In this document: piece by piece, positions 1 through 64,000 of the stretch
Layout: each line of letters starts with the position of its first letter
How positions within the stretch are numbered: position 1 is the stretch's first letter
DNA from: Escherichia coli
GTDB taxonomy: Bacteria > Pseudomonadota > Gammaproteobacteria > Enterobacterales > Enterobacteriaceae
Assembly (NCBI RefSeq): GCF_016903815.1
Contig: NZ_CP069973.1
Strand: one strand, 5' to 3'
Length of the DNA stretch: 64,000 bases
Notes under the pieces: model-generated
What the model was told of the DNA's origin: nothing
The model's input: the letters and a program-made list of their open reading frames with translations, nothing else
Database searches by the model: none
Made by a program: the position numbers and the translations under genes

Positions 1-711
1 AGCGATATAAACAATACCTGCTAAACCAGTACCCAGCATGGTTGCCAGCGGAACGGTACGTTTCGGGTTTTTAACCATACCAGTACTTACAGCTGCGGAT
101 TCAACACCCACGAAGGCCCACAGGCAGAGCAGAATACTTTTAATGATCGCATGACCATCGGTGGTATCCGCAGTATTCCAGTTAGCAGCATAAGTCGCAG
201 CATCAAACCAATGCCAGCCAACAATAGCTGTCATTACCACAGGAATAAGAACCAGCACCAGACCAATAGTGGTTAAACGGCTTACCCAGGTACCGCCGAG
301 CATATTTACAAAGGTAAATACCCAGACGATAGCAATACAGGCGATACCCGCCGGAACAGGATCATTTAATACTGGGAAGAAGGTGGAAAGATAAGATACA
401 GCGGTAATACCAATCGCCAGGTTACCAATCCAGTTAGCATGGTAATAAAGAACACCTGTCTGAAAACCAAATGCAGGGGAAATTTCTCCGGCATAAGCAA
501 TTGGGCCACCTTGTTGCGGGTTTTTTGTTGCCAGTCGGGCATATACATACGCCAGCGACATTGCACCAATAATAGAGATAATCCAACCCCAGATAGCAAT
601 ACCACCGATACTTGCTAGGTTCGCAGGTAATAATGCAATACCGCTCCCCATCATATTACCGGCAACAACACCGGTACAGGCAAATAGCCCGATCTTCTTG
701 GCAGAACTCAT
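1..711 (-). CDS. cadB: Lysine/cadaverine antiporter CadB, N-terminal part (gene continues beyond window start)
   Basis: Minus-strand translation from ATG at 709..711 begins MSSAKKIGLFACTGVVAGNMMGSG, matching remembered CadB; sits downstream of cadC as in the cad locus. Confidence 0.93.
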   Translation of the reverse strand, partial: MSSAKKIGLFACTGVVAGNMMGSGIALLPANLASIGGIAIWGWIISIIGAMSLAYVYARLATKNPQQGGPIAYAGEISPAFGFQTGVLYYHANWIGNLAIGITAVSYLSTFFPVLNDPVPAGIACIAIVWVFTFVNMLGGTWVSRLTTIGLVLVLIPVVMTAIVGWHWFDAATYAANWNTADTTDGHAIIKSILLCLWAFVGVESAAVSTGMVKNPKRTVPLATMLGTGLAGIVYIA

Positions 712-1075
712 GCTCTTCTCCTAATTTCATTTTTGAATTTGGAGTCCGGGTCATGATGTATAACTATTTCCTGACCAGACCAAACTGGCGCTAAGAATAC
801 TCACAAAAAAGGATTAATCCTAAAGATTAGGTGAAATAACACAAAAGTTTCTGTAAGTGAGAACTTGAGGTTTTTTATTAACACATCAGGATCGCAAGTT
901 GATATCATGAAAAGATAAACATTCAATGTTTACAATGGATTGCGGGACATTTTCTGGTTAAATTTATGTAATAAAAATTATGCGGCAAATAAATTGCCGC
1001 AACATATTATACCAACAGGAACATACAAAAACTCAACAACAAATATTGCCGAGCATAAATCAACCCGGGAGTTAC
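712..1075 (-). promoter_or_regulatory. cadC-cadB intergenic region containing the Pcad promoter and CadC-binding region
   Basis: Position between cadC stop and cadB start; AT-rich; assignment from established knowledge of the cad locus, no sites mapped. Confidence 0.6.
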
Positions 1076-2614
1076 TTATTCTGAAGCGAGAAATTTGTCG
1101 AGATAAGGTACAACATAAGGAACAGAAGTCTGGAATATACCATTTTCAATCCAGTAAAGGGTGTTTGCCCCTGGGCGTAAATTAAAGGCGGTGAGATATG
1201 CATCAGCTGCTTCCCGGTTCATCCCCTTCATTTCATAAACCTTGCCAAGCAATACATAATTTAGCCAGGACATTTCAAGATCAATGCCAGTATTTATCGC
1301 CTGATAAGACTCATCTGTTTTACCTTTTACCAGAGCACTGACCGCTTTTATTTGATATATAATGGACAGGTTATTCAATTCCGGTAGTGTAACAATGTTA
1401 TCTATTTCTGTGTTCAGTGCTGCTAATTGTTTTTCATCTAAAGGATGTTGAGAATGGCGCACGATATCAACTAATGCTTTTTCTGCTCTCGCGTAGGTAA
1501 ATTCTGGGGATGATTGAACAATCTCACCTAATAATTCACTGGCACGGTTCAATGATTTATCATCGCCATGCAGTAAATAATCATGTGCCTGATAAAAATT
1601 AGTTAATAACGCACCACGATGAGGCAAAATTTGCTGGAGCATCTCCTGCATTCGTTGTGGCCACGGTTGGTTTAACGCTTTTGATAAACTCTCCAGTAAA
1701 TCATTTTGAATCGCCAGCTGATTACCGTTAGTGATGACATAACGTTTATCCAGCATGGTTGAACCATCTGCATTGTCTACCAATTTTACCGACATAAAGC
1801 ATTGTTGAGCACGGTATTGGCGCTGATTAACAAACGCAATAGATAATGTTTTACCGGAACTGCTCGGTTCATCAATGTTGTAGTTGATTTTGTCATGCAC
1901 CATAAAGGTGGAGAAGGTGTTAAGTGATGTCGCCACCAAATCACCCACGCCTATCGCGTAAGAGAGCTGATACGGGGAACTCCAGCTGTTACAACTTTTA
2001 TTTACCATATTAATGTCAATATCGCGTGGATTGAGCAAAATACGCGATTTGCTCATCGGAAGACGTGTATCAAGACTTGAAAACGCTACCAGTGCTACAC
2101 AGATACCTAACGACAACAGGAAAAAAAACCATACCCAAAAGGTAGTGAATCGTTTGCTTTTAACTGGGGATTGTTCAGGTGGCGTTGCGGTGTTTTGAAT
2201 GTTAAGACTGTGGGAGGGAGAATCTGTGTCAGGAACCGCCTCTGGTATAGGGGGAGGCGAAGATAGCATTATTTCCTCTCCCTCTTCTTCGCTGTACCAG
2301 ATAACCGGCACCATTAATTTATAGCCGCGCTTTGGTACAGTAGCGATATAGACAGGACTATCTTCATCATTATCTTTTAATGACTTACGTAGTTCTGAGA
2401 TACTCTGCGTCACAACGTGATTGGTGACAATACTTCTCTTCCAGACATTATCGATAAGTTCATCCCTGCTAAGTACTTCGCCACTGTGTTGAGCAAAGAA
2501 AACCAGAAGATCGATTAATCTCGGCTCAAGGGTAAGTTGACGCCCATTGCGGCTAATTTGGTTTATGGACGGAGTAACAAGCCATTCGCCAACGCGAACT
2601 ACAGGTTGTTGCAT
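1076..2614 (-). CDS. cadC: Transcriptional activator CadC (ToxR-like membrane-bound regulator), 512 aa
   Basis: ORF translation MQQPVVRVGEWLVTPSINQISRNGRQLTLEPRLIDLL... matches remembered E. coli CadC across its length. Confidence 0.97.
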   Translation of the reverse strand: MQQPVVRVGEWLVTPSINQISRNGRQLTLEPRLIDLLVFFAQHSGEVLSRDELIDNVWKRSIVTNHVVTQSISELRKSLKDNDEDSPVYIATVPKRGYKLMVPVIWYSEEEGEEIMLSSPPPIPEAVPDTDSPSHSLNIQNTATPPEQSPVKSKRFTTFWVWFFFLLSLGICVALVAFSSLDTRLPMSKSRILLNPRDIDINMVNKSCNSWSSPYQLSYAIGVGDLVATSLNTFSTFMVHDKINYNIDEPSSSGKTLSIAFVNQRQYRAQQCFMSVKLVDNADGSTMLDKRYVITNGNQLAIQNDLLESLSKALNQPWPQRMQEMLQQILPHRGALLTNFYQAHDYLLHGDDKSLNRASELLGEIVQSSPEFTYARAEKALVDIVRHSQHPLDEKQLAALNTEIDNIVTLPELNNLSIIYQIKAVSALVKGKTDESYQAINTGIDLEMSWLNYVLLGKVYEMKGMNREAADAYLTAFNLRPGANTLYWIENGIFQTSVPYVVPYLDKFLASE

Positions 2615-3189
2615 AATAGAAACTCATTCGAAAAGGGAATGATGCAATGATAATTGCCACAACCTATTTTTACCATCTATAGATGGTTTTATTTACATAT
2701 TATTGGTGAATGCAAGACGTTATTTTTACCAGCCATAAACTTCTTGATTACATAGTATTACGAAAGGATTTTACTGAGAACCAGAAGTAATATTCCTTAT
2801 CATCAAAATTCATCATCTTTGCCAAAGAAAAATGTTCAGAAAATAATCCATGGGAAATTGCCCGGCGCGCTTACTATTTTTATGGATTGTTAGTCTTTGC
2901 ATGAGCAAGCGGACTGATACATTTCTCTTTGTTCTCATTCAGAAAATCTCATCAGTCGGCGTTCAGACCGGTGTTGTGCTTTATGGATGCGTTACGCTCC
3001 TGATGACGTCATTTGACATTCAACAGCATCACGGGGTCGCACGACATTTCACGTCAGTCAGCGCTATAGCTCAGGAACAAATTTTCCCGAATTGGGATAT
3101 ACCCGCAAAATGCTGGTGTTGTGGGGAGAATTTGGTTGAGTTCGGTAGAAATGATTTTTAGGCAGAACGCTTAAATTGTGGCGTCCTGA

Positions 3190-3221
3190 AACGAAAAACG
3201 GACCTCCGTGGAGGTCCGTTT
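3190..3221 (-). terminator. Stem-loop (AAACGGACCTCC / GGAGGTCCGTTT) with T-rich tail on minus strand; likely the tRNA-Phe terminator
   Basis: Perfect 12-bp inverted repeat at 3196..3207 and 3210..3221 read directly from sequence. Confidence 0.5.
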
Positions 3222-3230
3222 ATATGAATT

Positions 3231-3252
3231 TGGTGCCGGACTCGGAATCGAA
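3231..3252 (-). repeat. 22-nt copy of the tRNA-Phe 3' end (island attachment-site direct repeat), not a full tRNA
   Basis: tggtgccggactcggaatcgaa is the reverse complement of the tRNA-Phe 3' end (GGTTCGATTCCGAGTCCGGGCACCA) with one C missing; homology stops after 22 nt. Confidence 0.7.
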
Positions 3253-3362
3253 AATTTCTTTTATCATATTGATATTAATCTGATTTGTTTGGTTTGATTA
3301 AAAATGTACCCTCAATTATACCCGCAGTCCCTTTTGATATCGAAAGGGAATCACACTCGGGA

Positions 3363-4205
3363 TCAGGCTGAGAGCACAGAAGGAAAGTGCCTGACTATTA
3401 TATCGTTAATTCTGTCAATCAGTTCCAGCCTTTTGAAAGTGATGTGTGCAGATCCCTTCTTAAAGTATTTAATGATAAACATTTCGTCTTCATAGTACTC
3501 TTTACCCTGAACAGACCGGATATGCTCATCCAGACGAATTATGATATTTTCCCGGTTGTCGGGAGTGGGGATGCCACTGAAGAGATGCAGCATCCTTTCC
3601 AGGTCGGCAACCCGGTCAGTCTGTGGTCCGGTGATAAGATGAAATCCCCACCGGCCCCATCTCACCAGATTGTTGACGATAATTTTACTGCCAAATTTAC
3701 AGGGAGAGTTGGTTTTATAATTCCAGCTCAGTCCCCTGAAGACGTTAATCACTCCCCGCTCAAACACCTCATCCTTATTCTGGTGCAGTTGTTCAAATGT
3801 GCTCATAATGTTCGCTTCACTGATTTCCGGAAAATTATCGTACTCCAGTGACCGGTACCATGTATCACGGGTCTGCGCATCCATTAATGACAGCATCCCG
3901 GAGCGTTGCATCAGGTCACGCCAGATTTCACGGTCAAGGTTGCGGGTAATGGCTTTCATTGCCGTTTCAGGTTTCTCCATGAGCCAGCAGCCGCAGCGAA
4001 AATCCTGTTTCATGGCCCAGTCCAGTGCGGTTTTACCGCCAATACTTTCTGTCATTGCTGAGATTTCAGCCAGTTGCCGGATAAGTATGTCGATTTGCAA
4101 CAGTGTACTCTTTCGTACAGCCAGAATGTGGCTGACTGAGGTTGAGCAGATAACGTCCGTATGTCCGTTGACCACTTCCGGACGGGAGACTGTGATTTCA
4201 GACAT
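3363..4205 (-). CDS. Hypothetical protein, DUF4942-like, last gene of the CP4-like module
   Basis: 280-aa ORF directly downstream of the YeeW-like gene; family assignment from memory only. Confidence 0.45.
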   Translation of the reverse strand: MSEITVSRPEVVNGHTDVICSTSVSHILAVRKSTLLQIDILIRQLAEISAMTESIGGKTALDWAMKQDFRCGCWLMEKPETAMKAITRNLDREIWRDLMQRSGMLSLMDAQTRDTWYRSLEYDNFPEISEANIMSTFEQLHQNKDEVFERGVINVFRGLSWNYKTNSPCKFGSKIIVNNLVRWGRWGFHLITGPQTDRVADLERMLHLFSGIPTPDNRENIIIRLDEHIRSVQGKEYYEDEMFIIKYFKKGSAHITFKRLELIDRINDIIVRHFPSVLSA

Positions 4206-4289
4206 AATCGTTTTTCCTTTTTGCAGATAAATGAAAACGCCAGCCCTGTTCAGGCTGGCGTCAGTGGAATGAAGTATGGTGAGTAATAT

Positions 4290-4712
4290 TTACCGGTTCT
4301 GGTGCAGAAGCTGCAGTTGGCGCAGGGTATGGATATCTTCCCTGGCCTGTTCAATGCAGGGCAACAGTGCTGCCGAATCCGTTTTATCCTCATCGTTGTC
4401 GAAGATAATCCCCGATTCGCAGTCGATATTGTCCTGCAGCCACACAATCAGAATATCCAGCGCCGTTTCTGTGGCTAATGGCATTACGCTCTGTATCACT
4501 GTATTGTCTTCCGGCAACTGATGAGGGCTGGCAGAGGTCGCCGGTGTTTCGGTAGTGACACGCTCATCCACCACGCGGAGTGAATAACCATTTTCCGCGA
4601 CTTTATTAAACAGTTCAGCGAGATTAACACCATCGACGTCAACGACAATGCGCCCCATGTTCAGTGCCTGCACGTTAATGCTGTCGGCTTCCAGCGTCAG
4701 GGCCAGTTTCAT
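4290..4712 (-). CDS. YeeW-like protein
   Basis: N-terminus [31 protein letters not shown] resembles YeeW; 4-bp overlap with the toxin gene. Confidence 0.6.
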
Positions 4713-5086
4713 TGTTTCGCCTCCGGATGCTTCCCCCGGGTAATGTTATTTACCGTTCTGTAGTTGCTGCGGGTCATCAGACCTGTTGCCCGGCGAGCCC
4801 GGAGAATATCAATGCTGTTGATTAACTGCGACGAGGCTCCTGCGCTGAATCCCGGCTGGTCAGTTCGTACCAGTGCGTATTTTTCCACGAGAAAGTTCAC
4901 TGCATCACACAGTGAAATGCCTGCCTCAATATGCTGCTCAATCACGCGTTCATCCACGAACGGTGTGTCATTCAGCGTAAGGCTGTAATGCTGGTCCAGT
5001 AACCGGGTGAGCAGTGTCTGCCAGATGGTGACGGGAGACGGGCAGCACGATACCTCCCGTACATGCGTGTCGGGTAATGTTTTCAT
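4709..5086 (-). CDS. CbtA/YeeV/YkfI-family toxin (type IV toxin-antitoxin)
   Basis: MKTLP...[42 protein letters not shown]... matches the CbtA family. Confidence 0.85.
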
Positions 5087-5175
5087 ACTGAAGATTTTCC
5101 TGATATGCAGAGATAAAAAATGGGACAGTGGTGTGGTGAAAACACCAGGCCGGAGCAGAAGGTTATTCTGGTGGT

Positions 5176-5544
5176 TTACTTTTTCGTTTCAGGTGTCGGA
5201 TAAACAGCCAGATAAACGTAACCACAGGAGCCGAGGGTGTCGGCTTCACAGGTCAGCCCCTTCGCATACAGTGTCACGGTATGCTGATGGCGGGGATTCA
5301 GTTCACCACTGGTGAGCATTAATTTCAGTTGTTTCATCAGCAGCGGAAAGGCCTGGTCCAGAGGGTACGCATCCGCATCTCTGAACCGGCCTCTGTTACC
5401 GGCACGGTCGGCAAGGTAATGCAACCGGTTACCCTCCTGCACCAGACGGGCGCCGAAACAGGGCGTCACTGTGCAGGGTAGTCCCCACCAGGGATGGTCG
5501 TGATTGTCATCGGGATGCGTTGTCCCGGAGAGTGTGTCTGACAC
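5176..5544 (-). CDS. CbeA/YeeU/YfjZ-family antitoxin; probable GTG start at 5544 (the in-frame ORF extends to 5652)
   Basis: [49 protein letters not shown]... matches the CbeA family. Confidence 0.8.
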
Positions 5545-5706
5545 GATAAAATCCTCACAGAAAATCGGTGAATGATAGTTTAACGATGACGGGTCAGCCG
5601 GCGCGCAGACCGGCTTCGGTAAAGGTGTATTCGTTGATGAGCAGGACCTCATCCACAGCGGCGTCTGAGCTCAGCCAGTCGTACTCGTTTTCCGGGTGAC
5701 GGAACA

Positions 5707-5928
5707 TCAGTTCAGGGTGACGCTCATCAGCCGGACATACGGACCAAAACTGTCCTTACGGCGTTCTGCAAACACGGCCAGCACACCGGGAATATCCTGC
5801 ACTTCACGACCGGTATACGCTTCAGCACTGCCGTGCCAGCGGTATTTGCCGGTACAGAACGGAAAAAGACGGGATGCCGGATGCTGACGGTGAATACGCA
5901 TGGCTTCGCCACGGGTGATGATTTTCAT
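5707..5928 (-). CDS. DUF987 protein (YeeT-like), 73 aa
   Basis: MKIITRGEAMRIHRQHPASRLFPFCTGKYRWHGSAEAYTGREVQDIPGVLAVFAERRKD matches YeeT; start at internal Met of the 109-aa ORF. Confidence 0.8.
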   Translation of the reverse strand: MKIITRGEAMRIHRQHPASRLFPFCTGKYRWHGSAEAYTGREVQDIPGVLAVFAERRKDSFGPYVRLMSVTLN

Positions 5929-5992
5929 AGTGGGATACCTCTGAAGACAGAAGATAAAAGTGAAAACAGGTGTGATGTGTGGTTGTGACGGG

Positions 5993-6469
5993 TTAAAGCA
6001 GACCATGTTCGGCAAAGGAGAAAACCTGGCTGCCACCGACTATCAGATGGTCCGGCACCCGGATATCCACCAGGCCCAGTGCCTGTACCAGACGTTCCGT
6101 GATAAGGCGGTCTGCCTTGCTGGGTGTGACTTCACCGGACGGGTGATTGTGTGCCAGCACCACAGCAGCGGCATTGTGATACAGGGCGCGTTTAATCACT
6201 TCCCGGGGATGGACTTCCGTGCGGTTGATGGTGCCGGTGAAGAGGGTTTCACCGGCAATCAGCTGATTCTGGTTATTCAGATACAGCACCCGGAATTCTT
6301 CACGCTCCAGTCCCGCCATGTTCAGAATCAGCCATTCCCGTGCCGCACGGGTGGAGGTGAAGGCCACGCCGGGTTCATGAAGATGGCGGTCCAGGGTTTT
6401 CAGGGCCCGCTGAATGAGACTGCGCTCGCCGGGCGTCATCGCTCCGGGCAGAAAGGAAATCTGTTGCAT
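5993..6469 (-). CDS. RadC-like JAB-domain protein (YkfG/YfjY/YeeS family)
   Basis: HNHPSGEVTPSKADRLITERL motif (JAMM/RadC). Confidence 0.85.
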   Translation of the reverse strand: MQQISFLPGAMTPGERSLIQRALKTLDRHLHEPGVAFTSTRAAREWLILNMAGLEREEFRVLYLNNQNQLIAGETLFTGTINRTEVHPREVIKRALYHNAAAVVLAHNHPSGEVTPSKADRLITERLVQALGLVDIRVPDHLIVGGSQVFSFAEHGLL

Positions 6470-6484
6470 TGTTCCTGCCCCCTT

Positions 6485-6964
6485 TCAGTCAATGATGCGC
6501 ATAATGGCGTCGTATTCCGGATGTTGCAGGGCGTAATCCCGCAGCCGGTAATAATGGACCGTCATGGCATAATTCTCCGTACGACAGGCATGATGACTGT
6601 ATGCCATCAGACAGGCTGCAATGCCGGCGGCTTCCGGACTCATTTCAGCGCGGTTACCGTTCATGGCATTGAACAGTACCCATGTTTCGTCATCATCGTC
6701 ATCCGGTTCGGGGGCCATAAATGCGCCACCGTTGTTCAGGGTGTACAGATTCCAGATGCCCCCGCAGTAGTCTTCGCACAGACGGTCCATCCAGCCGAAG
6801 ACACGGGGCTCCAGGGTCACCCACTGTGGAATGAGGCCAAAATGCTGCGGCCAGAAGCTGATACGTTGTTCATCAGGGACGGGAGTAGCAACCAGTTGGG
6901 GCTGGTTATTCCCTGGTGCTGTGGCTGAAGAAAGAGCAGTTGTGTTCTGAGAAACGATTTTCAT
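6485..6964 (-). CDS. Antirestriction protein, KlcA/ArdB family (YafX/YfjX-like)
   Basis: Acidic DDDDDE stretch and conserved C-terminus; start taken at internal Met (MKIVSQNTTAL). Confidence 0.75.
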   Translation of the reverse strand: MKIVSQNTTALSSATAPGNNQPQLVATPVPDEQRISFWPQHFGLIPQWVTLEPRVFGWMDRLCEDYCGGIWNLYTLNNGGAFMAPEPDDDDDETWVLFNAMNGNRAEMSPEAAGIAACLMAYSHHACRTENYAMTVHYYRLRDYALQHPEYDAIMRIID

Positions 6965-7229
6965 GAGTGAAATCCTTACAATGTGTATAAATGAGAGGAA
7001 ATAAAGGCCGGGGGCTGACAACATCACGTTCATCACTGACCGTGAGACCCGGCAATATCAGGGATGAATGATATTCGGCTGAAATTCCGGACAGCCGTAC
7101 GCGTAACCGTTCCGGTCACAGACGGATGGCCAGAAGATGCCATTGCCTGTACTCAGTCTGCACAGACTGAGTTCTCCGGGGCGTCGGGTGATTCTGGTGC
7201 CTGAATCACGCCTTCAGGGACAGATTGCA

Positions 7230-8048
7230 TCAGCGCAGGCTCTCCAGTAGCGTTTCTGCCATCACCCACAATGCGCGATTGAGCTTAATGTCGGTGTCGA
7301 TGCTGTGAATGGCACGGGTGTGGATACGTTTTCCTCTGGCACTGCGACCGGAAATTCCGCCTTTCAGCATATTCTCCTGGATGGTCTGATAAGTACTCCA
7401 CAGGTCCTTACCGTAATCCTCCCGGCGTCGTGGCGTCAGAATGTCGGTAGTGGTGACGGGCTGATGTTCATCACCATAACGGTAAGTCAGCGCCGCCTGT
7501 GCCAGCGCCTGGCGTGCCGGTGGCGGCAGGACCAGCGACTGCATGGCATCACGCTTTTCCTCAATCCGGTCAAACACGCCCACCACTTCGTAAGCACCTT
7601 CTATGACCCTGTCCACCACGTTTCCCCGGTGTGGCACCCGGACTTCTCCCAGCGACTGACCGCAGACCAGGCCATTGGTACAAATGGCACGAAAATATCC
7701 GGGTAACATCTGGTAGCTGGATGAACCGTCATGGGAGTTGAGCAGAATAATTTCAGGCACATGCTGACCGGTTATCTGTCCGGCCCGCCGCAGACGCAGC
7801 ATATGTTTGGTATATTCCCGGCGGCTCTGGTCGCGCACACGGGTCTGGCAGGCGAAGAACGGCTGAAAGCCTTCCCGCTGCAGATTTTCCAGGACGGTGA
7901 TGGTGGGAATGTACGCATACCGTTCACTGCGGGAGGTGTGCCGGTCTTCTCCAAAAATACTCGGGACGTGGTACATCAGTTCTTCGCGTGTCAGTGGGCG
8001 CTCCCGACGGATCTGATTTACATGACCAAAACGACTGGCTAATTGCAT
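7230..8048 (-). CDS. DUF932 protein (YafZ/YfjQ-like)
   Basis: 272 aa at the expected position in a CP4-like gene order. Confidence 0.7.
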   Translation of the reverse strand: MQLASRFGHVNQIRRERPLTREELMYHVPSIFGEDRHTSRSERYAYIPTITVLENLQREGFQPFFACQTRVRDQSRREYTKHMLRLRRAGQITGQHVPEIILLNSHDGSSSYQMLPGYFRAICTNGLVCGQSLGEVRVPHRGNVVDRVIEGAYEVVGVFDRIEEKRDAMQSLVLPPPARQALAQAALTYRYGDEHQPVTTTDILTPRRREDYGKDLWSTYQTIQENMLKGGISGRSARGKRIHTRAIHSIDTDIKLNRALWVMAETLLESLR

Positions 8049-8137
8049 ACTTTGCTCCTTATGAATGAATTAGCGGTATAAACGAAAAGGCCGCGTCTCC
8101 CGGAGAAGACGCGGCCTGATGGATGAAATGAAGACGT

Positions 8138-8371
8138 TTATTGCCTGAGAATTCCCTCACTGGCGAGGTACGAATTTAGCTGTTTTCCGGCGTCAGACTC
8201 AAAATTCCAGCACCGCCAGCGTAGCTGCCCTTCGGCATTGCGGATAACCAGCAGGAAATGCGTTCCATGGTCATCTTCAATAAGCACATTGCGGTAAGCT
8301 GTTGTGGCAGCCATTGCCTGTTTGCGTGAGAAAGGGCCTTCGGGCAATAAAACAGGGTGACAGTCCGACAT
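8138..8371 (-). CDS. Small hypothetical protein (77 aa)
   Basis: ORF in operon context between the lipoprotein and DUF932 genes. Confidence 0.45.
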
Positions 8372-8376
8372 ACCGG

Positions 8377-9054
8377 CTATTTTCCGATAAATTCAACGCT
8401 GGCACTGGTGGCATTACCGTCAGCACCAACCGTGACGGTCACTTTGTCGTACGCACGGTCTTCAGGATTGAATACTTCAAACTCAACCTTATTGCCTTTT
8501 ACTTCGTAAGAGCCAAAATCAGCGGTTTCTGTTGTTTCCTCGTCATATTCCCGGGCGTATGCCTGCCGGGCAGCCTGCAGGACGGAGTCTTTATTAATAG
8601 TGGTCGTCTGTTTCGGGGAAAAACCGGCAAGTGATGTGACAAATTTCGGACAGACCTTCAGCATATCACCGCGGGTGAATTCCATTCGTACACCAAATGC
8701 CTGTAAAACGGACACATCACGCTCTGCTATGGAGTGAACGGCTTTTTTGACCATTTCCGGCGCCTGTCCGATTTCCACCTCAACAGCCCTGAATCCCGTC
8801 TGCTGATTACACATTTGTGATGTGGGGATCAGGTTACCGTTAATACTGATACGGCTGCCCAGGAGCGTCTGTACGCCATTCGGGCATCCCTGCATCAGGC
8901 CGGTAATACCAATCGTGCCATTTTTCAGCATTACCAGCGCCTGACCATCTTCCGTCATGGTCTGACACCAGCCGTTTTTGACAGCCCAGTTGCCGGCGGA
9001 GGCGGAGAATGATGCCACAGTGAACAGCAGGGGAAAAAGAGCTCTGGTATTCAT
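8377..9054 (-). CDS. Putative lipoprotein (YafY/YfjS-like)
   Basis: Signal-peptide-like N-terminus [21 protein letters not shown] from internal Met; start codon at 9052..9054. Confidence 0.6.
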
Positions 9055-9201
9055 GACTGACCTCTGAAATGAACGTACGGTGTTATTGATAATGATGGAA
9101 GGTATGCAGTGACTGTTCAGGGAATGACGTAGCCGTATATTTAGTTTTCTGTTCAACATATTGTCTCCATACCTGTCGGGACGGCTTTGGCAGGCCGGCG
9201 A

Positions 9202-9882
9202 TCACAGGTTAAAGGTGTTGATAAGTTTATGGATGAAAGAGAAATGTGGCAGGGCGGAGATAAAACGCTCTTCAGCGACCAGACTGTGGATGTGGCCTCT
9301 CCGTTCAAACCGTTCTGATGTCAGGCTGACTGATTTGATATCTGCCAGAGGAAAGACCTGCAGTTTTCCCTTCTGTAACGCGATCAGATACCAGCTACCG
9401 CTGTAATAAATGAGCCGGCAGGGCTCCAGTGACGGATACCATCGCTCAGTCATCAGAGAGATGTGGATACACTGTCTTATTGCCAGGATGAGTTGCGAGA
9501 AACACTCGGGGAACGTTGCAGTGATATTCGGCGCCGGTAGCCAGATAAGGCAGGGAGAGGGCTCCTGGTTGTCGGTAAGACAGGTTATCAGTCGTCCGTT
9601 CCGGAGCGGAAGTATCCGTGCGATCCCGGTATTCTGTATAAAAGAAAGCATTTCAGGGATCGCACCTGGGCTGCTCTGTCGTCTGAGGCTGTACCTGCCA
9701 TTTCTGTACTCTAAATCCAGGTGAACCAGACGCTGATGAAAATCGCGCTGTAAAGTACGTTCTGTAACGCCAAATTCATCTGACAGTGCTTTTAGTGACA
9801 GAGATTCTCCGGCCATCAGTCGGCTGATAATGAGTGATAAGCGAACCGCCAGGCGATCATGCCGGGAACGATTATCAGACAT
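9202..9882 (-). CDS. HTH plus WYL-domain transcriptional regulator (YfjR-like)
   Basis: N-terminal HTH (LSLKALSDEFGVTERTLQRDF) and a C-terminal SWYLIA motif. Confidence 0.65.
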   Translation of the reverse strand: MSDNRSRHDRLAVRLSLIISRLMAGESLSLKALSDEFGVTERTLQRDFHQRLVHLDLEYRNGRYSLRRQSSPGAIPEMLSFIQNTGIARILPLRNGRLITCLTDNQEPSPCLIWLPAPNITATFPECFSQLILAIRQCIHISLMTERWYPSLEPCRLIYYSGSWYLIALQKGKLQVFPLADIKSVSLTSERFERRGHIHSLVAEERFISALPHFSFIHKLINTFNL

Positions 9883-10084
9883 AGATGTGCACTCCGTAAG
9901 AAAACATCTTTTATTTCATGATGTTATTATGCCTCATGGTGTTGAAAGGATGTGTCGTATCTGAATAATCAGGAATAAAATGCAGCAGAAAAAATATTCC
10001 TTTAATTATCTGATTTTTAATGATGATTTCATAAAAAGAAGAATACTCATTAATCCAGCGACACATCCTGTCGGCGTGAGTGTG

Positions 10085-10969
10085 TCAGAACAGACGATCC
10101 CACAGTGTTTCTAGCAGGCGGATAATGCGGTCCCGGGCTTTACGCAGAAGCTGTAACATCCAGACCGGAAAAGTGAACCGGGCAACGGCGTCGTCAAAAC
10201 TTTTCCCGATGGCGTCACCAAAAGTCTGTTGTGCGTGTTTCTGGGCCTGTTCAGAGCGGTTTTCCCCCCGGATATGTGAATAAACCGCACTGGTTGCCTG
10301 CGGTGGCAGGGCGTGGATCATCAGCGACACAAACGCCGGAAGATTCCAGCCGACAGGCGCAGCAACGGGGAGTACCGGAAATGATGACGGGAACAGGGTT
10401 GCCACCCTGGCTGTAACAGTTGCCAGTGAGAGTTCCTGGTGACGGGATGGGCATTTTTCTGTGGCATTCCATTCTTCAGCAGGAAACACGCGATCGGCAT
10501 GGCTGAGAACAAACAGAAAACGCGAGGGATCTGCACCTTCATTCAGTAAAAACTGATGCATGGCAATATCGGCAGCATACGCACGTTCATCAGCCCGCAG
10601 GATCCAGATAATCAGATCCAGTTCCGGCAGTAACTGACGGTAAAGCTCCCGGTATTCCTGATCATGCTGCGGTGTCTCACCAATGCCGGGCAGATCGACC
10701 AGCGTCATTCTGCGTTCACCAATCTGCAGGGTGAGGCGATGAGCCTGGCGGGTGCAGCCGTTCAGGGGATGCGTGGCGCAGATACGGGACTGAAAAATGG
10801 CATTACACAGACTGCTTTTGCCGGTGCCGGATTTACCCATAATGCCAATCACGGGCTCGTAATGAATAACACCGTGGAGATGTTCAAGGATTTTCTGGCG
10901 AATTTCTTCAGGAAGAAACGTCAGATATGATTTCACTTGCGCGGAGAGGGAAGAATTGCTGAATGGCAT
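10085..10969 (-). CDS. GTPase of the YeeP/YkfA/YfjP family
   Basis: P-loop GKSGTGKSS and DLPGIGE motifs. Confidence 0.85.
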   Translation of the reverse strand: MPFSNSSLSAQVKSYLTFLPEEIRQKILEHLHGVIHYEPVIGIMGKSGTGKSSLCNAIFQSRICATHPLNGCTRQAHRLTLQIGERRMTLVDLPGIGETPQHDQEYRELYRQLLPELDLIIWILRADERAYAADIAMHQFLLNEGADPSRFLFVLSHADRVFPAEEWNATEKCPSRHQELSLATVTARVATLFPSSFPVLPVAAPVGWNLPAFVSLMIHALPPQATSAVYSHIRGENRSEQAQKHAQQTFGDAIGKSFDDAVARFTFPVWMLQLLRKARDRIIRLLETLWDRLF

Positions 10970-11069
10970 ACCGGTATCCTGTTGATTTCACTGAACCGGA
11001 TCACACTAATCCGGTTTATCATTCAGGTAATATGGGTGTGAAAATTTTTCCATTGACGGGAAGAAGAGT

Positions 11070-12293
11070 ATGGCTAAAAACAAAGGTATCTGTCGGAATA
11101 AAAAATGCAGTAATCCTGTTTCAGAATTTGATGAGGCAAATGCCTTAAGGTTATGCGATGATCATTATAAGCTATGGAAGCGAAATAAAGAGAATCGTCG
11201 GGTCAGGAATATTTGTCGTATAATTAGTAGATATGACAAAAGTCTGGACTGGGAGATATTTTATAGAGTAAGAGATGCTGCAAAAAATAAAACGGGAAAG
11301 AGAATTATTGAGGACGCAAAAATATTACATCAATGGCGTGCTTCAAAGCAAGTAAGAAAAAGTTTTCACAAGGGTGTGCTTCGGTCACGGGAATGGCTTA
11401 ATACACAGGAGTTACTGAGCAGAAAACATATATCTGTTACAGGTGAACTATTTAAATTTTACATAAAAGATATTATCAGATTATATTGCTATAAGTTTCT
11501 CTACAGCAGAGAATATCTTAATGAAAACGCATACAAAAAACGATATCAGAGAGATATTCACCCCAGAAAAGTTAATGTTCCGATACTGCAACTTGAAGTT
11601 GCATGGATAAATAATAATTGCCGCTCAAGTGATTCAAGCACTGATATTATTATCCTTCCGAGGATGATAAGAAGAATGGTTGTATTTAATTATACGAAGA
11701 TAAATAAACAATTAGAGAAAGTGTTGGGGGGGATAGCACGAAAACAAACCTCAGAAAGAAATAAAGGCGGTCTCTATACCAGAATAAAAAAAGAAAGTGA
11801 CTTTCTTTCTATGGATAGATTTATGGTGGAAATAGAAAATATCATAAGACCTGAAAGGTTTCCTACATCAATTTATCCAGTCTTTTCACATTCATTTATT
11901 GAACGAGAGCTTCCGCTACTGAATCTTGCTCGATCACAGTATAAAAGAGCAATAAGTAAAAGAGTGGCGAATTCAATTTTTTATACTTTGCAAAAAACTA
12001 ACGTGGCATTATGGCTATATCTTGAAATGTTTGCTCTGGTGGCATTCATTAAACTGTATACAGGAAAAGGTTTTGAATTCATAAAGAACATGTGTGTATT
12101 TATCGATTATGAGAAAGGGATAATAAAATCCACACATGAAGAACTGCTGGGTGAAATTAAGCGTAACATTCAAGTGAATTTGAAGGTGAATCCTGATAAT
12201 TTTCCAGAGTTAATAGACATATACAATTCATGCTTTAGTGAAAATATATTGTCATATGATATTCAGGATGGTAATTTTAAATGGCGCTCATGA
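11070..12293 (+). CDS. Hypothetical 407-aa protein with Cys-rich N-terminus (C-x4-C ... C-x2-H), AT-rich gene
   Basis: Long uninterrupted ORF in a markedly AT-rich segment; no family recognised. Confidence 0.6.
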   Translation: MAKNKGICRNKKCSNPVSEFDEANALRLCDDHYKLWKRNKENRRVRNICRIISRYDKSLDWEIFYRVRDAAKNKTGKRIIEDAKILHQWRASKQVRKSFHKGVLRSREWLNTQELLSRKHISVTGELFKFYIKDIIRLYCYKFLYSREYLNENAYKKRYQRDIHPRKVNVPILQLEVAWINNNCRSSDSSTDIIILPRMIRRMVVFNYTKINKQLEKVLGGIARKQTSERNKGGLYTRIKKESDFLSMDRFMVEIENIIRPERFPTSIYPVFSHSFIERELPLLNLARSQYKRAISKRVANSIFYTLQKTNVALWLYLEMFALVAFIKLYTGKGFEFIKNMCVFIDYEKGIIKSTHEELLGEIKRNIQVNLKVNPDNFPELIDIYNSCFSENILSYDIQDGNFKWRS

Positions 12294-13455
12294 TGTAAAA
12301 ATATTAATTTCACATTACATATTAATTATTCACAAAAAACATATAATTAATTTCAATGAGTTACATATAAAAATGTTGATGATTAGCCAGCTTAGTATGG
12401 TTATGCAATGTGATGCTTAACGCTTACAGATAATAACACATTCATATGAGCTATATATCATAATATTCAATAATCATGATATGCTAATCTGATTATGGAT
12501 AAAAATTACTGAATGACGCCATATTATGATTGGCAGTGTTTCCTGTATACGATGACTTATCTCTCCCGCATCATATGGGGGCACGTTTCTTAGGAAAAGT
12601 GACGGGGTTACAGAAGCCAATTACGATAGTTTGTTGTAGAGTTATCACGAGTTTTTGTTGTTCTGAAGACGGAATCAAAAAAATAATTCCAGAGTAAACC
12701 TGTCTGTTTTTTGACCAGTAAAGATCCATGCTGGCCGTGAAAAACTGAAATCAACACTCAGTCTGCATGGATGTCTGAAGATATTGAGAATGTCGGGAAT
12801 GGTACTATATACGTATTATACAGACATATCTTCACTAAGTGTTATACACGCATTTTCATAGACAATCATACAAGTATTTTCATTAAGCATTGCTGTACAC
12901 ATTGCTTTGTCTGAAACACATCCAGTTTAGTAAATTTGTTAGTCCTTTTTTTACGATCGCTAAAATCAGTTAACCTCACTACAAAACCCTCTGTCCTGTT
13001 TAAGCAATCAAGATGATATTCGATTTTACTGAACCTGTGTTTAACCTTTTCTGAGTTTTCGTGTTTTAGTCGTTAACCTGAGAAAAGTATCTTTACGTAA
13101 AGCCCAGTGAATTAACTCAAATCCGATTGAGGTAACCTGATGCGATTTACTGTGAGTTTGCGATAACACTGTTAAATGGCTTATGGATGATTTTGTAACG
13201 GCGAGATTGATAAGGTGATTAACTGGCCCTGGTGTTTTTTCTCAGCGTAAGGTGATTATCTTCATCATAAGGCTCTTTTCAGAAAAAGTGTGATGATTGG
13301 TTGTGGTGTTTTGATTCAGATGAGGATCTGCCAATGATTATGATGTATTGTAAGAAATAACGCCTTCAGAATGTTGGAGCATGCACTTACACAAACTGTT
13401 TTTCTAAAATTAAGGGAACAGTTTAAAGAGTATAAACTGTTCATCTTCTTCAGGA

Positions 13456-13986
13456 TTAAGCTACATTGTTGTTATGACTGACAGGATTGTTTTCTTCCCC
13501 TGACTCTGGGCTTAACAGTCCCTGGCGTTGTAGATATTCACTGACTGACATTCCAGAACTACGGATCCTGTCAGAGATTTTACGAAATTGATCCTTCCAT
13601 TCTGCAGGTAATTTCTTAATTTGTCTGACTTTACAGGCTACACTGTACGGGGTTCGCCCTAGTTTCTCTGCTAGCCAGAAAAGGTGTTTACCAATTTCAT
13701 CGTCCGGTACATCCTCCAGAACATCTCGCAATAAACTCTCGTCTGCCTCATTCCATGCCACACCAGCATTTGGGAAACGAGGATCGATCTCTCTTTCCTT
13801 CTTCTCCTTCTTACTTTGCTCTTTTCGGGATGATACAGATACGACAGAACGTTCTTTTACCGCTGTAATTGCCATAACTGCATTGAGCAGAGATCTGCGC
13901 TCCACATCGTTCAGCATTTTTCCTTCACAGATCAAATCATTCAGGATGTCAATGACTAGATTCAGACTTTCTTCTGTTAGCTTCAT
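13456..13986 (-). CDS. Hypothetical 176-aa protein with Lys/Glu-rich linker
   Basis: ORF in AT-rich block; no family recognised. Confidence 0.5.
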   Translation of the reverse strand: MKLTEESLNLVIDILNDLICEGKMLNDVERRSLLNAVMAITAVKERSVVSVSSRKEQSKKEKKEREIDPRFPNAGVAWNEADESLLRDVLEDVPDDEIGKHLFWLAEKLGRTPYSVACKVRQIKKLPAEWKDQFRKISDRIRSSGMSVSEYLQRQGLLSPESGEENNPVSHNNNVA

Positions 13987-14655
13987 ATTTCAGACCTTGA
14001 AGTATGTAGATAATCAGCACAATTACTAATGTGATAAATATCAGAAGATAATTTACAGGTAAACCGGAAAATACATCTGAAGAATAAAGGCCTCAGCTTA
14101 ACGTTTCAGCCAGTTTGTGAGCTGATTGAGGTACGGCGATGACATTAACGGGAATTACTCCCCTATAGCTCTGAGCTTATTTTTCACCCTGGCAACATAT
14201 GGTGGCTACTGCGCATGGTTTTGGAGTAGATATCTTACTACTCGTAGAATTGTGCTTACTGGTCAGGCCAGCGCACAGGCATTCCGTGCAATCAATAGAA
14301 CACTGGTTTTTTAGTCTTCCGTTACCCATCAGGATGTTAGTGCAGATTCCGGTGTATTCGATCAGTTGTTCGGCGAATCAGCGATCGATCACGATGCGAT
14401 TTCGTATGTTAGGGATGCTGGTATGATTACTCGCTGAAAAATAATGTGAAAAGGCAGTTTTTCTTTAGACATTTAGCTCATTCATGCTGTTGTTTTACGT
14501 TTTGCTGTCGTGTGCAGGATTATCTTTTCGTTACGGGACGATTCATTCTGTTTTAATCAGGAGCCATTGGCGTTGCTCAATGGCGGGATGCCGTAAAGTT
14601 TTACCGCAGTGATTAATGATGTGAAGTCAATCCAAATCAACGGAGATCTCTCATC

Positions 14656-15387
14656 ATGAATCAACCAATACACAATGATTACTGGTTATCCCGTTTTGAA
14701 AGTATTCTCAACAGTGCCCTGGTGCAACACCGTGCCGTCTCGTTAATCCGGGTGGATTTACGTTTCCCTGAGTATATGCCTGTCACCATCATGGATCCCG
14801 ATCCGGATTCAGCGGTGATTTCCCGTTTTTTCGCATCCCTGAAAGCCAAAATTCAGGCTTACCAGCGGAAAAAAAGATGGGCCAATCAGCGTGTGCATGC
14901 AACCAGCCTGCGTTATTTCTGGTGCCGGGAGTTCGGCAAGATGTATGGCAGGAAACATTATCACGTGATATTACTGCTCAACAAAGATACCTGGTGCTCG
15001 CTCGGGGATTTCAGCGAACCGTCTTCGCTGGCGACGATGATCCAGGAGGCATGGTGCAGCGCCCTGCATCTTGAGCCCTGGCAAGGCGATGGCCTGGTCC
15101 ATTTTTCCAGGTGGACGCCTTCCCGTAAACCGACATCGTCTGATGCTCGCCCTTCTTCCGATGACACGCCTTTGTCGGGTGGATGTTCTGATACCAGGAA
15201 GGCTTCAGACAAAAAGCCAGGTGAAGCCGCTGTGCTCTGGATCAAGCGTGGTGATGTGGAAGCGCTGCAGAAAGCCCGGAACAGAGCCAGTTATCTCGTG
15301 AAATATGAGACGAAGCAGCATGACGGTTCCGGGCAACGTAATTATGGTTGCAGTCGTGGGCCGGGGCGTCTACTGGATGGCAGGTGA
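14656..15387 (+). CDS. YagK/YfjJ-family protein (Inovirus Gp2-like)
   Basis: N-terminal region resembles YfjJ/YagK of cryptic prophages; from memory. Confidence 0.5.
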   Translation: MNQPIHNDYWLSRFESILNSALVQHRAVSLIRVDLRFPEYMPVTIMDPDPDSAVISRFFASLKAKIQAYQRKKRWANQRVHATSLRYFWCREFGKMYGRKHYHVILLLNKDTWCSLGDFSEPSSLATMIQEAWCSALHLEPWQGDGLVHFSRWTPSRKPTSSDARPSSDDTPLSGGCSDTRKASDKKPGEAAVLWIKRGDVEALQKARNRASYLVKYETKQHDGSGQRNYGCSRGPGRLLDGR

Positions 15388-15907
15388 ACCCGGTAAAACA
15401 GCATCCGGTGCCTGAGCGTATACCACGGTCAGGACGTTGGCTGACGCCCTTAGCTCGTTTTCTGATAATCGCCCTGAAGTCATGAAACGGTATTTTTATC
15501 TGCTTCCATTCTCATGTTCATATTTCCCCTTACACTTTCACTGTCTGTCATTGGAAGTACCGATTTATTTTGGTGCTGCTCACTTACTGCCATTCACGGA
15601 AGAGGATAGTGGTGAACCGTACGATCCTGACTGCTGGCGAGGGAAGGTTCAGAACTGGTATGAGGTTTAGTGCTGGAAGATGACTTTGAATCCCGGACTG
15701 AGCAGTGAGGGGGCAGTGGGAGGATGCTCTGGTGTAACAGGCCTGGATTGCAAAATACAAAACCGGTTGTACACTCGTAACGGGCAAAAGGATACGGGCA
15801 ATAACACGTGGTACCCGGTGAGACAGGATCTTGTATCGCATTACCGGGAATATTCTGACAGGTGAAATGTTCTGATAAGAATCATCCTGAGGGAGGATAC
15901 AACGGAT

Positions 15908-16360
15908 ATGCACGTTATTAACAGCGGCATTCGTGATGTGAAATTTGGTGAAAATGTGAAAGTCGTCATGCCAGTAAACCTCTATGAATGTGAACTGGGG
16001 GATGATGTTTTTATCGGTCCCTTTGTGGAAATACAGAAGGGATGCATCATTGGCAAGCGGAGCCGAATTCAGTCCCACAGTTTCATCTGTGAGAACGTCA
16101 TTTTAGGTGATGGCTGTTTCATCGGTCATGGCGTAACTTTTGCTAATGATCTTTTTAAGTGTGGTGGTCCCGATGCCTCTGCAGAAAGCTGGATACGTAT
16201 CGTATTAGGTAACACTGTAACAGTGGGTAGCGGAGCGACTATTTTAACAACAGAAATTTGCAGTGGAGCAGTGATTGGGGCTGGTAGTGTGGTTACAAAG
16301 CCCGTGCTGGTAAAAGGCGTGTATGCCGGTAATCCAGCCAGACTTTTGAGAACGCTTTAA
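15908..16360 (+). CDS. Hexapeptide-repeat (left-handed beta-helix) acyl/acetyltransferase
   Basis: Repeated [LIV]G-x4 hexapeptide pattern (VILGDGCFIGHGVTF, IVLGNTVTVGSGATI). Confidence 0.75.
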   Translation: MHVINSGIRDVKFGENVKVVMPVNLYECELGDDVFIGPFVEIQKGCIIGKRSRIQSHSFICENVILGDGCFIGHGVTFANDLFKCGGPDASAESWIRIVLGNTVTVGSGATILTTEICSGAVIGAGSVVTKPVLVKGVYAGNPARLLRTL

Positions 16361-16895
16361 TTATTATATTTACAAATCGTAAGCCAGAATTGACTCCAGA
16401 CCATTATGTGTCTTATTCACCATGAGTGAAATGCGGGATGAGCCTGCAAGTTAAGAGGATATCGGAAACCAGCAACCAGGGCAGTGAGAGCGCTGTCGGG
16501 GTCATTGATATCTCCGAAGGGAAGCCCTGGTATAAGGTGTTTGCATAAAATTATTAAACAGGCTCATTTTTAGCGATCCTCATGAAATTCATCGTAACAT
16601 CCTGAATATCTTATGGTGTTTCCTGTCATCTCCGGTATTTATTCCGTTCATGCAAATAACCTGATGAAACAGGGCAACGCCATAAAACCGGATAAGGACA
16701 ACATGGATTAACGATAAAAATTGTGATCCTGTTTTCATTTTTCACTTTTTGATTCTGGACTGGTATTTACATTTCTAAAAACAGGCATAAAGTGAACACA
16801 TGTTTGATTTTGAATATATGTTCAACTCTATCTGCGTGGTCGAATAGAAATACAGATTTATTATTTTTGTGTTTTTAAATGTCAGGAGATGTGCC

Positions 16896-17831
16896 ATGTG
16901 TGATAAGGAATACATCATCACAATTGGCTCTGCCAATATAGATATAGCCGGATATTCGTATGCCTCCTTAAATTATGCTGATTCTAACCCGGGGAAGATT
17001 AAATTCACGCCCGGAGGTGTGGGGCGTAATATTGCACATAATCTTGCTCTGCTGGGTAAAAACTCATGGCTGATGTCAGCTGTGGGAGATGATTTCTACG
17101 GGCAATCATTATTAGCACAAACGACTCAGTCCGGCGTTAATGTTGATAAATGTCTGATTGTTAATGGAGAAAATACCTCAAGTTATTTATCACTTCTCGA
17201 TAAAACCGGTGAAATGTTGGTGGCAATAAATGACATGACGATTAGTGAACATATTTCAGCTGAGTTTTTATCACAGCATATTGATTTTATTCAGGGAGCG
17301 AAGGTTATTGTTGCAGACTGTAATATCAGTGAGTCAACACTTGTCTGGCTACTGAATAATGCAGGTAAGGTTCCGGTATTTGTTGACCCGGTATCTGCAT
17401 GGAAGTGTGTCAAAATTCGTGAACATTTAGCACAAATTCATACTCTCAAGCCCAACCGGCTTGAAGCAGAAACACTCAGTGGTATTTCGCTTTCAGATCG
17501 GAATGATGCTGAAAAAGTGGCGGTATGGTTCCATACACATGGTCTGAATCGCCTTGTGCTCAGCATGGGGGGGGATGGAGTTTATTACAGCGAACTGTAC
17601 GGAGCCAGCGGCTGGTCGCCGCCAGTAAAAACACAGGTGGTGAACGTTACGGGGGCAGGGGATGCCATGATGGCAGGGCTGGCTTCCTGCTGGGTTGATA
17701 ATATGCCATTTATTGATTCCATTCGATTTGCACAGGGGTGTTCATCAATGGCGCTGGCCAGTGAGTATACCAATAATCCTGAATTATCTGTTGCTAACGT
17801 TAAAAGCTTAGTGGAGAAACAGAATGTCTGA
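16896..17831 (+). CDS. psuK: PfkB-family kinase, pseudouridine kinase-like (YeiC/PsuK paralog)
   Basis: GGVGRNIAHNLALLG and GAGDAMMAG motifs; ATG at 16896 preceded by AGGAGA. Confidence 0.75.
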   Translation: MCDKEYIITIGSANIDIAGYSYASLNYADSNPGKIKFTPGGVGRNIAHNLALLGKNSWLMSAVGDDFYGQSLLAQTTQSGVNVDKCLIVNGENTSSYLSLLDKTGEMLVAINDMTISEHISAEFLSQHIDFIQGAKVIVADCNISESTLVWLLNNAGKVPVFVDPVSAWKCVKIREHLAQIHTLKPNRLEAETLSGISLSDRNDAEKVAVWFHTHGLNRLVLSMGGDGVYYSELYGASGWSPPVKTQVVNVTGAGDAMMAGLASCWVDNMPFIDSIRFAQGCSSMALASEYTNNPELSVANVKSLVEKQNV

Positions 17832-18759
17832 AATAACCATTTCTTCTGAATTACTGCAAATTTCACCGGAAGTACAGGATGCCATTAACAGTAAAAAACC
17901 TGTTGTTGCTCTCGAGTCAACAATTATCTCACATGGTATGCCTTTTCCTCAGAATGCTCAGACGGCTATTGAAGTCGAAGAAACTATACGTAAACACGGA
18001 GCAGTACCAGCCACCATTGCCGTTATTGGCGGTGTAATGAAAGTCGGGTTAAGTAAAGATGAGATTGAATTACTGGGTCGCGAAGGACATAACGTTACCA
18101 AAGTCAGTCGCCGGGATTTACCTTTCGTTATTGCTGAAGGAAAACATGGTGCAACAACGGTAGCTTCAACCATGATTATTGCTGCTCTTGCCGGAATTAA
18201 AGTTTTTGCCACAGGAGGAATTGGCGGCGTTCATCGCGGTGCAGAACACACTTTTGATATTTCAGCCGACCTACAGGAACTGGCACATACTAATGTCACC
18301 GTGGTTTGTGCAGGCGCGAAATCCATTCTCGATTTAGGGTTAACCACGGAATATTTAGAAACATTTGGTGTACCTTTAATTGGCTATCAGACAAGATCAT
18401 TGCCGGCATTTTTTTGCCGCACCAGTCCGTTTGAGGTCAGTATACGTCTGGACAGTGCAAAAGAGATTGCCCGCGCGATGGCAGTGAAATGGCAAACCGG
18501 CCTGAACGGTGGTCTGGTTGTTGCCAATCCGATTCCGGAAGCTTACGCCATGGCGGAAGAGAAAATTAATGCAGCAATTGACCAGGCCGTAAAAGAAGCG
18601 GAAGTGCAGGGCATTACCGGTAAAGAAAGCACACCGTTCCTGCTGGCACGGGTGGCAGAATTAACCGGTGGTGACAGTCTGAAATCAAATATTCAGCTGG
18701 TATTCAACAACGCAGTTCTGGCCTGTGAGATAGCAAAAGAATATCAACAAATTGTCTGA
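17824..18759 (+). CDS. psuG: Pseudouridine-5'-phosphate glycosidase-like (YeiN/PsuG paralog)
   Basis: 311 aa resembling YeiN; overlaps psuK stop by 8 bp. Confidence 0.75.
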   Translation: MSEITISSELLQISPEVQDAINSKKPVVALESTIISHGMPFPQNAQTAIEVEETIRKHGAVPATIAVIGGVMKVGLSKDEIELLGREGHNVTKVSRRDLPFVIAEGKHGATTVASTMIIAALAGIKVFATGGIGGVHRGAEHTFDISADLQELAHTNVTVVCAGAKSILDLGLTTEYLETFGVPLIGYQTRSLPAFFCRTSPFEVSIRLDSAKEIARAMAVKWQTGLNGGLVVANPIPEAYAMAEEKINAAIDQAVKEAEVQGITGKESTPFLLARVAELTGGDSLKSNIQLVFNNAVLACEIAKEYQQIV

Positions 18760-18842
18760 TATAAATGAACGGGCAGTGTGAGGTCGCCCGAAATTACCTG
18801 AACCAGATTCCGTGTCTGGTTCAGGTATAAGGGGAGAGCATT

Positions 18843-20093
18843 ATGGACATCATGAGAAGTATAGTGGGAATGGCAGTATTGCTGATAATTGCATTTCTAC
18901 TATCAGTGAATAAAAAACGTATCAGTTTACGTACCACAGGAGCTGCACTGGTTCTTCAAATCGCGATTGGTGGGATCATGCTCTATTTCCCCCCGGGGAA
19001 ATGGCTGGTTGAACAGGCTGCACTGGGCGTACATAAAATTATGTCTTACAGTGATGCGGGCAGTGCCTTTATTTTTGGCTCTCTGGTAGGGGACAAAATG
19101 GACGTACTGTTCGATGGGGCGGGTTTTATCTTCGCCTTCCGTGTACTTCCTGCCATCATTTTTGTTACAGCGCTTATCAGTCTGCTGTACTACATCAGAG
19201 TGATGGGGGGGCTTATCCGTATTCTGGGGGGGATTTTTCAGAAAGCTCTGAACATAAGTAAAGTTGAGTCATTTGTGGCAGTAACGACAATTTTCCTGGG
19301 GCAAAACGAGATCCCGGCAATTGTAAAACCGTTTATTAATCGTCTGAATCGTAATGAATTATTTACTGTCATCTGCAGTGGGATGGCTTCGATTGCCGGT
19401 TCAATGATGATCGGCTATGCCGGGATGGGGGTTCCGATTGACTATTTGCTGGCGGCGTCGTTGATGGCGATCCCGGGGGGGATCCTTTTTGCCCGTATTC
19501 TGAGTCCGGCCACAGAAGAATCAAAAGTCACTTTTGAAAATCTTTCTTTCACTGATACTCCTCCCAAAAGTGTTATTGAAGCAGTGGCCAGCGGGGCGAT
19601 GACCGGGTTGAAAATCGCTGTCGGAGTTGCAACGGTAGTGATGACCTTTGTTGCTATTATTGCTCTGATTAACGGTATAATCGGTGGTATCGGAGGCTGG
19701 TTTGGTTATGGTAATATTACCCTTGAGGGCATTTTCGGCTGGATTTTGGCTCCCCTTGCGTGGATCATGGGCGTTGACTGGGCGGATGCTTCACTGGCAG
19801 GAAGTCTGATTGGTCAGAAGCTGGCAATTAACGAATTTGTTGCTTATCTCAATCTTTCACCCTATTTACAGCCAGGCAGTACGCTTGATGTGAAAACCAC
19901 CGCAATTATTTCTTTTGCACTGTGTGGTTTTGCCAACTTTGGCTCCATTGGTGTGGTGGTGGGTGCCTTTTCAGCCATATCACCTCAGCGTGCACCTGAA
20001 ATTGCACAACTGGGCATGCGTGCACTGGCGGCGGCCACCCTGTCAAACCTGATGAGTGCGACTATCGCTGGTTTTTTCATTGGGCTGGCATAA
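18843..20093 (+). CDS. psuT: Concentrative nucleoside transporter (NupC family, PsuT-like)
   Basis: 416-aa polytopic membrane protein with NupC-like sequence. Confidence 0.75.
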   Translation: MDIMRSIVGMAVLLIIAFLLSVNKKRISLRTTGAALVLQIAIGGIMLYFPPGKWLVEQAALGVHKIMSYSDAGSAFIFGSLVGDKMDVLFDGAGFIFAFRVLPAIIFVTALISLLYYIRVMGGLIRILGGIFQKALNISKVESFVAVTTIFLGQNEIPAIVKPFINRLNRNELFTVICSGMASIAGSMMIGYAGMGVPIDYLLAASLMAIPGGILFARILSPATEESKVTFENLSFTDTPPKSVIEAVASGAMTGLKIAVGVATVVMTFVAIIALINGIIGGIGGWFGYGNITLEGIFGWILAPLAWIMGVDWADASLAGSLIGQKLAINEFVAYLNLSPYLQPGSTLDVKTTAIISFALCGFANFGSIGVVVGAFSAISPQRAPEIAQLGMRALAAATLSNLMSATIAGFFIGLA

Positions 20094-20102
20094 AAAATAC
20101 AA

Positions 20103-20130
20103 TCCCGGGTGTTACCCCCGGGATGTTTTT
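20103..20130. terminator. Bidirectional rho-independent terminator between convergent psuT and the regulator-kinase gene
   Basis: TCCCGGG-tgttacc-CCCGGGA hairpin flanked by an A-run and a T-run. Confidence 0.6.
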
Positions 20131-21206
20131 AACAGATATTGCGCGTTATTAACGGAAAGTGTTGGGTTATTGATGCTGGTGCTGGCACGTGACAGTGCTG
20201 CACATGCCATCGCAAAGTGAGCACTTTCCTGGAAACTACTTCCTTCCAGAAAACTGTAAAGCAGACCTGCCATAAAGCCATCATCTGCACCAAAGCTGTC
20301 CACAACGGCATGAACGGGCGGTGTGAGCAGAAATTGTTCTCCCTCTCTTTGGCTACAGAAAACGGATTCATCTCCCATCCAGACAAAAATCTGTTGCACA
20401 CCCTGCTGATGTAGTGCGTTCACTGCGGTGAGTAGATCGGTCTCATTGTTGACAGGGGAACCCCATAATATCTCCAGTTCTTTTTGTGTGGGTTTCAGGG
20501 TATGGATATGCGGAAGCCAGTTTTTTACATTAACAGCCTTAAATTTCGACACTGTATCAATAAAAACGGGAATGCCGTCAGCGACCGTAAAGATCCATTC
20601 AAGGGCGGCAGGTGTCAGATTACAGTCAGCCAGCACCACGCCAGCGTGACGGATTAACATACGTGAGGCGTCCAGCAACTGCGGCGTCAGTTGTTGCAGA
20701 ATATGGGTATCATTAATCGCCATCACTGTTTCTGCCTGTAGGTCGGCGATGGAGACATAAGTTGAAGTATTTTGTCCGTTCAGTCGAATACAATTGGTGA
20801 CATTAACGCCGGCCAGGCGGGTCTGCTCCAGTAATGTTTCGCCATAAAAATCATTGCCTACAGCAGATATCAGATGCACATTGCGGCCCAGAAGGGCGAG
20901 ATTATGGGCGATGTTGCGTCCGACACCTCCGGCAGAGCAGTAAATACTGCCCGGACTGGAGGATTTCTGTGGATAATGGATATCCGCCACCCCACGGATA
21001 TCCATGTTAATCGCCCCAAGAACAACACAGTATTCCTGTTCTGTCAGGATGTAGCCTTTCCCTTTAATCGCACCTTTGCGCATCAGATCCATAATGTGTG
21101 CAGCAACACGCGACCGACTGATTTGTAAAATCTCAGCAATTTCATTCTGCTGGATCAGTGGGTTGTGACGCAGGATCCTGAGTATCTCTTTTTCTCTGTT
21201 GTCCAT
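20112..21206 (-). CDS. HTH-domain fused to PfkB-family kinase (YeiI-like)
   Basis: N-terminal winged-helix (ILRILRHNPLIQQNEIAEILQISRSRV) plus GGVGRNIAHNLALLG kinase motif. Confidence 0.75.
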   Translation of the reverse strand: MDNREKEILRILRHNPLIQQNEIAEILQISRSRVAAHIMDLMRKGAIKGKGYILTEQEYCVVLGAINMDIRGVADIHYPQKSSSPGSIYCSAGGVGRNIAHNLALLGRNVHLISAVGNDFYGETLLEQTRLAGVNVTNCIRLNGQNTSTYVSIADLQAETVMAINDTHILQQLTPQLLDASRMLIRHAGVVLADCNLTPAALEWIFTVADGIPVFIDTVSKFKAVNVKNWLPHIHTLKPTQKELEILWGSPVNNETDLLTAVNALHQQGVQQIFVWMGDESVFCSQREGEQFLLTPPVHAVVDSFGADDGFMAGLLYSFLEGSSFQESAHFAMACAALSRASTSINNPTLSVNNAQYLLKTSRG

Positions 21207-21643
21207 GATTATGCAACTGCCTGTTCGGTTTTTCGTCAGCGATCATCAAAGTAAATAGCTTCGTTTTTCCCGGTGAACGTGAAGCTAGGGGAGATTATAC
21301 TTCCAGATGTTCATTCAGGGCAGAAGAATAATACATCAGTTAATTTTCTGTTAGTACTTTGTAGTCGAATGTTTGGGGAGTGTGTCTGAATGACAGCCAG
21401 ATGGAATGACTTTTTGTAGCCAGGTCATGACTACGACTCATACGCTATTCTTAATTCTTATTTCTTTCCATTATACGCAAGTATTTTTAATTTAGGTTTA
21501 TTACTATAATTATATTCACTTTGTCTTTATTCACTCTGTTTTTACTTACTCTCTATCTTTACTCATTCCATTACTCTGACCCTCACCCGATTATACTTAC
21601 TCCCTTCCTTGTCTAATCTTCATTGCCACCATTATCATGGTAT

Positions 21644-21697
21644 CCACCTTCTCCACCTTCTCCACCTTCTCCACCTTCTCCACCTTCTCCACCTTCT
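21644..21697. repeat. Tandem repeat, 9-bp unit CCACCTTCT x 6
   Basis: Counted directly in sequence; lies in a 1.3-kb AT-rich region without a convincing ORF. Confidence 0.9.
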
Positions 21698-22533
21698 CCT
21701 TCATTCAATCATAACTACTGTAATTCATACGATACTCAGATAAGTTATTTTACTACGTTGTTGCTAATATCTACCTGTTATCAGTCTTCACTGAAACAGC
21801 AATTGATTTTAGTCATTATCCATAATGAACTGTATTGACTTAACGATGATTGTTGTTGACCTGAAGTGTTTTAACTATTCTGGTAAATATCAATACTTCT
21901 GTCATCACTGATTAACTGGATGTTTACTCTTTGATAAGGTATCCATGATTTCGTCATGTTTAACAGCGCAGGATAAACAATGAAATTAACAGAGTGAATT
22001 CCTGATTATATTTGTTCGTTTCTGATTATCTTGTATGTTAAACAAAATGAAAATTATCCATCCATGGTATATTTTATTCTGGTGCCGTGTACCCGTTAAC
22101 GCTCATGTTTTGAAGTGAGTTGTTTTTAACAGATTAAATGAGAGTGTATGATTTTATCAGGTTACAGATATGTGTTGGCCTTGTACACGTTTTTGCAGAC
22201 TCACTGAGAGCAAGTTTGTAGTTTATGATGTGATTGGTCGCAATATGTTTCTTAATCTCCAGGTAGTGGGGTTTTAGCTCGTATTTTACAGTATTTCGTG
22301 ATGTTTTATTGAGTCTGTATTTTCTTTACTCCTCGTTTATCTCATCTCTTTAGCTAATACCATCAGATAATCCATTTCTTTCTGCATAATGCTGCGTATC
22401 GTTAATAACCCGTCGTATCCATTCTGCTACAGCATGCCTGATAAATACCATCTGTAAGTTATTACCGTTATGAGCGAAAGCATTAATTCGTTCACAGAGC
22501 TTAAAACATCATTAACTTTCAGGAGTCATCAAC

Positions 22534-23100
22534 ATGCCTAAATCTTACACACCAAACTGGTTTTTTACCGCTTTACTTGACAATCACATCAATCAAATGA
22601 TGGCACGCTATTCCTGCCTGCGGGCCTTACGGATGGATTTCTTCTACAGGAAAGATACGCCCGATTTCTTACAACCTGATCATCGCTGGCTTGAATTGCA
22701 GTTGCGTATGCTGCTGGAGCAGGTGGAACAATTTGAAAATATCGTTGGTTTCTTCTGGGTGATTGAATGGACGGCTGATCATGGTTTTCATGCGCATGCG
22801 GTTTTGTGGATCGATCGTCAGAGGGTTAAAAAAATATATCCCTTTGCGGAGCGGATTACGGAATGCTGGCGGTCTATTACACATAACAGCGGTTCGGCAC
22901 ACCGCTGTACATATCAGCCGCATTATACATACAACATCAACATTCCTGTGCGCCACAACGATCCTGAAAGCATCGATAATATTCGCGGTGCCCTGCATTA
23001 TCTGGCAAAAGAAGAGCAAAAAGACGGGCTGTGTGCCTATGGCTGCAATGAAGTTCCTGAACGTCCTGCTGCAGGGCGTCCTCGTAACCCTCACTTCTGA
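22534..23100 (+). CDS. YagK/YfjJ-family protein (Inovirus Gp2-like)
   Basis: 188-aa ORF with family resemblance; from memory. Confidence 0.5.
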   Translation: MPKSYTPNWFFTALLDNHINQMMARYSCLRALRMDFFYRKDTPDFLQPDHRWLELQLRMLLEQVEQFENIVGFFWVIEWTADHGFHAHAVLWIDRQRVKKIYPFAERITECWRSITHNSGSAHRCTYQPHYTYNINIPVRHNDPESIDNIRGALHYLAKEEQKDGLCAYGCNEVPERPAAGRPRNPHF

Positions 23101-23327
23101 AGCTTAAATCCTGAGCTTCCTGTCCTGGAAACATTCCGTCGGTAAAACCTTACCACCTTGCTTAATGATGTGAACTGAAGTCAACGGAGATCATTCACTC
23201 TTAACCACATCCGGTGTTCTGTCCCTTGTCGGTGACCTGATCTTCCCGTTCTGCTTCGGTTCTTCACTTATTCCATCAACCCCATCCGCAAGCTATAACA
23301 CGTCAGCTCATTCACGGGCAGGACGCA

Positions 23328-23933
23328 TTGTGGGCTGCGCATAACGGAGCATATCTTATGAATGCTATCCCTTATTTCGACTATAGCCTAGCACCCTTCT
23401 GGCCGTCTTATCAGAACAAAATCATCGGTGTCCTTGAGCGTGCGCTGCGTGAGCAGTCCGGCTCCCGGATACGACGGATCCTGCTTCGTCTGCCATGTGA
23501 ATATGACCGTACCTTCAGCAGCAGAAAGATCTGGTTCGGTATGGACTTTATCGAAACCGTCAGTGCGCTGATGAATGCAACACCTGGACGAGATCTCTGC
23601 TGGCTCCTGACCCGTCATCCTGAAAAGCCGGAATACCACGTGGTGCTGTGTGTCAGACAGGAGTATTTCGACGGCCCTGAACTGGACCGGCTGATTCTGG
23701 ATGCCTGGAGCAACGTACTGGGCTTCGCGTCACCGGGTGAAGCAAAGCAGTATCAGAAGCAGATCACCCGGGATGTGGTGCTGGACAGTCGTTCACCGGA
23801 CTGTGAAAACATCCTCAAAGAGTTGATATGGGCGTTCAGTGATTTCGCCCGCGATCGTCGTGGTGTGTGCGATCCGGAAGCCCGTTGCCTCGCCGGTAAT
23901 CCCGGCTATCCCGGATCTGCAGGACCGTTCTGA
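23328..23933 (+). CDS. Hypothetical protein, possibly a second YagK/YfjJ-like paralog; start may be the Met at 23358
   Basis: ORF adjacent to the YagK-like gene and AlpA. Confidence 0.45.
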   Translation: MWAAHNGAYLMNAIPYFDYSLAPFWPSYQNKIIGVLERALREQSGSRIRRILLRLPCEYDRTFSSRKIWFGMDFIETVSALMNATPGRDLCWLLTRHPEKPEYHVVLCVRQEYFDGPELDRLILDAWSNVLGFASPGEAKQYQKQITRDVVLDSRSPDCENILKELIWAFSDFARDRRGVCDPEARCLAGNPGYPGSAGPF

Positions 23934-24001
23934 AAGCTCGGTTCAGCATCTTTCCCTGCATTCGCACAAACTTCATAAATCTCACAAAGGACATTCTGAC
24001 C

Positions 24002-24235
24002 ATGTTGACCACAACAAGCCACGACAGCGTGTTACTGCGTGCCGACGATCCCCTGATCGACATGAACTACATCACCAGTTTCACCGGTATGACCGATAAA
24101 TGGTTTTACAAGCTGATCAGTGAAGGTCATTTCCCTAAACCCATCAAACTGGGGCGCAGCAGCCGCTGGTACAAAAGTGAAGTGGAGCAGTGGATGCAGC
24201 AGCGAATTGAGGAATCACGAGGAGCAGCAGCATGA
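24002..24235 (+). CDS. alpA: AlpA-family phage regulatory protein (MerR-like HTH)
   Basis: MNYITSFTGMTDKWFYKLISEGHFPKPIKLGRSSRWYKSEVEQW matches the AlpA pattern. Confidence 0.75.
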   Translation: MLTTTSHDSVLLRADDPLIDMNYITSFTGMTDKWFYKLISEGHFPKPIKLGRSSRWYKSEVEQWMQQRIEESRGAAA

Positions 24236-24357
24236 AACGTGTTGCAATGCCGGCGCTGGTATTGCGGAAATCAGCCCTGTCCCCGATGCTGGCGACACTC
24301 CCGCTCATCTTTCTGCTGACTCCTCTGGTCTGCCAACTGTTTGTCATCATTTCCTGA
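24232..24357 (+). CDS. Putative 41-aa hydrophobic peptide translationally coupled to alpA (ATGA overlap)
   Basis: ATG at 24232 overlaps the alpA stop; AGGAG-like motif upstream; below the ORF-track size cutoff. Confidence 0.3.
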   Translation: MKRVAMPALVLRKSALSPMLATLPLIFLLTPLVCQLFVIIS

Positions 24358-24526
24358 CTGATTCGTCATTCCCTTCGTCCCGCCAGTCACTGGTGTTTGT
24401 ATCGTACCGTCCGGTGTTGATGTGCGTTTTCCGTGTGTCTGCACCGGCTTAACAAAATTCAACAGGGTTTGAAAAGGAACATTTCGTGCAAATAACCGAA
24501 GCCTTAATTTCAGAGCCGGGAGACAT

Positions 24527-24891
24527 CCGGCGTTTTGTTCAGCAGGCGCTGGAGTTCTTTAATCTGCTTCATGGCAGCAGCAAGTTCAGAGGCAGGAACG
24601 ACCTGTTCTCCTGCGGCCACAGCAGTAAGACTTCCCTCCTGGTATTGCTTGCGCCAGAGAAATAACTGGCTGGCTGCCACACCGTGTTGCCGGGCAACAA
24701 GGGAGACCGTCATTCCCGGTTCAAAGCTCTGCTGAACAATAGCGATCTTTTCCTGTGTAGTACGCCGTCTGCGTTTCTCCGGTCCTAAGACATCAATCAT
24801 CTGTTCTCCAATGACTAGTCTAAAAACTAGTATTAAGACTATCACTTATTTAAGTGATATTGGTTGTCTGGAGATTCTGGGGGCTAGTCTA
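24527..24891 (-). mobile_element. IS2 fragment (left end with truncated insC)
   Basis: Near-identical to the IS2 left end seen intact at 53024; InsC translation diverges after LQRLL; terminal GGGGGCTAGTCTA. Confidence 0.85.
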
Positions 24892-24939
24892 GTTTTAAAA
24901 CGCCCCCTGCCGTATCAGAACTGGGGAATGCTACAGGGT

Positions 24940-26048
24940 TTGACCTGTTCCTCGAGGATCGTAGCGGAGCTGGCCATGAAAAAATGATCCAGGCCCGAAA
25001 TCAGCTTCTTGCTGAAGCGGCGAAAAGTCCAGCGTTAAACATGGTTCGTCCTAACGGCATGAACGATGAGCCTCAGTTCCAGATTCTGATTGATGACGAG
25101 AAAGTTCAGGCGCTTAAACTGAGCATGAGCGACGTCGACAACATAATGTCAGCAGCCTGGGGTTCGATGTATGTAAATGATTTTAACGATCGTGGACGGG
25201 TGAAAAAAGTCTATATTTAGGGCGAACCCGGCTCACGTATATCACCGCAGGATTTTGATAAATGGTATGTCCGTAACAGTGATGGCGACATGGTTTCCTT
25301 TGCCTCTTTTGCAACAGGCAAATGGATTTATGGCTCACCAAAACTGGAGCAATATAATGGTATCTCTGCTGTCGAAATCCTGGGGGAACCGGCACCAGGA
25401 TACAGTTCCGGGGATGCAATGAAAGCAATTGAGGATATTGCGGCAAGACTTCCCGAAGGTTTCCATATTTCCTGGACAGGTTTGTCTTTTGAGGAACGAC
25501 TTTCAGGTTCTCAGGCTCCTGCACTATATGCACTTTCACTGTTGATCGTCTTTCTGTGTCTGGCTGCACTGTATGAAAGCTGGAGCATTCCTTTCTCGGT
25601 CATGCTGGTTGTTCCGCTTGGTGTCCTGAGGGCTGTCTGTGCTACTTTGTTGCGCGGCCTTGGTAACGATGTCTTTTTCCAGGTCGGTTTATTAACAACA
25701 ATAGGGCTGTCTGCGAAAAATGCCATACTTATCGTGGAGTTTGCTCGTGAATTGCATGAGAAAGAAGGACTAAGCATTAAAGAGGCTGCTGTTGAAGCGG
25801 CGAGAGTGAGGTTAAGACCGATAATTATGACTTCGCTGGCATTTGTAATGGGGGTTATCCCACTGGCTGTCTCGACTGGAGCAAGTTCCGGAAGTAAACA
25901 TGCCATCGGTACTGGTGTGGTTGGAGGGATGATCACTGCTACGATACTGGCAATCTTTTATATTCCTCTCTTCTATATGTTAATTGCCGGGTTCTTCAGC
26001 CGCAGAAATAAGAAATCATCGGATAAGACTGAAGCTGAGCAATCATAA
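24940..26048 (+). pseudogene. RND efflux transporter (AcrB/MdtF family), 3' portion only, with in-frame TAG at 25218..25220
   Basis: Translation aligns to the C-terminal third of AcrB-like pumps in one frame across the stop; 5' end removed at the IS2 fragment. Confidence 0.8.
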
Positions 26049-26147
26049 GCATGAGTAAATATTCAGGTGCAGTAAACAACATACTGCGCCTGAGTAAATG
26101 GCTGTTGGGTTGGTACTAAATGCCCCAGAGATATTTCCTGAAATAAG

Positions 26148-26819
26148 ATGTCAATGGAGATTTCAACAGTGGTGCGGCACACAAAATTTGCAGCGGAAGA
26201 AACCCGCAAACAAATCCTGGATGCGGCAGAGTTCTGCTTTTGTGAGACGGGCTTTTCGAAGACGACACTGGAGATGATTGCGGTGCGCGCAGGTTGTACT
26301 CGGGGGGCCATATACTGGTATTTCAACGAAAAAAAAGATCTTCTGCGACAAGTCATCGAGCGGGTACCACTATCATTATTTGATGAGCTTACAGCCATCA
26401 AAAATGGGAGAGTTTCTGAACCGGTTAAAGCGATGTATCGTTGCTTATCACGTAGCCTGATTAAATTACAATATAATGTACACTTACGGAATGTAATTTA
26501 TATTGTGTTTTTTTGTGAAGAATGTCCGGATGATATAAGAATAAATTTCTTACAAAAAATGGTGGATGTCAATAATTTTGTGAAATTACTATGTTATATT
26601 TTCGAAAAAGGTAAGTTATATAGAGAAATATGTTCGGAAATTCGTAGTGAGGCTCTGGCGTTCCTGCTTTTTTCTTTGTTTACGGGGGTGGTGCGAAGTT
26701 GCATTCTGCAACCTGATAATAAATCCCTTTTCAGAGAGGGTTGCATAGTACTGGAGTTGACCCAATCAACCTTCACAGGCATCGATAAAAATGAACGCTA
26801 CTATAAAAAACAGCGCTGA
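26148..26819 (+). CDS. TetR-family transcriptional regulator
   Basis: N-terminal TetR HTH (RKQILDAAEFCFCETGFSKTTLEMIAVRAGCTRGAIYWYF). Confidence 0.75.
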   Translation: MSMEISTVVRHTKFAAEETRKQILDAAEFCFCETGFSKTTLEMIAVRAGCTRGAIYWYFNEKKDLLRQVIERVPLSLFDELTAIKNGRVSEPVKAMYRCLSRSLIKLQYNVHLRNVIYIVFFCEECPDDIRINFLQKMVDVNNFVKLLCYIFEKGKLYREICSEIRSEALAFLLFSLFTGVVRSCILQPDNKSLFREGCIVLELTQSTFTGIDKNERYYKKQR

Positions 26820-26937
26820 TATCAATGAGCTTGCTAAATGAATTGATGAAAATCTTGAGGTAGAACTCTCAATAAATATTGAGGCAAAAAAGCTGGATAT
26901 TCAAAATGGTATTTACAGAAATTGTTTAAACATATCA

Positions 26938-27135
26938 TTGGTATTTCTATTGGTAGGTATATTAATAAATGCAGCAGAAGAACTACGTTCTACTACTGAA
27001 TCGGTCACGACTATCACTTTTAAATATCAGTTTGATTTTCAGCAGACATTTACAAGGGCATTTACTCGCCGCTTTGGTATAGCTCCTATTGCATACCGAA
27101 AACTCGCTAAGGAAGAAGTGAGATGGAATAGTTAG
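26938..27135 (+). pseudogene. AraC-family regulator, C-terminal HTH fragment
   Basis: FTRAFTRRFGIAPIAYRK resembles the second AraC helix; upstream frame is broken. Confidence 0.45.
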
Positions 27136-27444
27136 TTATGTAAGCGTTATTTACTTAAGCGTGGATATATAAGAATGGTATTATCAATATGTTGCTCATG
27201 AGTTTTTAATAGCATATAGGCTTGTTAACATAGCCCAGCAATATAATTTGCAGTGGGAGCAGGTATGCATACAGAACAGTGGGCGAGGACGAGCGTCCCT
27301 TTTCGAACAAGGTAGCAAAAGAGGAAGAAGAAAGACAAATACAACTGGGCCTGAAAGGGTAGTGTTTAAGCCCCCTTTCAGGGGGCCGTGTCAAAGCCGC
27401 CCGCTATGCAGATGGTTTTTTACTTTATCTGTTAAGCAAAAAAA

Positions 27445-27474
27445 TGCCGCGATAAAGAAATTGTTATCGCGGCA
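27445..27474 (-). terminator. Rho-independent terminator ending the microcompartment operon
   Basis: 10-bp stem GCCGCGATAA/TTATCGCGGC followed by a T7 run on the minus strand. Confidence 0.65.
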
Positions 27475-27491
27475 GCGTCATAGCAATTTAC

Positions 27492-28037
27492 TTATTTTTT
27501 CTTGCCGCTGGAACGAGGACCTTTCTTTGCTGCCTCCTGCGGTACATCAGATTTTGTAGGTTTAGTGTTTTCTATTGAGGGTTTAACCGGTTGATGCTGC
27601 TCCATGGACTTCAGCGTTTCATCAGTGACATCCATACAGGATGCGCTGATTGACGTATCAAGGTTAACCACCGGGAATGTCTGTGAAGGCGCGTTTTCAG
27701 CCTGCAGTGTCGGTTGTGCAGCAGGCACTTCAGGTTGAGGTTCTGCGACGCCGGCGGTCACTTTAGAGTGAATAATCTGCTCGATATGCTGCGCGGTGCG
27801 GGCGATCACCTTATGGGCATACACCTCGCCAACCCGGCTTGCCGCGCTGATGGCTGCCGCTACCGCCGCGTTAATTGCGCCCACTTCCCCTTCCAGCTTC
27901 ACGGTCACCATCCCGCCGCCTTTCGTCAATTCATAGCCTACCAGACTAACGTTAGCGGATTTCATTGCGGCATCGGCGGCTTCTACCGCCGCAGACATCC
28001 CGACGGTTTCGATTAAGCCTAAACTTTTCCCAGACAT
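27492..28037 (-). CDS. BMC-H shell protein (PduA/EutM fold) with a long C-terminal extension (PduK-like)
   Basis: MSGKSLGLIETVGMSAAVEAADAAMKSANVSLVGYE... canonical BMC domain; start at internal Met with AGGAGA upstream. Confidence 0.85.
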   Translation of the reverse strand: MSGKSLGLIETVGMSAAVEAADAAMKSANVSLVGYELTKGGGMVTVKLEGEVGAINAAVAAAISAASRVGEVYAHKVIARTAQHIEQIIHSKVTAGVAEPQPEVPAAQPTLQAENAPSQTFPVVNLDTSISASCMDVTDETLKSMEQHQPVKPSIENTKPTKSDVPQEAAKKGPRSSGKKK

Positions 28038-28081
28038 AAATTTCTCCTGTAATAAATTCAACTGTGCTGCGCGTCGTCGGC

Positions 28082-29233
28082 TTAACGTCCAACGTCTTCG
28101 TATAATAGCGCCGCTTTGTCCGTAACTTCCCACGGAAAGCTGTCGCGACCAAAGTGACCATAGCAGGCTGTTTTACGATAGCGGGGGACCAGCAGATCAA
28201 GCGTAGTAATGATGCCGAACACGCTAAGATCGAAATGGCTGTTAACGCCTCTCAGCAACGCTTCAGATGACACTGTTTGTGTACCGAAGGTGTTAATCCT
28301 GACGGAAACAGGGCGGGGCAGGCCGATGGCCCATCCCAACTGGACTTCACAGCGTGAGGCAAGCCCAGCGGCGACGATGTTTTTCGCCACATAGCGAGCA
28401 GCGTAGGCGGCGGAACGATCGACTTTCGACGGATCTTTGCCTGAAAACGCGCCGCCGCCATGGCAAGCCGCGCCGCCATAGGTATCAACAATAATTTTAC
28501 GCCCCGTTAGCCCGCAGTCACCCACCGGCCCGCCAATCACAAAACTGCCTGCAGGGTTCACCAGAAAGCGGGTTTGTGGCGTGAGCCAGTGCGAAGGCAT
28601 CACAGGTTTAACAATTTCTTCGATGACCGCTTCCCGTAGCGCGTCCAGAGAAACGTCAGGGCTGTGTTGGGTAGACACCACAACGGTATCTACTGAATGA
28701 ACACGATTATCCTGATAGCGCAGGGTAACCTGGCTTTTGGCATCAGGGAGTAAAAATGGTAACCGTTGGGATTTACGCAACTGCGCCTGGCGCTCCATCA
28801 GACGATGGGCGTATACCAGCGTGGCGGGCATCAGTTCCGACGTTTCATCACAGGCGTAACCGAAGGTGATGCCCTGATCGCCCGCCCCCAGTTCTTCCAT
28901 CGAGTGGCCGCGAATGCCGTCAGCAATATTGGCGGACTGTTTGCCAAGGATATTTAATACACAGCAGGTATTGCCATCAAACCCCAATCGCGAATGGTCG
29001 TAACCAATCTCTTTTATGGTGTTGCGGACAATCTTCTCAATATCCACGGCGGCATGGGTAGATATTTCTCCGGCAACAATAGTGGCACCAGTTTTCACCA
29101 AGCATTCACAGGCAACCTTACCCCACGGGTCCTGTAGGAGTATCGCATCCAAAATGGCATCAGAAATTTGGTCCGCCATTTTATCGGGATGCCCTTCGGC
29201 AACGGATTCGGAGGTAAACAGGTAATCGTTCAA
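28082..29233 (-). CDS. S-adenosylmethionine synthetase (MetK paralog) embedded in the microcompartment locus
   Basis: [32 protein letters not shown]... and [19 protein letters not shown] motifs. Confidence 0.9.
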
Positions 29234-29361
29234 AGCGAGCCCACTTGTTTGGGAAGTTTATTCCTATCTTAGGATAGGAACCTGACAAGTGGGCGTAAAC
29301 TATCTTGCGGGCGTGTTGGACTATTTTGCTTTCATTATCGGGCCAATGCAAAATCACGCCA

Positions 29362-30417
29362 TCACCGTGTAATTCCCGGGGACACGACTTTTCGATAATC
29401 AGAGGGGGTCATGCCAGTATCTTTTTTGAAGATGCGGCAAAAATAGTTTGAATCCTGGTATGCCAGTTCCAGCGCAATGGTATTTACTTGTAAGTCACTG
29501 AACCGCAATAACGATTTGGCGATAGTAATTTTACGCGTGGCAATATAGTTCGAAAACCCGAACCCGGTAATTTTCTTAAAGGTACGGCTCAAATAGCAGG
29601 CACTGACAAACGATTTTGCTGCCACGTCATCGAGCGTCAAGTTTCTGAGAATATTTTTCTCAATATGGAATTTCGCTCGTTCGATAAAATCGATATTGCC
29701 TGTATAGCCTTTTAATGCGTAATCAAACAGTTCTTCGCTAATGGTCAGCAGGCTGATCATGATGCGGAAATAGCGGCTTTCCATCATGCCATACTGGTTG
29801 ATGTCTTTGATCAGCGCGGCGACTTTACGGTTAGTCGGCATTAACTTTTCCCCTTTGGCGGTCATATACTGGCTAACTATTTCCAGAAAATCGATCACGT
29901 CTTTGCGCTTATCCTCTTCTATCATATCCACCGGACAGGCACCGTTGATCGTGTCAAAAATAAAGTTGTGCCACTGGGTGTAATCGCAATCGTCTATCAT
30001 GGCGAACACTTTCTGTTTTAGGGCGCGGGATTTTTCATTTTCTCCTTCGTCGAATGCTAGGGTTTTTTTGATGGTGTCGGTCAAGATACATTTTTTCACT
30101 GGTTTGAGCAGATAATCATCCACTTTAAGGTTGTACATGCTGCGTACTATATCAAAGTCATCATTGGCCGTGATTACGATGATTTTAGTATCGCTGTTTT
30201 TTTTCTTCAGATATTCAATCACCTGTTTACCGTTCGGCAACGGAATATTAATATCCACTAAGATCATATTGATTTGACTCAGTTGGTCAATTAAGTGAAT
30301 CGCTTTTTTACCGGTTGAGGCTTCATGGATCGCAGCGTTTTCCACACACTGGGAGATAATCTGCCGCAGGGATTCTAATTCGATGGGCTCATCTTCAACG
30401 ATAACAATGGTAAACAT
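29362..30417 (-). CDS. Response regulator, REC domain plus AraC-type HTH output
   Basis: N-terminal receiver (IVIVEDEP ... LVDINIP) and C-terminal AraC HTH. Confidence 0.8.
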   Translation of the reverse strand: MFTIVIVEDEPIELESLRQIISQCVENAAIHEASTGKKAIHLIDQLSQINMILVDINIPLPNGKQVIEYLKKKNSDTKIIVITANDDFDIVRSMYNLKVDDYLLKPVKKCILTDTIKKTLAFDEGENEKSRALKQKVFAMIDDCDYTQWHNFIFDTINGACPVDMIEEDKRKDVIDFLEIVSQYMTAKGEKLMPTNRKVAALIKDINQYGMMESRYFRIMISLLTISEELFDYALKGYTGNIDFIERAKFHIEKNILRNLTLDDVAAKSFVSACYLSRTFKKITGFGFSNYIATRKITIAKSLLRFSDLQVNTIALELAYQDSNYFCRIFKKDTGMTPSDYRKVVSPGITR

Positions 30418-30433
30418 ATGTCTTTTTCCTGTA

Positions 30434-31696
30434 TCAGGCTTCCTGCATTGGGAACCGAAGTTTAATGGTTGTACCCATCCTGGGTTTGTTAGGGCTCATT
30501 ATTTCCAAGCCATAGCTCTCGCCAAATAACAACTTCAATCTATTTTTTATGTTGTTAATACCAATACTGCCTTTTTGCAATTTTTGGTCGCCTGATAAAA
30601 TGCGATTAATGGTATCTGGTGCGATGCCGTCGCCATTGTCAGTGACTTCAATAATCACGTTCAGGCCATCGTCCGTGGCACGGATCAGCAGATGACTATT
30701 GCTATCCCTTGGCTCCACTACGTAGTTAAAGAAGTTTTCCACCAGCGGTTGCAGGATCAAAAACGGGCAGACTACATCCAGATATTTTTCCGGGATATCG
30801 CACAGGTAATCGAAACGGTCTCTCATACGCACTTTTTGGATCGACATATAGTTGTTGACGTAATTTATTTCATTACGCAGAGTAATCAGGCCGTGACTAT
30901 TTTTACGTAACAAATAGCGCATCATGTCAGAGAAATCGTGCACCATTGTTTCGGTACGCTGCGCATCTTCAAGAAAAGCTAACCGGCCAATGGTATTTAA
31001 TACGTTAAATAAAAAGTGCGGATTTATCTGATAAGAGAGCGCTTTAAATTCAGCTTCATGTAGTGAGCGTTCTATCTCTACACGTTTTCTTAACTCATTA
31101 GCCAGTGCAAGATCCTTTTTACGAAGTTCGCGTTGGATATTATTGGTGTGCGCTTGTTCGACCAGATAAGACGATACGTGTAGTAACGTCGAGGCAGTAG
31201 ACTCAAAACGCTCATACGGCATGCGACGTGTATTCTGGTGCAAATTAATTAACCAAGGATTATCTTTCCAGACGTCATTATTATTCAGAATATAGGAAAT
31301 GCTCTGTTCTTTCTCTTCTTCGACTTTTACCTGACCGGAAATAAAAGCACCGAGATAATGATCGTTAATCATGATTGGGACAGCGAATTCGACAAAACCG
31401 CAGTGGCAGCGATAAACCACCGGTTTGCGAGCGTGCATCGCGGCACGGCCACCAGCGTTGTCGCTTTCATAACAGTGGTGCGCCAGTGTCGGGTTGAGAC
31501 GCGAACGCATGCAGAAGTCTGAAAAACCGCTGGGCTTAGTGACCGGGATACCATTCTCATCCACAACCACGAGCGCGATCATCATTGATTTTGAAAAGTT
31601 GTCCTGCAGGGTCTGAAGGCGTTTTACATCCAAAAACTCATTTAATTTGTATTTATTCTTCATACTTTCAGCCTGCATTTTTAAAAACATAATCAT
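30434..31696 (-). CDS. Sensor histidine kinase with PocR-like sensory domain; start may be a downstream Met (about 31663)
   Basis: His-kinase motifs ([13 protein letters not shown]) and HATPase region; N-terminal domain resembles PocR. Confidence 0.75.
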
Positions 31697-31965
31697 ATAT
31701 TTATAAATAATTTGTCACGAAAAAATTGAAATGGATCACAGCAACAAAAACAGCTCCGGCTCTGAAAGTAATGCTTCGGTTATTTGCAAGGGATACTCCT
31801 TTTCAAACCTTGCTGAACCAGTGCAGATACACAGGGAAACGTATACCAGAACTGCCACAATACAAACGCCAGTTACTGGCGATACGAATGGAATGACGAG
31901 GCAGTCTGTCAGAAAGCCCCACATGAACGATCACCACCTACATAGGAGGTGTTTTAAAATTGATC

Positions 31966-33769
31966 GAGTAGGAGGCGGGATCACTCCCGCCGTCCTCTCA
32001 CACCACCGTACGTGCGGTTCCGCATACGGCGGTTCATGTTAACTCTGGAACTGCCTCTACTGTTCCAGCAGTGATATCAGACCCTGCCTCCTGAACCATG
32101 CATTCTTTATCGCCTGATTCATATGGCTTGACCCTGAGTTCCACCATGGCCCGTGGTTGTTGTACGCAGAGATCATTGCCCTGTCCTTACTCAGTCCTGC
32201 TCTTTGCAGATTCTTTGCCCGGGTTCGCGGTCTCTTCCACTGCCGCTACAACAAGCAACGCAGTTTCCGTTTGATCCAGCCATCCAGCTCCTCCAGCACT
32301 CCTCTGACTTCCGTCAGCCTGAAGTAGCTTATCCATCCACACAGCACTGGTGTCAGAGCATTGATTGTCGCTTTCACTGATTTGCTCCGGTTTCCCGTCG
32401 TCAGACTGTGGACTTTCTCCTTCAGCCTGTTCACGCTCGTCAGGGCTATCTTCAGCTTCGCCTGTTTGTGCCATGTCACACTGTACCCGAGGAACTTCCG
32501 ATCCCACGGGCGCGCCACCGCGCTCTTCTTCTCATTCACCTTCAGTTTGTTCTCCACGAACGCCCTGATGTTCTTCAGCAGATGGTCGCCCGCTTTCCGG
32601 CTGCTTACGTAGATGTTGCAGTCGTCTGCGTAGCGGCAGAAGCTGTGTCCACGACGCTCTAGTTCTTTATCCAGTTCATCCAGCAGGATGTTCGACAGTA
32701 ACGGCGACAGTGGGCCGCCCTGCAGCATGCCCGCCTGCCGTTTCTCCCTTTGCCCGTCTTTAACCATTTCCACTTTCAGGTAGCGGCGTATCAGTCACAG
32801 CACCCGCCTGTCCTTTATCGTTCTGGCCAGACGCGTCATCAGGAGTCTGTGATCCACCCGGTCGAAGAACTTCTCCAGATCCATATCCACCACCCACCGT
32901 TTGCCACCCCGTATGTAACGCTGTGCCTGTTGCACCGCCTGCTGGATAAGCCTGTCCACCACCGTCGGGATGCCTGAGGTTCTCACGCCGCCATCCGGCT
33001 TCGGGATATCCATCCGGCGTATTGCCCGCGGCTGGTAGTTTCCGTCAATCAATGCCTGCCTGACGCTGCGCCAGTTCTTCTTCAGCCACGGTTTCAACTC
33101 CGCCACGCTGAGGTTATCCACCCCCGCCGTGCCTTTGTTTTCCAGCACGCGCTGATAAGCCAGCATCAGGTTTTCTCTCGTTATCACCGCTTCCATCGTC
33201 AGCGGCACTTCCGCTTTCGTTTGCCCACCCGCCGCCGTGCTGATTTCAGCGCCATCATGCAGCCCTGACGGATACTGTCCGTCTCCTCTGCCGCTGGTCG
33301 CAGTTGCCTGCGCTTGTGCTTCATTAATCATCATCGGGTTCGGATGTCCTAATCACAGTTAATCATGTTCGGCCCTTCATGCTGCCGGTTTTGCAGCACT
33401 ACTACGGCGTCGGCTGACTTCTGCCGCCCCATCCCGGCGCCTCACGGCGCCGGTAGCACACTGGCAGGGCGACAGATCTCCCGGGGTAATTCACGTGACT
33501 TTCCTGCTTATGCCTGTCGGCTTTACGTCACAGCGTTCCGTGTGAGTATCGGGCTTTGGTGATTTGTGCCACCTTACCCTGCTGCGCCGCCTTAACCGCT
33601 TCCTGTTCGTCAGGCCAGCATTTTGCATCCAGCTTCCTTCAGATTTCACCTCGCGATGAACACCCTTGCCTTCCGCTAACACTTCCCCTCACCGGGTGTG
33701 TGGAGGACTTTCACCTCTTAGTCGTTCTTCTGCCACCACAGTTGAAGAACAGCGCCAGTCACGGCGCAC
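31966..33769 (-). mobile_element. Degenerate group II intron (class C-like) inserted after a terminator hairpin
   Basis: 5' end GTGCGCC immediately after hairpin 33771..33810; domain V-like CCGTATGCGGAACCGCACGTACGG near 32000; disrupted RT ORF inside. Confidence 0.65.
32246..33334 (-). pseudogene. Group II intron reverse transcriptase, disrupted (in-frame stop, internal deletion, C-terminal truncation)
   Basis: Two abutting ORFs (179 and 175 aa) with RT motifs FCRYADDCNIY and GGPLSPLLSNILLDELD. Confidence 0.8.
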
Positions 33770-33770
33770 A

Positions 33771-33810
33771 TAACAAAAAGCCAGCAGGCAGACACTGCTG
33801 GCTTTTTGTT
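33771..33810 (-). terminator. Rho-independent terminator after the membrane-protein gene
   Basis: AAAAAGCCAGCAG...CTGCTGGCTTTTTGTT hairpin. Confidence 0.7.
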
Positions 33811-33819
33811 ATGGCGGGA

Positions 33820-34725
33820 TTAAAACAGGGGAACCAAGGTAAATAATCCAATGGTCGCCAACAGATTAATCATCGTGGTCATAATGGTGATGACCATCGC
33901 CGGCGGGTCAATATGTGTATCGCCGTGGATCAGGAAGATACGCGACATCAGTTCACCCAATATCGCGCAAATTATGCCAACGATAGCAGCCCAAATCAGG
34001 CTACCTGATGGCACCGCTACCAACGCGGCAGGCAGCGAAATATGATGTGACACCGGTACCTGAGTATTGAAATGCAGGAAAATCAGTGAGAACGCGGAAA
34101 TACCAAACGCCAGCAGCGCGCCGTTGCCGCCAAACTTCAGGCCTAAAAAGCCTGCCATCAAGCCAATACCCAAGCCCAGCACGGAAAGCTGCGGAATGCG
34201 GCTATGGTAAGGTATCCAGCACTTATCCTGCGGCGGATAGCAGTGACGAATTCCCTGCTCCGGTTTTCCAAACAGGCCAGTTTTACCGAAAACCAGACGC
34301 GAGACCACGCCAGAAATCACCACGGTTAGTGCCACGGTATCGGTCCAAGCATTGCCGGACGGGAAGGCCGGAATCTGGTTCAACCCCCAGGCGATGATGT
34401 AACCAACCGCCCCAAAAACCCCGCCTACCAGCAGCACATCGTAAGCCGCCAGACCGCTCAACCCGGCAGTGATATCACGCCCGGAACCCAGCTTGCCTTT
34501 CTTCGCTGCATACGCCGTCGCCGCAACCCCAGCGGCAAAGCCGCCGGTGTGCGGGCCAAACAGTCCAAACGGAAAAGTAATAAAGTCCGATGATGCTCCG
34601 GTAATAATTTGCACTACCGTCATGGCGATAACCAGAAGCCCAACGAATTCAAACGCCGCCAGCGCGCCAACAGCCGCACCAAATATGCCGCCGCCGAAGG
34701 CAACTACAATATCTAAGCTATTCAT
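33820..34725 (-). CDS. Integral membrane protein (putative substrate transporter of the locus)
   Basis: 301-aa highly hydrophobic, Gly/Ala-rich ORF. Confidence 0.6.
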   Translation of the reverse strand: MNSLDIVVAFGGGIFGAAVGALAAFEFVGLLVIAMTVVQIITGASSDFITFPFGLFGPHTGGFAAGVAATAYAAKKGKLGSGRDITAGLSGLAAYDVLLVGGVFGAVGYIIAWGLNQIPAFPSGNAWTDTVALTVVISGVVSRLVFGKTGLFGKPEQGIRHCYPPQDKCWIPYHSRIPQLSVLGLGIGLMAGFLGLKFGGNGALLAFGISAFSLIFLHFNTQVPVSHHISLPAALVAVPSGSLIWAAIVGIICAILGELMSRIFLIHGDTHIDPPAMVITIMTTMINLLATIGLFTLVPLF

Positions 34726-34861
34726 CTAGCTTACCTCTGTAATTAAATCAAATGACAATATAAGTAATGCAGATTGCTCTATATTTTTAAAATTGAAATA
34801 GTATTCATGCGTAACAAATAAACAAGTGCAGCATTTTTTCGCACTCTTATTACATCTTTTA

Positions 34862-35779
34862 TTAACCGCCGATATGGCAGTTAAAACCTAAGGATTCAAC
34901 CATTGCTTTTAACTCTGCCATTTGGGCTTCTTCGATACTTTTTGTATCGCCCATCGGATACTGGCGACCAAGCAGATTATATTTATTTTCACCGAAGCTG
35001 TGATAAGGCAATAAGTGAATGGTATCGACGTTCTGCATCAGGCGGGCGAACTCCGCAATATTATGGATTTCCTGCGAATTGTCATTCACTCCTGGGATCA
35101 CAGGAATACGCACAACCACTTTGGTTAAAAAGGAGATGCGCAGCAGATTCTCCAGAATCACTCTGTTATTCACGCCGGTGTTGCGCTCATGGATTTCCGG
35201 ATCGATGGCTTTAATATCGGTCAGAGCAAGATCGACATAGGGAAATACCTCATCAATCACCGCTTTGGTGGTGAAGCCGCTTGTTTCAATAGCGGTGTGC
35301 CAGCCTTTGGCTTTACAGGCTTTAAGCAACTCGCGGGCAAATTCCGGCTGCGCCAGCGGTTCACCACCGGACAGGGTAATCCCGCCGCCTGAACGCCGGT
35401 ATAAATTCTCTTCTTTTTCCAGTTCGCGCATCACTGCCGTTACCGACATACGCTTGCCCTTCATTTCCAGCGCACGGGTAGGGCAAATCTCAGTACATTT
35501 CCCACACTGAATACAGCGGTCGCGATTGATAAACCAGGCATTAGTAATGGAAAGAGCCTGTTGTGGGCAAGCATCAATACATTTTCCACAGCGGATGCAA
35601 TCATTCTTTTTAAATAATAACTCTGGGCTGTGACGTTGTGATTCAGGATTACTACACCATTTGCAGGACAGCGGGCAGCCTTTAAAAAAAGGAATGGTTC
35701 GAATGCCTGGACCATCATGCAAAGAATAGCGTTGAATATTAAATATGACGCCTTCGGTTTCGTATTCAACTTTATTCAT
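34862..35779 (-). CDS. Glycyl-radical enzyme activating enzyme (radical SAM, with ferredoxin-like insert)
   Basis: CPLSCKWCSNPE radical-SAM motif plus CIRCGKCIDACP and CIQCGKCTEICP clusters. Confidence 0.9.
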   Translation of the reverse strand: MNKVEYETEGVIFNIQRYSLHDGPGIRTIPFFKGCPLSCKWCSNPESQRHSPELLFKKNDCIRCGKCIDACPQQALSITNAWFINRDRCIQCGKCTEICPTRALEMKGKRMSVTAVMRELEKEENLYRRSGGGITLSGGEPLAQPEFARELLKACKAKGWHTAIETSGFTTKAVIDEVFPYVDLALTDIKAIDPEIHERNTGVNNRVILENLLRISFLTKVVVRIPVIPGVNDNSQEIHNIAEFARLMQNVDTIHLLPYHSFGENKYNLLGRQYPMGDTKSIEEAQMAELKAMVESLGFNCHIGG

Positions 35780-35887
35780 AACATCACTCTATATTTACCA
35801 GATGAATTACCTTTTCAGATAAAAGTAACAACCAGAAGTCGTGGAGAAAGTAACGGGCTATATATTGATACATAGCCCGTCTGGTAT

Positions 35888-38440
35888 TTACGACAGTTGT
35901 TGCTCAGTACGGCTGATTATGTCGTCCTGAACTTCTTTCGCTAAAACTACCCACTGGGCGCTATAGCCCGCAACGCGTACCACCAGATCCTGATGTTGCT
36001 CAGGATTTTTCTGGGCTTCGATCAAAGTGTTGCGGTCGATAACGTTAAATTGAACGTGCATCCCTTTCTTATCGAAGTAGTGACGTATCAGGCCGCTGAA
36101 GTTGCGCAGACCGTTCTCGCCAGCCAAAGAAGACGGCAGGAATTTCTGATTATAGAGCGTACCGTTGGAGGCGATAAAGTGATCCAGTTTGGCAACTGAG
36201 TTGGCTGCGGCGGTTGGGCCAAGGGTGTCTTTACCCTGACGTGGAGATACGCCATCCGCCAACGGCTCTTTCGCCAGACGGCCATCCGGCAGTGCGGCAA
36301 CGTCTTTACCAAACAGCACGTTCGCAGACACCGGATAGATACCAGCCTGGAACTGGCCACCGCGCGGGTTGGTATATTTCTCAACTTCCTGGCAGTAGAT
36401 CAGCGCACATTTACGCGCTACTAAATCCACGTCATCGATGTCGTTACCGAAGCACGGTGTGTTTTCCAGAATACGACGGATCTCCTCGTGACGGGACATA
36501 GTGCCGGATTGCACCGGTGCTGCACTGCCGGAAGTCAGCTGGCGATAAACTTCGTTTTTAATCGCTGCCGGATCCAGAGCGCCATGCTGTTCAATGATGC
36601 GTTTCACCACATCGTAGATATCCTGCTCGTTGAGCGAGGATTTCGCCGCTGGAGTGTGCGGGTTCGCACCCACCGGATAACCGAAGTTGGCGTCCAGTGC
36701 GCTTTTCAGTTCGCTCAAAGACAGTTTACGATCTTCGAATACCTGTTTCTGGATGGCATAGACGGAGTCGCCGGTATCGGCTACGCCGAATGCTTGCGGC
36801 CCAGTAAAGTTGTAAATCGCCCCGCCTTCCTGGAGAGATTTACCACGGCCGATACAGTCGTCGACCAGTGCTGATAGGAACGGCAGCGGGCAGCGTTCGC
36901 CGTGGGCAATATCCACGCTGTTACAGGCTTCAACCAGTTGATGAACGAAGTGCGCCATCTGTTTCTGGAACGCGGTGTAGAAGTCCTCCATGCTGGTGAA
37001 CTGAGTCAGTTCGCCAGTCACTGGGCCTAGCTGTTTATTGCCAACGCGACCGTTGTTCAGGGTGATTTCCAGCACTTTTGCAACGTTAAAGAACGCGGCG
37101 TCATGCCAGCCCTCGGTGCGATGCGGTGCCTGCGGCTCTACGCAGCCGATGATACAGTAATCACGCGCATCACGCAGCGAAATGCCACGGTTCTGCAGCG
37201 CCGGGATGATTACTTCATCGTTGTACATTGCCGGAACGCCCAGGCCCATACGCACCAGCTCGCAAGCGCGATACAGAAACTCATCCGGAGTACCCTGCCA
37301 TACGCGGATTGAGAAGGATGGCTGCGGCAGACGCACATGGGCAGTCGCTTCCATACACATGTAGCTCAGATCGTTAGTTGCGTCGCGACCGTCTTCTGTC
37401 TGGCCGCCACAGCACAGGTTCTGGAACACTGCGTAACCGGCAAACGCCTGGGCAGAGACTTCGTCACGCGTTTTGTTAATGTCGTTAAGCTTGATCCAGC
37501 AGCAATCCACCAGTTCCTGCGCGAATTCACGCGAGATAGATTTGTCCGACTCCAGATACGGGTACATATACTGGTCGAAACGCCCCGGGGAGATAGAATG
37601 ACCGCTGGATTCAATCTGTAACATGCTCTGAATAAACCAGAATGTCTGGCATGCTTCCCAGAATGTGGTAGCACCGTATTCCGGCACGCGAGTACAGTTT
37701 TGAGCAATCTGCTCCAGTTCGCGTTTACGGGTCGGATTGCTCTCCTGCTGCGCCAGACGGGATGCTTCTTCAGCGTAACGATGGGCGAAACGGATCGCTG
37801 CGTTATAACTGATCAGCACCGCATTATAGAACTGTTCTTTCTTTATATATCCTGGTTCAGTGCGATCTAATGATTCCAAGGCACGGCTAACTTCATTAAT
37901 GATACCACGGAAACCAATTTTCAGCACTTTACCGTAGTCAACACTGACATGACCGACGCCCCCGAAGAAGTAGTTACCAACAGTGAATACACCGCTCGCC
38001 ATACTCTCTTTAGTGCCTTCTGACATGTAAGATGCCGCCAGAGCACTGGTAGTTTTACCCGGCCAGTATTTAAATGCTTCATGAAGCTCCTGAGCAGTCT
38101 TTTTCGGGATAACAAACGGGTCGGCAATACGGTGTTCCATAGTCTCAAACTCTTTTTCCACCCAGTCGTAGGAGAACTCAGGGCAGATTTCAGTTGAGCG
38201 AGGATTAATAGTTACCGCTCCAACGATTAATTCGTCTGGGCGAATTGTTACCGGTAATTGGTTAAAGATTTTTTCCACCACTTTAGCACGACGCATAATC
38301 GCGGGCAGTTGTTCTGTTTCTTTATATGCTTCGGTTGCTAACACCGCGCGTTCTGATTCCACATACGGCTTCGCCGTCAGGATCATATTTCTCAGTCTTA
38401 CAACACGGTCTGTCGGATTAGAAAAGCCTTTCTCTAACAT
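35888..38440 (-). CDS. Glycyl radical enzyme (PFL-like), 850 aa, probable 1,2-propanediol dehydratase-type
   Basis: C-terminal glycine-radical motif RVAGYSAQWV and catalytic loop GCVEP; substrate is inferred from locus type. Confidence 0.85.
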   Translation of the reverse strand: MLEKGFSNPTDRVVRLRNMILTAKPYVESERAVLATEAYKETEQLPAIMRRAKVVEKIFNQLPVTIRPDELIVGAVTINPRSTEICPEFSYDWVEKEFETMEHRIADPFVIPKKTAQELHEAFKYWPGKTTSALAASYMSEGTKESMASGVFTVGNYFFGGVGHVSVDYGKVLKIGFRGIINEVSRALESLDRTEPGYIKKEQFYNAVLISYNAAIRFAHRYAEEASRLAQQESNPTRKRELEQIAQNCTRVPEYGATTFWEACQTFWFIQSMLQIESSGHSISPGRFDQYMYPYLESDKSISREFAQELVDCCWIKLNDINKTRDEVSAQAFAGYAVFQNLCCGGQTEDGRDATNDLSYMCMEATAHVRLPQPSFSIRVWQGTPDEFLYRACELVRMGLGVPAMYNDEVIIPALQNRGISLRDARDYCIIGCVEPQAPHRTEGWHDAAFFNVAKVLEITLNNGRVGNKQLGPVTGELTQFTSMEDFYTAFQKQMAHFVHQLVEACNSVDIAHGERCPLPFLSALVDDCIGRGKSLQEGGAIYNFTGPQAFGVADTGDSVYAIQKQVFEDRKLSLSELKSALDANFGYPVGANPHTPAAKSSLNEQDIYDVVKRIIEQHGALDPAAIKNEVYRQLTSGSAAPVQSGTMSRHEEIRRILENTPCFGNDIDDVDLVARKCALIYCQEVEKYTNPRGGQFQAGIYPVSANVLFGKDVAALPDGRLAKEPLADGVSPRQGKDTLGPTAAANSVAKLDHFIASNGTLYNQKFLPSSLAGENGLRNFSGLIRHYFDKKGMHVQFNVIDRNTLIEAQKNPEQHQDLVVRVAGYSAQWVVLAKEVQDDIISRTEQQLS

Positions 38441-38488
38441 ATAAAACTCCCGAATATATTTTGTTAACCTTGCGGAGATGCCAGGGTA

Positions 38489-39064
38489 TTAATGAATAAT
38501 GCTAGTGCCCATTTGAGTAATAAAGTGACGTAATATTGCTGGATGCCCCATCCAGGTAGTCGCGGTTATTAAATTACCATCCACAATGGCTTCATCATCT
38601 GCGGCAGTGACCCACTGGCCACCCGCCATTTCCACTTCCGGTTTTACCGTAAAATATCCCGTCAGTTTCCGGCCTTTTAATACCCCAGCAGCGGCCAGAA
38701 TTTGTGGGCCATGACAAATTGCAGCAACAGGTAATGTTAAATTCATCGCGTAATGCACGATATCCAATACTGACTTATTTAATCGCAAGTATTCCGATGA
38801 ACGCCCACCAGAAATATAAACACCACTATATTCCTGTAACCTTATGTCATCAAATGATGCAGTTAATCTAAAAAGATGTCCGGGTTTTTCGGTGTAGGTC
38901 TGATCACCTTCAAAATCATGAATCGCGGTTTTAATAAACTCGCCGGTACGTTTTCCCGGACACACTACATCCACTCTGAAACCTAACATGTTTAATGCCT
39001 GCCATGGCACCATGACTTCATAGTCTTCAGAGAAATCGCCTGTGATAAGTAATATCTTCTTCAT
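38489..39064 (-). CDS. DJ-1/PfpI-family protein
   Basis: Nucleophile-elbow motif AICHGPQIL; start at internal Met MKKILLITGD. Confidence 0.7.
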   Translation of the reverse strand: MKKILLITGDFSEDYEVMVPWQALNMLGFRVDVVCPGKRTGEFIKTAIHDFEGDQTYTEKPGHLFRLTASFDDIRLQEYSGVYISGGRSSEYLRLNKSVLDIVHYAMNLTLPVAAICHGPQILAAAGVLKGRKLTGYFTVKPEVEMAGGQWVTAADDEAIVDGNLITATTWMGHPAILRHFITQMGTSIIH

Positions 39065-39074
39065 AAGCGGACTC

Positions 39075-39374
39075 TCAAAACTGGTTATCGTCTTCCTCAA
39101 TGATTCGCATGGCTTCATGCACCGCCGCGACTTCGCCAAAAATGGCCAATGTGGTGATATGCTGAGGGCAACTGCCAAAGATTTCTGATACCACCACATT
39201 GGCGCTTTTACTGGCTACGTCGGCATAAAAATAGAGATCCGGAACCGGCAGTATTAACAAACCAATGGCGTCGATGCGAATCAAATCCAAACGCGAACGA
39301 AACTCCCCGGGCATACGCCGTTTCAACATAGCCAAAATATCCGGGGTCGGTGCGTTTATGATTCGTTTTTTCAT
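39075..39374 (-). CDS. EutS/PduU-type permuted BMC shell protein, GrpU-like, with GSCPQ motif
   Basis: Permuted BMC pattern similar to EutS; GxCPQ motif associated with Fe-S binding in GrpU. Confidence 0.7.
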   Translation of the reverse strand: MKKRIINAPTPDILAMLKRRMPGEFRSRLDLIRIDAIGLLILPVPDLYFYADVASKSANVVVSEIFGSCPQHITTLAIFGEVAAVHEAMRIIEEDDNQF

Positions 39375-39397
39375 CTTTAAGTCACCCTTCGCGATAG

Positions 39398-40915
39398 TTA
39401 GCGAATATTCAGCGCTTCAACCATTACACAGCGACGACGGCGTGCAAACGAACGCGCTGACGTAAGTCCCTCGCCGGTCGGTCCGGCAATCGTAAAGGTG
39501 GCATGCCCTTCACCGCCCACCCCCAGCCCTGCATAAGAGGGACCATTTTTAACAAAGATGGTGGTCTGGATCAGGCGCGCCATTTTGGTCAGCTTTTCGA
39601 CGTTGGTGGAGTGCATAACCGCGGTATGACGATTGCCGTGCTCCACTTTCACCGCCAGCTCAATGGCTTCATCAACATTGTCTACGCGCACCACCGGCAG
39701 GACCGGCATCATCAGCTCATGCACCACAAACGGATGTGTTTTCTCAGCCTCAATTAAGATGACTTTGATATCGTCGCCAACCTGGATTCCCAGTTGTTGC
39801 AGGATATAGCGCGCATCTTTGCCGACAAAGGCGGTATTCGGCCCAGTGCCTTTTTCATTAAGCACCAACGATTGCAGTTGTTGACTTAACTTCTTATCGC
39901 ACAACAGATAGGCACCGCTTTTCTTCATGCAGTGAATCAGATAGTCCGCTACCTGGTTCACAACAATCACCTCTTTTTCCGCCACGCACGGCAGGTTGTT
40001 GTCGAAGCTACAGCCCTTAATGATGTCGCGGGCTGCTTTTTCGATATCCGCCGTTTCATCTACCACAGCTGGCGGGTTACCTGCGCCTGCACCAATCGCT
40101 TTTTTACCTGATGACATCACGGTTTTCACGATGGCTGGACCGCCAGTCGCTACCAGCATGTTGATACGTGGGTCGTTGATCAGGACGTTGGTATTGTCGA
40201 TGGACGGTTTGGTCACCGTTACCACCATGTTAGCCGGTGCGCCCAACTGGGCAAGCTTGTTGTTGATCAGCTCAACCGCGTACAGCGACACTTTGCGCGA
40301 GCGCGGATGTGGACTGAACACCACAGTGTTGCCTGCCGCCAGCATGCCTATGCTGTTGTTGATAATGGTTTCGGTCGGGTTAGTCGTTGGTGTAATCGAA
40401 CCAATCACTCCGAACGCAGAGTATTCGATCAACGTTAAACCCCCGTCTCCGGAAACCGCGCTGGTGGTCAGATCTTCGATACCTGGCGTTTTCAGCGCTG
40501 CGACGCGGTTTTTGATCAGTTTGTCCTCGTAATTCCCCATGCCGGTCTCTTCCACCGCCATACGGGAAAGGGCACACAGCACATCTTCCTGCAGGAAGAC
40601 ATCGCGAATGCCATTGATAAACGAGGCGCGGTCTTGCATAGAACAGTGGCGATACTGCACTTGTGCCAAGACGGCGGCGGAAATCGCCTCATCCATGGTA
40701 TCGAATGCTCCAGTGCTAGCATTCGCTACCTTCGCTACCTGAGAGATCGCACTGGCGTCGCGCACGGAAGAGTGCTGCGCCAACGCCTTAGCGACAATTT
40801 CATCCAACCCGTCGACCCGCGCTGCTTCTGACGTGGCGGGAGCTTCATCCGGTGTTGCTTTGGTGAATTTGCTCAGAATGGTCGAGACAGCCTGAGCGAT
40901 TTCAATATCATTCAT
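39398..40915 (-). CDS. CoA-acylating aldehyde dehydrogenase (PduP/EutE family)
   Basis: 505-aa aldehyde dehydrogenase-like sequence with N-terminal extension typical of encapsulation peptides. Confidence 0.85.
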   Translation of the reverse strand: MNDIEIAQAVSTILSKFTKATPDEAPATSEAARVDGLDEIVAKALAQHSSVRDASAISQVAKVANASTGAFDTMDEAISAAVLAQVQYRHCSMQDRASFINGIRDVFLQEDVLCALSRMAVEETGMGNYEDKLIKNRVAALKTPGIEDLTTSAVSGDGGLTLIEYSAFGVIGSITPTTNPTETIINNSIGMLAAGNTVVFSPHPRSRKVSLYAVELINNKLAQLGAPANMVVTVTKPSIDNTNVLINDPRINMLVATGGPAIVKTVMSSGKKAIGAGAGNPPAVVDETADIEKAARDIIKGCSFDNNLPCVAEKEVIVVNQVADYLIHCMKKSGAYLLCDKKLSQQLQSLVLNEKGTGPNTAFVGKDARYILQQLGIQVGDDIKVILIEAEKTHPFVVHELMMPVLPVVRVDNVDEAIELAVKVEHGNRHTAVMHSTNVEKLTKMARLIQTTIFVKNGPSYAGLGVGGEGHATFTIAGPTGEGLTSARSFARRRRCVMVEALNIR

Positions 40916-40975
40916 CTTTAAATTCCTTACTACTCTTCATCTGCCGACCGCGCCGCGTGCATCGTCATCAGATGC

Positions 40976-41761
40976 TTAGATATATGGCGTCGTGGTGGAT
41001 TTAATTTCCACCGGATCTAACGTGGAGAGCAGTTGTAGACCGACTTCACGCGCGGCAATCACCGCCTGACGTACTGCACCGGAATCACCGGAGAAGGTGA
41101 AGATCACTTCGTTACTAAAGCTGGTGCCTTGCGACGGGCTGGCATAACCCACCGGGTCAATCACGGCGGATTTCGCCGCAGCGTCGGCAATCACCAGGCC
41201 AATCGCCGCAGGCGAGGCACAGGTCATCCCGAAGGATTTACCAATCGGCGCACCCAGCGCTTTATTCAGCGCGTAGCTGGCACGAGCGGTGTACTGGAAT
41301 TCAAGATGTCCGGCTGACGAGCCATAAACGTCACCCATGGTGCGTTCAATTTCAGACAGCGCCACTTCAACCGCACGCCTGACGTCGGAAACATCAGACG
41401 CACCGAAAATAATTAAGCAACCGTGTCCGCCACCTCCTTCGGTATCGCGGGCCAGCTCAATAGAAATAATTTCGCTGTTGGTTGCTTTAATCGCTTCGTC
41501 AGCCGCAAAAATTTGCGGGCCTGCGCCAGTACGTGCGCCAAGAATACCGATAGAGCGATATTTCTTGTCGATATTCATGACTTCATGCAATTGATTATCA
41601 ACATTGGCAATCACTAGGCCGATAGTGTGGCCCAACGCAGTGCCGACAAATTCCGTAATACCGCAACCAGCGAAATTCGCTGCTGTTTTAGCTTCCGGTG
41701 AGATATCGGTTTGTTTATTCATTACGTCAGATATAATCTGCTCAACAAGATTATCTCTCAT
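40976..41761 (-). CDS. Tandem-BMC-domain shell protein (BMC-T, PduB-like)
   Basis: 261-aa protein with PduB-like N-terminus MRDNLVEQIISDV. Confidence 0.75.
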   Translation of the reverse strand: MRDNLVEQIISDVMNKQTDISPEAKTAANFAGCGITEFVGTALGHTIGLVIANVDNQLHEVMNIDKKYRSIGILGARTGAGPQIFAADEAIKATNSEIISIELARDTEGGGGHGCLIIFGASDVSDVRRAVEVALSEIERTMGDVYGSSAGHLEFQYTARASYALNKALGAPIGKSFGMTCASPAAIGLVIADAAAKSAVIDPVGYASPSQGTSFSNEVIFTFSGDSGAVRQAVIAAREVGLQLLSTLDPVEIKSTTTPYI

Positions 41762-41782
41762 GATCAGTATCCTTTATTGTTA

Positions 41783-42064
41783 TTAACCGATAGCCTTCGG
41801 TAGAATTTTTTCCACCTCAATGTGTGGGCGTGGAATAACATGTACGGAGACCAGTTCTCCCACTTTACTCGCAGCAGCGGAGCCCGCATCTGTCGCGGCT
41901 TTCACTGCGCCAACGTCGCCGCGAACCATCACAGTCACCAAGCCGGAGCCGATTTTTTCATAACCCACTAGGGTCACGTTGGCAGATTTCACCATGGTAT
42001 CTGCAGCTTCAATTGCAGAAACCAGACCTTTCGTTTCAACCATTCCTAATGCTTCTTGTTGCAT
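41783..42064 (-). CDS. BMC-H shell protein (PduA/PduJ-like)
   Basis: [45 protein letters not shown] canonical BMC domain; start at internal Met. Confidence 0.9.
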
Positions 42065-42348
42065 AACGACCTCAATATTTCCGATAGAAAGAAAACGTGC
42101 ACAGAGGAATAGCAATCTACGGATTCACCCATGTGCATTAATTATTTAATTATCATAATGCTAAGGTTATTCAGACAAAATGTTTTGCGCGTCAGTGGGA
42201 CTATCTTGCTTTTGCATTCCCGCAATTGACAATAAAATCCACCCGAGGTTTGTAATAAAAGATCTGCGTTTAAACTTCCTTGCAAAATAGCCCCGCTCTG
42301 AATAGCGATCATAATTACTGTTAAAACTGTCGTATTTTTGCCAATTAG

Positions 42349-43545
42349 TTATGCCGTGCGGGCAATCTCCGCTGCATCTATAGCAATCATTTTTTCTTCA
42401 TTGGTTGGGATGACCGCAATCTTCGTGGTGTCGGTTTTAGAAATCAGTCCGCTACGTCCGCCGAACAGCTGCTGGTTACGTTCTTTATCCAGTTCCAATC
42501 CCAGCGCCTGAAGGCGTTGCACGGTAAGTTCTCGAATTAACGCCGAGTTTTCGCCAATTCCACCGGTGAAAATCAGCGCATCGAAGCGTTTAAGCGAGGT
42601 CACGTGGCCGCCGATATGTCGTGCGAGACGATGTACTAACACGTCGATGGCTAACGCTGCCCGTTCGTGGCCCTCATCACGCGCCTGCTGAAGGGTGCGG
42701 CAATCGCTGGATAAGCCGGAAATCCCCATTAGGCCGGACTGGTTATTGAGCATTTTGTACAGCGTGTCGAATGTTTGACCTGTGCGTTTCGCCAGATATG
42801 CGACGACACCAAAATCAAGATCCCCGCAGCGCGTGCCCATTACCAGCCCTTCCAGCGGGGTCATACCCATTGAGGTGTCAATGCTCGTGCCGTTTTGCAC
42901 CGCACATAGCGATGAACCGTTGCCCAAGTGGGCAATCACGATGCCATGATCCGCCGGGTCGAGATCTAGTGATGCAAGCGCTTCTGCGGCAATATAGCGG
43001 TGAGATGTTCCGTGAAAGCCGTAACGTCGCACCATATAATCTTGCTGGAACTCCAGCGGGATCGCATAGGTGTAAGCAGCCGGAGACAAGGTCTGGTGGA
43101 ACGCAGTATCGAACACCGCAATATGCGGCAACGCGGGCAACAGAGCCCGAGCCGCTTCAATACCAATCAGGTTGGCAGGGTTATGCAAAGGGGCCAGCAC
43201 CGACAGCGCGCGGACTTTTTCGATCACATCATCGGTAACCAGTACTGATCTTTTGAAGTCGCTGCCGCCATGAGCCACGCGGTGCCCAACGGCGTTGATG
43301 GCTTCCAACAGTTGCTGTTCGTCGAGCTTCGCGAAGAGCACTTTGAGCGCATGCTGATGGCTGGCGTCATCCAGCGCGACAGTGGATTTATGGCCGTCTC
43401 GGTCTTTAAACGTTATGACAGCATGATCAATACCCAGTCGTTCCGCTAGGCCCGACAGCAACGGCTGATCTGCATCCTGAGGAATGACGGAGAATTTCAT
43501 TGATGAGGAACCACAATTAATCACTAATACACAAGCTAAAGACAT
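42349..43545 (-). CDS. Acetate/propionate kinase (AckA/PduW family)
   Basis: VLVINCGSSSMKFSV N-terminal motif; start codon at 43543..43545. Confidence 0.85.
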   Translation of the reverse strand: MSLACVLVINCGSSSMKFSVIPQDADQPLLSGLAERLGIDHAVITFKDRDGHKSTVALDDASHQHALKVLFAKLDEQQLLEAINAVGHRVAHGGSDFKRSVLVTDDVIEKVRALSVLAPLHNPANLIGIEAARALLPALPHIAVFDTAFHQTLSPAAYTYAIPLEFQQDYMVRRYGFHGTSHRYIAAEALASLDLDPADHGIVIAHLGNGSSLCAVQNGTSIDTSMGMTPLEGLVMGTRCGDLDFGVVAYLAKRTGQTFDTLYKMLNNQSGLMGISGLSSDCRTLQQARDEGHERAALAIDVLVHRLARHIGGHVTSLKRFDALIFTGGIGENSALIRELTVQRLQALGLELDKERNQQLFGGRSGLISKTDTTKIAVIPTNEEKMIAIDAAEIARTA

Positions 43546-43573
43546 GATGCCCCCTGAAATGGACTGCAAAAAA

Positions 43574-44071
43574 TTAACGGGTTGTTGTGAGGGGATAACG
43601 CAGAACGCTAAACTGCGCCATCGCCTGGCGGGCGATGAGCATATCTTCCTCAACACTGCCGCCGCTGATGCCGATGCCGCCTAGTAAGCGCCTGCCCGAC
43701 CAGCAGGGAAAACCACCGCCGAAGCAGCAGATATCTTTTTCTTTCTCAAGGCCGTACAAATCACCACCCGGCTGTACCAGCGTTGCCAGTTCGTGAGTTG
43801 GCATTTTGAGAGCTACCGCGGTCCAGGCCTTTTGTGGTGCCAAGGTATGGCTGACCAGCAGGGCGTTATCCATGCTGAAGAAAAAACGCTGCTGACCGCA
43901 GGCATCCACTAGGCTAAAAACGATCGATACATTGCTGGACTGTGCCATTTCCCGGGCCAACTTTGCCAGCAGTTCACTGTCCTCCAGGCTCAGCGACATC
44001 CGGAGTTCCGGTAACTGCGTGGCAATAGCCTCATTAATCCAGTTGTCGAGTGAAGCCTCATTCGCAGACAT
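43574..44071 (-). CDS. GlcG/HbpS-like (DUF336, PduO C-terminal domain-like) protein
   Basis: 165-aa ORF with GGIGISGG motif. Confidence 0.6.
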   Translation of the reverse strand: MSANEASLDNWINEAIATQLPELRMSLSLEDSELLAKLAREMAQSSNVSIVFSLVDACGQQRFFFSMDNALLVSHTLAPQKAWTAVALKMPTHELATLVQPGGDLYGLEKEKDICCFGGGFPCWSGRRLLGGIGISGGSVEEDMLIARQAMAQFSVLRYPLTTTR

Positions 44072-44098
44072 AAGTATTCCTCAGCGTACGCGCCGCTA

Positions 44099-44368
44099 TT
44101 AACCGTTAAGTTCGAGCGTGTCGACGATACCCACCACGGCAGCGTCAATCACCGAGTGATCTTTGTTGTTGCTCATACGCGCCGAACTGCCGGTGGTGAT
44201 GATCACAATCTCTCCATTGCCCGCGCCGACAGTATCAACTGCCACCTGGGCATGGACAGTCGGCTGATAGTTTTCATCGAGCCGCGCCACTATCAGCAGT
44301 TTTGAGCCATTCAGCGAGGCGTGTTTGGTGGTGGAAACCAATGCGCCAGTAACTTTAGCGAGGTACAT
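44099..44368 (-). CDS. BMC vertex protein (BMC-P, EutN/PduN/CcmL family)
   Basis: MYLAKVTGALVSTTKHASLNGSKLLIV... matches the EutN/PduN pattern. Confidence 0.85.
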   Translation of the reverse strand: MYLAKVTGALVSTTKHASLNGSKLLIVARLDENYQPTVHAQVAVDTVGAGNGEIVIITTGSSARMSNNKDHSVIDAAVVGIVDTLELNG

Positions 44369-44379
44369 ATTTCCTCCGG

Positions 44380-45105
44380 TTAACCATGGATAACAGTGAG
44401 ATTACGCCGCTGGATTTCATCTCTGGCAGCAGGGGTAATCAGCGTGTCGCTCTCAATGCGCAGCACTGTGCCAATGGTCAGTAGGCGGATATCGCTCTGG
44501 GTGATTAAACGTTTTTTACCGGCTACTGTCAGGGTGGATTGGCTTCCTTGCACCGACTTGACATGGGCTGCACGTTTACCGAAAAGCGTAATGCCATAGC
44601 TCTCTAGGACCTGAGCGTAACCTTCCAGACAAGACAGCAGTGGCATCGGTAATTCGCTATCGACGCATTGTTGATGCAGCGTGGCGATAATCTGTTTACG
44701 GTGCTGTAACGCCTGAAATACAGTTTCACAGGCCAGATTATCGCGAATGCCCAGCGCAATTTTGCTCATGCTGTTGACAGAGAGCGCAGGCAGATAGAGC
44801 ACCTCATAGTGAGGCGGCGATCTGTCAAATCCAGCACGAGAACCACGCTGAATTAGCGCATCCATGCAGACAGATTTCAGCGCCGACTGGCTGGCGCTGT
44901 GAGAAAAATTTACCCACAACTGATAGCCCGCCAGCTCAAGCGCCTCAAGGCAGTTCAGCGTTTCCGGCAGCGAGGAGATATCCTCACCAGTCACCACTAC
45001 GCAGACATTTTTCTGCGCGACGGATTGTGCCAACACTTCAGCGATGACCCGGTCCAGCAGTTGCGATAAGGTTTGATTGTCCATTGATTTACCCCTGGTC
45101 CGCAT
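44380..45105 (-). CDS. Microcompartment-locus protein of unrecognised family (241 aa); alternative start at 45084
   Basis: ORF inside the operon between the eutJ-like and vertex genes; no motif recognised. Confidence 0.55.
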   Translation of the reverse strand: MRTRGKSMDNQTLSQLLDRVIAEVLAQSVAQKNVCVVVTGEDISSLPETLNCLEALELAGYQLWVNFSHSASQSALKSVCMDALIQRGSRAGFDRSPPHYEVLYLPALSVNSMSKIALGIRDNLACETVFQALQHRKQIIATLHQQCVDSELPMPLLSCLEGYAQVLESYGITLFGKRAAHVKSVQGSQSTLTVAGKKRLITQSDIRLLTIGTVLRIESDTLITPAARDEIQRRNLTVIHG

Positions 45106-45909
45106 TCATGGCGATGCCTAATGGTGTGACCAATAGTGGCTCTGCCGAAGGAATCACATTTTTACCGGTTTGTTTACTGAACACGTTGGCAAACTGGCTG
45201 AAGCTGCTCGCGCCACCTACCAAATAAATATTTTTTACCTGCTGGGTAGCGAACCATCCCGACACCAAGCTGGCCATTTTCTGGGCCACCGGTAGCACCA
45301 GGGTAAAGACCTGCGCTTCCTGCCCGTTTTTTTTCATTTCTTCCGCCTCGGCATAAGGCAAGCCCAGCGCGCCAGCGATCACCAACTTCATATGGCTTCC
45401 ACCGGTGGGCTCATCGGCACTGAACGTCACTTTACCGCTTTTCAAAATGCTCATGCCGGTGGTGCCTCCTCCGACATCCACCACCGCCCCGTTTTTAATA
45501 TTCAGCGCGCTGGCAGCGGCTACCGGTTCATCTAGTACTTGGGTCACGATAAAACCCGCCAACTCCACTACGTTGACGATCACTTTTGTGTTGCCTTCAG
45601 AGATCCCCGGTGGGACTGCGATCGCCGCGCGCTCCAGCGTGCAGCCCTGTTTCTGTTCAAGAATTTGTTTGAGACGTGCTACTACCCGGCTGGCGGTCAG
45701 GTAATCCACCACCACGCCGTCTTTCACCACATTGGAGGGATACATTACCCCTGCCACCGGCTGGTTATCTTCATCCAGCACCACGATTGCGATATTGGCG
45801 GTACCGAGATCCCCCCCACCTTCAACGCGCCGGAGTAGGGCCGACATTCGCCGCTGTCAATCAGCGCGGCCAATTCGTGAAATCGGCAGTTTTCGGGGCT
45901 GTTAGCCAT
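45089..45909 (-). CDS. EutJ-like actin-fold (Hsp70-type) protein with an apparent frameshift at a 7-nt C run (45811..45817)
   Basis: ORF from 45847 starts at the DLGT phosphate-binding motif; an ATG at 45909 in another frame encodes ...ALKVGG, which would precede DLGT after a 1-nt shift. Confidence 0.6.
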
Positions 45910-46588
45910 GGCGCGCAGCCTGTTTTATGCCGCGAACGGTATCGCCATTACGCAGACCGACGCCGTTAGCTTCTTCCATATCAATATGCAGTTCCAGCAC
46001 TGCATCCGCCGTGACGCGTACCACTACATGGCTGAGCACACCACCGCGCGGACCGTTTGTTTGCACATCGATTTCCATTCCGTCATGCAGGCCGTGCAAT
46101 TCGGCTTCTTCGGGCGAGATATGGATATGGCGCCAGGCGACAATCATGCCGTTGTGTTTCACCACCCGCCCTTTCGGACCGATGATTTCAATGCCCGGCG
46201 AATCCAGCAGATCCCCCGACATGCGCACCGGAGCTTTAGTGCCCAGCGCAAAGCCGTCGGCCACAGAGATTTCCACCTGCGTGGCATTACGCAGTGGCCC
46301 TAACACGCGCACTTTGTTGAGCTCGCCTTTTGGCCCGCGCAGCGTCACCATCTCTTCGGCGGCATACTGACCGGGCTGTTTCAACGCTTTAGAACGGGTT
46401 AGCGTAGAGCCGTAGCCAAACAGAATGTCCATATCTTCACGGCACAGATGAACATGGCGGTTGGACACGCCCACCGGAATATTCAGCGCGACGGGCGCGG
46501 CAGCAGGCGCTGCCGTTTTTTTACTGGTGGCAAGTTCCTGCAAAATTTGTTGGGTAATCCACTCGGCTTGTTGTTCGGTGTAATTCAT
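45902..46588 (-). CDS. Phosphotransacylase, PduL type
   Basis: GVSNRHVHL ... ALKQPGQYAAEE ... AWRHIHISPEEA motifs. Confidence 0.85.
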   Translation of the reverse strand: MNYTEQQAEWITQQILQELATSKKTAAPAAAPVALNIPVGVSNRHVHLCREDMDILFGYGSTLTRSKALKQPGQYAAEEMVTLRGPKGELNKVRVLGPLRNATQVEISVADGFALGTKAPVRMSGDLLDSPGIEIIGPKGRVVKHNGMIVAWRHIHISPEEAELHGLHDGMEIDVQTNGPRGGVLSHVVVRVTADAVLELHIDMEEANGVGLRNGDTVRGIKQAARHG

Positions 46589-46727
46589 AATGGGTACGAC
46601 CTGATTATTGGGTTATCTTATGGGTAATGGGCGTCTAACGATCAGGATAGGGAGTAACGACGCCCGGTTTTTGTTTATCAGCAGGACTTTTTTGACTGCT
46701 TCACGGAGGCTGAACAAAGTTATCCAG

Positions 46728-47846
46728 CTAGCCGGTAATCAGGTCGATCAACCCTTCGACATCATGCGTCGTCACCTGCCGCGGGTTCGACGCGGTACAA
46801 CCGTCGGCCAGCGTCGAATTCACCAGTGCGCTGCGCAACTCGATGATTTTTGCACGGTCGATACCCAGTTCGCTGAGAGTGACGGGGATGCAGAAATGGC
46901 GATTGATCTGGCGGATCTCCTGAGTCATCAGCGCGATGGCCTGCTCCGGTACCGCATGGTCAATGCCTATGATTTGCGCGCAACGGTGATAGCGATCGCG
47001 GGTTTCAGTGCTGGCCCGTTTGCTGTTGAAGTCGATGACAATCGGCAGCAGCATGGCGTTAATTTTGCCATGAGGAATATGCAGCATCCCGCCGATGGCG
47101 TGTGCCATGCCGTGTACCAACCCCAGCCCGGCGGAGTTAAATGCCATGCCTGCCATACAGGAGGCATTGTGCATGTGGGTGCGCGCCGCAATGTCTTTTT
47201 CGTCGTTAAACACCTGCGGCAGATAGCGCCAGGTCAACGCGATGGCTTTTTCCGCCAGCGCATCGCTAAAGTCATTTGAGCCAGTAGAGACAAAGGCTTC
47301 AATGGCATGGGTCAGCACGTCCATGCCGGTATCTACCGCGACATGACGCGGCGCGGTTAACACTAGGTTAGGATCGAGAATGGCGATTTCCGGCACCAGT
47401 TGCCCGGAGATCAACGGATATTTGCGGCCATTTTGCGGATCAGAGATGATCGCGTAGGACGTCACTTCAGAGCCGGATCCGCTGGTTGTGGGAATAGCAA
47501 TGAGATCGATTTGATGATCTCCAAAATACTCTTCCAATGTGACTTTAATTCCTTTCGCAGCGTCCAGCGACGAGCCGCCGCCGAGGGCGATAATAACGTC
47601 GGGCTTAAAGGCTTTAAAACGCGCCGCGCCGGAAGTCAGAATATCAATATCTGGATCCGGAGTAACCTCGCCGAAAATGCATACCGATGCCTCAGGCATA
47701 TGGCTTATTAAATAACGAGTTTTACCTGATGACATCATAAAATCATCGGTGACAATACCGACTCGTTTATTATTAAATTGGCATAGAGAGGTTATTGCCT
47801 CTTCACCAAAATAAATTTTGGGGCACGAAAAATAATAGCGGGCCAT
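46728..47846 (-). CDS. Iron-containing alcohol dehydrogenase (PduQ/EutG-like), first gene of the operon
   Basis: GGGSSLDAAK and His-rich metal site (HGMAHAIGGMLHIPHG). Confidence 0.85.
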   Translation of the reverse strand: MARYYFSCPKIYFGEEAITSLCQFNNKRVGIVTDDFMMSSGKTRYLISHMPEASVCIFGEVTPDPDIDILTSGAARFKAFKPDVIIALGGGSSLDAAKGIKVTLEEYFGDHQIDLIAIPTTSGSGSEVTSYAIISDPQNGRKYPLISGQLVPEIAILDPNLVLTAPRHVAVDTGMDVLTHAIEAFVSTGSNDFSDALAEKAIALTWRYLPQVFNDEKDIAARTHMHNASCMAGMAFNSAGLGLVHGMAHAIGGMLHIPHGKINAMLLPIVIDFNSKRASTETRDRYHRCAQIIGIDHAVPEQAIALMTQEIRQINRHFCIPVTLSELGIDRAKIIELRSALVNSTLADGCTASNPRQVTTHDVEGLIDLITG

Positions 47847-48064
47847 GTGTAACTACCTTAATCATGGTAAACGACCAAATTTGATGTCGTTAACCTAACA
47901 TGGCGATTTTTTTAATGGACTGAGGATGTTTGTGCAGGTGAAGGATTATTTTGCGGTATTGTTTTGCCTTGAGCAAAAAAGTCCTTTTCTAGGAAATACC
48001 TAAAATCTGATACAGTCAAACTCAATATTTATTGTCAGAGAATGAATAAAAGCGGGGTGTTTTT

Positions 48065-48703
48065 TTGCCGCTGCACTGCTTCAGGAATGTATTCACCCCT
48101 CATAAAGGCTTCAATGACTCTCCGCCATGGCAAACATGCCATAGGGGGAGATTTTCAGATAATGATAATAATGTTCGCCCACATCCGATTGTAAATGGAT
48201 CAGAAAAACGGCCGCGTATTGCCCTGCTGAATGTGGATTACGTCACCAGTTTTGAACTGCCTTTTCGCTTGCTGCTTACCCGGACACCACAACTGATTGC
48301 CGCGCTGCGTGAAGAATGGGGCATCAGCCAGAAAAATGTGGTGTTTAACGATAAACGGTTTGGTTGCGTGTACAGCCTGAAGGCCAGCCTTTCTGGTGTG
48401 CCGGATACATTCCGGTATCATCTGTCTCACCGTATTCGTCGCGTGGTTGGGAATGAAAACACATCATTGCCATATCAGCAGGTTGCCCGGGAAGTGAAAG
48501 CGCCCCGTGAACGGCTGAAGTATGCACTGGAGGCGGGTTTACTGGTGACTGCACTGGACGGCCTGTTCTGGTTTGGCAGTCAGCGTATTGCGGCTGATGT
48601 TCTGAGGCTGAGAAAGGCCGGAATGCCGGTGGTGACCACGACCGTGGAGGTGCACGATAACCTGACAGGAACAACCCGCAAAGTACCGGCATACCATCTC
48701 TGA
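48065..48703 (+). CDS. Hypothetical protein (start uncertain)
   Basis: 212-aa ORF, no family recognised. Confidence 0.4.
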   Translation: MPLHCFRNVFTPHKGFNDSPPWQTCHRGRFSDNDNNVRPHPIVNGSEKRPRIALLNVDYVTSFELPFRLLLTRTPQLIAALREEWGISQKNVVFNDKRFGCVYSLKASLSGVPDTFRYHLSHRIRRVVGNENTSLPYQQVAREVKAPRERLKYALEAGLLVTALDGLFWFGSQRIAADVLRLRKAGMPVVTTTVEVHDNLTGTTRKVPAYHL

Positions 48704-48798
48704 TACAACCATCAAGGGGAATATTGCTCTGGCAGCAGCAGTACGACATTCTTTATACTTTATCCCCGTGCCTGAAAATATGTGCTAAGGAAACGGGA

Positions 48799-49032
48799 AT
48801 GGCAAGGTCCGATTATGATATTATTAATCTGTCTCTGAAACATGAACTGAATGAGTGGCTGACAGAGAGAGGTTATGCCGGACTGGCGGATAACCGGAAC
48901 CGCTTGGCAGAGGTGGTTACCCGGAAATTGCAGGACAGCTTTTATATAAACGTTTCCTGGGATGCGCTGAACACGGCATACAGTGAACACCCTGAGTGGT
49001 TTTCAGGGCTTGTCTCCGGAGATGAGAATTAA
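48799..49032 (+). CDS. Small hypothetical protein (77 aa from the Met with AAGGA Shine-Dalgarno; ORF extends to 48724)
   Basis: ORF with plausible ribosome-binding site. Confidence 0.4.
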   Translation: MARSDYDIINLSLKHELNEWLTERGYAGLADNRNRLAEVVTRKLQDSFYINVSWDALNTAYSEHPEWFSGLVSGDEN

Positions 49033-49084
49033 TAAGTGGATTATGCTGCCATCAGGCAGTGTGATTGCCGGCAGGGATTTCGTT

Positions 49085-49276
49085 TTATTCTGTTTCTTCC
49101 CGGGGGGCGGGTTTGAATTTTCCCAGAAAGTTGTACATCGGTCGCATGCAGGGATGCGGATAGCCGTCCCGCATAAACACCACCCGGGTTTCCTCAACAC
49201 TGGTCACGGTGACAAGCGCACCATGATCGTCTTTGTATCGCTGATTGACTTTCGGTAATGGAACATCTTCTGACAT
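49085..49276 (-). CDS. Small hypothetical protein (63 aa)
   Basis: ORF only. Confidence 0.35.
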   Translation of the reverse strand: MSEDVPLPKVNQRYKDDHGALVTVTSVEETRVVFMRDGYPHPCMRPMYNFLGKFKPAPREETE

Positions 49277-49906
49277 AAATTTTAGTACGGTAACAGTTAA
49301 CTAAATTTTCATGTGGTAGCACTGAATCAGGAGACTGCGTTTCCTGATGTGCGCTGTTAATTTTCTGTTTTTACGAAACATTTTCCCCTTCTTCCTGTAT
49401 ATTTTATTGCGCTCCTCCTTTCATGTCCTTCCCATATCCTGAAACTCACTTAAATGCTGTTGAATCGTCATGCATTGCAATTTTCAATGACTGAAATCAA
49501 AAATTGCTATTTTTTTAGCTAACCAACTGTATTAAAAGCATTCAGTGGAATAATTTTCTGCACTTTTCCATTAATTATGGTTATAAATTTTGCAATGTGC
49601 TGTTTTTGCGATATATGGCAGAATAAAGAACTGTTCATTTGTGTTATATCGATCGATAAATCTGTCACATTGCTGTAGTTCAGATCATTATTCTATAATG
49701 ATCAAAAATAAGTCAGCTAAAAATTGGCAGATTTATTGCTCAGCATTCTGGTACCGGTTGATGCGGGTAAATACCGGAAGGGCGGTAGCGTGCCATCGCA
49801 AAACATGGTGGGAGGTATCGTCAGGAGGCTGGTGATTGTTGGTATGACATGAATAAAAGGTTTTTCGTTTGACTGGAAAATTATGTTGCAGGAACGAGAG
49901 GGCTGA

Positions 49907-50257
<351 letters not shown>

Positions 50258-50357
50258 CCACTTCAGTTTTTTTATTTCTGAATAAAGCGACATCCACGAT
50301 ATAACGTCGTGGGTGTCGGTGATGATTCTTTTTTTGTTCGCAGATTAAGGTGCGTTT

Positions 50358-52145
<1,788 letters not shown>

Positions 52146-52538
52146 TACCGGACCATTTCTTTATTCCGGACTTTCCCCATACTGTTATTATCAGGTTTAT
52201 TTAATTCGCCATGAACCCGTTATTTAACGATATTCAGATGCGTCTTTTTCATCTGAACCACTCGCCGTACTCCTGGTACTGGAATGTAAGATTCATACCT
52301 CTGGAAGCCGTGTATATTGGCAACGATACCTGTCATATCACCATTACCTGTAATCAGTCCGGTTTTCACTGAGCGTTATATCAGAAACCTTAATGAGCTG
52401 TTACCGGTTCTGAAACGGCGGTGGGATGTGACACCGGCAATCATCTGCGCAGTGGAATACCTTTCCTGGGTAACGGTATCGCACTGACTCTCTCCCTATA
52501 ATTAACAATGGTTTAATACCTAAACACTGAATCTGCCG

Positions 52539-52979
52539 ATGACTTCTGAAGTGAAACTGAAAACCGGTGGTGACCCCCGGTCATTACCGGATTATGCTGC
52601 CCTGCGCGATGAAATCAGCAAACTGACCCACCCGGCACGCCCTGATGTGGACTGGCGTTACGTGGAAACGCTCTGCCTGCGTCTGTATGAACACAATGGC
52701 GTGGAATTACAGACGGCATCCTGGTACACCATTGCCCGGATGCATACAACAGGGTTAAGTGGTCTGAATGAAGGGCTGGCTCTGATTGCTGCGCTGACCC
52801 GGCATCACTGGTCAGTGATGTGGCCGCTGAATACACACTCCCGGCTGGAAATTATTACCGGTCTGTTCAACCGTCTGCAAAAAACGCTCCGGGCCATGCC
52901 TCCGGATAACCGTGACAACCTGCCCCTGCTGTATCAGACCGAAACATTCCTGAAGACACTGAGTGATCTCCTTCCATGA
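52539..52979 (+). CDS. ImpA_N-domain protein (T6SS-associated TssA/VasL-like N-terminal domain)
   Basis: [40 protein letters not shown] fits the remembered ImpA_N pattern. Confidence 0.45.
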
Positions 52980-53114
52980 AAATACGCAGGCTTGGCACGA
53001 ACTTAAACAGAGCAGTAAAGTGGTAGACTGGCCCCCTGAATCTCCAGACAACCAATATCACTTAAATAAGTGATAGTCTTAATACTAGTTTTTAGACTAG
53101 TCATTGGAGAACAG

Positions 53115-53480
53115 ATGATTGATGTCTTAGGGCCGGAGAAACGCAGACGGCGTACCACACAGGAAAAGATCGCAATTGTTCAGCAGAGCTTTGAACCGGG
53201 GATGACGGTCTCCCTCGTTGCCCGGCAACATGGTGTAGCAGCCAGCCAGTTATTTCTCTGGCGTAAGCAATACCAGGAAGGAAGTCTTACTGCTGTCGCC
53301 GCCGGAGAACAGGTTGTTCCTGCCTCTGAACTTGCTGCTGCCATGAAGCAGATTAAAGAACTCCAGCGCCTGCTCGGCAAGAAAACGATGGAAAATGAAC
53401 TCCTCAAAGAAGCCGTTGAATATGGACGGGCAAAAAAGTGGATAGCGCACGCGCCCTTATTGCCCGGGGATGGGGAGTAA
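53115..53480 (+). CDS. insC: IS2 transposase InsC (orfA)
   Basis: [56 protein letters not shown]. Confidence 0.95.
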
Positions 53481-54343
53481 GCTTAGTCAGCCGTTGTCTC
53501 CGGGTGTCGCGTGCGCAGTTGCACGTCATTCTCAGACGAACCGATGACTGGATGGATGGCCGCCGCAGTCGTCACACTGATGATACGGATGTGCTTCTCC
53601 GTATACACCATGTTATCGGAGAGCTGCCCACGTATGGTTATCGTCGGGTATGGGCGCTGCTTCGCAGACAGGCAGAACTTGATGGTATGCCTGCGATCAA
53701 TGCCAAACGTGTTTACCGGATCATGCGCCAGAATGCGCTGTTGCTTGAGCGAAAACCTGCTGTACCGCCATCGAAACGGGCACATACAGGCAGAGTGGCC
53801 GTGAAAGAAAGCAATCAGCGATGGTGCTCTGACGGGTTCGAGTTCTGCTGTGATAACGGAGAGAGACTGCGTGTCACGTTCGCGCTGGACTGCTGTGATC
53901 GTGAGGCACTGCACTGGGCGGTCACTACCGGCGGCTTCAACAGTGAAACAGTACAGGACGTCATGCTGGGAGCGGTGGAACGCCGCTTCGGCAACGATCT
54001 TCCGTCGTCTCCAGTGGAGTGGCTGACGGATAATGGTTCATGCTACCGGGCTAATGAAACACGCCAGTTCGCCCGGATGTTGGGACTTGAACCGAAGAAC
54101 ACGGCGGTGCGGAGTCCGGAGAGTAACGGAATAGCAGAGAGCTTCGTGAAAACGATAAAGCGTGACTACATCAGTATCATGCCCAAACCAGACGGGTTAA
54201 CGGCAGCAAAGAACCTTGCAGAGGCGTTCGAGCATTATAACGAATGGCATCCGCATAGTGCGCTGGGTTATCGCTCGCCACGGGAATATCTGCGGCAGCG
54301 GGCTTGTAATGGGTTAAGTGATAACAGATGTCTGGAAATATAG
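53438..54343 (+). CDS. insD: IS2 transposase InsD (orfB)
   Basis: 301-aa ORF with the IS3-family DDE core; overlaps insC in the frameshift arrangement. Confidence 0.95.
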
Positions 54344-54355
54344 GGGCAAATCCAA

Positions 54356-55084
54356 GTGGCTTTACCGGAAGCCATGGTGAAGGGATATATCACCCGCCTG
54401 GAGAACCAGCCTGTGCAGGGGGAAGTATCGTCTCCGGTAACGCTACTGGCGCAGGCACTCAGGCTTGAAGCTCCGGATGTGCAGGAACATCAGACCCTGC
54501 CGCACTCCCGTCTGGTGTATGTTGTTTCTGAAACAAAAACAGAGCCCACACTCTTCCTTCAAAAATCCCCGCTCACGTTTCTGAAAACGTTTGTTACAGG
54601 TGTCTGTACGGCATTGCTGGCGGTCTGCGTGGCCATTCCGGGATGGCAGTTTCTGACACAGCCATCACCGGCGGAGCAGCAACTCAGGGCGCTGCTGACA
54701 CCCTCACCGGATGTGCTTTCAGCAGACCAGATGATGCAGCTCAGCAGAACACTGTTAAATCATGCGTCAGAGTGGATAACCCTTTCCGGTCAGCAGATAA
54801 CGCGACTGACAGAATTCCCCCCGGCATACAACCTGCAACGCAGTGTGCAATTGCTGCAGCAACTGATGGTACTTTTCCCCGACAATCCTCGTGTTCAGGA
54901 AATGGTGGATAACTGGCAGAAGAGTGCAAGGAGTCGTGCGCTCCCGGAAGAGGCGATGACTGGCTGGAACGAAGGCATGACCCGCTTACAGCTGTTGGCT
55001 GAGCGCCTGAACCGTCCGGATGAACAGCGGGGAAAATACATGACGGTCAGTGAGCTGAAAACGGAGGTGTCTGGCATCATGTAG
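54356..55084 (+). pseudogene. Membrane protein gene split by IS2 (5' 60 bp at 52964..53023, remainder here); possible VasL-like C-terminal part
   Basis: Reading frame is continuous across the IS2 target duplication; contains a transmembrane segment. Confidence 0.55.
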
Positions 55085-55275
55085 GCTTTTAACCGGCATA
55101 TCCTGGCAGAAGAACAGTTGTGTCACTATGGTGAAGTCCGCAACCAGAATGGAAGCGAGCAGCAGCAAAAACAAATGAAAGATGCATTTGTTAAGCTGAT
55201 TCACGTTTACTGTTTTATATAAAGCCTTTAGGATGTGGGGGAAGGGGAGTGTTGCAATTTATTCGGTGAGATAGT

Positions 55276-55983
55276 TTGTTTGTGGAGTGTTTAAGCGCTT
55301 TTGGATGTTCGTCTGTTGTTTCGAATAGTATGGTGAATATGAATGGTAAATATAATGTCAGGAGTGAATTGTTAGCTCGTTGTATCGGAACTGGTAGATT
55401 GAAAGGAGATGTGAGAAGTGATTTTATTGGGTTTAATGGTAGTAAACAGGTAGGTTATGTTTTATTAACTTTGTTCTTAACGAAAGTAATAAATTCTGAT
55501 TTGCTCTCTCATTATCGTATATTTAATCGTTTTTTGCATTATGAGAGAAAAGTTATGGACATATATAATTCTTTGAGTGATATAGAAGTTGATTGTATTT
55601 GCCAGGAAGTGATGGCTATATATGAACATACTCAGCGATGCTGCAACGAAAAGAAAATCACAACTATCCAGTTAGGCAGGAAACTTAATGGCAGGTATGC
55701 AGATACGATTGCTGAGTTAAAAGAAACAGCAGAGATAAGAGGGGAGGATGTGATTTCTTTTGAGATGGATATATTGAATTCTTTTAATGATGCGGATGAA
55801 TATCACGGACGTGTTAAACTGGAGTTGGATATACCTGCTTCAGATATATTATATTGCCATGATTTTATTGATTCAAAACATGTAAACTCCTGGTTGGTTG
55901 AACCACATGAGTGGGTGGTTATAAATCGTTCTCTCAATGGGATTGTTACAGTGCCAGTATCATCAATAAAGATTCTTTATTGA
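55276..55983 (+). CDS. Hypothetical protein, AT-rich gene (start uncertain)
   Basis: ORF only. Confidence 0.45.
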   Translation: MFVECLSAFGCSSVVSNSMVNMNGKYNVRSELLARCIGTGRLKGDVRSDFIGFNGSKQVGYVLLTLFLTKVINSDLLSHYRIFNRFLHYERKVMDIYNSLSDIEVDCICQEVMAIYEHTQRCCNEKKITTIQLGRKLNGRYADTIAELKETAEIRGEDVISFEMDILNSFNDADEYHGRVKLELDIPASDILYCHDFIDSKHVNSWLVEPHEWVVINRSLNGIVTVPVSSIKILY

Positions 55984-56123
55984 TAAATATGTTTGTAATA
56001 TGTTTTATATGTTCATCAGGATGAAAGTAAGCAATTTTAGTAGTGGCTAATTAAACGTCATTTAATGTTTGTTGCTATATGTTGAAAGCATAAACAGGTT
56101 TCTTTTGCATAAAGTAAAAATAA

Positions 56124-57356
56124 ATGAATGATAATTTTTTAACGGAGAAAGTCCTTACTGGAGAGAATGTTCTGCGTGCAGCAATTGCTCGTATTGAGTG
56201 GATTTTTGAAATATTTCCATCAGTTTGTCTCTCTTTTTCCGGTGGTAAAGATTCCACCGTGCTTTTCCATCTTGTGGCTGATGTGGCCCGCAGGAAAAGA
56301 CGTCGTTTCTCTGTACTGTTCATTGACTGGGAGGCTCAGTACCAGTGCACCATTGAACATATTCAGAAGATGCGGGAAATGTACCATGATGTGACGGAAA
56401 CCTTTTACTGGGTGGCGCTTCCCCTGACCACGGTAAACGGTGTCTCGCAGTTTCAACCGGAGTGGATATGCTGGGAGCCTCGTGTGACCTGGGTTCGCCA
56501 GCCACCGGAAGAGGCCATTACGGATATGGCGTATTTTCCCTTTTACCGGTATGCCATGACGTTTGAAGAATTTGTTCCGGCATTTTCTTCCTGGTTTGCT
56601 GGCAACCGGTGTGGAGTGGCAGTGCTGACCGGTGTCCGGGCGGATGAATCCCTCAACCGCTTTATGGGACTGGTGTCCCAGCGCAAACTGAGATATGCCG
56701 ATGATAAGCCTTGGACCACGGCATCGCCTGAAGGGTTTTACTACACTATGTATCCGCTGTATGACTGGAAAACTCGTGATATCTGGATATATCACACCAG
56801 AACCCGTGCCATCTACAATCCCCTGTATGATCTGATGTACCGTGCCGGCGTACCGTTACGCAACATGCGTGTCTGTGAACCTTTTGGTCCTGAACAACGT
56901 AAGGGACTGTGGCTTTACCATGTTCTGGAACCGGAAACCTGGGCCAGGATGTGTGAGCGGGTGTCAGGGGCTGCCAGCGGGGCACTTTATGCCAATGAAA
57001 GCGGGGCTTATTTTGCCCTGCGTAAGCGCATATCAAAACCAGCCCATCATACCTGGCGCAGCTATGCGATGTTTCTGCTGGATGTGATGCCGGAAAGAAC
57101 GGCAGAACATTACCGCAACAAGATAGCTGTCTATCTGCGCTGGTATCAGACGCGGGGCTTCCCGGATGACATCCCGGATGAACAGGAGAATGACCTGGGG
57201 AGCCGGGATATTCCGTCCTGGCGACGTATCTGTAAGACTCTCATAAAGAATGATTTCTGGTGCCGTACCCTCTCCTTCAGTCCGAACAAACCCCGGCACT
57301 ATGAACGTTATCTGCAGCGTATGAAAGAAAGGAGGAAGGAATGGGGGATTCTGTGA
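56124..57356 (+). CDS. PAPS-reductase-family PP-loop protein with C-terminal extension (IbrA/YbdN-like)
   Basis: PP-loop motif SFSGGKDST; 410 aa; followed by an overlapping ParB-like gene. Confidence 0.75.
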   Translation: MNDNFLTEKVLTGENVLRAAIARIEWIFEIFPSVCLSFSGGKDSTVLFHLVADVARRKRRRFSVLFIDWEAQYQCTIEHIQKMREMYHDVTETFYWVALPLTTVNGVSQFQPEWICWEPRVTWVRQPPEEAITDMAYFPFYRYAMTFEEFVPAFSSWFAGNRCGVAVLTGVRADESLNRFMGLVSQRKLRYADDKPWTTASPEGFYYTMYPLYDWKTRDIWIYHTRTRAIYNPLYDLMYRAGVPLRNMRVCEPFGPEQRKGLWLYHVLEPETWARMCERVSGAASGALYANESGAYFALRKRISKPAHHTWRSYAMFLLDVMPERTAEHYRNKIAVYLRWYQTRGFPDDIPDEQENDLGSRDIPSWRRICKTLIKNDFWCRTLSFSPNKPRHYERYLQRMKERRKEWGIL

Positions 57357-57979
57357 CACCGGAGATACTGAGCAACATGATTCGTCAGTACTTCAGCCAG
57401 GAACGACCAGAAGAAGAGGCCATACAGGCCCTGAATCATCTGCGCAGGGTGCTTCATGAGGTCAGTCCATTTGCACAGGAGCCTGTGGACTGTGTGCTGT
57501 GGGTGAAAGCAGATGAGGTGGTGGCCAACGATTATAACCCCAATGTCATGGCGCCGGGTGAGAAGAAACTGCTGAAACATTCACTGGAGCAGGATGGGTT
57601 CACGCAGCCTGTGGTTGTCTCGGAAGAGAAGGAGCATTATCTGGTCGTGGATGGTTTTCATCGTCAATTACTGGGCAGGGAAGCAGGTACGGGAAAACGC
57701 CTGAAGGGCTGGTTGCCAGTGACCTGTATTAATCCGGAAAGAAAGGGACAGGCCTCACGTATTGCTGCAACCATTAGACATAACCGGGCCAGGGGGAAGC
57801 ACCAGATAACTTCAATGTCTGATATTGTCAGGGACCTGTCGCGGCTGGGCTGGACGGATGAACGTATTGGTACGGAGCTGGGTATGGACCAGGATGAAGT
57901 TCTCAGGTTGAAACAGATTAGCGGGCTGACGGAGCTGTTTCTGGAAGAGGATTTCAGTCCGGCATGGACGATTCGCTGA
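57341..57979 (+). CDS. ParB-like nuclease-domain protein (IbrB/YbdM-like)
   Basis: ParB/Srx-type motif VVDGFHRQ; 16-bp overlap with the upstream gene. Confidence 0.7.
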   Translation: MGDSVTPEILSNMIRQYFSQERPEEEAIQALNHLRRVLHEVSPFAQEPVDCVLWVKADEVVANDYNPNVMAPGEKKLLKHSLEQDGFTQPVVVSEEKEHYLVVDGFHRQLLGREAGTGKRLKGWLPVTCINPERKGQASRIAATIRHNRARGKHQITSMSDIVRDLSRLGWTDERIGTELGMDQDEVLRLKQISGLTELFLEEDFSPAWTIR

Positions 57980-58018
57980 GACCGTCATATATGTATATTA
58001 TTTCAGTGAGTTAATGTT

Positions 58019-58327
58019 TTGAGCAGGAAAAAGAGTACCCCGGAAGTCGTGGAATACATGGTTGCACAGAAGCTGGAGGCTGCGGGTTGCTGGCGCAGAG
58101 CTTCCGCCCGCTGGCTTTTTGTTATGGGAAATGTTGAATGTACAGAAGCACAACGGGAGTGGTTGTTGTTGCGCAGGAATTATTGCCTGGCGCAGATATC
58201 GTCCCCGCCGCTACCTGAAAAGCTGGATATCAGCGAAGTGGCGAAAGCTGCAGATGCCACGCTGAGGCGAATGGGGATTGCCAGTCCGTCCGGGGAGGTA
58301 TTCAGAAAAGGTACACCGGTCTGTTGA
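58019..58327 (+). CDS. PerC-family transcriptional regulator-like small protein; start uncertain (TTG 58019 or ATG 58058)
   Basis: KLEAAGCWRRASARW resembles the conserved PerC-family core; from memory. Confidence 0.5.
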   Translation: MSRKKSTPEVVEYMVAQKLEAAGCWRRASARWLFVMGNVECTEAQREWLLLRRNYCLAQISSPPLPEKLDISEVAKAADATLRRMGIASPSGEVFRKGTPVC

Positions 58328-58347
58328 TATTCAGGTAACAGGTATTA

Positions 58348-58992
58348 ATGATGAAGAAAGGAATGGCAAACAGTATATCAATGACATGGCAACTTTTATG
58401 CGATGATCATGGTTTTACCCGGGAGCACTACAATCAGCTGAAGAAATTCAGCCCGGAGGCATTACGTGAAATTATTGCTGAAATAGCCTGCTGCCATCCG
58501 TCAACCAGTATATTGCTCAGGAATAAGTGGCTGACACTGCCGGAGGATATTCCGGAGCAGGTTACCCGTGAATACGAACGAAGAATACAGAACTGTCCAT
58601 CTTTCAGGAGCGAGAAAGAGGCGGAATCCTGGCTAAATGAACTGTTTTTTGCTGTGATTGCGCCGCTATACCGGGTTGTCCCCGGACAATCAGAACAGGT
58701 TGAATCCTTTGTTCTGCAGCTTATTGCCGAACAGGAGCGGGTTTGGGAGCTTATTCTAACCAATGATGGTTATTCATGGCATTGCGCACTTTATGATATA
58801 TTATTTCATCTGGTTTTACGAAATATGGAAGACCAGCCTGAACATCAGAGACAGCGAATAACAAAAATACTTAATGAGTCCGATACAAGGCGGGTTGCAG
58901 AAGAGATTAAATTCCGGATTCAATATCTTCAGGATGAAGAACAAAAGAGAGTTTTAAGTGAGTTGGTAAATGTCCTGATTTCAAAAAGATAA
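58348..58992 (+). CDS. Hypothetical protein (214 aa)
   Basis: ORF in the same-strand cluster. Confidence 0.5.
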   Translation: MMKKGMANSISMTWQLLCDDHGFTREHYNQLKKFSPEALREIIAEIACCHPSTSILLRNKWLTLPEDIPEQVTREYERRIQNCPSFRSEKEAESWLNELFFAVIAPLYRVVPGQSEQVESFVLQLIAEQERVWELILTNDGYSWHCALYDILFHLVLRNMEDQPEHQRQRITKILNESDTRRVAEEIKFRIQYLQDEEQKRVLSELVNVLISKR

Positions 58993-59056
58993 AACATGTC
59001 GGAGTAATTTTTCTATATATTAAAAAAACAGGTTTGTATTACCATAAAGGAGATCG

Positions 59057-59380
59057 GTGAATAACCGTTATTGGATGATCTCCTTCCATAAAAATACGCG
59101 CAATCTAACGGTTCGCTCTGTGCCAAAAAAAGACATTGCTCACAATATCGAGTTAATCATTCGGCCGTTGAACATTCCCATTGAAAAATTTCTCAGTATA
59201 GAATATACCAATGTTGAGGGCATTCCTCTTACATCTCGAAGGATAACTATCATGGGTCTAAAACCAGGTCCAAAACCAATTGCTAAGTCAACAGGAAAAC
59301 CGGATCAACGCCGACGCGATAATAAAGATACTCCTGGCAATACTCCGGGATTAAAGCCAAGTAAGTCCACAGGTAAGTAA
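59057..59380 (+). CDS. Hypothetical small protein with Lys/Pro-rich C-terminus; start uncertain (GTG 59057, ATG 59075 or ATG 59252)
   Basis: ORF only. Confidence 0.3.
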   Translation: MNNRYWMISFHKNTRNLTVRSVPKKDIAHNIELIIRPLNIPIEKFLSIEYTNVEGIPLTSRRITIMGLKPGPKPIAKSTGKPDQRRRDNKDTPGNTPGLKPSKSTGK

Positions 59381-59388
59381 AAAATAAG

Positions 59389-59412
59389 GGTATAAATACT
59401 TATTTATACCCT
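59389..59412 (-). terminator. Rho-independent terminator (perfect 11-bp stem GGGTATAAATA / TATTTATACCC) with T-run on the minus strand
   Basis: Hairpin read directly from sequence. Confidence 0.65.
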
Positions 59413-59427
59413 GACTACATATCCAGT

Positions 59428-60210
59428 CTACTGAAGGTGTTTCTGCAGCCAGATGCACGTTCCTTCTATATCATACGCCTGTGCCCCATACCCTTTAGCA
59501 AGCAAAGTCTCTGGTAAATACTCGTCATATTTATCCAGATACTTGTCGGGAACAACTGCAGCAAGCTCAAACTCTGAAGGTAGCCCCGACAATAGCATTT
59601 TCTTAAGTGCACGCTGGACAGAGGCAACGCCTGAGTCCTCTACCTCTATCACACCTGCAAATGAACTGGCTTTAAAGCCACAACGTATAATCAGGGACGT
59701 AATTGTATTGACAATTTTATCCCCCATCCACGGGATCACGTAGCAGTTCTGACCACTGGCAATAAAACAGTCATTTTGTAGATTGTAGCGTTGGAAGTTG
59801 TCACTTCCTTCCGCGAAGAGGCTTCTGGCTGCGGCATCAGCATAATCGACTCTCTTGTTGCCTACCGCGATACGGTAATCATTTTCCCTGTAGATAGTGA
59901 GCATTTCCTGGCGAACAACATCATGAACAGACATCCCGGTACCACTGAATAGTGGCGGCTGACCGCCTTTAGTCGTCTCAACATAGATAACCTTTTTTTC
60001 AACCTCGATCTCTGTCACTTTCCAGCGCCGTCCGCCGAAGATGATGTGCTGCTCCGGCAAAAGTGGGGAGTCTACAGGCACTGTGCCAAGAGTTCGGTTT
60101 CCCGTTACAATGCGAAACTCCTCAGGTGTATTGAATACGGCATAAAACGTGTAGTGATTAGTCAGCTTCTCCCCCTCAGCCCCGACAACTATTTCACCGC
60201 TGGTTAGTTG
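59428..60210 (-). pseudogene. 3' remnant of a gene truncated by the IS629-like element; function unknown
   Basis: The ORF's first ~14 codons are read from IS sequence, so the native 5' end is missing. Confidence 0.5.
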
Positions 60211-60604
60211 AGTGAGCAGTACGGGGTCGGACCGGTATGCAGCGAACTGCATATTGCCCCGTCAACGTATTACCATTGTCAGCAACAGCGACATCATCCG
60301 GATAAACGCAGTGCCCGTGTGCAGCACGATGACTGGCTGAAGAGAGAGATACAGCGCGTATACGATGAAAATCATCAGGTGTACGGTGTGCGTAAAGTCT
60401 GGCGTCAGTTGTTACGGGAAGGAATCAGGGTGGCCAGATGTACAGTGGCGCGCCTCATGGCGGTTATGGGACTTGCCGGTGTTCTCCGGGGTAAAAAGGT
60501 CCGTACGACCATCAGCCGGAAAGCCGTTGCCGCAGGCGACCGCGTAAACCGTCAGTTCGTGGCAGAACGTCCTGACCAGTTGTGGGTGGCTGATTTTACT
60601 TACG

Positions 60605-63344
<2,740 letters not shown>

Positions 63345-63389
63345 TGAGTTCACAGATAAAACACTCTCCAGGAAACCCGGGGCGGTTCA

Positions 63390-63532
63390 TTCCTAAAAAG
63401 ACATGTCTTGCCCAATATACTCAACATGAACTAGATCTGGTTGCTGCTCAGCTAAACAACAGACCGAGAAAGACACTGAAATTCAAAACACCGAAAGAGA
63501 TAATTGAAAGGGGTGTTGCATTGACAGATTGA
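63390..63532 (+). pseudogene. IS30-family transposase, C-terminal fragment
   Basis: Translation ...[29 protein letters not shown] matches the IS30-family C-terminal motif. Confidence 0.6.
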
Positions 63533-63538
63533 ATCTAC

Positions 63539-63874
63539 AGTAGCCTTTTTTAATATTTCATTCTCCATTTCAATGCGTTGTAGCTTTTTCCTCAGCTTAC
63601 GTATTTCGATTTGTTCTGGTGTTATCGGAGAGGCTTTTGGTGTTTTGCCCTGATGCTCATCACGCAGTTGTTTGACCCATCTTGTCATTGTGGAAAGGCC
63701 AACATCCATAGCTTTGGCGGCATCTGCCACCGTGTATTTCTGGTCAACAACCAGTTGAGCGGATTCGCGTTTAAACTCTGCGCTAAAATTTCTTTTTTTC
63801 ATTGGAGCACCTGTGTTGTTCTGAGGTGAGCATATCACCTCTGTTCAGGTGGCCAAATTCAGTGTGCCACTTCA
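63539..63874 (-). mobile_element. IS911 fragment (left inverted repeat and 5' part of orfA)
   Basis: [49 protein letters not shown] matches IS911 OrfA, diverging after ILKKAT; terminal ...AGTGTGCCACTTCA. Confidence 0.8.
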
Positions 63875-64000
63875 AGCCGGGAGCGGCGTCAGCCAGTCTC
63901 CCTTTACCCGCGCTTTTTCGGAAAGCCCACCCCAATGTTTTTCTCCTACACCCCAGCCGGTCAGCAGGACCTTATCCCCGGTCTGATATTCAGGATGTGA

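Follow-up and report, generated by a model that had tools for sequence, protein, structure and literature searches.

GrpL, a protein encoded within the grp microcompartment operon of Escherichia coli, is best read from its sequence as an accessory enzyme that would scavenge reactive carbonyls or repair the damage caused by them. It carries an intact set of DJ-1/PfpI catalytic residues, and in those GRM3 loci that possess its gene, this always lies just before the gene for the glycyl radical diol dehydratase (GRE), in four bacterial lineages, an arrangement which is newly described here. The assignment of GrpL to a DJ-1D-like subfamily and the facultative distribution of grpL are likewise new additions to what is known of this gene. 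More specifically, GrpL is tentatively proposed to be an accessory DJ-1/PfpI cysteine enzyme, most likely a glutathione-independent scavenger of small reactive carbonyls of the glyoxalase III type, a reading which is given somewhat less than an even chance.

The grpL gene and the grp locus

The features listed below lie in the window, this being the whole stretch of 64,000 nucleotides of E. coli DNA that was analysed.

27492..47846, minus strand: whole grp locus, grpA to grpS (RefSeq on the identical region of E. coli ATCC 11775; Pfam/NCBIfam)
39075..39374, minus strand: grpK, GrpU-type Fe-S shell protein, 99 aa (PDB 4olp match; RefSeq grpK)
39065..39074, minus strand: 10-nt spacer from the grpK stop to the grpL start (sequence)
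38489..39064, minus strand: grpL CDS, 191 aa, DJ-1/PfpI protein of the PfpI/YhbO/DJ-1D class (ORF, Pfam, TIGR01382, RefSeq)
39017..39019, minus strand: Glu16 codon (EDYE16VMVP aligned with EDYEV(M/K)VP of Arabidopsis DJ-1D)
38792..38794, minus strand: Glu91 codon (HMMER alignment of GGRSSE with GGRAPE of PH1704, Glu74)
38711..38716, minus strand: codons of Cys117 (38714-38716) and His118 (38711-38713) in the AICHGP nucleophile elbow (sequence)
35888..38440, minus strand: grpM, glycyl radical diol dehydratase, 850 aa (Pfam PFL-like and Gly_radical; PDB matches)

The ORF of grpL begins with an ATG start codon and its translation opens with MKKILLITGDFSEDYEVMVP. A longer ORF of 236 aa, beginning at 39199, was dropped as its start lies within grpK in another frame and all homologues begin with MKKIL. 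RefSeq places a gene at exactly 38489..39064, namely grpL, with the product name "propanediol utilization system protease GrpL" (WP_000722279.1). The location given in the original prediction, between a GRE gene and a gene for a GrpU-like shell protein, was confirmed. On the upstream side grpL is separated by 10 nt from grpK, residues 1-99 of whose product match the GrpU of Pectobacterium (PDB 4olp, E 1.4e-48). On the downstream side grpM follows after 48 nt, the best solved relatives of its product being B12-independent glycerol and diol dehydratases. A GAGAG sequence just 5' of grpL, which overlaps the stop codon of grpK, represents a weak ribosome-binding site. As the genes lie on the same strand and a promoter would not fit within the 10-nt spacer, grpL is probably co-transcribed with the operon.

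The grp locus is the glycyl-radical, B12-independent 1,2-propanediol microcompartment of E. coli, uropathogenic strains being among its carriers. At the DNA level the grp region is 100% identical to that of many E. coli chromosomes, and grpL is carried by 538 of the 5426 complete E. coli genomes. The microcompartment of uropathogenic E. coli CFT073 was the subject of Lundin et al. 2020, as cited in PMC11724981 and PMC13210347, the former of which states, with reference to Lundin, that 1,2-propanediol induces the grp operon via GrpP and GrpQ. The locus appears to fit the GrpU-containing GRM3b type of the Kerfeld classification, judging from PMC6325248. Among the ancillary genes of GRM3, Axen, Erbilgin and Kerfeld 2014 listed "a peptidase", the role of which in the microcompartment they called unclear (PMC4207490), so that the presence of grpL in such operons was already known. 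It should be noted, then, that grpL is not a new gene: it already has a name and an annotation, and its locus has been studied genetically, which the original prediction had not recognised. Reportedly, eight of the 19 grp genes are required for growth on 1,2-propanediol, and the 2020 abstract from Lundin and colleagues is said to name the shell genes grpE, grpH and grpI and the regulators grpP and grpQ, not grpL.

Family assignment and catalytic residues

Membership of the DJ-1/PfpI family, as originally predicted, was borne out by a match to the Pfam profile PF01965 (DJ-1_PfpI; 142 bits against a cut-off of 26.6, E 1.9e-41), in which residues 2-183 of GrpL correspond to profile positions 1-164 of 165. 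Among the NCBIfam models, GrpL scored above the cut-off of TIGR01382, the DJ-1/PfpI/YhbO deglycase/protease subfamily (152.9 bits against 139.05). It scored below the equivalog cut-offs of TIGR01383 (DJ-1/YajL-type glyoxalase III; 35.3 against 131.25 bits), NF003168 (Hsp31/HchA glyoxalase III; 26.2 against 365 bits) and NF040823 (deglycase PfpI; 90.9 against 330 bits), and these scores place it outside the glyoxalase III families of the DJ-1/YajL and Hsp31 types.

The closest solved structures to GrpL were three entries for DJ-1D of Arabidopsis (PDB 4ofw, 3uk7 and 4ogg, E ~1e-121). By BLASTP, GrpL is 54.8% identical to the C-terminal domain of DJ-1D, 48.7% to its N-terminal domain and 34.4% to PH1704 of Pyrococcus, the sequence used for the last agreeing with the HMMER alignment to 1g2i. 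The fold of GrpL can be regarded as settled, a structure of approximately 55% identity having been solved. Each DJ-1D domain aligns with GrpL from residues 2-3 to 188-189 (~187 residues) with a single gap of one residue, and an insert of approximately 15 residues at GrpL positions 32-46 is common to GrpL and DJ-1D and absent from PH1704. By these alignments, GrpL and each half of plant DJ-1D are members of one widespread 191-aa subfamily.

The only characterised member of this subfamily met in these searches was Arabidopsis DJ-1D itself. Of the glyoxalase III enzymes of Arabidopsis, AtDJ-1D is reported to be the most active (PMC5859077). Its kcat on phenylglyoxal is 0.692 per s, and its pocket is narrower, compared with human DJ-1 (PMC10127264). 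Literature searches returned no tested activity for GrpL or any bacterial member of the subfamily, and searches combining microcompartment with DJ-1, PfpI or glyoxalase returned nothing relevant. The suggestion that GrpL could act as a glyoxalase, also part of the original prediction, thus fared in two ways: it gains weight from having the glyoxalase III AtDJ-1D as the best solved and characterised relative of GrpL, but it receives no help from the NCBIfam models, GrpL falling below every equivalog cut-off for glyoxalase III or deglycase.

The AICHGP nucleophile elbow which had been noted is intact, reading A115-I-C117-H118-G-P120 from the codons. An alignment check for a Cys/His/Glu triad had been set beforehand as a refuting test, and it did not refute the prediction: Glu16, Glu91, Cys117 and His118 show no variation across the 81 homologues taken from the loci (L001 to L081), PH1704 and the two domains of Arabidopsis DJ-1D. 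The same four residues were invariant in 119 of the 121 closest database proteins, with the remaining two showing a gap at position 16 and probably being fragments. Cys117-His118 aligned with the Cys-His pair of both DJ-1D domains and with Cys100-His101 of PH1704. The cysteine aligned to Cys117 is given as a modified residue (X) in PDB 4ogg, reportedly a hemithioacetal adduct (Choi et al. 2014). By alignment, Glu91 of GrpL is the equivalent of Glu74 of PH1704 and the putative third triad residue. In the PfpI class this glutamate comes from the neighbouring subunit, a geometry known from PH1704. Glu16 is presumably the equivalent of Glu18 of human DJ-1, the acid/base beside the cysteine in glyoxalase chemistry. 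The same residues of GrpL are compatible with a PfpI-type peptidase as well.

A true PfpI-type cysteine peptidase could help to turn over damaged (e.g., oxygen-cleaved) GRE or to regulate the organelle, and this is considered a very doubtful role for GrpL. Equivalents of the triad (Cys117, His118, Glu91) are present, PH1704 or "protease I" is a clear homologue, the RefSeq product name is "protease", and the authors who listed the GRM3 peptidase suggested a regulatory role for it (Axen et al. 2014; PMC4207490). However, the product name is a family label for which no underlying test was found in the literature searches, and GrpL shares 55% identity with DJ-1D against 34% with PH1704 and possesses the DJ-1D-type insert. 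The pocket of DJ-1D has also been described as narrow, which suits small molecules (PMC10127264).

Genomic context, phylogeny and distribution of grpL

To place GrpL in its wider context, the 80 loci closest to it were collected with one genome per species, and each was searched with all 19 Grp proteins. Twelve GRM3-type loci were obtained, consisting of the RefSeq counterpart of the window (L001) and 11 loci from the scan, with shell genes in all 12. The 11 were from Rouxiella, Vibrio salinus, Budvicia (two), Rhizobium, Cohaesibacter, Breoghania, an unclassified Proteobacteria MAG, Caproiciproducens, a Clostridium MAG and a Lachnospiraceae MAG. The gene order of the unclassified Proteobacteria MAG locus was as in the alpha-proteobacterial loci. 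In every one of the 12 the GRE gene directly follows the DJ-1 gene, with 57-260 bp separating the two, while the order of the other genes varies. This adjacency was found in Enterobacterales, Vibrio, alpha-proteobacteria and Clostridia. The grpL-GRE pair stands first in the operon in alpha-proteobacteria and Clostridia and mid-operon, after grpK, in Enterobacterales. The locus of Rhodospirillum rubrum, which was reached independently via its GRE, shows the same pair.

A further six loci were from Lachnospiraceae, Eubacterium and Anaerobutyricum hallii (L011, L016, L018, L020, L029 and L073). Four of these (L018, L020, L029 and L073) possess a cluster of genes for GRE, activase, MetK, a histidine kinase and a response regulator, with the DJ-1 gene located 1.3-3.9 kb downstream of the GRE/activase cluster on the same strand. 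The gene just before the DJ-1 gene is a DUF4125 gene in both L018 and L020, and L016 has its DJ-1 gene 2.2 kb upstream of GRE. No BMC shell genes were found in these six stretches, which extend to ~16 kb at most, with L029 ending at the GRE side and L011 at a contig end. Four short Lachnospiraceae or Eubacterium contigs were too short for their context to be judged. Approximately 58 of the 80 scan loci, mainly of Bacteroidota and Burkholderiales, have no GRE nearby, the DJ-1 gene being stand-alone. No conserved operon partners were detected in these beyond genus-level synteny, and no neighbour was shared across phyla.

The proximity of the gene to GRE could also point to a protein that performs no metabolic catalysis, namely a redox- or stress-sensing holdase or covalent chaperone like YajL/Hsp31 that guards the oxygen-sensitive GRE and its activase. 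The adjoining position of grpL and GRE would agree with this, as would the presence of the DJ-1 gene near the GRE/activase/MetK/two-component cluster of the shell-less Lachnospiraceae loci, and other members of the DJ-1 superfamily have been reported as chaperones (PMC5859077). The invariance of the whole catalytic set, Glu16 included, argues instead for catalysis, and such a chaperone is held to be the least probable of the roles weighed here.

A neighbour-joining tree placed the GRE-linked copies, together with one Anaerovibrio gene, in a clade recovered in 350 of 500 bootstraps (70%), and the 12 tight GRM copies grouped in 321 of 500. The GRE-linked GrpL clade is thus moderately supported. 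Within the tree, proteobacterial GrpL clusters with clostridial GrpL and not with other proteobacterial homologues. This grouping of GRE-linked copies across phyla suggests that gene and locus move together. The clade is marked by an aromatic residue (Y/F) at position 83 and an aliphatic residue (I/L) at position 177, a signature seen in 108 of the 121 closest proteins aligned. It was considered as a sign of new chemistry and set aside as such, as it looks like a compensated swap in core packing: position 83 changes from small to aromatic and position 177 from aromatic to aliphatic, so that one gains an aromatic ring where the other loses one.

The grpL gene is under strong purifying selection, with a dN/dS of ~0.06 and a dN of 0.11 between E. 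coli and Rouxiella, at a dS near saturation. In this comparison the dN of GrpL is below that of GrpJ, GrpN, GrpA and GrpB, and by the same measure its constraint is tighter than that of the aldehyde dehydrogenase, activase, alcohol dehydrogenase and phosphotransacylase.

Sampling was also conducted in the reverse direction, using the contigs of GrpM homologues of 76-90% identity, which yielded six GRM3 loci. Only that of R. rubrum carries grpL; the gene was absent from the five others, namely those of Rhodopseudomonas palustris BisB18, Vibrio natriegens, Lonepinella koalarum, Erwinia persicina and Buttiauxella. The R. palustris BisB18 locus is reportedly a biochemically characterised GRM3. In Buttiauxella, GrpM is 90% identical to that of E. 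coli, yet the locus is without grpL. In the four gamma-proteobacterial loci that lack it, grpK directly abuts grpM, and no remnants of grpL were detected in any of the five grpL-less loci (tblastn, E<10, no low-complexity filter). With neither gene nor remnant in five of the six loci sampled, grpL is dispensable for the organelle. GrpL is therefore a facultative accessory, not a core component, of GRM3 loci. Two genes of V. natriegens were considered and rejected: a DJ-1_PfpI gene located 2.7 kb downstream of the activase gene belongs to an unrelated FtrA/GbdR-like subfamily and is not GrpL, and a neighbouring ORF with a weak "Glyoxalase" match (PF00903) gave no NCBIfam match and did not recur in the other loci.

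This distribution raises the matter of whether grpL is simply a passenger, that is, a housekeeping DJ-1 gene which was captured once beside GRE and has since been inherited with the locus with no pathway-specific role. Its subfamily occurs as a stand-alone gene in most of the loci scanned, and its loss from many GRM3 loci has left no visible scar. Against this, its adjacency to GRE was kept in four lineages despite heavy rearrangement of the locus, and it is under greater constraint than several of the core enzymes. On balance a passenger gene is thought quite improbable.

Another candidate role is the repair of aldehyde adducts, in which GrpL would hydrolyse hemithioacetals or hemiaminals arising from propionaldehyde or lactaldehyde on the thiols and amines of proteins or on CoA, with the GrpM diol dehydratase as its client. 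The order of grpL followed by grpM is the sole context of the subfamily to be conserved across phyla, the GRE-linked copies form a clade of their own with the 83/177 signature, and the family is annotated as deglycase/protease. The first step, attack of the cysteine on a carbonyl adduct, would also be the same as that of a glyoxalase III. Adduct repair is nonetheless judged unlikely, given that the deglycase activity of DJ-1 is disputed, with kinetics favouring glyoxalase activity on free methylglyoxal (PMC10127264). Moreover, the signature resembles core packing more than chemistry and grpL is missing from most of the GRM3 loci sampled.

With regard to localisation, the median length of the homologues is 191 aa for both GRM-linked and unlinked copies, and this equality suggests that no targeting peptide has been added to those of microcompartments. 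Neither the lengths nor the end-to-end alignment with DJ-1D (residues 2 to 188/189) revealed an extension at the termini of GrpL that could serve as an encapsulation peptide. GrpL is hence probably cytosolic or loosely attached to GRE, and not a targeted enzyme of the lumen; its encapsulation by piggy-backing on GRE is possible.

Proposed role and comparison with known systems

As a glyoxalase III-type scavenger, the activity which we infer for GrpL, the protein would use the thiolate of Cys117 to attack the aldehyde carbon of a 2-oxoaldehyde, giving a hemithioacetal. Glu16 and His118 would then shuttle a proton to produce an enzyme thioester, and hydrolysis of this thioester by water would release a 2-hydroxy acid. 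If co-transcribed with the diol dehydratase, GrpL would be made at times of high aldehyde flux and could limit carbonyl damage.

The substrate is the least secure part of this proposal. We know of no step in the canonical route, from 1,2-propanediol to propionaldehyde and on to propionyl-CoA or propanol, that yields a 2-oxoaldehyde. A link to by-products of the methylglyoxal, lactaldehyde or acrolein type is speculation. It should also be noted that E. coli is already equipped with GloA/B, HchA, YhbO and YajL. Of the original prediction, the detoxification of methylglyoxal-like by-products of the pathway is unsupported: no result pointed to such a by-product, and five of the six GRM3 loci sampled via their GRE manage without the gene. 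Any effect of GrpL is likely to be modest, the gene being optional in related loci.

A narrower version of the proposal is that the GrpL clade represents a DJ-1 enzyme dedicated to the GRE diol dehydratase, clearing one particular toxic side product or adduct that arises in radical diol dehydration, and this is held to be rather improbable. Targets could include, for example, a 2-hydroxy or 2-oxo aldehyde produced when a substrate radical is intercepted, or an adduct of an aldehyde with the catalytic cysteine. What suggests such an enzyme is the adjacency to GRE from Proteobacteria to Clostridia, the proximity to GRE, activase and MetK where no shell genes are nearby, and the clade's own signature. 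If true, GrpL would be the first protein of the DJ-1 family with a defined client enzyme.

Approximately one in ten E. coli, uropathogenic strains among them, possess the Grp microcompartment, a system in which several genes are still without a demonstrated function. Were GrpL indeed a carbonyl scavenger, it would mean that the shell leaves aldehyde toxicity partly unsolved and that the operon adds a chemical clean-up enzyme, which would be useful knowledge for the engineering of microcompartments.

In comparison with known systems, the GrpL of CFT073 (Lundin et al. 2020, J Bacteriol 202:e00017-20; WP_000722279.1) is the same gene with the same neighbours, grpK and grpM, and nothing differs. 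Arabidopsis DJ-1D shares with GrpL the EDYEV, GGRxxEY and ICHG motifs and the insert absent in PfpI, but it is eukaryotic and has two domains in tandem, GrpL having a single one. Enterobacterial GrpL is also distinguished by F138 and T-T-W-M (169-172), which replace the otherwise near-invariant P138 and P169-A-W-P172. PH1704 (PDB 1g2i) and YhbO of E. coli (PDB 1oi4) resemble GrpL in their TIGR01382 class, Cys-His elbow and the glutamate of GGRxPE, and differ from it in having no insert at the position of GrpL residues 32-46, the identity of GrpL to PH1704 being only 34%. More distant are Hsp31 (HchA) and YajL of E. coli and human DJ-1, which have in common with GrpL the superfamily fold, the nucleophilic cysteine, the adjacent glutamate and the chemistry proposed for it, with human DJ-1 matching it at an E of only 5e-4. 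The GRM3 "peptidase" of Axen 2014 is the same class of gene in the same type of locus, and its subfamily can now be given as DJ-1D-like rather than generic peptidase. As the nearest tested relative of GrpL is a glyoxalase III, the label of "protease" is probably misleading.

Putative mobile-element features within and around the grp locus

The region of the grp locus, the glycyl-radical 1,2-propanediol microcompartment operon, was found to contain a number of ORFs other than those for the enzymes and the shell, located both inside the operon and on either side of it:

24510-24845 (-) and 53070-54343 (+): ORF pair sharing a start sequence, with the first ~100 residues identical
32246-33334 (-): two adjoining ORFs of 175 aa and 179 aa between grpO and grpP, to which RefSeq gives the product names "reverse transcriptase domain-containing protein" and "maturase"

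The 175-aa and 179-aa ORFs appear to represent a disrupted reverse transcriptase of a group II intron, located as an insertion within the grp locus. Of the pair of ORFs with a shared start, one is a truncated copy and the other has a 301-aa ORF after it, and a truncated transposase is annotated by RefSeq near the left copy (24510-24845). From a reading of their translations, both look like insertion-sequence transposase genes. These transposase-like copies flank the grp region, one on each side, together with pseudogene debris comprising an RND efflux permease fragment and TetR and AraC fragments. This arrangement is consistent with a genomic island.

GrpO, GrpM and start sites in the locus

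No matches to the 301-aa membrane protein named "permease GrpO" (grpO, 33820-34725, minus strand) were obtained in either Pfam or NCBIfam profile searches. A grpO homologue was found in alpha-proteobacterial GRM3 loci (L007, L009, L013 and L015), where it is divergently transcribed from the pair formed by the DJ-1 and glycyl radical enzyme (GRE) genes and is located ~800-900 bp upstream of this pair.

The glycyl radical diol dehydratase GrpM (35888-38440) was matched in two stretches (1661 bits) by the PDB entries for a "Glycyl radical protein" of 816 aa (9rco to 9rcr), from which an internal insertion of ~60 residues in GrpM is apparently missing. These entries may represent recent structural work on GrpM or a very close enzyme; no publication behind them was traced in a literature search.

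Start sites within the locus were assigned based on annotation only. The mechanical ORF of grpG (42349-43656) is 435 aa compared to 398 aa in RefSeq, that of grpS (27492-28133) is 213 aa compared to 181 aa, and the listed start codon of grpR is TTG.

GrpL and related loci in other bacteria

Two sites in the DJ-1/PfpI protein GrpL were compared among its homologues. At position 138, proline is invariant in the 58 homologues without a nearby GRE gene and in the 10 Lachnospiraceae-type copies, and has been replaced by phenylalanine in E. coli and Rouxiella. Residues 169-172 are likewise invariant as P-A-W-P in those 58 and 10 copies and have changed to T-T-W-M or T-N-W-M in E. coli and Rouxiella. 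GrpL of Budvicia and Vibrio shows intermediate states.

Within the GRM3 locus of Vibrio natriegens (L083), which is without grpL, one further ORF was noted:

L083 9721-10101: 126-aa ORF directly after the activase gene, with a weak match to Pfam "Glyoxalase" (PF00903)

This ORF had no match in NCBIfam and no counterpart was seen in the other grpL-less loci.

Loci with a GrpM-like GRE (~62% identity) were also identified in gut Lachnospiraceae and Eubacterium (L018, from Anaerobutyricum hallii DSM 3353, L020, L029, L073 and L016). Genes for an activase, MetK, a histidine kinase and a response regulator accompany the GRE in these loci, and a DJ-1 gene of the GrpL clade lies close by. L018 additionally carries a cupin gene, and the gene immediately ahead of the DJ-1 gene in both L018 and L020 encodes a DUF4125 protein. 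The stretches examined of the five loci yielded no BMC shell genes, and this gene set may represent the GRM3 enzyme module in a form that lacks the shell.

Follow-up and report, generated by a model that had tools for sequence, protein, structure and literature searches.

The window, a 64,000-nucleotide stretch of Escherichia coli DNA, carries a co-directional series of genes named grpA to grpS (Table 1). Within this series grpK lies together with the genes for a glycyl-radical enzyme (GRE) and its activase, four other shell proteins, an acylating aldehyde dehydrogenase, a phosphotransacylase and an alcohol dehydrogenase, all on the same strand. The content fits the GRM3b pattern, in which GrpU is found in 53 of 55 loci (PMC6325248). 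Pfam scans found neither PduS nor PduT in the grp locus, and no product matching PF01512, RnfC_N or SLBB, so that GrpK is the sole grp shell protein with an evident redox cofactor site; Isc and Suf genes are likewise absent from the locus. The grp locus of E. coli CFT073 has the same gene set, the same names grpA to grpS and five shell proteins, and no difference from the locus described here was found; it was genetically characterised in 2020 (PMC11626177, PMC11724981, PMC13210347).

Table 1. Features of the grp locus and of grpK, with positions in the window
Feature	Position (strand)	Description
grpA-grpS locus	27492..47846 (-)	co-directional; RefSeq annotation and Pfam scans of the window ORFs agree
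grpS	27492-28037 (-)	shell protein: BMC-H with a long tail
grpN	34862..35779 (-)	activase; PF04055 radical SAM; Fer4, 2 stretches = two ferredoxin-type 4Fe-4S motifs
grpM	35888..38440 (-)	glycyl-radical diol dehydratase (signature enzyme); PF02901 (PFL-like) and PF01228 (Gly_radical)
grpL	38489..39064 (-)	DJ-1/PfpI-family; PF01965; immediately downstream of grpK
grpK	39075..39374 (-)	intact ORF, ATG start, 99 aa
Pore motif codons, G67-S-C-P-Q-H72	39159..39176 (-)	in the model, part of loop 66-74, which joins strands 60-65 and 75-80
GSCPQ	39162-39176 (-)	residues 67-71
TGC codon, Cys69	39168..39170 (-)	single cysteine of GrpK; presumed Fe-S ligand, six per hexamer
Shine-Dalgarno-like AAGGGTGA	39382..39389 (-)	7 nt upstream of the grpK ATG and 8 nt past the grpJ stop; read from the sequence
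grpJ	39398..40915 (-)	acylating aldehyde dehydrogenase; PF00171; immediately upstream of grpK
grpI	40976-41761 (-)	shell protein: two BMC stretches
grpH	41783-42064 (-)	shell protein: BMC-H
grpE	44099-44368 (-)	shell protein: EutN-type vertex
grpD	44380..45105 (-)	flavoprotein; PF02441
grpB, grpA, grpG		in the grp locus; phosphotransacylase, Fe alcohol dehydrogenase and kinase, respectively (Pfam)
grpR, grpC, grpF		in the grp locus; SAM synthetase, EutJ-like and HbpS-like, respectively (Pfam)
grpP, grpQ		in the grp locus; PocR-type sensor kinase and AraC-type response regulator (Pfam)

Two minor features of the operon deserve mention. A gap of 284 nt (42065-42348) separates grpH from grpG in an otherwise tight operon and could accommodate an internal promoter or a processing site. 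Between grpO and grpP, at 32246-33334 on the minus strand, two adjacent ORFs correspond to the halves of a group II intron reverse transcriptase/maturase, one with the C-terminal part of RVT_1 plus GIIM and the other with the N-terminal part of RVT_1, an arrangement suggestive of an intron ORF that has been split or has decayed within the locus. Together with grpA to grpS, these halves may make up the '21 genes' quoted for the CFT073 cluster (PMC13210347).

RefSeq names the product of grpK 'propanediol utilization system shell hexameric protein GrpK' (WP_000746009.1; translation MKKRIINAPTPDILAMLKRRMPGEFRSRLDLIRIDAIGLLILPVPDLYFYADVASKSANVVVSEIFGSCPQHITTLAIFGEVAAVHEAMRIIEEDDNQF). NCBIfam holds no GrpK-specific model, and its sole match to the protein, eut_PduT, is sub-threshold at 14 bits against a cutoff of 250; the RefSeq name therefore does not derive from an HMM in NCBIfam. 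Pfam recognises one BMC domain (PF00936) in residues 42-94, with 27.5 bits against a cutoff of 24.5. A 236-aa ORF that runs over the 3′ end of grpK (38489-39199, minus strand) was considered as a gene in its own right and rejected, being grpL with a spurious upstream ATG; the annotated grpL product has 191 aa and starts at 39064, 10 nt past the grpK stop.

An earlier, sequence-only reading of this stretch had singled out the interval 39075-39374 as encoding a GrpU-like, permuted shell protein with a GSCPQ motif; its coordinates coincide exactly with the minus-strand ORF, and its motif with residues 67-71. A six-frame search of the whole window finds the pattern G.CPQ once, and composition leads one to expect 0.56 occurrences over all frames, or about 4e-4 per 99-aa protein. 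It is homology that identifies GSCPQ as more than a chance match, since it stands in residue-for-residue register with the two crystallised GrpU proteins: GSCPQH in GrpK corresponds to GSCPQH in 4OLP and to GSCPQN in 4OLO, in keeping with the hallmark pore motif of GrpU, G-X-C-P-Q-N/H (PMC6325248). In a phmmer search of solved structures, 4OLP_A ('GrpU microcompartment shell protein') matches GrpK over residues 1-99 with an E-value of 1.4e-48, and 4OLO_A over residues 1-95 with 1.8e-12, which bears out the proposed GrpU-like identity. From these structure matches and the motif register it follows that GrpK is the E. coli GrpU ortholog under another gene letter, an assignment that we regard as practically certain. 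The identification is correct and already known: the family has been on record since 2014 (Thompson et al., J Mol Biol 426:3287) and the E. coli grp locus since 2020 (Lundin et al., J Bacteriol 202:e00017-20).

Across an alignment of 55 diverse members of the GrpU family, reaching down to 25% identity, four columns alone are invariant (K56, G67, C69 and G80), while D52, V60, P70, Q71 and V85 are conserved to at least 90%; that G67, C69, P70 and Q71 are invariant or nearly so at such distances speaks for strong selection on the pore loop. The pattern x-x-C-P-Q is present in 59 of 70 representatives of 50%-identity clusters, and G.CPQH in 96 of 106 close homologs, which UniRef names 'BMC circularly permuted domain-containing protein'; the close homologs without it are mostly truncated- or frameshifted-looking fragments. 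Two copies from insect symbionts (the P0095/P0013 pair) have altered motifs: that of Candidatus Malihini olakiniferum reads FSYPQH, with the cysteine lost, 89 aa and an altered N-terminus, and that of Symbiopectobacterium reads SSCPQH, with the cysteine kept. These changes are consistent with decay of function in reduced genomes.

Within E. coli, grpK is present in 538 of 5426 complete genomes (9.9%), with at least 99% identity in 535 of them, and the 3-kb stretch around the gene, found in 539 of the 5426, is 100% identical to that of strain 7/2 and many other strains. This frequency is near the '>10% of ECOR strains' given for the grp locus in a published account (PMC13210347). One of the 538 copies (H21) lies at 28767-29066 of NZ_CP173464.1, a 64.9-kb record counted as a plasmid.

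AlphaFold returned a pLDDT of 53 for the single sequence without alignment, and a pLDDT of 92 with a pTM of 0.85 when given the 55-sequence alignment. The elements of the latter model (E3-7, H11-19, H23-29, E36-41, H44-57, E60-65, loop 66-74, E75-80, H82-98) follow the order b-a-a-b-a-b-loop-b-a. Relative to the canonical BMC domain, the final strand and helix have been relocated to the N-terminal end, the arrangement that defines BMC-H(p) (PMC8217296). Among PDB matches to the model, Foldseek ranks 4OLP (TM 0.91-0.94 on target, rmsd 1.3-1.5) and 4OLO highest, and every later match is a permuted BMC domain: 5HPN (an engineered, circularly permuted PduA), CsoS1D, the circularly permuted HO BMC-H 6NLU, EutL, EutS and CcmP. 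When the GrpU profile was aligned with a doubled GrpH sequence, the core alone was significant, and the GrpU N-terminus fell on GrpH 73-88 at -3.3 bits; as the latter match is not significant, the case for permutation rests on structure. The 'permuted BMC shell protein' of the sequence-only reading agrees with both the element order and the Foldseek matches, and GrpK is, as modelled, a single, circularly permuted BMC domain.

Alignment with the GrpU-family profile locates the cysteine with respect to the pore. Against GrpH, the canonical hexamer of the same locus, G67 of GrpK falls on G39 of the KIGSG pore loop and S-C-P forms an insertion in that loop, while D52 and K56 pair with D22 and K26 of GrpH. 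Canonical BMC hexamers tile by means of an edge motif, D-x-x-x-K; since the conserved D52-x-x-x-K56 falls on it, GrpK should tile into shell facets, judging from this correspondence. Against PDB sequences, the profile's 'GsCPq' lies on 'tiCPgk' of PduT domain 1 (3PAC) and on 'pvCPgk' of 3NWG, and PduT-type proteins are its best matches outside GrpU (3NWG, E 1.5e-9). Counted along the 3PAC alignment, C69-P70 of GrpK corresponds to Cys38-Pro39 of native PduT; Cys38 we take to be a [4Fe-4S] ligand, and Pang et al. 2011 reportedly assigned this role to the cysteine at that position. Cys69 is thus found inside the pore motif in the alignments with both crystallised GrpU proteins, GrpH and PduT, as had been proposed, and alignment and model together place it in the loop predicted to form the central pore.

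GrpK can be compared with three known kinds of shell protein. With GrpU from Pectobacterium wasabiae (4OLP) and Clostridiales bacterium 1_7_47FAA (4OLO) it shares length, full-length collinearity, GSCPQH/N, the permuted fold and a GRM locus, and the few substitutions that set it apart from 4OLP all lie outside residues 56-84, the segment surrounding the motif. GrpK shows all the defining features of GrpU that can be tested computationally. PduT and other BMC-T(SE) proteins (3PAC, 3N79, 3NWG) resemble it in having an Fe-S cluster at the pore of the tile (in GrpK a putative one, by orthology), in the aligned C-P and in a proposed electron transfer across the shell (PMC6325248, PMC11626177). However, PduT consists of two non-permuted BMC domains in tandem, assembles into trimers with three pore cysteines, has a midpoint potential quoted as +99 mV (PMC6325248) and pairs with PduS/MNdh, whereas GrpK is a single permuted domain that, by orthology, would form hexamers with six pore cysteines, in a locus without PduS. 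The possibility that GrpK is itself a PduT/BMC-T(SE) protein was accordingly rejected, on the grounds of its 99 aa with one BMC domain and of the missing PduS. The likeness of the GrpU and PduT Fe-S pore loops could reflect either common descent or convergence. PduU and EutS (3CGI, 3I96, 4AXI) are likewise single-domain, circularly permuted BMC hexamers and give weak profile and structural matches, but both the GxCPQ motif and a pore cysteine are missing from them, and they are remote from GrpK (E-values of 5e-4 for 4AXI and 5e-3 for 3CGI with the family profile, and of 0.17 for 4AXI when the GrpK sequence alone was the query).

Both recombinant GrpU orthologs, from Pectobacterium and Clostridiales, have a broad absorbance at ~420 nm 'initially following purification', which is abolished by mutation of the pore cysteine, and the cluster is O2-sensitive (PMC6325248). 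The GrpU crystals were apo, with a polymorphic or disordered pore loop that was not resolved (PMC6325248); the 4OLP and 4OLO entries, released 2014-07-30, are ligand-free, and the 4OLP chains resolve 80-87 of 107 residues. The type of cluster and its ligation have therefore been modelled rather than seen. The spectroscopy covers Pectobacterium and Clostridiales GrpU, while E. coli GrpK is known from its sequence, and the literature searched, gene-name searches included, yielded no experiment on it. The function of GrpU has been called 'an open question', with the family being found 'almost exclusively' in glycyl-radical loci and common in strict anaerobes, and GRM2 compartments working without an accessory Fe-S protein (PMC6325248). 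A later source credits two proposals to Thompson et al. 2014, namely electron transport across the shell for generation of the glycyl radical, and transport of Fe-S clusters (PMC7593272).

We propose that grpK encodes a minor shell protein of a glycyl-radical 1,2-propanediol microcompartment. By orthology to 4OLP and 4OLO, its homohexamer would gather six Cys69 side chains at the pore, and these would hold an Fe-S cluster, oxygen-labile and probably of the [4Fe-4S] type, at a point of broken six-fold symmetry. The cluster would plug the pore to metabolites while letting single electrons cross the shell. Most likely it would serve to pass low-potential electrons from a cytosolic flavodoxin or ferredoxin, or from GrpD as a candidate redox partner, to the encapsulated activase GrpN as the putative acceptor, which would then generate or regenerate the glycyl radical on GrpM inside the compartment. 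A redox role is favoured by the three Fe-S motifs of GrpN and by the co-encoded flavoprotein GrpD and dedicated SAM synthetase GrpR. The sequence-only reading had also inferred electron transfer across the shell from the motif; the part of that claim concerning the pore cysteine and the Fe-S cluster stands, the latter in the orthologs, while electron transfer is a hypothesis taken from the literature (PMC6325248).

We give GrpK as a GrpU ortholog with an Fe-S pore feeding the activase a probability of roughly three in four as the best explanation. Binding of an Fe-S cluster by GrpK in vivo appears probable by analogy with the orthologs, and an inward supply of electrons to the activase as its main role is put forward tentatively, at somewhat worse than even odds. 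In the analogous PduS/PduT pair electrons have been measured to run outward, from NADH via FMN and Fe-S to the Fe-S of the shell tile and the outside (PMC11626177), which weakens the inward-flow reading for GrpK.

The main rival keeps the same identity and Fe-S pore and reverses the flow, with GrpK carrying electrons out of the lumen to an acceptor in the cytosol, from NADH via GrpD for instance, and so aiding NAD+ recycling inside. Besides the outward route of MNdh/BMC-T(SE), it can draw on the discussion of PF02441 proteins as possible electron acceptors or partners in BMC loci (PMC11626177), on the presence of such a flavoprotein in the E. coli locus, and on two distant GrpU homologs encoded two genes from PduS-like genes. 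We nevertheless consider it unlikely for E. coli, whose locus has no PduS/MNdh, includes an alcohol dehydrogenase of its own (GrpA) for recycling NAD+ and offers no identified NADH-binding partner of GrpK. The other explanations rank below it. The cluster could be a redox- or oxygen-sensitive plug or gate rather than a wire, the holo form closing the pore and loss of the cluster to O2 altering permeability or marking damage; the oxygen sensitivity of the GrpU cluster and the polymorphic or disordered apo loop (PMC6325248) would suit such a device in a facultative anaerobe like E. coli, but no data tie the state of the cluster to permeability, and O2 gating would be of little use in the strict anaerobes in which the family is common (PMC6325248), so that gating seems improbable.

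It is less probable still that GrpK stores Fe-S clusters or hands whole clusters to the encapsulated activase for repair. This is one of the two proposals attributed to Thompson et al. 2014 in PMC7593272, and the three Fe-S motifs of GrpN would give it a client, yet GrpK has one cysteine per subunit and no scaffold- or carrier-like features, and the locus lacks Isc and Suf genes. Finally, the recombinant cluster could be an artefact of over-expression, with GrpK binding no Fe-S in vivo and acting as a minor structural or closed-pore tile. The evidence for occupancy is the broad 420-nm feature seen 'initially following purification' (PMC6325248), and one further consideration points the same way. 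The near-invariance of G67, C69, P70 and Q71 down to 25% identity argues against an artefact. So does the position of the C-P pair, which in PduT presumably holds a cluster ligand, and we rate this explanation the slimmest of those considered. The further consideration in its favour, which also speaks against our preferred explanation, comes from Lundin et al. 2020: among the shell genes, deletion of grpE, grpH and grpI only reportedly abolished 1,2-PD catabolism, which would imply that grpK is dispensable in laboratory growth.

The E. coli GrpU ortholog, in a genetically tractable, 1,2-propanediol-induced locus, is a convenient test bed for the function of the cluster, in which feeding the activase, exporting reducing power and gating the pore are to be distinguished.

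The genomic contexts of distant homologs, a small and uneven sample with several contigs too short to judge, fit a redox role for the GrpU family. Two members (P0122 and P0136) are encoded in the order GrpU, EutN-type vertex, PduS-like NADH dehydrogenase (L003 269-2198; L008 630-2568), the PduS-like genes carrying Complex1_51K, RnfC_N and Fer4_17 on contigs too short to show whether PduT is present; GrpU might there work for the NADH dehydrogenase, either replacing PduT or acting next to it. Another (P0124, L009) lies near a ferredoxin-like gene and a BMC-H gene. A fourth (P0109, GNCPQH, about 39% identical) occurs at L004 8001-8306 and at L005 5638-5943, a B12-type diol-dehydratase locus. Its neighbours there encode a diol-dehydratase reactivase, a cobalamin adenosyltransferase, an aldehyde dehydrogenase and a member of the Dehydratase_MU family (PF02288). 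The 14-16 kb of each of these loci show no glycyl-radical enzyme, a hint that GrpU-type proteins are not wholly confined to glycyl-radical loci. A pair of genes for an EutJ-like protein and a PF02441 flavoprotein is common to E. coli (grpC/grpD) and to L004 and L005. That hexamers with a GrpU-type Cys pore constitute a general redox port of microcompartments, beyond the glycyl-radical ones and with GrpD as the partner in E. coli, is a speculative extension that we think doubtful.

The flanks of the grp locus (1-27000 and 48000-64000) form a mosaic island adjoining cadBC. One flank carries genes of CP4-like type, with a CbtA toxin (4673-5050), a YeeU-family antitoxin (5140-5508), antirestriction, DUF932 and JAB-domain genes; the other holds fragments of IS2, IS3 and IS30, type VI secretion remnants and a PAPS-reductase plus IbrB-like pair (~56124-57979). 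At 61276-62784 on the plus strand, amid IS3 and IS30 fragments, lies an apparently intact ltrA, encoding a group II intron reverse transcriptase/maturase.

Follow-up and report, generated by a model that had tools for sequence, protein, structure and literature searches.

A flavoprotein fold encoded in the core of a microcompartment operon raises the question of whether its bearer is an assembly factor that needs flavin or an enzyme fold turned scaffold. The question is posed here by an open reading frame of the window, that is, of the whole 64,000-nucleotide stretch of Escherichia coli DNA that was analysed. The first-pass annotation had set this 241-aa frame between a eutJ-like and a vertex-protein gene, which is correct: a TIGR02529 gene lies upstream and a EutN/CcmL gene downstream. 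It had also described the product as unrecognised, which does not hold, since the protein is named GrpD in RefSeq and Pfam finds PF02441 together with a weak PduM-like C-terminus. The gene and the neighbours that matter to the argument are the following.

44380..45105, minus strand: grpD as annotated in RefSeq, ATG to TAA, 241 aa plus stop
45089..45847, minus strand: grpC, EutJ family (Hsp70/actin fold), directly upstream of grpD; 252 aa, TIGR02529 at 384 bits
44099..44368, minus strand: grpE, EutN/CcmL vertex pentamer, directly downstream of grpD; 89 aa, profile match
45902..46588, minus strand: grpB, PduL-type phosphotransacylase; NF011652 at 257 bits
40976..41761, minus strand: grpI, trimeric shell protein of PduB type, extended at the N-terminus as PduB is; PRK15415

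The frame at 44380-45105 is 100% identical, over 726 nt, to WP_001329683.1, "propanediol utilization system flavoprotein GrpD". It is the GrpD of the E. coli grp locus, a gene that is already named. Of 5426 complete E. coli genomes, 538 contain a match to the 726 nt, with an identity of at least 99% in 536; about 10% of complete E. coli genomes carry the locus. A chance open reading frame is ruled out and grpD is a real gene, given the identity with a RefSeq coding sequence, the homologues in 26 other Enterobacterales grp loci and a dN/dS of 0.16-0.20 (see below). The annotated genes flanking it are those of the whole grpA-grpP cluster, which encodes an alcohol dehydrogenase, the PduL-type phosphotransacylase, the EutJ-like GrpC, GrpD, the vertex protein GrpE, GrpF (annotated as heme-binding), a propionate kinase, the shell proteins GrpH, GrpI and GrpK, an aldehyde dehydrogenase, a PfpI-like protease, the glycyl-radical diol dehydratase GrpM and its activase GrpN. 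A GrpF homologue in another of the retrieved loci matches the Pfam model HbpS-like. The grp locus is of the GRM3 type, its microcompartment fermenting 1,2-propanediol via the glycyl-radical diol dehydratase. The grp genes were reportedly named by Lundin et al. in 2020, in a genetic study of the E. coli locus. "A flavoprotein" and "a EutJ homolog" are standard ancillary genes of GRM3 loci according to Axen et al. (2014), who suggested a peripheral enzymatic or electron-shuttle role for the flavoprotein. The GrpD protein is not discussed by Sutter (2021). In the accessible literature no biochemical characterisation of GrpD was found, nor any mention of grpD, of PduM together with GRM3 or, in a relevant way, of PduM together with a flavoprotein.

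The annotated start codon is probably 7 codons too far upstream, and the product would then be of 234 aa.

44380..45084, minus strand: probable true grpD coding region, Met8 start, 234 aa

This reading is based on the N-termini of homologues, which fall at the Met8 position (MDxQxLSQ...) in 24 of the 34 aligned sequences, and on an AGGGG Shine-Dalgarno sequence at 45092-45096, 7 nt upstream of the Met8 ATG (45082-45084). An obvious ribosome-binding site is absent upstream of the annotated Met1 ATG. The annotated start overlaps grpC by 17 nt, and the Met8 start lies 4 nt past the grpC stop. Between grpD and grpE there are 11 nt, among them a GGAGG. A scan for promoters and terminators gave no promoter-like site within or beside grpD; in the neighbouring genes it gave terminator-like sequences that match the consensus weakly. 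Minimal gaps and the lack of a promoter-like site at grpD make it plausible that the gene is co-transcribed with its neighbours. Residues are numbered below from the annotated Met1.

The protein is divided as follows.

45022..45084, minus strand: amphipathic helix at the N-terminus, MDNQTLSQLLDRVIAEVLAQS, which may act as an encapsulation (signal) peptide; AF2 helix 8-28
44581..45009, minus strand: flavoprotein-fold (HFCD/UbiX-like Rossmann) domain, residues 33-175; Pfam, Foldseek and profile
44734..44793, minus strand: family signature motif LPALSVNSMSKIALGIRDNL; aligned with EpiD and UbiX
44518..44580, minus strand: variable, predicted-disordered linker, residues 176-196; low pLDDT, length-variable and gappy in the alignment
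44383..44517, minus strand: C-terminal module of about 45 aa, KKRLITQSDIRLLTIGTVLRIESDTLITPAARDEIQRRNLTVIHG, common to PduM and TIGR02536; TIGR04493

A Pfam search and a structure prediction had both been proposed in the first-pass annotation, and both were carried out. PF02441 (Flavoprotein) matches residues 33-142 with an E-value of 6.1e-6, and it is matched by 44 of 54 members of the GrpD family at E ≤ 0.001, at best with 1.9e-14. The AF2 model, made with 34 homologues, has a flavoprotein fold with a mean pLDDT of 83 and a pTM of 0.71. It begins with a helix at residues 8-28 and a connector of lower confidence, followed by a domain of alternating strands and helices (residues 33-175, pLDDT > 90), a disordered stretch (residues 179-195, pLDDT < 50) and a small strand-helix-strand-strand-helix-strand unit at residues 199-240. 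In the PDB, Foldseek matches GrpD to UbiX, Pad1, DmrB, CypD and DpaB (dipicolinate synthase B) with E-values of 5.6e-6 to 1e-2, a probability of 1.0 and target-normalised TM scores of 0.5-0.6; EpiD-type proteins are also among the matches of the domain. The profile of the wider family matches DpaB, flavoprotein decarboxylase, EpiD, human PPC decarboxylase and UbiX with E-values between 2e-7 and 2e-4. The single GrpD sequence found nothing significant among solved structures (EpiD, E 0.68), so that in sequence searches the HFCD proteins are reached by profiles only.

In the alignment with EpiD and UbiX, the motif LPALSVNSMSKIALGIRDNL corresponds to the HFCD flavin-site motif PASANT...K.A.G..DNL. 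Within it P106, L108, S109, N111, S112, K115, I116, A117, D122 and N123 are invariant in the 34 homologues. The first loop reads T-G-[G/S/A] in the wider family, as in flavin-binding relatives, and [S/T]-G-[E/D]-D in E. coli GrpD and the Enterobacterales clade. With the signature intact and the first loop changed, GrpD may plausibly bind flavin.

Beyond the general fold, GrpD belongs to a large family. An exhaustive profile search yielded 1046 cluster representatives at E ≤ 1e-3, of which 272 are at E ≤ 1e-10; they are mostly of 210-290 aa and are matched end to end. Among NCBIfam models, TIGR02536 matches residues 99-239 of GrpD with E 3.8e-9 (36.5 bits, below the cut-off of 152.6), the PduM model TIGR04493 matches residues 193-237 with E 2.5e-5 (24.2 bits, below the cut-off of 50), and the PduM model NF011957 gives 17.2 bits, below its cut-off of 179. 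Pfam PDU_like (PF15953) matches weakly, with E 0.049. The matches to PduM models are limited to the C-terminal 45 aa of GrpD (within residues 189-237), and distant members of the family match both the TIGR02536 and the PduM models. When an alignment of 17 genuine PduM sequences, recovered for the purpose, was compared by hhalign with the broad GrpD-family alignment of 54 sequences, the probability was 96.6% (E 6.6e-10) over 107 columns, pairing GrpD 113-241 (106-234 in the Met8 form) with PduM 57-163. The Enterobacterales GrpD clade alone gave 79.7% (E 1.5e-5). Predicted secondary-structure elements are colinear between the two proteins. The AF2 model of PduM is confident (pLDDT 91); its Foldseek search against the PDB gave nothing below E 0.04, with UbiX at 0.07-0.2. 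What links GrpD to PduM is thus profile comparison and gene order, and not the fold.

As judged from these profiles, GrpD is remotely homologous to PduM, and it can be placed securely among the flavoprotein-fold proteins specific to microcompartments, as a relative of TIGR02536 and PduM. The large family that it represents in enterobacterial GRM3 loci is restricted to microcompartment loci, and by profile comparison this family includes the TIGR02536 proteins and also PduM, as a member that has been shortened internally. The first-pass annotation had been unable to assign the protein to PduM, EutQ, PduH or PduS. For the last three this stands, as GrpD has no Pfam or NCBIfam match to EutQ, PduS or PduH, nor to PduV/EutP. 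For PduM it does not, and the supposed want of homology to any characterised accessory protein gives way with it, even if the homology found is remote. According to Johnson et al., no homologue of PduM is known from outside Pdu compartments; they also reported an HHpred likeness of PduM beyond its signal sequence to Rossmann-like flavin-binding proteins.

Gene order points the same way. Counted over 37 loci (26 from Enterobacterales, drawn from species-representative genomes, 3 of Clostridia type, that of E. coli, and 7 with distant members), the vertex (EutN/CcmL) gene is directly downstream of the full-length family member in 36 and directly upstream in 1. The pentamer gene is directly downstream in all 26 Enterobacterales loci, in the 3 Clostridia-type loci and in E. 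coli. For the distant members a EutN/CcmL gene is adjacent in 7 of 7 loci, with the member upstream in 6; in the remaining locus the family gene is downstream of three pentamer paralogues. A EutJ-like gene lies directly upstream of the distant member in 4 of these 7 loci, and a PTAC gene is found just upstream of EutJ wherever the contig is long enough to show it. Among the 26 Enterobacterales loci grpC (EutJ) is absent from 15, and grpD is present and intact in all. The order of the pdu operon is pduL-pduM-pduN and in Firmicutes pduL-eutJ-pduM-pduN. The block grpB-grpC-grpD-grpE corresponds to PduL-(EutJ)-PduM-PduN, and GrpD, being encoded upstream of the vertex gene, therefore occupies the slot of PduM.

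The C-terminal module carries the residues T221, L222, T224, P225, A226, A227, D229 and E230, all invariant. An HMM built from the last 45 residues of 147 family members matches, outside the family, the N-termini of EutT-type adenosyltransferases, of the sugar-phosphate isomerase RpiB and of a EutQ-like cupin, all encoded in microcompartment loci, as well as small orphan proteins encoded beside pentamer or shell genes. The HMM scores 41 bits with the PduM C-terminus, 21 bits with the N-terminus of Salmonella EutT and 15-17 bits with that of E. coli EutQ. The EutT and EutQ query sequences were validated by their NCBIfam equivalog scores of 571 and 484 bits. Only the 45-aa module of GrpD resembles the EutQ N-terminus. 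EutQ requires its first 100 residues to bind the shell hexamer EutM in vitro (Held et al.), and a published computational atlas contains a predicted TIGR02536 trimer stacked on the shell trimer EutL. These two observations suggest that the C-terminal module may dock on shell proteins; a shell partner for the module of GrpD itself is proposed by analogy with EutQ alone. GrpI is a candidate partner of GrpD, by likeness to the pair PduB(1-37)/PduM. It matches the PduB model PRK15415 over its full length (1-261), and the match to TIGR04501 begins at residue 36.

At the other end of the protein, the amphipathic helix has a hydrophobic moment of 0.59, which is equalled by 1.5% of shuffles. It aligns in register with PduM 1-14 (hhalign 84.5%, 14 columns), a short match that is counted as supporting evidence only. 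Residues 1-23 of PduM are a signal sequence sufficient to target GFP to the Pdu core (Johnson et al.).

GrpD evolves rapidly. Its dN/dS, measured against six homologues, is 0.16-0.20 (about 0.17), compared with 0.04-0.17 for the neighbouring genes, and it exceeds that of almost every neighbour compared, typically two- to four-fold. The gene is nevertheless under purifying selection. GrpD is the most divergent protein of the locus in 26 of 26 Enterobacterales loci, with a median identity to the protein of the window of 45%, when GrpF has 64%, GrpH 98% and the others span 64-98%. Across the 34 homologues 28 columns are invariant. Such a rate is typical of an adaptor and not of a core enzyme, and a few invariant residues amid fast drift fit an adaptor or scaffold in which a handful of sites are critical, for contacts or for a ligand. 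Gene fusions were also considered as a sign of an interaction between GrpD and the vertex protein and were rejected, as the apparent fusions come from a frameshift or look like merged reading frames. P0001 (335 aa) is a fusion of grpC and grpD that arises from a 1-nt deletion, and the AlphaFold-database EutN (313 aa) and CcmL (354 aa) entries that match GrpD look like merged reading frames from error-prone assemblies.

The reading preferred here, at a little better than even confidence and by analogy with PduM, is that GrpD may be a lumenal adaptor, present in few copies, by which the enzyme core is coupled to the shell in the GRM3 compartment. The N-terminal helix would insert GrpD into the cargo condensate. 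HFCD proteins are built from trimers, and for this reason the flavoprotein domain would be expected to oligomerise, possibly with bound flavin. Docking on the shell would fall to the C-terminal module, with the PduB-type GrpI, a hexamer such as GrpH or the vertex protein GrpE as the possible shell partner. The guess of the first-pass annotation, an assembly or cofactor-handling role, agrees with what the evidence suggests. Against the adaptor stands the flavin-site signature, whose invariance in an otherwise fast-evolving protein argues for a ligand-dependent function; since PduM is without the flavin motif, such a function would not be common to PduM. GrpD also scores far below the cut-offs of the curated PduM and TIGR02536 models.

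The main alternative is that GrpD is a working flavoprotein, an encapsulated one-electron carrier that would deliver reducing equivalents within the compartment, for example to the radical-SAM activase GrpN, which installs the glycyl radical on GrpM. Such a function, which is compatible with a structurally integrated GrpD and recalls the electron-shuttle role suggested by Axen et al., is considered rather unlikely, yet several points favour it: the flavoprotein fold and its signature are strictly conserved, the wider family keeps the canonical T-G-[G/S/A] first loop together with S/T68 and A71, there are weak NCBIfam matches to the redox flavoproteins AfpA and dihydromethanopterin reductase, with DmrB among the related folds, and no electron-transfer protein of PduS type is encoded in the E. 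coli grp locus. However, the family is found as well in B12-dependent EUT loci with PduS next door and no radical-SAM activase, so that the function shared by its members is not specific to the activase. Moreover, the Enterobacterales clade has an acidic residue in the first loop where flavin-binding relatives have G, S or A, PduM is functional although it has lost the motif altogether, and a divergence as rapid as that of GrpD is unusual for a redox enzyme.

A catalytic enzyme of HFCD/UbiX type, acting on a pathway metabolite or cofactor as a cysteine or aromatic-acid decarboxylase or as a flavin prenyltransferase, is very improbable. The nearest solved folds are indeed UbiX flavin prenyltransferases and EpiD-type decarboxylases, and the microcompartment locus of one distant member also encodes a decarboxylase of the UbiD family, whose enzymes require prenyl-FMN. 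Yet the identity to such enzymes is 13-19% only, the family has additional N- and C-terminal elements of targeting type, and no curated enzyme model was matched above its cut-off; to our knowledge, the 1,2-propanediol pathway contains no step for decarboxylase or prenyltransferase chemistry. That grpD is a decaying or functionless passenger is hardly tenable: although GrpD is the least conserved protein of the locus and the grpC-grpD fusion variants with a 1-nt deletion occur in public assemblies, the dN/dS values, the intact gene in all 26 Enterobacterales loci (even where, in 15, grpC is missing), the 28 invariant columns and the more than 1000 related clusters speak against it.

The adaptor reading of GrpD can be extended, tentatively and with chances somewhat short of even, to the whole group. 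GrpD, TIGR02536 and PduM would then form one flavoprotein-derived family, acting as a general core-to-shell (or vertex-associated) adaptor of catabolic microcompartments, and the C-terminal module would be a portable shell-docking domain, used for encapsulation by EutQ, EutT, RpiB and the small orphan proteins as well. This would make PduM a reduced, flavin-free descendant and not the Pdu-specific invention that recent literature makes of it. The GrpD gene itself was already known; any novelty is modest and lies in two leads, the link to PduM and the portable C-terminal module. We know of core-to-shell tethering being understood only for Pdu, where it involves the PduB N-terminus plus PduM, and for carboxysomes. 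Should GrpD and the TIGR02536 proteins indeed be full-length PduM relatives, the model of Pdu assembly could be put to the test in GRM, EUT and other metabolosomes, and the conserved C-terminal module would be a candidate general cargo-loading tag for engineered compartments.

Compared with known systems, the GrpD of the window is no different from that of CFT073-type grp loci, with which it shares an identical sequence and an identical grpA-grpO order. With the HFCD/UbiX flavoproteins (the PF02441 proteins EpiD, PPC decarboxylase, UbiX/Pad1, DpaB and DmrB/AfpA) it has in common the fold and the signature P-x-x-S-x-N-[ST]-x-x-K-x-A-x-G-x-x-D-N-L. It differs from these enzymes in its low identity to them (the 13-19% given above), in a first loop T-G-E-D where theirs is [ST]-G-[GSA], in its additional N-terminal helix and C-terminal module, and in being found only in microcompartment loci. 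The TIGR02536 proteins of EUT2-type loci in Firmicutes and others lie in the same PTAC-EutJ-X-EutN block and have the same C-terminal module, but they are shorter (about 207-217 aa) and their signature motif is partly decayed; this "ethanolamine utilization protein" is likewise uncharacterised, apart from the predicted trimer stacked on EutL. PduM, the core-shell linker of the Salmonella Pdu compartment, is of 163 aa compared with 234 aa for GrpD; some 50 residues are missing from the first half of its Rossmann fold, and the flavin-site signature has disappeared. Deletion of pduM leaves the cargo core parted from the shell and gives aberrant, elongated shells, and PduM is positioned between the PduB(1-37) peptide and the cargo (Yang et al. 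2022). As judged by profile alignment, GrpD and PduM are homologous across the C-terminal 107 columns, with their N-terminal helices in register, and each system includes a PduB-type shell protein extended at its N-terminus, which for GrpD is the candidate partner GrpI.

GrpD, the flavoprotein-fold protein encoded by the grp microcompartment locus, was the most divergent protein in all 26 Enterobacterales grp loci (L009-L034) that were compared with window positions 33820-47846. Measured against the window protein, GrpD has a median identity of 45%, compared with 64-98% for the remaining 14 proteins. The EutJ-like gene grpC is missing from 15 of the 26 loci (L014-L019, L024-L030, L033 and L034), in which grpB leads directly to grpD, and EutJ is therefore dispensable for the grp locus. 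Unlike grpC, the pair formed by grpD and the vertex gene grpE is constant across the 26 loci.

The N-terminus of GrpD depends on the choice of start codon within the following region:

45082-45105, minus strand, between the RefSeq grpD start and Met8 (RefSeq annotation compared with the sequence)

With the annotated start (Met1), grpD shares 17 nt with grpC, and the window sequence has no obvious ribosome-binding site upstream of that codon. The RefSeq start is probably seven codons too long, because Met8 is preceded at 7 nt by AGGGG and agrees with the N-terminus of most homologues. Merged ORFs involving GrpD also occur in public records. In the protein record P0001, a 1-nt deletion at the grpC stop has joined grpC to grpD. 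Two AlphaFold DB entries, A0A376JU67 and A0A485A1G3, carry the labels EutN (313 aa) and CcmL (354 aa) and can be aligned with GrpD. The merged ORFs are probably artefacts of assembly or annotation rather than fusions that exist in nature.

Two further features were recorded in the window:

32246-33334, minus strand, two short ORFs between grpO and the sensor kinase gene grpP (RefSeq annotation)
50358-52145, plus strand, intact NERD+UvrD helicase gene, 595 aa (PADLOC candidate defence model PDLC01087, E 4e-140)

The short ORFs, labelled "hypothetical protein" and "reverse transcriptase domain-containing protein" by RefSeq, appear to be the remnant of a mobile element within the grp cluster. In strain FDAARGOS_497 the helicase gene is truncated and adjoins an IS3 element (L001 6014-8706).

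Distant members of the family occur in other settings. P0151, with a strong PF02441 match, is encoded between shell and vertex genes at a locus (L004 639-6616) that represents an unusual microcompartment type and has further genes for a UbiD-family decarboxylase and an amidohydrolase/adenine-deaminase-like protein. Prenyl-FMN, needed by UbiD enzymes, is made by UbiX-fold proteins. Another member (L006 934-2645) follows three tandem EutN/CcmL paralogues rather than preceding a single one, and is succeeded by genes for an aldehyde dehydrogenase, a PduS-like protein and a shell protein.

The C-terminus of GrpD carries a module that recurs elsewhere:

44383-44517, minus strand, GrpD C-terminal module, about 45 aa (…LIT..DI…TLITPAARDE…)
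Recurrences: L003 7719-8477 and 12880-13191; L037 263-1060; L038 6938-7333
Further recurrences: L039 205-600; L040 5297-5983; L041 9977-10381; L042 1121-1780

The module looks like a portable domain, a candidate for targeting or docking. Microcompartment loci encode EutT-type adenosyltransferases, an RpiB isomerase, a EutQ-like cupin and small orphan proteins that all carry it N-terminally, and enterobacterial EutT and EutQ likewise match it in their N-terminal parts.

Follow-up and report, generated by a model that had tools for sequence, protein, structure and literature searches.

The function of the EutJ family is undefined in the literature (PMC4207490), and deletion of eutJ in Salmonella left both the assembly of the Eut microcompartment and growth unaffected (PMC12487888). 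A gene of this family, grpC, is also part of the grp operon (grpA-grpS in RefSeq), which corresponds to a glycyl-radical 1,2-propanediol microcompartment of the GRM3 type. According to the passages of two later papers that cite Lundin et al. 2020, CFT073 is the strain in which grp-dependent anaerobic use of 1,2-propanediol has been characterized (PMC11724981, PMC13210347). Two precedents bear on genes that are interrupted by a frameshift at a run of G: low-level frameshifting at a G7 run rescues the HSV thymidine kinase (PMC5009743), and a 2024 PNAS study found that E. coli suppresses a construct with a single-base deletion through non-programmed -1 shifts at a bulk efficiency of ~4% (PMC10861913). 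Here we describe grpC of E. coli, which, compared with its intact orthologues, is disrupted by a single-nucleotide deletion that has become fixed in the lineage.

The window analysed, a 64,000-nt stretch of E. coli DNA, carries the grpA-grpO part of the operon, and the frameshifted gene is grpC (Table 1). The neighbours of grpC encode PduL, an EutN-type vertex protein, BMC shell proteins and a glycyl radical enzyme with its activase, which places the gene within a microcompartment operon. Leaving grpC aside, the genes of the window that were compared with their RefSeq-annotated counterparts in strain 7/2 were grpA, grpB and grpE to grpO, all of which match exactly, and grpD, which differs. When 1.7 kb around the frameshift site was compared with 5,426 complete E. 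coli genomes, matches were found in 538 of them, and 537 of the 539 matching records were at least 99% identical. Several features of the surrounding island were also recorded. Relative to strain 7/2 (NZ_CP023820.1), the window shows a 36-nt coordinate offset in its first ~22 kb and is collinear from ~22.5 kb, and the grp regions of the two are 100% identical over the segment tested. In both, the grp island lies beside cadC/cadB, on the pheU side, whereas in CFT073 it lies near 4.31 Mb; the cadC/pheU island of CFT073 shares the PerC / IbrB-like / PAPS-reductase module, with pap, ireA and pgt genes occupying the place of grp. Between grpO and grpP, the window (32246-33334, minus strand) and CFT073 both hold ORFs that have a reverse-transcriptase domain or are maturase-like, and these look like the remnant of a group II intron interrupting the grp cluster. 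The same island further includes a cluster for a pseudouridine kinase, a pseudouridine-5'-phosphate glycosidase and a nucleoside transporter, and a CbtA/YeeU type IV toxin-antitoxin system with DUF987, JAB, antirestriction and DUF932 genes (window 16869-20093 and 4290-5652).

Table 1. Features of the grpC region, in coordinates of the window.
Feature	Position	Strand	Basis or remark
grpA-grpO part of the grp operon	33820..47846	-	RefSeq annotation and gene comparison with strain 7/2
grpB, PduL-type phosphotransacylase, upstream of grpC	45902..46588	-	stop overlaps the native grpC start
54-codon 5' remnant ORF	45745..45909	-	codons 1-32 (45814-45909) are the native GrpC/EutJ N-terminus; the remaining codons are out of frame
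G7 tract (C7 on the plus strand), frameshift site	45811..45817	-	sequence; probable ancestral GGGGG-T-GG (GTG GGG GTG GAT) without the T
252-codon 3' ORF, RefSeq grpC, WP_001332070.1	45089..45847	-	first 12 residues wrong-frame; ancestral EutJ-family body from DLGT
TAATG, candidate termination-reinitiation site	45743..45747	-	stop codon of the 5' remnant shares bases with an in-frame ATG, codon Met35 of the 252-aa ORF
grpD, flavoprotein, downstream of grpC	44380..45105	-	17-nt overlap of its start with the 3' end of the grpC ORF

The earlier note on this DNA had described an apparent frameshift at a run of seven C near the 5' end of a eutJ-like gene, and the run CCCCCCC is present on the plus strand at the tabulated site. 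The product of the 54-codon ORF reads MANSPENCRFHELAALIDSGECRPYSGALKVGG and then, out of frame, ISVPP..., and its start codon at 45909 overlaps the grpB stop codon (ATGGCTAA), a coupling arrangement that intact orthologues share; in the intact E. coli minor-allele locus, grpB (5322-6008) and grpC (6001-6825) overlap by 8 nt. The 252-codon ORF had been thought to begin at the DLGT motif itself. In fact 12 foreign residues derived from the wrong frame (MSALLRRVEGGG) precede DLGTANIAIVV, and these residues replace the native ...ALKVGV; the ORF thus lacks the preceding strand, as had been claimed. When the tract was edited in silico, eight G (8G) gave a single ORF of 273 aa and five G (5G) a single ORF of 272 aa, both leading into DLGTANIAIVV, whereas six G (6G) gave no single ORF. 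The suggestion that a change in tract length would rejoin the two frames is therefore borne out for the addition of one G or the removal of two, and not for the removal of one. The 273-aa trans-frame product of the 8G type has the junction peptide ...ALKVGGDLGTANIAIVVLDEDNQPVAGVMYPSNVVK. At the end of the 54-codon ORF, AGGGG precedes the TAATG on the minus strand; judged from this arrangement, reinitiation there is possible and would yield a 218-aa product that lacks the DLGT loop.

Relatives were sought with the repaired protein in 5.8 billion proteins. All close relatives outside the main E. coli allele are encoded by single ORFs of 272-274 aa with ~96-100% query coverage; they comprise a rare E. 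coli allele (P0001, 93% identity), two proteins of Atlantibacter hermannii (P0008 and P0009, 84-85%) and further sequences from Acerihabitans, Vibrio, Budvicia and others. All intact orthologues read ...ALKVGVDLGT..., and the close ones, far from starting at the equivalent of 45847, carry the upstream N-terminus. We aligned the DNA of six intact loci, all with the gene order grpA-grpB-grpC-grpD..., to the window. The nearest intact allele has AAG GTG GGG GTG GAT CTC where the window has AAG GTG GGG G-G GAT CTC; compared with this E. coli minor allele, exactly one base is absent from the window, the T of the Val33 codon (aligned strings: GGTGGGGGTGGATC in the intact allele and GGTGGGGG-GGATC in the window). 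At the tract, the orthologues have GGGGGTGG, GGGAGTGG or GGGTGTGG, that is, an interrupted tract with neither a run of seven G nor a frameshift, and the gene stays in a single frame. As loss of the T from GGGGGTGG joins GGGGG to GG, the G7 run is probably a product of the deletion, and creation of the homopolymer by the deletion is the simplest account of the lesion. Judged by the aligned DNA of the orthologues, a length change in a pre-existing homopolymer is less economical, and a two-step origin, in which the T first became G and one G was then lost, needs an extra event.

Both forms of the protein are recognized by the EutJ family models. TIGR02529 (EutJ; cut-off 152.1) gave 383-384 bits for the 252-aa ORF and the repaired protein, with the former scoring 383.8 bits over residues 11-248, and NF011660 (EutJ equivalog, NCBIfam; cut-off 182) gave 348 bits for the 252-aa ORF and 359 bits for the repaired protein. 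The NF011660 alignment spans residues 9-272 of the repaired protein; together with the N-terminus shared by the orthologues, this shows that the frame opened by the ATG at 45909 encodes the true EutJ N-terminus, as the earlier note had proposed, and is not a chance ORF. The alignment with 3H1Q, the solved EutJ structure (E = 2.4e-60), starts at residue 23 and continues through KVGVDLGT; it thus covers the displaced N-terminal segment, which therefore belongs to the folded domain. In all 106 full-length homologues (106/106), the N-terminal helix and the strand before DLGT are encoded in one ORF, with V or I before DLGT, and the residue at Val33 is V in 97% of them; in the window the two elements are split.

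The length of the tract was determined in E. coli with an 80-nt probe centred on the run, which matched 536 complete genomes. Seven G (7G; exact probe match) were present in 518 of these, six (out of frame) in 14, five (in frame) in one and eight (in frame) in none, and the remaining three differed otherwise. Carriers of 7G include the Sanger-era S88, the type strain ATCC 11775 and CFT073, which also has WP_001332070.1. In a large assembly index, the exact 252-aa product of the 7G form was found in 32,018 blocks, the exact 273-aa product of the 8G form in 28 contigs (49 blocks; nine loci were confirmed as 8G in the DNA) and the 272-aa product of the 5G form in 12-15 contigs. The 218-aa product, which is called when the 252-aa ORF is broken, occurred in 100 contigs, an upper bound for such alleles. 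The out-of-frame 6G form is at least as common as 8G or 5G; as some 6G calls cluster by study, part of this variation may be long-read error. When twelve 7G, 6G and 5G loci were compared, three SNP haplotypes were distinguished over 5.5 kb, all of which carry 7G, and 7G was found at both chromosomal sites of the island, beside cadC in the window and at 4.31 Mb in CFT073. The presence of the deletion in all three haplotypes and at both island sites indicates that it is older than the diversification of the grp island within E. coli and now effectively fixed. The earlier note had offered three causes, a sequencing or assembly error, a recent inactivating mutation and slippage-based phase variation; of these only the inactivating mutation survives, and with 518 of 536 genomes, three haplotypes and CFT073 affected it can no longer be called recent.

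Alleles with 8G and 5G, each well under 1% and mostly from short-read assemblies, occur on all three haplotype backgrounds, so that repeated and independent slippage of the tract is evident. The 8G carriers are neither one clone nor an ancestral relic, as 8G lies on all three haplotypes and 7G is dominant in each. The sole complete genome with 5G, MLI104K2 (NZ_CP116925.1), bears a second, 2-nt deletion in grpC (named 'eutJ' by PGAP) and has other frameshifted genes nearby; its grp operon ends prematurely behind grpG, where IS1 and a class 1 integron (intI1, dfrA1, aadA1, qacEdelta1, sul1) truncate it. With these further indels and this truncation, MLI104K2 was discounted as a credible variant with restored GrpC.

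The explanation that we favour, and regard as probable, is that grpC, an EutJ-family gene for an ATPase of the actin/Hsp70 fold, carries a lineage-fixed single-nucleotide deletion which amounts to a tolerated loss of function or a strong hypomorph, with rare slippage revertants. A unitary frameshift pseudogene is marked by a reading frame that is broken relative to intact orthologues and fixed as such in the lineage, and grpC shows this trait. In the sequence ...AAG GTG GGG GTG GAT CTC..., which encodes K V G V D L, the Val33 codon would have lost its T in a single event that preceded the divergence of the present-day E. coli grp haplotypes and merged G5 and G2 into G7. An ancestral grpC of 274 codons would thereby have been split into the 54-codon ORF, still coupled to grpB, and the overlapping 252-codon ORF, deprived of the native N-terminal helix and of the strand that precedes the DLGT phosphate-binding loop. 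Full-length GrpC would be made only through rare slippage, either in DNA revertants or by low-level, non-programmed -1 slips on G_GGG_GGG, and the G7 tract would act as an ordinary mutational hotspot that yields occasional 6G, 8G and 5G forms, with no regulated switch. The operon appears not to need GrpC, as fermentation of 1,2-propanediol is reported for CFT073, a carrier of the 7G allele; the Salmonella eutJ deletion points the same way. Of the 19 grp genes, the Lundin study reportedly found only 8 to be required. Weighing against loss of function are the intactness of the 252-codon ORF, the invariance of its product, its undiminished HMM scores and the fact that RefSeq treats the ORF as a gene.

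The same observations speak for the best-surviving alternative, which we nevertheless consider unlikely: that the 252-aa ORF is a functional GrpC with a remodelled N-terminus, started independently at the ATG at 45847. The ORF is open, its product shows no amino-acid polymorphism in any sampled 7G locus across the three haplotypes, the exact product recurs in the 32,018 blocks, and its HMM scores are not reduced in comparison with those of intact orthologues. In addition, there is no haplotype-distinguishing SNP in the 1,174 nt centred on grpC (about 44900-46100 of the window; alignment columns 1833-3007), whereas ~22 such SNPs lie in the flanking 5.5 kb (P ~0.04 for the grpC interval). However, the low diversity of the whole locus can account for both the invariance and the SNP-free stretch without selection, and an ORF that stays open over ~23 substitutions is not unexpected by chance. 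The conserved N-terminal helix is absent from the 252-aa ORF, and LKVGV, the central strand of subdomain IA, has become RRVEGGG, with the loss of 97%-conserved hydrophobic residues. The ATG at 45847 has no recognizable Shine-Dalgarno sequence and sits inside the upstream ORF that is coupled to grpB. Moreover, 6G variants, which destroy the ORF, are at least as common as the in-frame variants.

Measures of constraint on the remnant are in keeping with this assessment in direction. The branch dN/dS of grpC, 0.42, is still below 1, as a functional remodelled protein would have it, but compares with ~0.22 pooled over nine neighbouring genes (Fisher p = 0.18). Of the 13 amino-acid changes along the branch of the window allele, 6 (L10F, L88Q, T97I, S117L, T175K and L220F) led to residues found in 0-1% of the 106 homologues at conserved positions, and the E. 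coli 7G branch also carries a one-codon deletion in grpC. The intact sister allele, by comparison, has five changes, mostly at variable positions and none (0/5) to a rare residue (p = 0.11 against 6/13). None of the relaxed-constraint contrasts in branch dN/dS and in the conservation of the substituted sites was significant (p = 0.18, 0.19 and 0.11), with trends in the expected direction.

Less likely again, and in our view rather improbable, is that the gene is a pseudo-pseudogene, in which a -1 slip of the ribosome or the addition of a G by RNA polymerase yields a small but sufficient amount of full-length GrpC (VGGDLGT), so that the deletion would be an attenuator of expression. The tract is well placed for such an event. 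GUG GGG GGG AUC contains G_GGG_GGG, a perfect X_XXY_YYZ heptamer in the zero frame, and a -1 shift on it gives ...VGGDLGT, exactly the 8G product; the native start is still coupled to grpB, and both the ~4% suppression in E. coli and the rescue of the HSV enzyme provide precedents. Elements that stimulate frameshifting would be expected as a downstream structure 5-9 nt away or as an SD-like sequence 10-14 nt upstream. Downstream of the run no convincing stimulatory RNA structure was found: the sole hairpin follows the run without a gap and is unexceptional (z = -1.46; 19 of 200 shuffles fold as well). An SD-like sequence was likewise absent from the interval 10-14 nt upstream, as AAGGTG directly abuts the run. 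The two-frame arrangement, furthermore, is absent from all homologues outside the 7G allele, the rescued product would still carry V33G at a position that is 97% conserved, and a requirement for GrpC is without support.

A comparably small chance is given to the broader proposal that the deletion allele has been kept as useful, either for a trickle of full-length GrpC, tuned by -1 slippage during grpB-coupled translation or by transcriptional slippage, or through an adaptive loss of GrpC, with recombination carrying the allele across the haplotypes in a sweep. A hint of such a sweep is the 1.2 kb about grpC without a haplotype-distinguishing SNP; this stretch could be due to chance, to local recombination or to a sweep of the deletion allele.

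A slipped-strand phase-variation switch, in which OFF (7G) and ON (8G or 5G) forms would vary the GrpC content within populations, is very improbable. It would fit the position of the tract in the 5' coding region, where tract length sets the reading frame, and the independent occurrence of 8G and 5G on all three haplotypes, albeit mostly in short-read assemblies. Yet the ON forms are very rare (8G in 49 blocks and 5G in 15 contigs read, against 7G in 32,018 blocks), and only 1 of the 536 complete genomes is ON, in an assembly with further indels in the locus. No ON allele is commoner than the 6G form, which does not restore GrpC (6G in 14 of 536 complete genomes and in at most 100 contigs), and the tract is interrupted in the orthologues. 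Seven G is also short for a switch in mismatch-repair-proficient E. coli. Finally, homopolymers are error-prone on some platforms, and a part of the 6G calls is clustered by study. That the 7G of the window is itself an error of sequencing or assembly is nevertheless scarcely conceivable, as the same 7G stands in 518 complete genomes from many technologies and laboratories, including Sanger-era S88 and CFT073, and its product in 32,018 blocks of the collection.

The main value of these results lies in annotation and in the interpretation of grpC genetics in CFT073. RefSeq annotates the 7G form as a 252-aa 'propanediol utilization system chaperone GrpC' without a pseudogene or frameshift flag, the 6G form as 'GrpC, frameshifted', a pseudogene, and the frame-restored 5G form as 'EutJ'; as the names differ by tract length, the truncated form apparently served as the naming reference. 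Because CFT073, the reference strain for the genetics of the Grp microcompartment, has the broken allele, the absence of a grpC phenotype in this strain would be uninformative on the role of an intact EutJ-family protein in glycyl-radical microcompartments. Natural intact alleles for probing EutJ-family function are available in the E. coli minor allele, in Atlantibacter and in the rare 8G revertants. The locus also shows clearly how a point deletion can, of itself, make a slippage-prone homopolymer, which can then be mistaken for a sign of phase variation. A separate annotation of interest in CFT073 concerns the shell hexamer gene grpH, flagged as 'frameshifted' by RefSeq (NC_004431.1, 4311811-4312094). 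Compared with its counterpart in the window (41783-42064), it has two single-base insertions outside homopolymers (GAC-GTT to GACTGTT and CCAC-GC to CCACAGC); the window and the other genomes examined have an intact grpH, and the insertions in CFT073 may be errors of its 2002 assembly.

Compared with described systems, GrpC is homologous in sequence to EutJ, shares with it the actin/Hsp70-type fold motifs DLGT and DVGGGTTG, and is likewise encoded next to a PduL-type phosphotransacylase gene in a microcompartment operon. Unlike eutJ, the gene of the window is split over two frames, and the 32 N-terminal residues, among them the strand before DLGT, are missing from its largest ORF; its locus is of the glycyl-radical propanediol type (GRM3/grp) and not a eut locus. 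With the intact grpC alleles of E. coli, Atlantibacter hermannii and others, it shares 93-85% amino-acid identity, the order grpA-grpB-grpC-grpD and the 8-nt overlap of grpB and grpC; those alleles, in contrast, are single ORFs of 274 codons with GTG GGG GTG GAT (or GGA/GGT GTG) and no run of seven G. The closest parallel in the form of the lesion is the 'savior indel' of the HSV thymidine kinase (Atkins et al. 2016, PMC5009743), where a one-base indel also lies at seven G and slippage could in principle restore the product. The HSV run, however, was pre-existing and its residual activity has been demonstrated and selected, whereas the grpC run was probably made by the deletion and would restore GrpC only in principle. 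Like the poly-G/C contingency loci of Neisseria, Campylobacter and Haemophilus, grpC has a poly-G tract in its 5' coding region whose length variants switch the frame; in contrast to those loci, its ON variants stay far under 1%, the short tract is not kept in relatives, and the host is proficient in mismatch repair. The spectrum of grpC variants, with 6G at least as common as 8G, followed by 5G, looks like ordinary mutation at a G7 hotspot and not like a contingency locus, and the grpC deletion is a new example of a familiar type of event.

What the first reader, a model, noticed from the sequence alone, without database searches (positions are those of the whole stretch)
48065..49276. Three small unrecognised genes between the microcompartment operon and an IS3 fragment
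ORFs of 212, 77 and 63 aa with no recognisable domains lie next to a transposase fragment and upstream of the NERD-helicase gene. Small accessory genes near defence genes may be regulators, toxins or anti-defence factors.
Basis: seen in the sequence. Interest (0 to 1): 0.35.

Follow-up and report, generated by a model that had tools for sequence, protein, structure and literature searches.

The report
Relic genes beside a deleted secretion system
The three small ORFs are real but ordinary: a broken DNA-binding gene, an E. coli-only orphan gene and a small RgdR-family gene. In intact islands they sit just upstream of a type VI (or two-partner) secretion gene cluster, and here they touch the NERD-helicase defence gene only because the DNA between them was deleted.

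Summary
The ORFs exist at the stated coordinates, but two of the three do have recognisable families.

- **ORF1 (48065-48703)** is a chimera. Only 48197-48703 is homologous, to the ECs1377 family (NCBIfam NF052300, E 6e-85), and it lacks the first 39 codons. RefSeq calls it a pseudogene.
- **ORF2 (48799-49032)** is the 77-aa orthologue of Sakai ECs_1378. It is an Escherichia-restricted orphan under purifying selection.
- **ORF3 (49085-49276, minus strand)** is a DUF4222 protein (E 2e-23). It is the orthologue of ECs_5415, one of the 63-aa "RgdR truncates" already described in the literature.

The trio is a conserved island module found in 1352 of 5426 complete E. coli genomes. In EAEC 042 and STEC307 it lies directly upstream of tssB, and the published Fur/Dam-controlled sci1 promoter sits between ORF3 and tssB. 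The window keeps that promoter (49277-49716).

Two rearrangement scars flank the trio:
- About 23.6 kb carrying the grp microcompartment locus cut off the 5' end of ECs1377.
- An IS3-associated deletion removed the secretion cargo, placing the trio next to the NERD helicase. In STEC307 that helicase lies 28.9 kb away, between tssE and vasL.

Only 27% of trio-bearing genomes have the helicase adjacent. No defence, toxin or anti-defence signature was found. A regulatory role is plausible but untested. Interest is low.

The parts
24486..24569 (+). Left scar: the N-terminal 28-29 codons of the UCP030791-family 'phage-derived' gene that normally precedes ECs1377. It is followed by a transposase fragment and the inserted ~23.6-kb segment (RND pseudogene, TetR, HTH, grpS...grpA).
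   Evidence: tblastn of the O157 169-aa and Ec-91 182-aa proteins gives 79% and 71% identity over 28-29 aa. RefSeq has a pseudogene 'missing C-terminus' at the same place. The intact backbone order is seen in Ec-91.
48065..48196 (+). Chance in-frame 5' extension of ORF1 (44 codons, TTG start), made of grp-side intergenic DNA. It is not part of any conserved gene.
   Evidence: The alignment with full-length loci shows no homology upstream of about 48197-48201. The NCBIfam match begins at ORF residue 44. The only other in-frame starts are GTG 48233 and TTG 48269.
48197..48703 (+). 5'-truncated ECs1377-family gene (codons 40-207 of 207). It is a pseudogene of a winged-helix DNA-binding protein.
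48799..49032 (+). Intact 77-aa gene, orthologue of Sakai ECs_1378 (WP_000124185.1). It is an orphan with no detectable family.
   Evidence: AAGGA sits 8-12 nt upstream of the ATG. There are 132 homologue clusters, essentially all Escherichia, and natural variants are at least 82% identical. dN/dS is 0.11-0.56. No hit in Pfam, NCBIfam, PHROGs, PADLOC or PDB profiles.
49085..49276 (-). Intact 63-aa DUF4222 gene, orthologue of Sakai ECs_5415 (a 63-aa 'RgdR truncate'). It is a predicted SH3/Tudor-like small barrel and is transcribed divergently from the sci1-type promoter.
49277..49716 (+). Conserved AT-rich intergenic region homologous to the experimentally characterised sci1 (T6SS-1) promoter of EAEC 042. 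It has a -10 TATAAT at 49694-49699, a fur1-like box at 49694-49712, and GATC sites at 49651, 49683 and 49700.
   Evidence: Window 49206-49716 is 79% identical to nt 1-514 of the published 595-bp fragment. The EAEC box scores 13/19 as published, and the window box scores 12/19. Homology with T6SS-type loci stops at 49716.
49717..49998 (+). Two-partner-secretion leader with an exact RfaH ops element (GGCGGTAGCGTG, 49781-49792), followed by the first 14 codons of tpsB (49956-49998). The gene is then cut off.
   Evidence: 96-98% identical to O157 and OkiPb01697 TPS-type loci. The N-terminus [14 protein letters not shown] matches the annotated POTRA proteins. ops is the single match in the window against 0.08 expected. 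The Rfam JUMPstart match is sub-threshold, 21.3 bits against 35.
49995..50266 (+). 3' fragment of an IS3-family (IS911-like) transposase gene. This is the right-hand deletion scar.
   Evidence: rve_3 E 1.7e-9. Up to 99.6% identical to the ends of IS911-family transposase genes (H108-H110). Homology to the STEC307 locus resumes at 50267.
50358..52145 (+). NERD-UvrD helicase gene (context, not part of the trio). It is a candidate single-gene defence protein.
   Evidence: Pfam NERD plus UvrD domains. PADLOC PDLC01087 'NERD+UvrD', E 4e-140. In STEC307 it lies between tssE/PD-Lambda-1 and vasL.
52539..55084 (+). vasL (last gene of the T6SS-1 cluster), split by IS2 (about 53024-54353). It is the only T6SS gene left.
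   Evidence: RefSeq annotates ImpA_N and VasL fragments plus IS2. Window 50267-53023 and 54354-55173 are collinear with STEC307 L023 38957-41729 and 41724-42549.

Best explanation
The three ORFs are the orthologues of O157 Sakai ECs_1377, ECs_1378 and ECs_5415. They form a conserved three-gene backbone module of E. coli pheU/pheV/serX-type genomic islands. In intact islands the module ends at a shared AT-rich control region, the Fur/Dam-switched sci1 promoter. That promoter drives either a T6SS-1 cluster (EAEC 042, STEC307) or a two-partner-secretion operon (O157, OkiPb01697).

In this genome, which is the pheU island of a human-associated E. coli lineage, the module is a relic between two rearrangement scars.

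(i) About 23.6 kb carrying the grp glycyl-radical propanediol microcompartment locus replaced the 3' part of the upstream UCP030791-family gene and the first 39 codons of ECs1377. What remains is a pseudogene that merely reads as a 212-aa ORF.

(ii) An IS3-family-associated deletion removed the secretion cargo after codon 14 of tpsB. This fused the module to DNA 91 bp upstream of the NERD-helicase gene, which in STEC307 lies at the far end of the T6SS cluster.

Shown: the gene identities, the truncation, the synteny, the scars, the lack of linkage to the helicase, and purifying selection on the two intact small genes.

Inferred: full-length ECs1377 is a DNA-binding protein with winged-helix domains. 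ORF3 is a small SH3/Tudor-like transcription modulator of the RgdR type. The 77-aa product has no assignable activity. Because the cargo they may once have served is gone, the two intact genes are most likely maintained for a role that does not depend on the helicase.
For: - **Identities:** NF052300 283 bits; DUF4222 82 bits; tblastn 97%, 95% and 95% identity to the O157 genes; Sakai tags confirmed. The literature lists 63-aa RgdR truncates z1197, z1636 and ecs5415 on OI-43, OI-48 and SpLE1.
- **Truncation:** breakpoint at about 48197-48201; RefSeq pseudogene; an extra 7-bp frameshift in AR_0151 while both small genes stay intact.
- **Left scar:** stub of the upstream gene at 24486-24569; uninterrupted backbone in Ec-91.
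- **Synteny with T6SS-1:** EAEC 042; STEC307; at least 190 E. coli genomes; Citrobacter sp. TSA-1; ECs1377 homologue alone in Citrobacter and Kosakonia.
- **Synteny with TPS:** 1256 genomes.
- **Promoter conservation:**
- **Deletion map against STEC307:**
- **Non-linkage to the helicase:** 1352, 614 and 371 genomes.
- **Selection:**
- **Folds:**
Against: - No expression data exist for this strain, so I cannot exclude that the chimeric 212-aa ORF is translated from TTG 48065. It has only a weak G-rich stretch upstream.
- Substitutions in the truncated ECs1377 remnant still look purifying against AR_0151 (dN/dS 0.23). Most of that divergence probably predates the truncation or arrived by recombination, so this does not prove the remnant is neutral.
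- The immediate ancestor of this island is uncertain. It may have carried the TPS operon, the T6SS or both between the trio and the helicase. The window keeps a TPS leader on the left and T6SS-type DNA on the right, so at least one further recombination event is implied.
- Functions of all three proteins are inferred from family, fold and position, not measured. ORF3 lacks the RGD motif, K35 and the basic C-terminal tail that matter in RgdR.
Confidence: 0.82

Rival explanations
1. The trio is a dedicated regulatory module for whatever secretion cargo is fused to the sci1-type promoter (T6SS-1 or TPS). ECs1377 would bind the shared control region through its winged helices. The divergently transcribed DUF4222 protein would modulate transcription, possibly by contacting RNA polymerase as CarD, Mfd and UvrD Tudor-like domains do. 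In this window the module would be an orphaned regulator set, with its promoter now pointing at the helicase gene.
For: - The position immediately upstream of tssB is conserved in E. coli, Citrobacter and Kosakonia.
- A distant homologue (38% identity) overlaps the end of a PAAR gene.
- The same 440-bp control region is kept with both kinds of cargo.
- RgdR, a DUF4222 protein, regulates another secretion system and motility.
Against: - The sci1 promoter was characterised as a Fur/Dam switch without invoking these genes (PMC3145626).
- ECs1377 homologues also occur alone in core-genome contexts (Phytobacter, Pseudocitrobacter), in a prophage next to an integrase and on other mobile DNA.
- DUF4222 genes also occur in lambdoid prophage late regions.
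- Kosakonia and Citrobacter T6SS loci lack the 77-aa and DUF4222 genes.
Confidence: 0.22
2. The small genes are accessories of the NERD-helicase defence gene (regulator, toxin/antitoxin or anti-defence factor).
For: Physical adjacency in 371 to 533 genomes. The helicase matches a candidate defence model. The conserved promoter plus ops element upstream could in principle read through into the helicase gene.
Against: - 73% of trio-bearing genomes lack the adjacent helicase, and 40% of helicase-bearing genomes lack the adjacent trio.
- The two are 28.9 kb apart in STEC307 and about 2 Mb apart in O157.
- The junction is an IS fragment.
- None of the three proteins hits PADLOC.
- ORF2 and ORF3 are convergent, and ORF1 is broken.
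Confidence: 0.03
3. All three ORFs are functionless debris of a decaying island, and the two intact small ORFs have simply not yet been hit by mutations.
For: The surroundings are heavily decayed: pseudogenes, IS2, IS3 and IS1 fragments, and a split vasL. ORF1 is a pseudogene. Many truncated or frameshifted variants of the 77-aa and 63-aa proteins are in the databases. ORF3 has no obvious Shine-Dalgarno sequence.
Against: Nonsynonymous changes are significantly depleted in both small genes (DUF4222 3 of 14, P=1e-5; 77-aa 4 of 13, P=4e-4). Both stay intact in the AR_0151 lineage where the neighbouring remnant acquired a frameshift. Their length is conserved across 1352 genomes.
Confidence: 0.12

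Closest known systems
RgdR (ECs1581, OI-51/Sp7 of E. coli O157:H7), the characterised member of DUF4222
   Same: Same Pfam domain at equal strength (82 bits each). 39% identity across the core. Both are small and encoded on horizontally acquired elements. The 63-aa island copies were already listed as 'RgdR truncates'.
   Different: 63 aa rather than 99 aa. It has no RGD motif (VNQ at the aligned position), T instead of K35, and no basic C-terminal tail. It is encoded next to a secretion-system promoter rather than next to a primase gene in a satellite-like element. The host has no evidence of a LEE target. Its activity is untested.
ECs1377 family (NCBIfam NF052300; phrog_24243)
   Same: The window remnant is 97% identical to residues 40-207 of the name-giving protein and scores above the family cut-off.
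   Different: It lacks the first 39 residues, which are the beta-hairpin and first helix of the model, and is annotated as a pseudogene. The family itself has no known function.
Winged-helix regulators (Pfam HTH_39; MarR/ArsR-type wHTH; Stf76)
   Different: The window and O157 proteins score below Pfam's gathering threshold (15.2 and 18.6 bits against 21.3). There is no whole-protein structural match (best Foldseek E 0.065). A second, central wH-like unit and the N-terminal extension are my reading of the secondary-structure order only.
sci1 (T6SS-1) promoter region of EAEC 042 (Brunet et al. 2011, PMC3145626)
   Same: The trio lies immediately upstream in EAEC 042, and the published fragment overlaps the 5' end of the DUF4222 gene. 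The window keeps the -10, the fur1-like box and three GATC sites.
   Different: In the window the promoter is followed by a TPS leader with an ops element and then by scars, not by tssB. Fur or Dam control here is untested.
RNA-polymerase-binding Tudor-like domains (UvrD/PcrA C-terminal domain, CarD/CdnL and Mfd RID, NusG/Spt5 KOW)
   Different: Sequence identity is only 9-17%. Equally good matches go to histone-reading Tudor domains, FeoA, VapX, HspQ and Hfq-like proteins. No interaction has been tested.

Membership tests
DUF4222 (Pfam PF13973) | Match to the family HMM above the gathering score | tested here: met
   ORF3 scores 82.2 bits against a cut-off of 27, E 1.9e-23, covering profile positions 1-52 of 53.
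RgdR-type regulator (functional subgroup of DUF4222) | RGD tripeptide at RgdR positions 20-22, reported as important for T3SS activation | tested here: not met
   The aligned window residues are V10-N11-Q12. The importance of residue 20 comes from PMC3378721.
RgdR-type regulator (functional subgroup of DUF4222) | Full-length 99-aa architecture with a basic C-terminal tail, and K35 | tested here: not met
   ORF3 ends at residue 63. RgdR residues 75-99 have no counterpart, and K35 aligns to T25.
RgdR-type regulator (functional subgroup of DUF4222) | Activates LEE1/ler and represses motility when expressed | not testable with these tools
   This needs reporter and motility assays. The paper calls the 63-aa copies 'truncates' and reports no assay for them in the passages read.
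ECs1377 family (NCBIfam NF052300, equivalog) | Whole-protein score above the curated cut-off | tested here: met
   283.4 bits against 190.
ECs1377 family (NCBIfam NF052300, equivalog) | Complete protein (about 207 aa) with the native N-terminus | tested here: not met
   The match covers profile positions 24-190 only. Residues 1-39 are replaced by unrelated sequence. RefSeq flags a pseudogene.
HTH_39 winged helix (Pfam PF14090) | HMM match above gathering, plus a winged-helix fold | tested here: inconclusive
Known or candidate anti-phage defence component (PADLOC-DB) | Match to any defence-system protein model | tested here: not met
   No hit at E up to 0.1 for full-length ECs1377, the 77-aa protein, the 63-aa protein or the upstream 169-aa protein. 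The helicase does hit PDLC01087.
Accessory gene of the NERD-UvrD helicase | Conserved co-occurrence and adjacency across genomes | tested here: not met
   The two are adjacent in 371 genomes. That is 371 of the 1352 trio-bearing genomes and 371 of the 614 genomes with the full-length helicase. They are separated by 28.9 kb in STEC307 and unlinked in O157.
Type II toxin-antitoxin pair | Two co-oriented, co-transcribed small genes, one with a toxin fold or family | tested here: not met
   ORF2 and ORF3 are convergent, with 52 bp between their stop codons. No toxin or antitoxin family hit was found. The VapX match of the ORF3 model is one of many SH3-like matches.
sci1-type Fur/Dam promoter | -10 element overlapped by a Fur box, with flanking GATC sites | tested here: met
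   TATAAT at 49694. The box TATAATGATCAAAAATAAG scores 12/19 (EAEC 13/19, as published). GATC sites are at 49651, 49683 and 49700. This shows sequence conservation only; Fur binding and methylation are not testable here.
JUMPstart/ops (RfaH-dependent leader) | ops 12-mer GGCGGTAGnnTG in a 5' leader; Rfam RF01707 above gathering | tested here: inconclusive
   An exact ops element lies at 49781-49792. It is the only one in the window against 0.08 expected. The Rfam score is 21.3 bits against 35.

The most novel reading that the evidence does not exclude
ECs1377, ECs1378 and ECs5415 would be an unrecognised regulatory cassette that travels with the Fur/Dam sci1 promoter and can be coupled to different secretion cargoes (T6SS-1 in some islands, a two-partner secretion operon in others). 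DUF4222 proteins, including RgdR, would be Tudor-like factors that act by contacting RNA polymerase rather than by sequence-specific DNA binding. In this strain the orphaned cassette and its promoter, with an RfaH ops site, would now drive the NERD-helicase gene. That would place a defence gene under iron, methylation and RfaH control.
Probability: 0.15. Interest if true: 0.5.

Novelty: already known. Interest (0 to 1): 0.2.

Why it matters
The direct result is corrective. It removes a false lead (small genes as helpers of a defence gene) and replaces 'unrecognised ORFs' with exact identities: a pseudogene, an orphan and an RgdR-family paralogue.

It also shows how guilt-by-association misleads in decayed genomic islands. 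Here adjacency was created by a 29-kb deletion.

Two modest leads come out of it. First, the best-studied E. coli T6SS promoter (sci1) has a conserved, uncharacterised three-gene neighbour that nobody seems to have tested. Second, the same promoter region is reused in front of a two-partner secretion operon in more than a thousand genomes.

Tried and rejected
- **Family scans:** Pfam, NCBIfam, PHROGs and PADLOC scans of all three proteins. The 77-aa protein hit nothing. PHROGs gave only 'unknown function' families for the other two.
- **PDB sequence and profile searches**: nothing significant.
- **Rfam on 47700-50450**: only a sub-threshold JUMPstart match.
- **Repeat search**: short chance-level repeats, and no terminal repeats marking the junctions.
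- **Promoter and terminator consensus scan**: numbers close to shuffled expectation. It did not list the sci1-type -10, so I do not rely on it.
- **T6SS linkage of ECs1377:** I considered that ECs1377 is strictly T6SS-linked. Standalone, prophage and other mobile-element contexts reject that.
- **Post-truncation decay:** I tried to measure it by comparing two lineages that share the junction. The substitution pattern was uninformative (dN/dS 0.23), and only the 7-bp frameshift is decisive.
- **Not done:** No scan of genome contigs or metagenome contigs, because the cost was not justified for this question.
Full report
**1. What is in the sequence**

The window is E. coli chromosomal DNA, 100% identical over 47800-50400 to many complete genomes, for example NZ_CP103521.1. 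It lies inside the island between tRNA-Phe (pheU) and cadC.

- 48065-48703 on the plus strand (212 aa, TTG start);
- 48799-49032 on the plus strand (77 aa);
- 49085-49276 on the minus strand (63 aa).

To the left is grpA, the first gene of a glycyl-radical propanediol microcompartment locus. To the right are an IS3-family fragment and a NERD-UvrD helicase gene. The same stretch carries many overlapping chance ORFs of similar length, so the case for real genes rests on homology and conservation, not on the ORFs themselves.

**2. Identities**

*ORF1.* It matches the curated ECs1377 family (NF052300, 283 bits against a cut-off of 190), but only from ORF residue 44 and profile position 24. Alignment with full-length loci puts the breakpoint at about 48197-48201, with unrelated DNA upstream of that. 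The ORF is therefore a chimera of 44 chance codons plus codons 40-207 of a 207-aa gene, 97% identical to the O157 protein. RefSeq annotates 48197-48703 as a pseudogene lacking its N-terminus. In a second lineage with the same junction (AR_0151) the remnant also has a 7-bp frameshifting deletion, while both neighbouring small genes stay intact.

*ORF3.* It is a DUF4222 protein (82 bits against a cut-off of 27). That family has a characterised member, RgdR (ECs1581), which activates LEE1/ler and represses motility in O157:H7 (PMC3378721, PMC10877973). ORF3 is 39% identical to RgdR over the core. The RgdR paper already lists 63-aa 'truncates' z1197, z1636 and ecs5415 on OI-43, OI-48 and SpLE1. 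The Sakai annotation confirms the gene order ECs_1377 (207 aa), ECs_1378 (77 aa), ECs_5415 (63 aa, opposite strand). The window trio is orthologous to these.

*ORF2.* It has no family in any library searched. Its homologues are essentially confined to Escherichia at 82% identity or more.

**3. Are the small genes maintained?**

Between the window and other alleles, the 77-aa gene shows 4 nonsynonymous changes out of 13 where about 10 are expected (P=4e-4). DUF4222 shows 3 of 14 against AR_0151 (dN/dS 0.08, P=1e-5). Both are therefore under purifying selection.

The same statistic for the ECs1377 remnant (0.23) is uninformative, because the divergence probably predates the truncation.

**4. Where the trio normally lives**

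The trio is present at 80% coverage or more in 1352 of 5426 complete E. coli genomes.

- In EAEC 042 it lies immediately upstream of tssB (sciH, EC042_4524). The published sci1 promoter fragment (-578 to +18) overlaps the first 71 nt of the DUF4222 gene.
- In STEC307 the order is: ECs1377, 77-aa gene, DUF4222 (opposite strand), tssB through tssE (T6SS-1), a hypothetical gene, a PD-Lambda-1-type GIY-YIG gene, the NERD helicase, a hypothetical gene, vasL, type II Zorya, ibrA-ibrB.
- At least 190 genomes have the DUF4222-tssB junction.
- 1256 genomes instead have the junction seen in the window, where the same intergenic region runs into a two-partner-secretion (tpsB) leader.

Outside E. coli:
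- A degenerate trio sits beside tssB in Citrobacter sp. TSA-1.
- An ECs1377 homologue alone precedes tssB in other Citrobacter and in Kosakonia.
- A 38%-identical homologue follows a PAAR gene.
- Family members also occur alone in core-genome contexts, in a prophage beside an integrase, and on other mobile DNA.
- DUF4222 genes also occur in lambdoid prophages.

**5. Reconstruction of this locus**

*Left side.* The first 28-29 codons of the UCP030791-family gene that normally precedes ECs1377 are at 24486-24569, next to a transposase fragment. The uninterrupted backbone is seen in strain Ec-91: YagK/YfjJ, hypothetical, HTH, hypothetical, UCP030791, ECs1377, 77-aa gene, tpsB. So about 23.6 kb (roughly 24570-48196), including the whole grp locus, replaced about 0.6 kb of backbone and decapitated ECs1377.

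*Right side.* The map against STEC307 and the TPS-type loci is:

| Window coordinates | Matches |
|---|---|
| 48201-49716 | STEC307 8587-10106 (92% identity) |
| 49717-49998 | the TPS leader and 14 codons of tpsB, as in O157 and OkiPb01697 |
| 49995-50266 | an IS911-like fragment |
| 50267-53023 | STEC307 38957-41729 |
| 54354-55173 | STEC307 41724-42549, with IS2 in between |

Relative to STEC307, 28.85 kb (the T6SS-1 core plus PD-Lambda-1) is absent. The trio and the helicase are thus the two flanks of a lost secretion cargo.

**6.

The full-length helicase is in 614 genomes. The trio and helicase are contiguous in 371. That is 27% of trio carriers and 60% of helicase carriers. In O157:H7 strain H2495 the trio and a helicase fragment are about 2 Mb apart (H42, H86). 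None of the three proteins matches PADLOC, whereas the helicase matches the candidate model 'NERD+UvrD'. ORF2 and ORF3 are convergent. I find no support for a defence-accessory, toxin or anti-defence role.

**7. What the proteins probably are**

**8. The control region**

Window 49206-49716 is 79% identical to the sci1 promoter fragment. It keeps the -10 (49694-49699), the fur1-like box (12/19 against 13/19 in EAEC, the number published) and three GATC sites.

Downstream, the TPS leader carries an exact RfaH ops element at 49781-49792. It is the only one in the window, against 0.08 expected. Rfam's JUMPstart model scores below threshold.

Whether transcription from here now reaches the helicase gene is unknown.

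**9. Verdict**

The objects are already annotated and, for the 63-aa gene, already mentioned in the literature. Their biochemical functions are still untested.

The main value of the analysis is the explanation of why these genes sit where they do. A secondary lead is that a conserved, unstudied three-gene module adjoins a model T6SS promoter.

Noticed in passing
window 49277-49716: The AT-rich 'intergenic' DNA right of the finding is homologous to the experimentally defined Fur/Dam-switched sci1 T6SS promoter of EAEC 042 (-10, fur1-like box, three GATC sites). In this window, and in about 1256 E. coli genomes, it is fused to a two-partner-secretion leader instead of tssB. The break in homology lies about 17 nt after the -10.
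   Followed up: yes
window 49781-49792; also L023 16593-16604, L010 17670-17681, L007 16053-16064, L019 1022-1033: An exact RfaH ops element (GGCGGTAGCGTG) lies in the TPS leader. The same motif sits between hcp and clpV/tssH inside T6SS-1 clusters of E. coli, Kosakonia and Citrobacter. This hints at RfaH-dependent antitermination in both kinds of cargo.
   Followed up: partly
window 50358-52145 and L023 37054-41206: The NERD-UvrD helicase (PADLOC candidate PDLC01087) sits in STEC307 in a small defence-gene pocket between tssE and vasL, next to a PD-Lambda-1-type GIY-YIG gene. Type II Zorya follows vasL. The window has lost the PD-Lambda-1 neighbour.
   Followed up: partly
window 52539-55084: vasL, the last T6SS-1 gene, is split by an IS2 copy (about 53024-54353). 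It is the only remnant of the secretion system in this island.
   Followed up: partly
window ~32246-33334 (minus strand): RefSeq annotates two adjacent short 'reverse transcriptase' ORFs (179 and 173 aa) between grpO and grpP, inside the microcompartment locus. This looks like a split or degenerate RT gene of unknown type.
   Followed up: no
window ~56124-58327: ibrA (PAPS reductase-like), ibrB (ParB-like) and a PerC-family regulator follow the scars, as in O157 SpLE1 where the PerC homologue is pchD. The same island backbone is shared between ExPEC-type pheU islands and the O157 serX element.
   Followed up: no
L006 (Sakai Sp7, 1594711-1610171): The element that encodes RgdR has an integrase, small early genes, a primase, and capsid, protease, portal, adaptor and terminase genes, but no tail genes. 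Its layout resembles capsid-forming phage satellites. rgdR lies directly upstream of the primase gene.
   Followed up: no
L016 8001-8615 (metagenome contig SRR7339978_625): A 42%-identical ECs1377-family gene is divergently placed from two small genes and an integrase in a prophage. That is the position usually held by early regulators, which suggests a phage origin for the family.
   Followed up: no
window ~61276-62784: A group II intron reverse transcriptase/maturase (ltrA) lies among IS3 and IS30 fragments near the end of the window.
   Followed up: no

Follow-up and report, generated by a model that had tools for sequence, protein, structure and literature searches.

TagA is a membrane-associated accessory component of the T6SS that binds TssA and is found at the fully extended sheath's distal end, where it stops and holds the sheath (PMC6745524, PMC6450956, PMC6730261). 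The sheath-holding and TssA-binding role was derived from experiments on the TagA proteins of EAEC and V. cholerae (PMC6745524, PMC6450956). In tagA mutants the sheaths are bent and over-long, and about 12% of the killing activity is left (PMC6745524, PMC6450956, PMC6730261); overproduced TagA inhibits sheath assembly in V. cholerae (PMC6745524). EAEC TagA is an accessory protein of the sci-1 system and belongs to the Class B TssA-like proteins (Santin et al. 2018, as cited in PMC6745524, PMC6450956, PMC6730261); the EAEC sci-1/sci-2 island sits at pheU (PMC6730261).

The region described here belongs to a 64-kb window (the whole stretch of E. coli DNA that was analysed) and was initially annotated, from its ORFs, as an orphan pair of ImpA_N/VasL-like genes of which the downstream membrane gene is split by IS2. 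It is very probably one non-functional copy of tagA, located in a pheU island that keeps only the sci-1-type 3'-flank block, and it appears to have decayed stepwise.

ORFs and domains of the region

The first ORF (ORF1) comprises 146 codons at 52539-52979 by both the ORF listing and direct reading, and the ORF listing gives the second one, with IS2 in place, as 242 codons at 54356-55084. In silico removal of IS2 together with one AGTGG yields a 261-codon ORF2 that starts with GTG at 52963, lies in a frame different from that of ORF1, shares the last 17 nt of ORF1 and is entered by IS2 20.3 codons from its start, as the initial annotation had described it (another frame, an overlap and an interruption after about 20 codons). 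When this restored gene was searched, a 100% match was found in E. coli KMi006. The features of the region are as follows.

52211-52487, + strand: remnant of a small ORF that precedes tagA (intact loci encode 68-101 aa here), its frame shifted where 29 nt are deleted near 52364
52539-52979, + strand: 5' fragment of tagA (ORF1, 146 aa), with ImpA_N encoded by 52560-52865
52963-53023, + strand: start of ORF2 (GTG at 52963), in which tagA runs on in the shifted frame as far as IS2, from translation of the IS2-excised sequence
52966-52981, + strand: lesion 1, 16 nt (ATCTCCTTCCATGAAA) inserted at codon 143 (after codon 142), from the alignment with L006, L007, L003 and L012
53019-53023, no strand: left target-site duplication AGTGG, present as a single AGTGG at empty sites
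53024-54354, + strand: lesion 3, a complete IS2 of 1331 bp that interrupts reconstructed codon 157
54355-54359, no strand: right target-site duplication AGTGG, which abuts the IS2 end
54360-55084, + strand: middle and 3' fragment of tagA, with VasL from about 54788, ended by the stop at 55082
55082-55084, + strand: lesion 2, a nonsense TAG at codon 398 of the reconstruction, where intact alleles have CAG, by which the last 46 residues are lost
55085-55222, + strand: final 45 codons of tagA, now untranslated, with the original TAA (55220-55222), colinear with the 3' end of the intact 443-aa ORF of L006

The ImpA_N-like signature claimed for the first ORF was confirmed: ORF1 matches ImpA_N (Pfam PF06812) with 67.9 bits (gathering cutoff 26.9), and the match (profile positions 9-117 of 119, ORF1 residues 8-109) covers nearly the whole profile. 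VasL (Pfam PF12486) is matched by the restored ORF2 with 86.2 bits against a cutoff of 27.3 at profile positions 2-97 of 147 only, compared with full matches from positions 2-141 to 2-146 in intact relatives; the match of the window copy is partial because the TAG at 55082 ends the frame early. Between the two domains lies a strongly hydrophobic 19-residue segment (LKTFVTGVCTALLAVCVAI; encoded by 54581-54637, reconstructed residues 231-249), which reaches a maximum mean of 2.08 in a 19-residue Kyte-Doolittle window and is a candidate transmembrane segment. This segment and the VasL match are in agreement with the proposal that the downstream part is of the VasL type and membrane-associated. 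The reconstructed product has the N-terminal ImpA_N, the central hydrophobic segment and the C-terminal VasL (here shortened) of TagA, a Class B TssA-like protein.

Other assignments were considered as well. TssA proper (Class A, ImpA_N plus VasJ) was rejected: the NCBIfam TssA equivalogs TIGR03362 and TIGR03363 gave 81.7 bits (cutoff 230) and 43.6 bits (cutoff 161), about a third of what is required, with matches that cover the ImpA_N part only, and VasJ was not matched in Pfam. A defence-system reading was dropped since a PADLOC scan of the reconstructed TagA gave no match. The PGAP label "POTRA domain-containing" or "ShlB/FhaC" placed over the hydrophobic segment was treated as an annotation artefact, with no Pfam POTRA match at E<=1.

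One gene rather than a gene pair

A conceptual fusion of the two ORFs gave more than 1500 matches in the protein collection, and the best of them, at 443-465 aa, unite ImpA_N and VasL in a single protein and align over 100% of the query at up to 98% identity, the range for such uninterrupted proteins being 88-98%; one such intact relative (P0001, from a metagenome contig) is found in the same helicase/ibrA-like context. ORF1 residues 1-142 align to the N-termini of intact proteins of 443-456 aa, and the downstream residues of ORF2, translated from the IS2-excised sequence, also match intact TagA proteins. Alignment of the IS2-excised window DNA with the intact allele L006, the T6SS-linked alleles L003 and L007 and also L012 places the 16-nt insertion, followed by a few clustered substitutions just 3' of it, between the two parts. 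The insertion shifts the frame and brings in the in-frame TGA at 52977-52979 that ends ORF1, whose last four codons and stop derive from the inserted nucleotides; the layout of two overlapping ORFs in different frames exists because of this insertion. Beyond the premature stop, the sequence at 55085-55222 is colinear with a longer VasL coding sequence in E. coli E597, in addition to that of L006. As judged by these alignments, ORF1 and ORF2 correspond to the two halves of one tagA-type gene, and the proposed gene pair is to be replaced by a single gene that the 16-nt insertion divided.

It could be argued that a true two-gene system, made of a soluble ImpA_N protein and a membrane VasL protein, existed before IS2, which then hit the second gene only. 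The 17-nt overlap resembles that of translationally coupled genes, and the frameshifted layout is present in most of the approximately 366 complete-genome records that are at least 99% identical (by best match to the IS2-excised allele). Against this, every more distant homologue, including those in T6SS clusters, is a single ORF with both domains, and the split maps to an insertion that an intact allele (L006), 98% identical and set in the same helicase/ibrA-like context, does not have. Additionally, the start available to ORF2 is only a GTG, neither a convincing promoter nor a convincing start signal for it was seen in a simple scan, the full ORF2 is not called by PGAP in any genome inspected, and a TAG and two independent IS2 insertions accrued later. 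An original two-gene arrangement is very unlikely in view of these points.

The IS2 insertion

IS2 generates a 5-bp target duplication, and the element in the window is flanked by a perfect one (AGTGG on both sides), so that the claim of a complete IS2 with a perfect duplication stands. Its two overlapping ORFs encode HTH_Tnp_1 (53070-53480) and an rve/rve_3 integrase (53438-54343) according to Pfam, and PGAP annotates it in a window-identical genome as [quoted passage not shown]. When the ends of the element were compared without gaps, 14 of 42 positions matched. The size of about 1.3 kb, the HTH_Tnp_1 and rve ORFs, the 5-bp duplication and the recovery of an empty site all identify it as IS2 of the IS3 family. 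The unoccupied site, 100% identical to the IS2-excised sequence over 1665 nt, was found in KMi006 and in another genome, and the IS2-bearing version was present in 34 of 5426 complete genomes; both results bear out the view of a clean and recent insertion. Since the KMi006 empty site is identical over its whole length, IS2 is the youngest of the lesions. The other part of the claim, that IS2 split a downstream gene, holds for the insertion itself and fails for the target, which was no longer intact: the frameshift and the nonsense codon at 55082 were already there. A promoter and terminator scan of the region returned sites no commoner than in shuffled sequence, and an outward promoter borne by IS2 is unsupported.

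A nested series of lesions

Marker strings specific to each lesion were counted in all retrieved loci, with the following result.

Metagenome contig L006: no 16-nt insertion, no TAG, no IS2
E. coli E597 and the second copy of EAEC 042 (L004, L011): insertion, no TAG, no IS2
KMi006 (L002): insertion, TAG, no IS2
The window and strain 7/2: insertion, TAG, IS2 at AGTGG
S1-JOR-02-A (L010): insertion, TAG, IS2 59 nt upstream with target-site duplication CTGAG

The three lesions are nested, and strains with none, one, two or all three of them were recovered. Codon 398 is CAG in L004, L006, L011, L012, L003 and L007-9 and TAG in the window, L001, L002 and L010. Searching with L006 as query, the best full-length matches among complete genomes were 99.0% identical, a value consistent with the 16-nt gap, and no gap-free match to L006 was found among the complete genomes of the collection. 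The IS2 of S1-JOR-02-A differs from the window copy at 2 of 1331 nt and has the same orientation; it represents an independent event and removes the end of ORF1. In other genomes an IS3-family element lies in the gene, or the gene is truncated beside a group II intron (H44, H47).

Small indels are a common artefact of long-read assemblies, and the frameshift and the stop might be suspected of being sequencing or assembly errors, with IS2 as the sole interruption. However, both the 16-nt insertion and the TAG turn up identically in independent complete genomes that stem from different laboratories and countries, and a 16-nt non-homopolymer insertion is atypical as an error, so that this explanation is effectively refuted.

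With its frame interrupted by a 16-nt insertion with frameshift, by IS2 and by a nonsense codon, the window copy lacks the single uninterrupted frame of TagA and is for this reason filed as a tagA pseudogene and not as a working member of the family. The dN/dS between L006 (an intact allele in a core-less context) and the T6SS-linked alleles is about 0.35, the same value as among the T6SS-linked alleles. dN/dS gave no sequence signal of long relaxed selection in any of these pairs (about 0.35 in all), from which it follows that the decay is recent, and only the disabling mutations attest to it.

PGAP "pseudo" flags were left out as evidence of decay because the intact ORF of EAEC 042 is flagged in the same way, being cut by PGAP into three "pseudo" pieces, a spurious "POTRA" one among them; the lesions were taken from alignments instead. 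The RefSeq/PGAP annotation of the TagA family is unreliable.

Genomic context and linkage to T6SS

Strain 7/2 matches the window at 99.997-100% over all stretches compared. The window is part of a genomic island, about 75 kb long, between cadC and the tRNA-Phe gene pheU, with a tyrosine integrase adjoining pheU. A tRNA scan of the window found none; pheU and the integrase are located beyond its end. The gene order of the block is NERD/UvrD helicase, small ORF, tagA, a variable slot, ibrA/ibrB-like genes and perC. Two parts of it are shared with the sci-1 flank of EAEC 042: 50268-55198 (helicase, small ORF and tagA) at 90-92% identity and 56166-59398 (ibrA/ibrB-like genes, perC and two hypothetical genes) at 96%. 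Homology to the sci-1 flank begins directly after a fragment of an IS3-family integrase at 50015-50257, which is plausibly a rearrangement scar, and 5' of this fragment a Grp propanediol microcompartment cluster stands in place of the T6SS genes. According to the annotation of the identical genome, no T6SS core genes are found in the 64-kb window or in the pheU island.

The small ORF that precedes tagA is itself damaged. Its 29-nt gap was seen in the alignment with the T6SS-linked loci L003 and L007, PGAP marks it as "frameshifted" in genomes identical to the window, and an intact version of 101 aa is present in the EAEC 042 sci-1 flank; no Pfam match was obtained for it.

Orthologues at 88-91% identity are linked to T6SS genes: in L007-9 and STEC316 they follow tssA-tssF-tssG-tssJ-vgrG-(effector/immunity)-tssE and the small ORF, whereas no core cluster is found in or adjoining the window copy. 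EAEC 042 harbors an intact ORF of 455 codons (L012:24071-25438) whose product is 88% identical to the reconstructed protein and which lies five genes past the tssE of sci-1, with a hypothetical gene, a GIY-YIG nuclease, the NERD/UvrD helicase and the small ORF in between; the characterised TagA is encoded at this place beside the sci-1 cluster. EAEC TssA is EC042_4540 (PMC6745524). By gene counting, the 455-aa ORF is the tenth locus tag after EC042_4540. EAEC TagA is presumably EC042_4550, in agreement with the gene count from EC042_4540. EAEC 042 also has a second, core-less copy of the block at 3.40 Mb that carries the 16-nt insertion, and the block thus occurs as a unit of its own, separate from the T6SS core.

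The orphan character given to the locus in the initial annotation, with no other T6SS genes present, thus stands within the window; it does not stand beyond it, where the block proves to be a conserved sci-1-type 3' flank and a T6SS is found in the genome. The proposed search for T6SS clusters elsewhere in the matching genome revealed a complete one at aspV, which includes an intact ImpA_N+VasL gene of its own, so orphan status is local only. The product of that gene is 29% identical to the reconstructed TagA.

Stepwise decay and the fate of the fragments

The order of events that best accounts for these alleles starts with the 16-nt insertion at codon 143, by which the frame was split into ORF1 and ORF2. 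A change of CAG to TAG at codon 398 then shortened the VasL domain, and IS2 finally transposed into codon 157 with duplication of AGTGG. Left without its cognate machine, the gene presumably decayed in these steps, of which related strains keep the intermediates. Detachment from the sci-1 core probably relaxed selection on tagA, and the remaining fragments probably have no function.

A different fate can be imagined for the 146-aa ImpA_N fragment, which might alone be retained and active while the rest is junk, for instance by modulating the aspV T6SS through competition at TssA or at the sheath end. Its domain is complete, ORF1 and its upstream region were spared by the three lesions in the window, and three inspected genomes have an annotated ORF1 protein of identical sequence (WP_001403216.1); the T6SS of the matching genome looks active and has TssA and VasL proteins that contain ImpA_N, and excess TagA inhibits sheath assembly in V. 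cholerae (PMC6745524). On the other hand, cross-talk is doubtful because the aspV ImpA_N+VasL protein is just 29% identical, other lineages (H44, H47) truncate or interrupt the ImpA_N part, and the IS2 of S1-JOR-02-A removes the end of ORF1. Retention of an active fragment is on balance very unlikely. The complete domain and the native upstream region, kept in all near-identical copies examined, leave a residual role of the fragment conceivable though unlikely, and fragments could in principle interact with the aspV T6SS of the same genome; that the free-standing fragment is expressed and acts in trans on this system, for example by capping or competing at TssA and the sheath's distal end, is highly improbable. 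If true, it would be a domesticated fragment of a pseudogene instead of junk.

Decay of a single tagA copy remains the preferred reading, and its practical consequence is that "orphan T6SS gene pairs" like this one are fragments of single genes that should be excluded from counts of T6SS components. TagA, IS2 and the decay of pseudogenes in E. coli islands are all well described and the biological import of the locus is small, although the recovered allele intermediates make it a clear small case of stepwise decay after loss of the partner machinery.

Comparison with known systems

The IS2 copy corresponds to IS2 as known in E. coli in its length of 1331 bp, its 5-bp duplication and its two ORFs, which overlap and show a programmed frameshift; nothing in it is unusual, and the only notable point is the independent IS2 located 59 nt away in another strain. 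V. cholerae VasL/TagA (VCA0121) shares PF06812 and PF12486 and the TssA-like class (PMC6745524); it differs in its sequence, with 19.3% identity to E. coli TagA (PMC6745524), and in that its gene is intact and lies inside a T6SS cluster. The protein of the aspV T6SS (WP_001087587.1, 450 aa) has the same ImpA_N+VasL architecture and a similar length, but it is only 29% identical and is encoded by an intact gene within a complete cluster.

EAEC TagA is the closest counterpart. The order of ImpA_N, hydrophobic segment and VasL is the same, the identity to the 455-aa ORF of EAEC 042 is 88%, and the loci share the helicase and small ORF on the 5' side, the ibrA/ibrB-like genes and perC on the 3' side and the pheU site. 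Unlike the EAEC gene, the window copy is frameshifted at codon 143, interrupted by IS2 at codon 157 and stopped at codon 398, the sci-1 core is absent, and some 17 residues at the end of the window's allele type are different too, the alleles diverging from about 55175. Compared with these systems, a tagA pseudogene with a recent IS2 is an object of an already known kind, a product of ordinary gene decay.

The tagA block and its boundary

Homology to the 3' flank of sci-1, the T6SS cluster of EAEC 042, starts at window position 50268, right at an IS3-family fragment, which probably marks the rearrangement that separated the block carrying the T6SS accessory gene tagA from the T6SS core.

50015-50257, + strand: IS3-family integrase-core fragment
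50358-52145, + strand: NERD and UvrD-helicase protein of 595 aa, named '3'-5' exonuclease' by PGAP

The order NERD/UvrD helicase, small ORF and tagA, all directly adjoining, is common to the window and the EAEC 042 sci-1 flank. In PADLOC, the window helicase matched the candidate defence family C3a187 'NERD+UvrD' (E = 4e-140).

The expected place of TagA in EAEC 042 holds an uninterrupted ORF.

L012 (the EAEC 042 sci-1 flank locus) 24071-25438, equal to NC_017626.1 4884070-4885437: ImpA_N and VasL ORF of 455 codons

RefSeq/PGAP breaks this ORF into three pseudogene fragments, one of them named 'POTRA domain-containing protein'; this call is an annotation artefact, and the inspected E. coli genomes show it repeatedly at the tagA locus. 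The tagA pseudogene interrupted by IS2 in the window also carries an independent IS2 in E. coli S1-JOR-02-A.

L010 (the S1-JOR-02-A locus) 3936-5266, same orientation as the window IS2: IS2 with the target duplication CTGAG

Its site lies 59 nt upstream of that of the window IS2, and two insertions less than 60 bp apart suggest a preferred target region or merely a neutral landing pad.

T6SS genes outside the window

The genome identical to the window (E. coli strain 7/2) harbors a complete T6SS and the host is therefore not T6SS-free.

NZ_CP023820.1 241268-271281, outside the window: complete T6SS cluster at aspV

This cluster comprises tssB, C, E, F and G, tagH, tssJ and K, dotU, a clpV-like gene, vasI, tssA and tssM, together with an ImpA_N and VasL gene, hcp, vgrG and Rhs.

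Other content of the window

The following features were read from the annotation of the same identical genome. The Grp cluster for a glycyl-radical propanediol microcompartment is present in full (grpA-grpS, ~27500-47850, - strand); it is interrupted by a hypothetical gene and a gene with a reverse-transcriptase domain, which separate grpP from grpO (~32250-32730, - strand). A group II intron (ltrA) is nested inside an IS3-family remnant (~61280-62785, + strand).

The region 3' of tagA

55223-56123: AT-rich slot between tagA and the ibrA-like gene, GC 0.34 against 0.48 window-wide
55339-55983, or 55276-55983 if a TTG start is used: slot ORF of 214-235 aa
56124-57979, + strand: overlapping ibrA-like and ibrB-like genes

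The slot ORF had no match in Pfam or PADLOC. In STEC316 (locus L003) the equivalent slot is occupied by a Zorya system of type II, and in EAEC 042 by two unrelated ORFs. The slot has the look of a hotspot for variable cargo or defence genes.

The ibrA-like protein comprises PAPS reductase and DUF3440 domains, and the ParB_N match of the ibrB-like protein was below threshold (18.5 bits, cutoff 26.3). The pair is followed 3' by PerC and two hypothetical genes. In PADLOC, the ibrA-like protein showed weak similarity to BrxP (E = 1e-7) and DndC (E = 2e-4), and the block of the ibrA/ibrB-like pair, PerC and the two hypothetical genes shares 96% identity with the copy adjoining sci-1 in EAEC 042.
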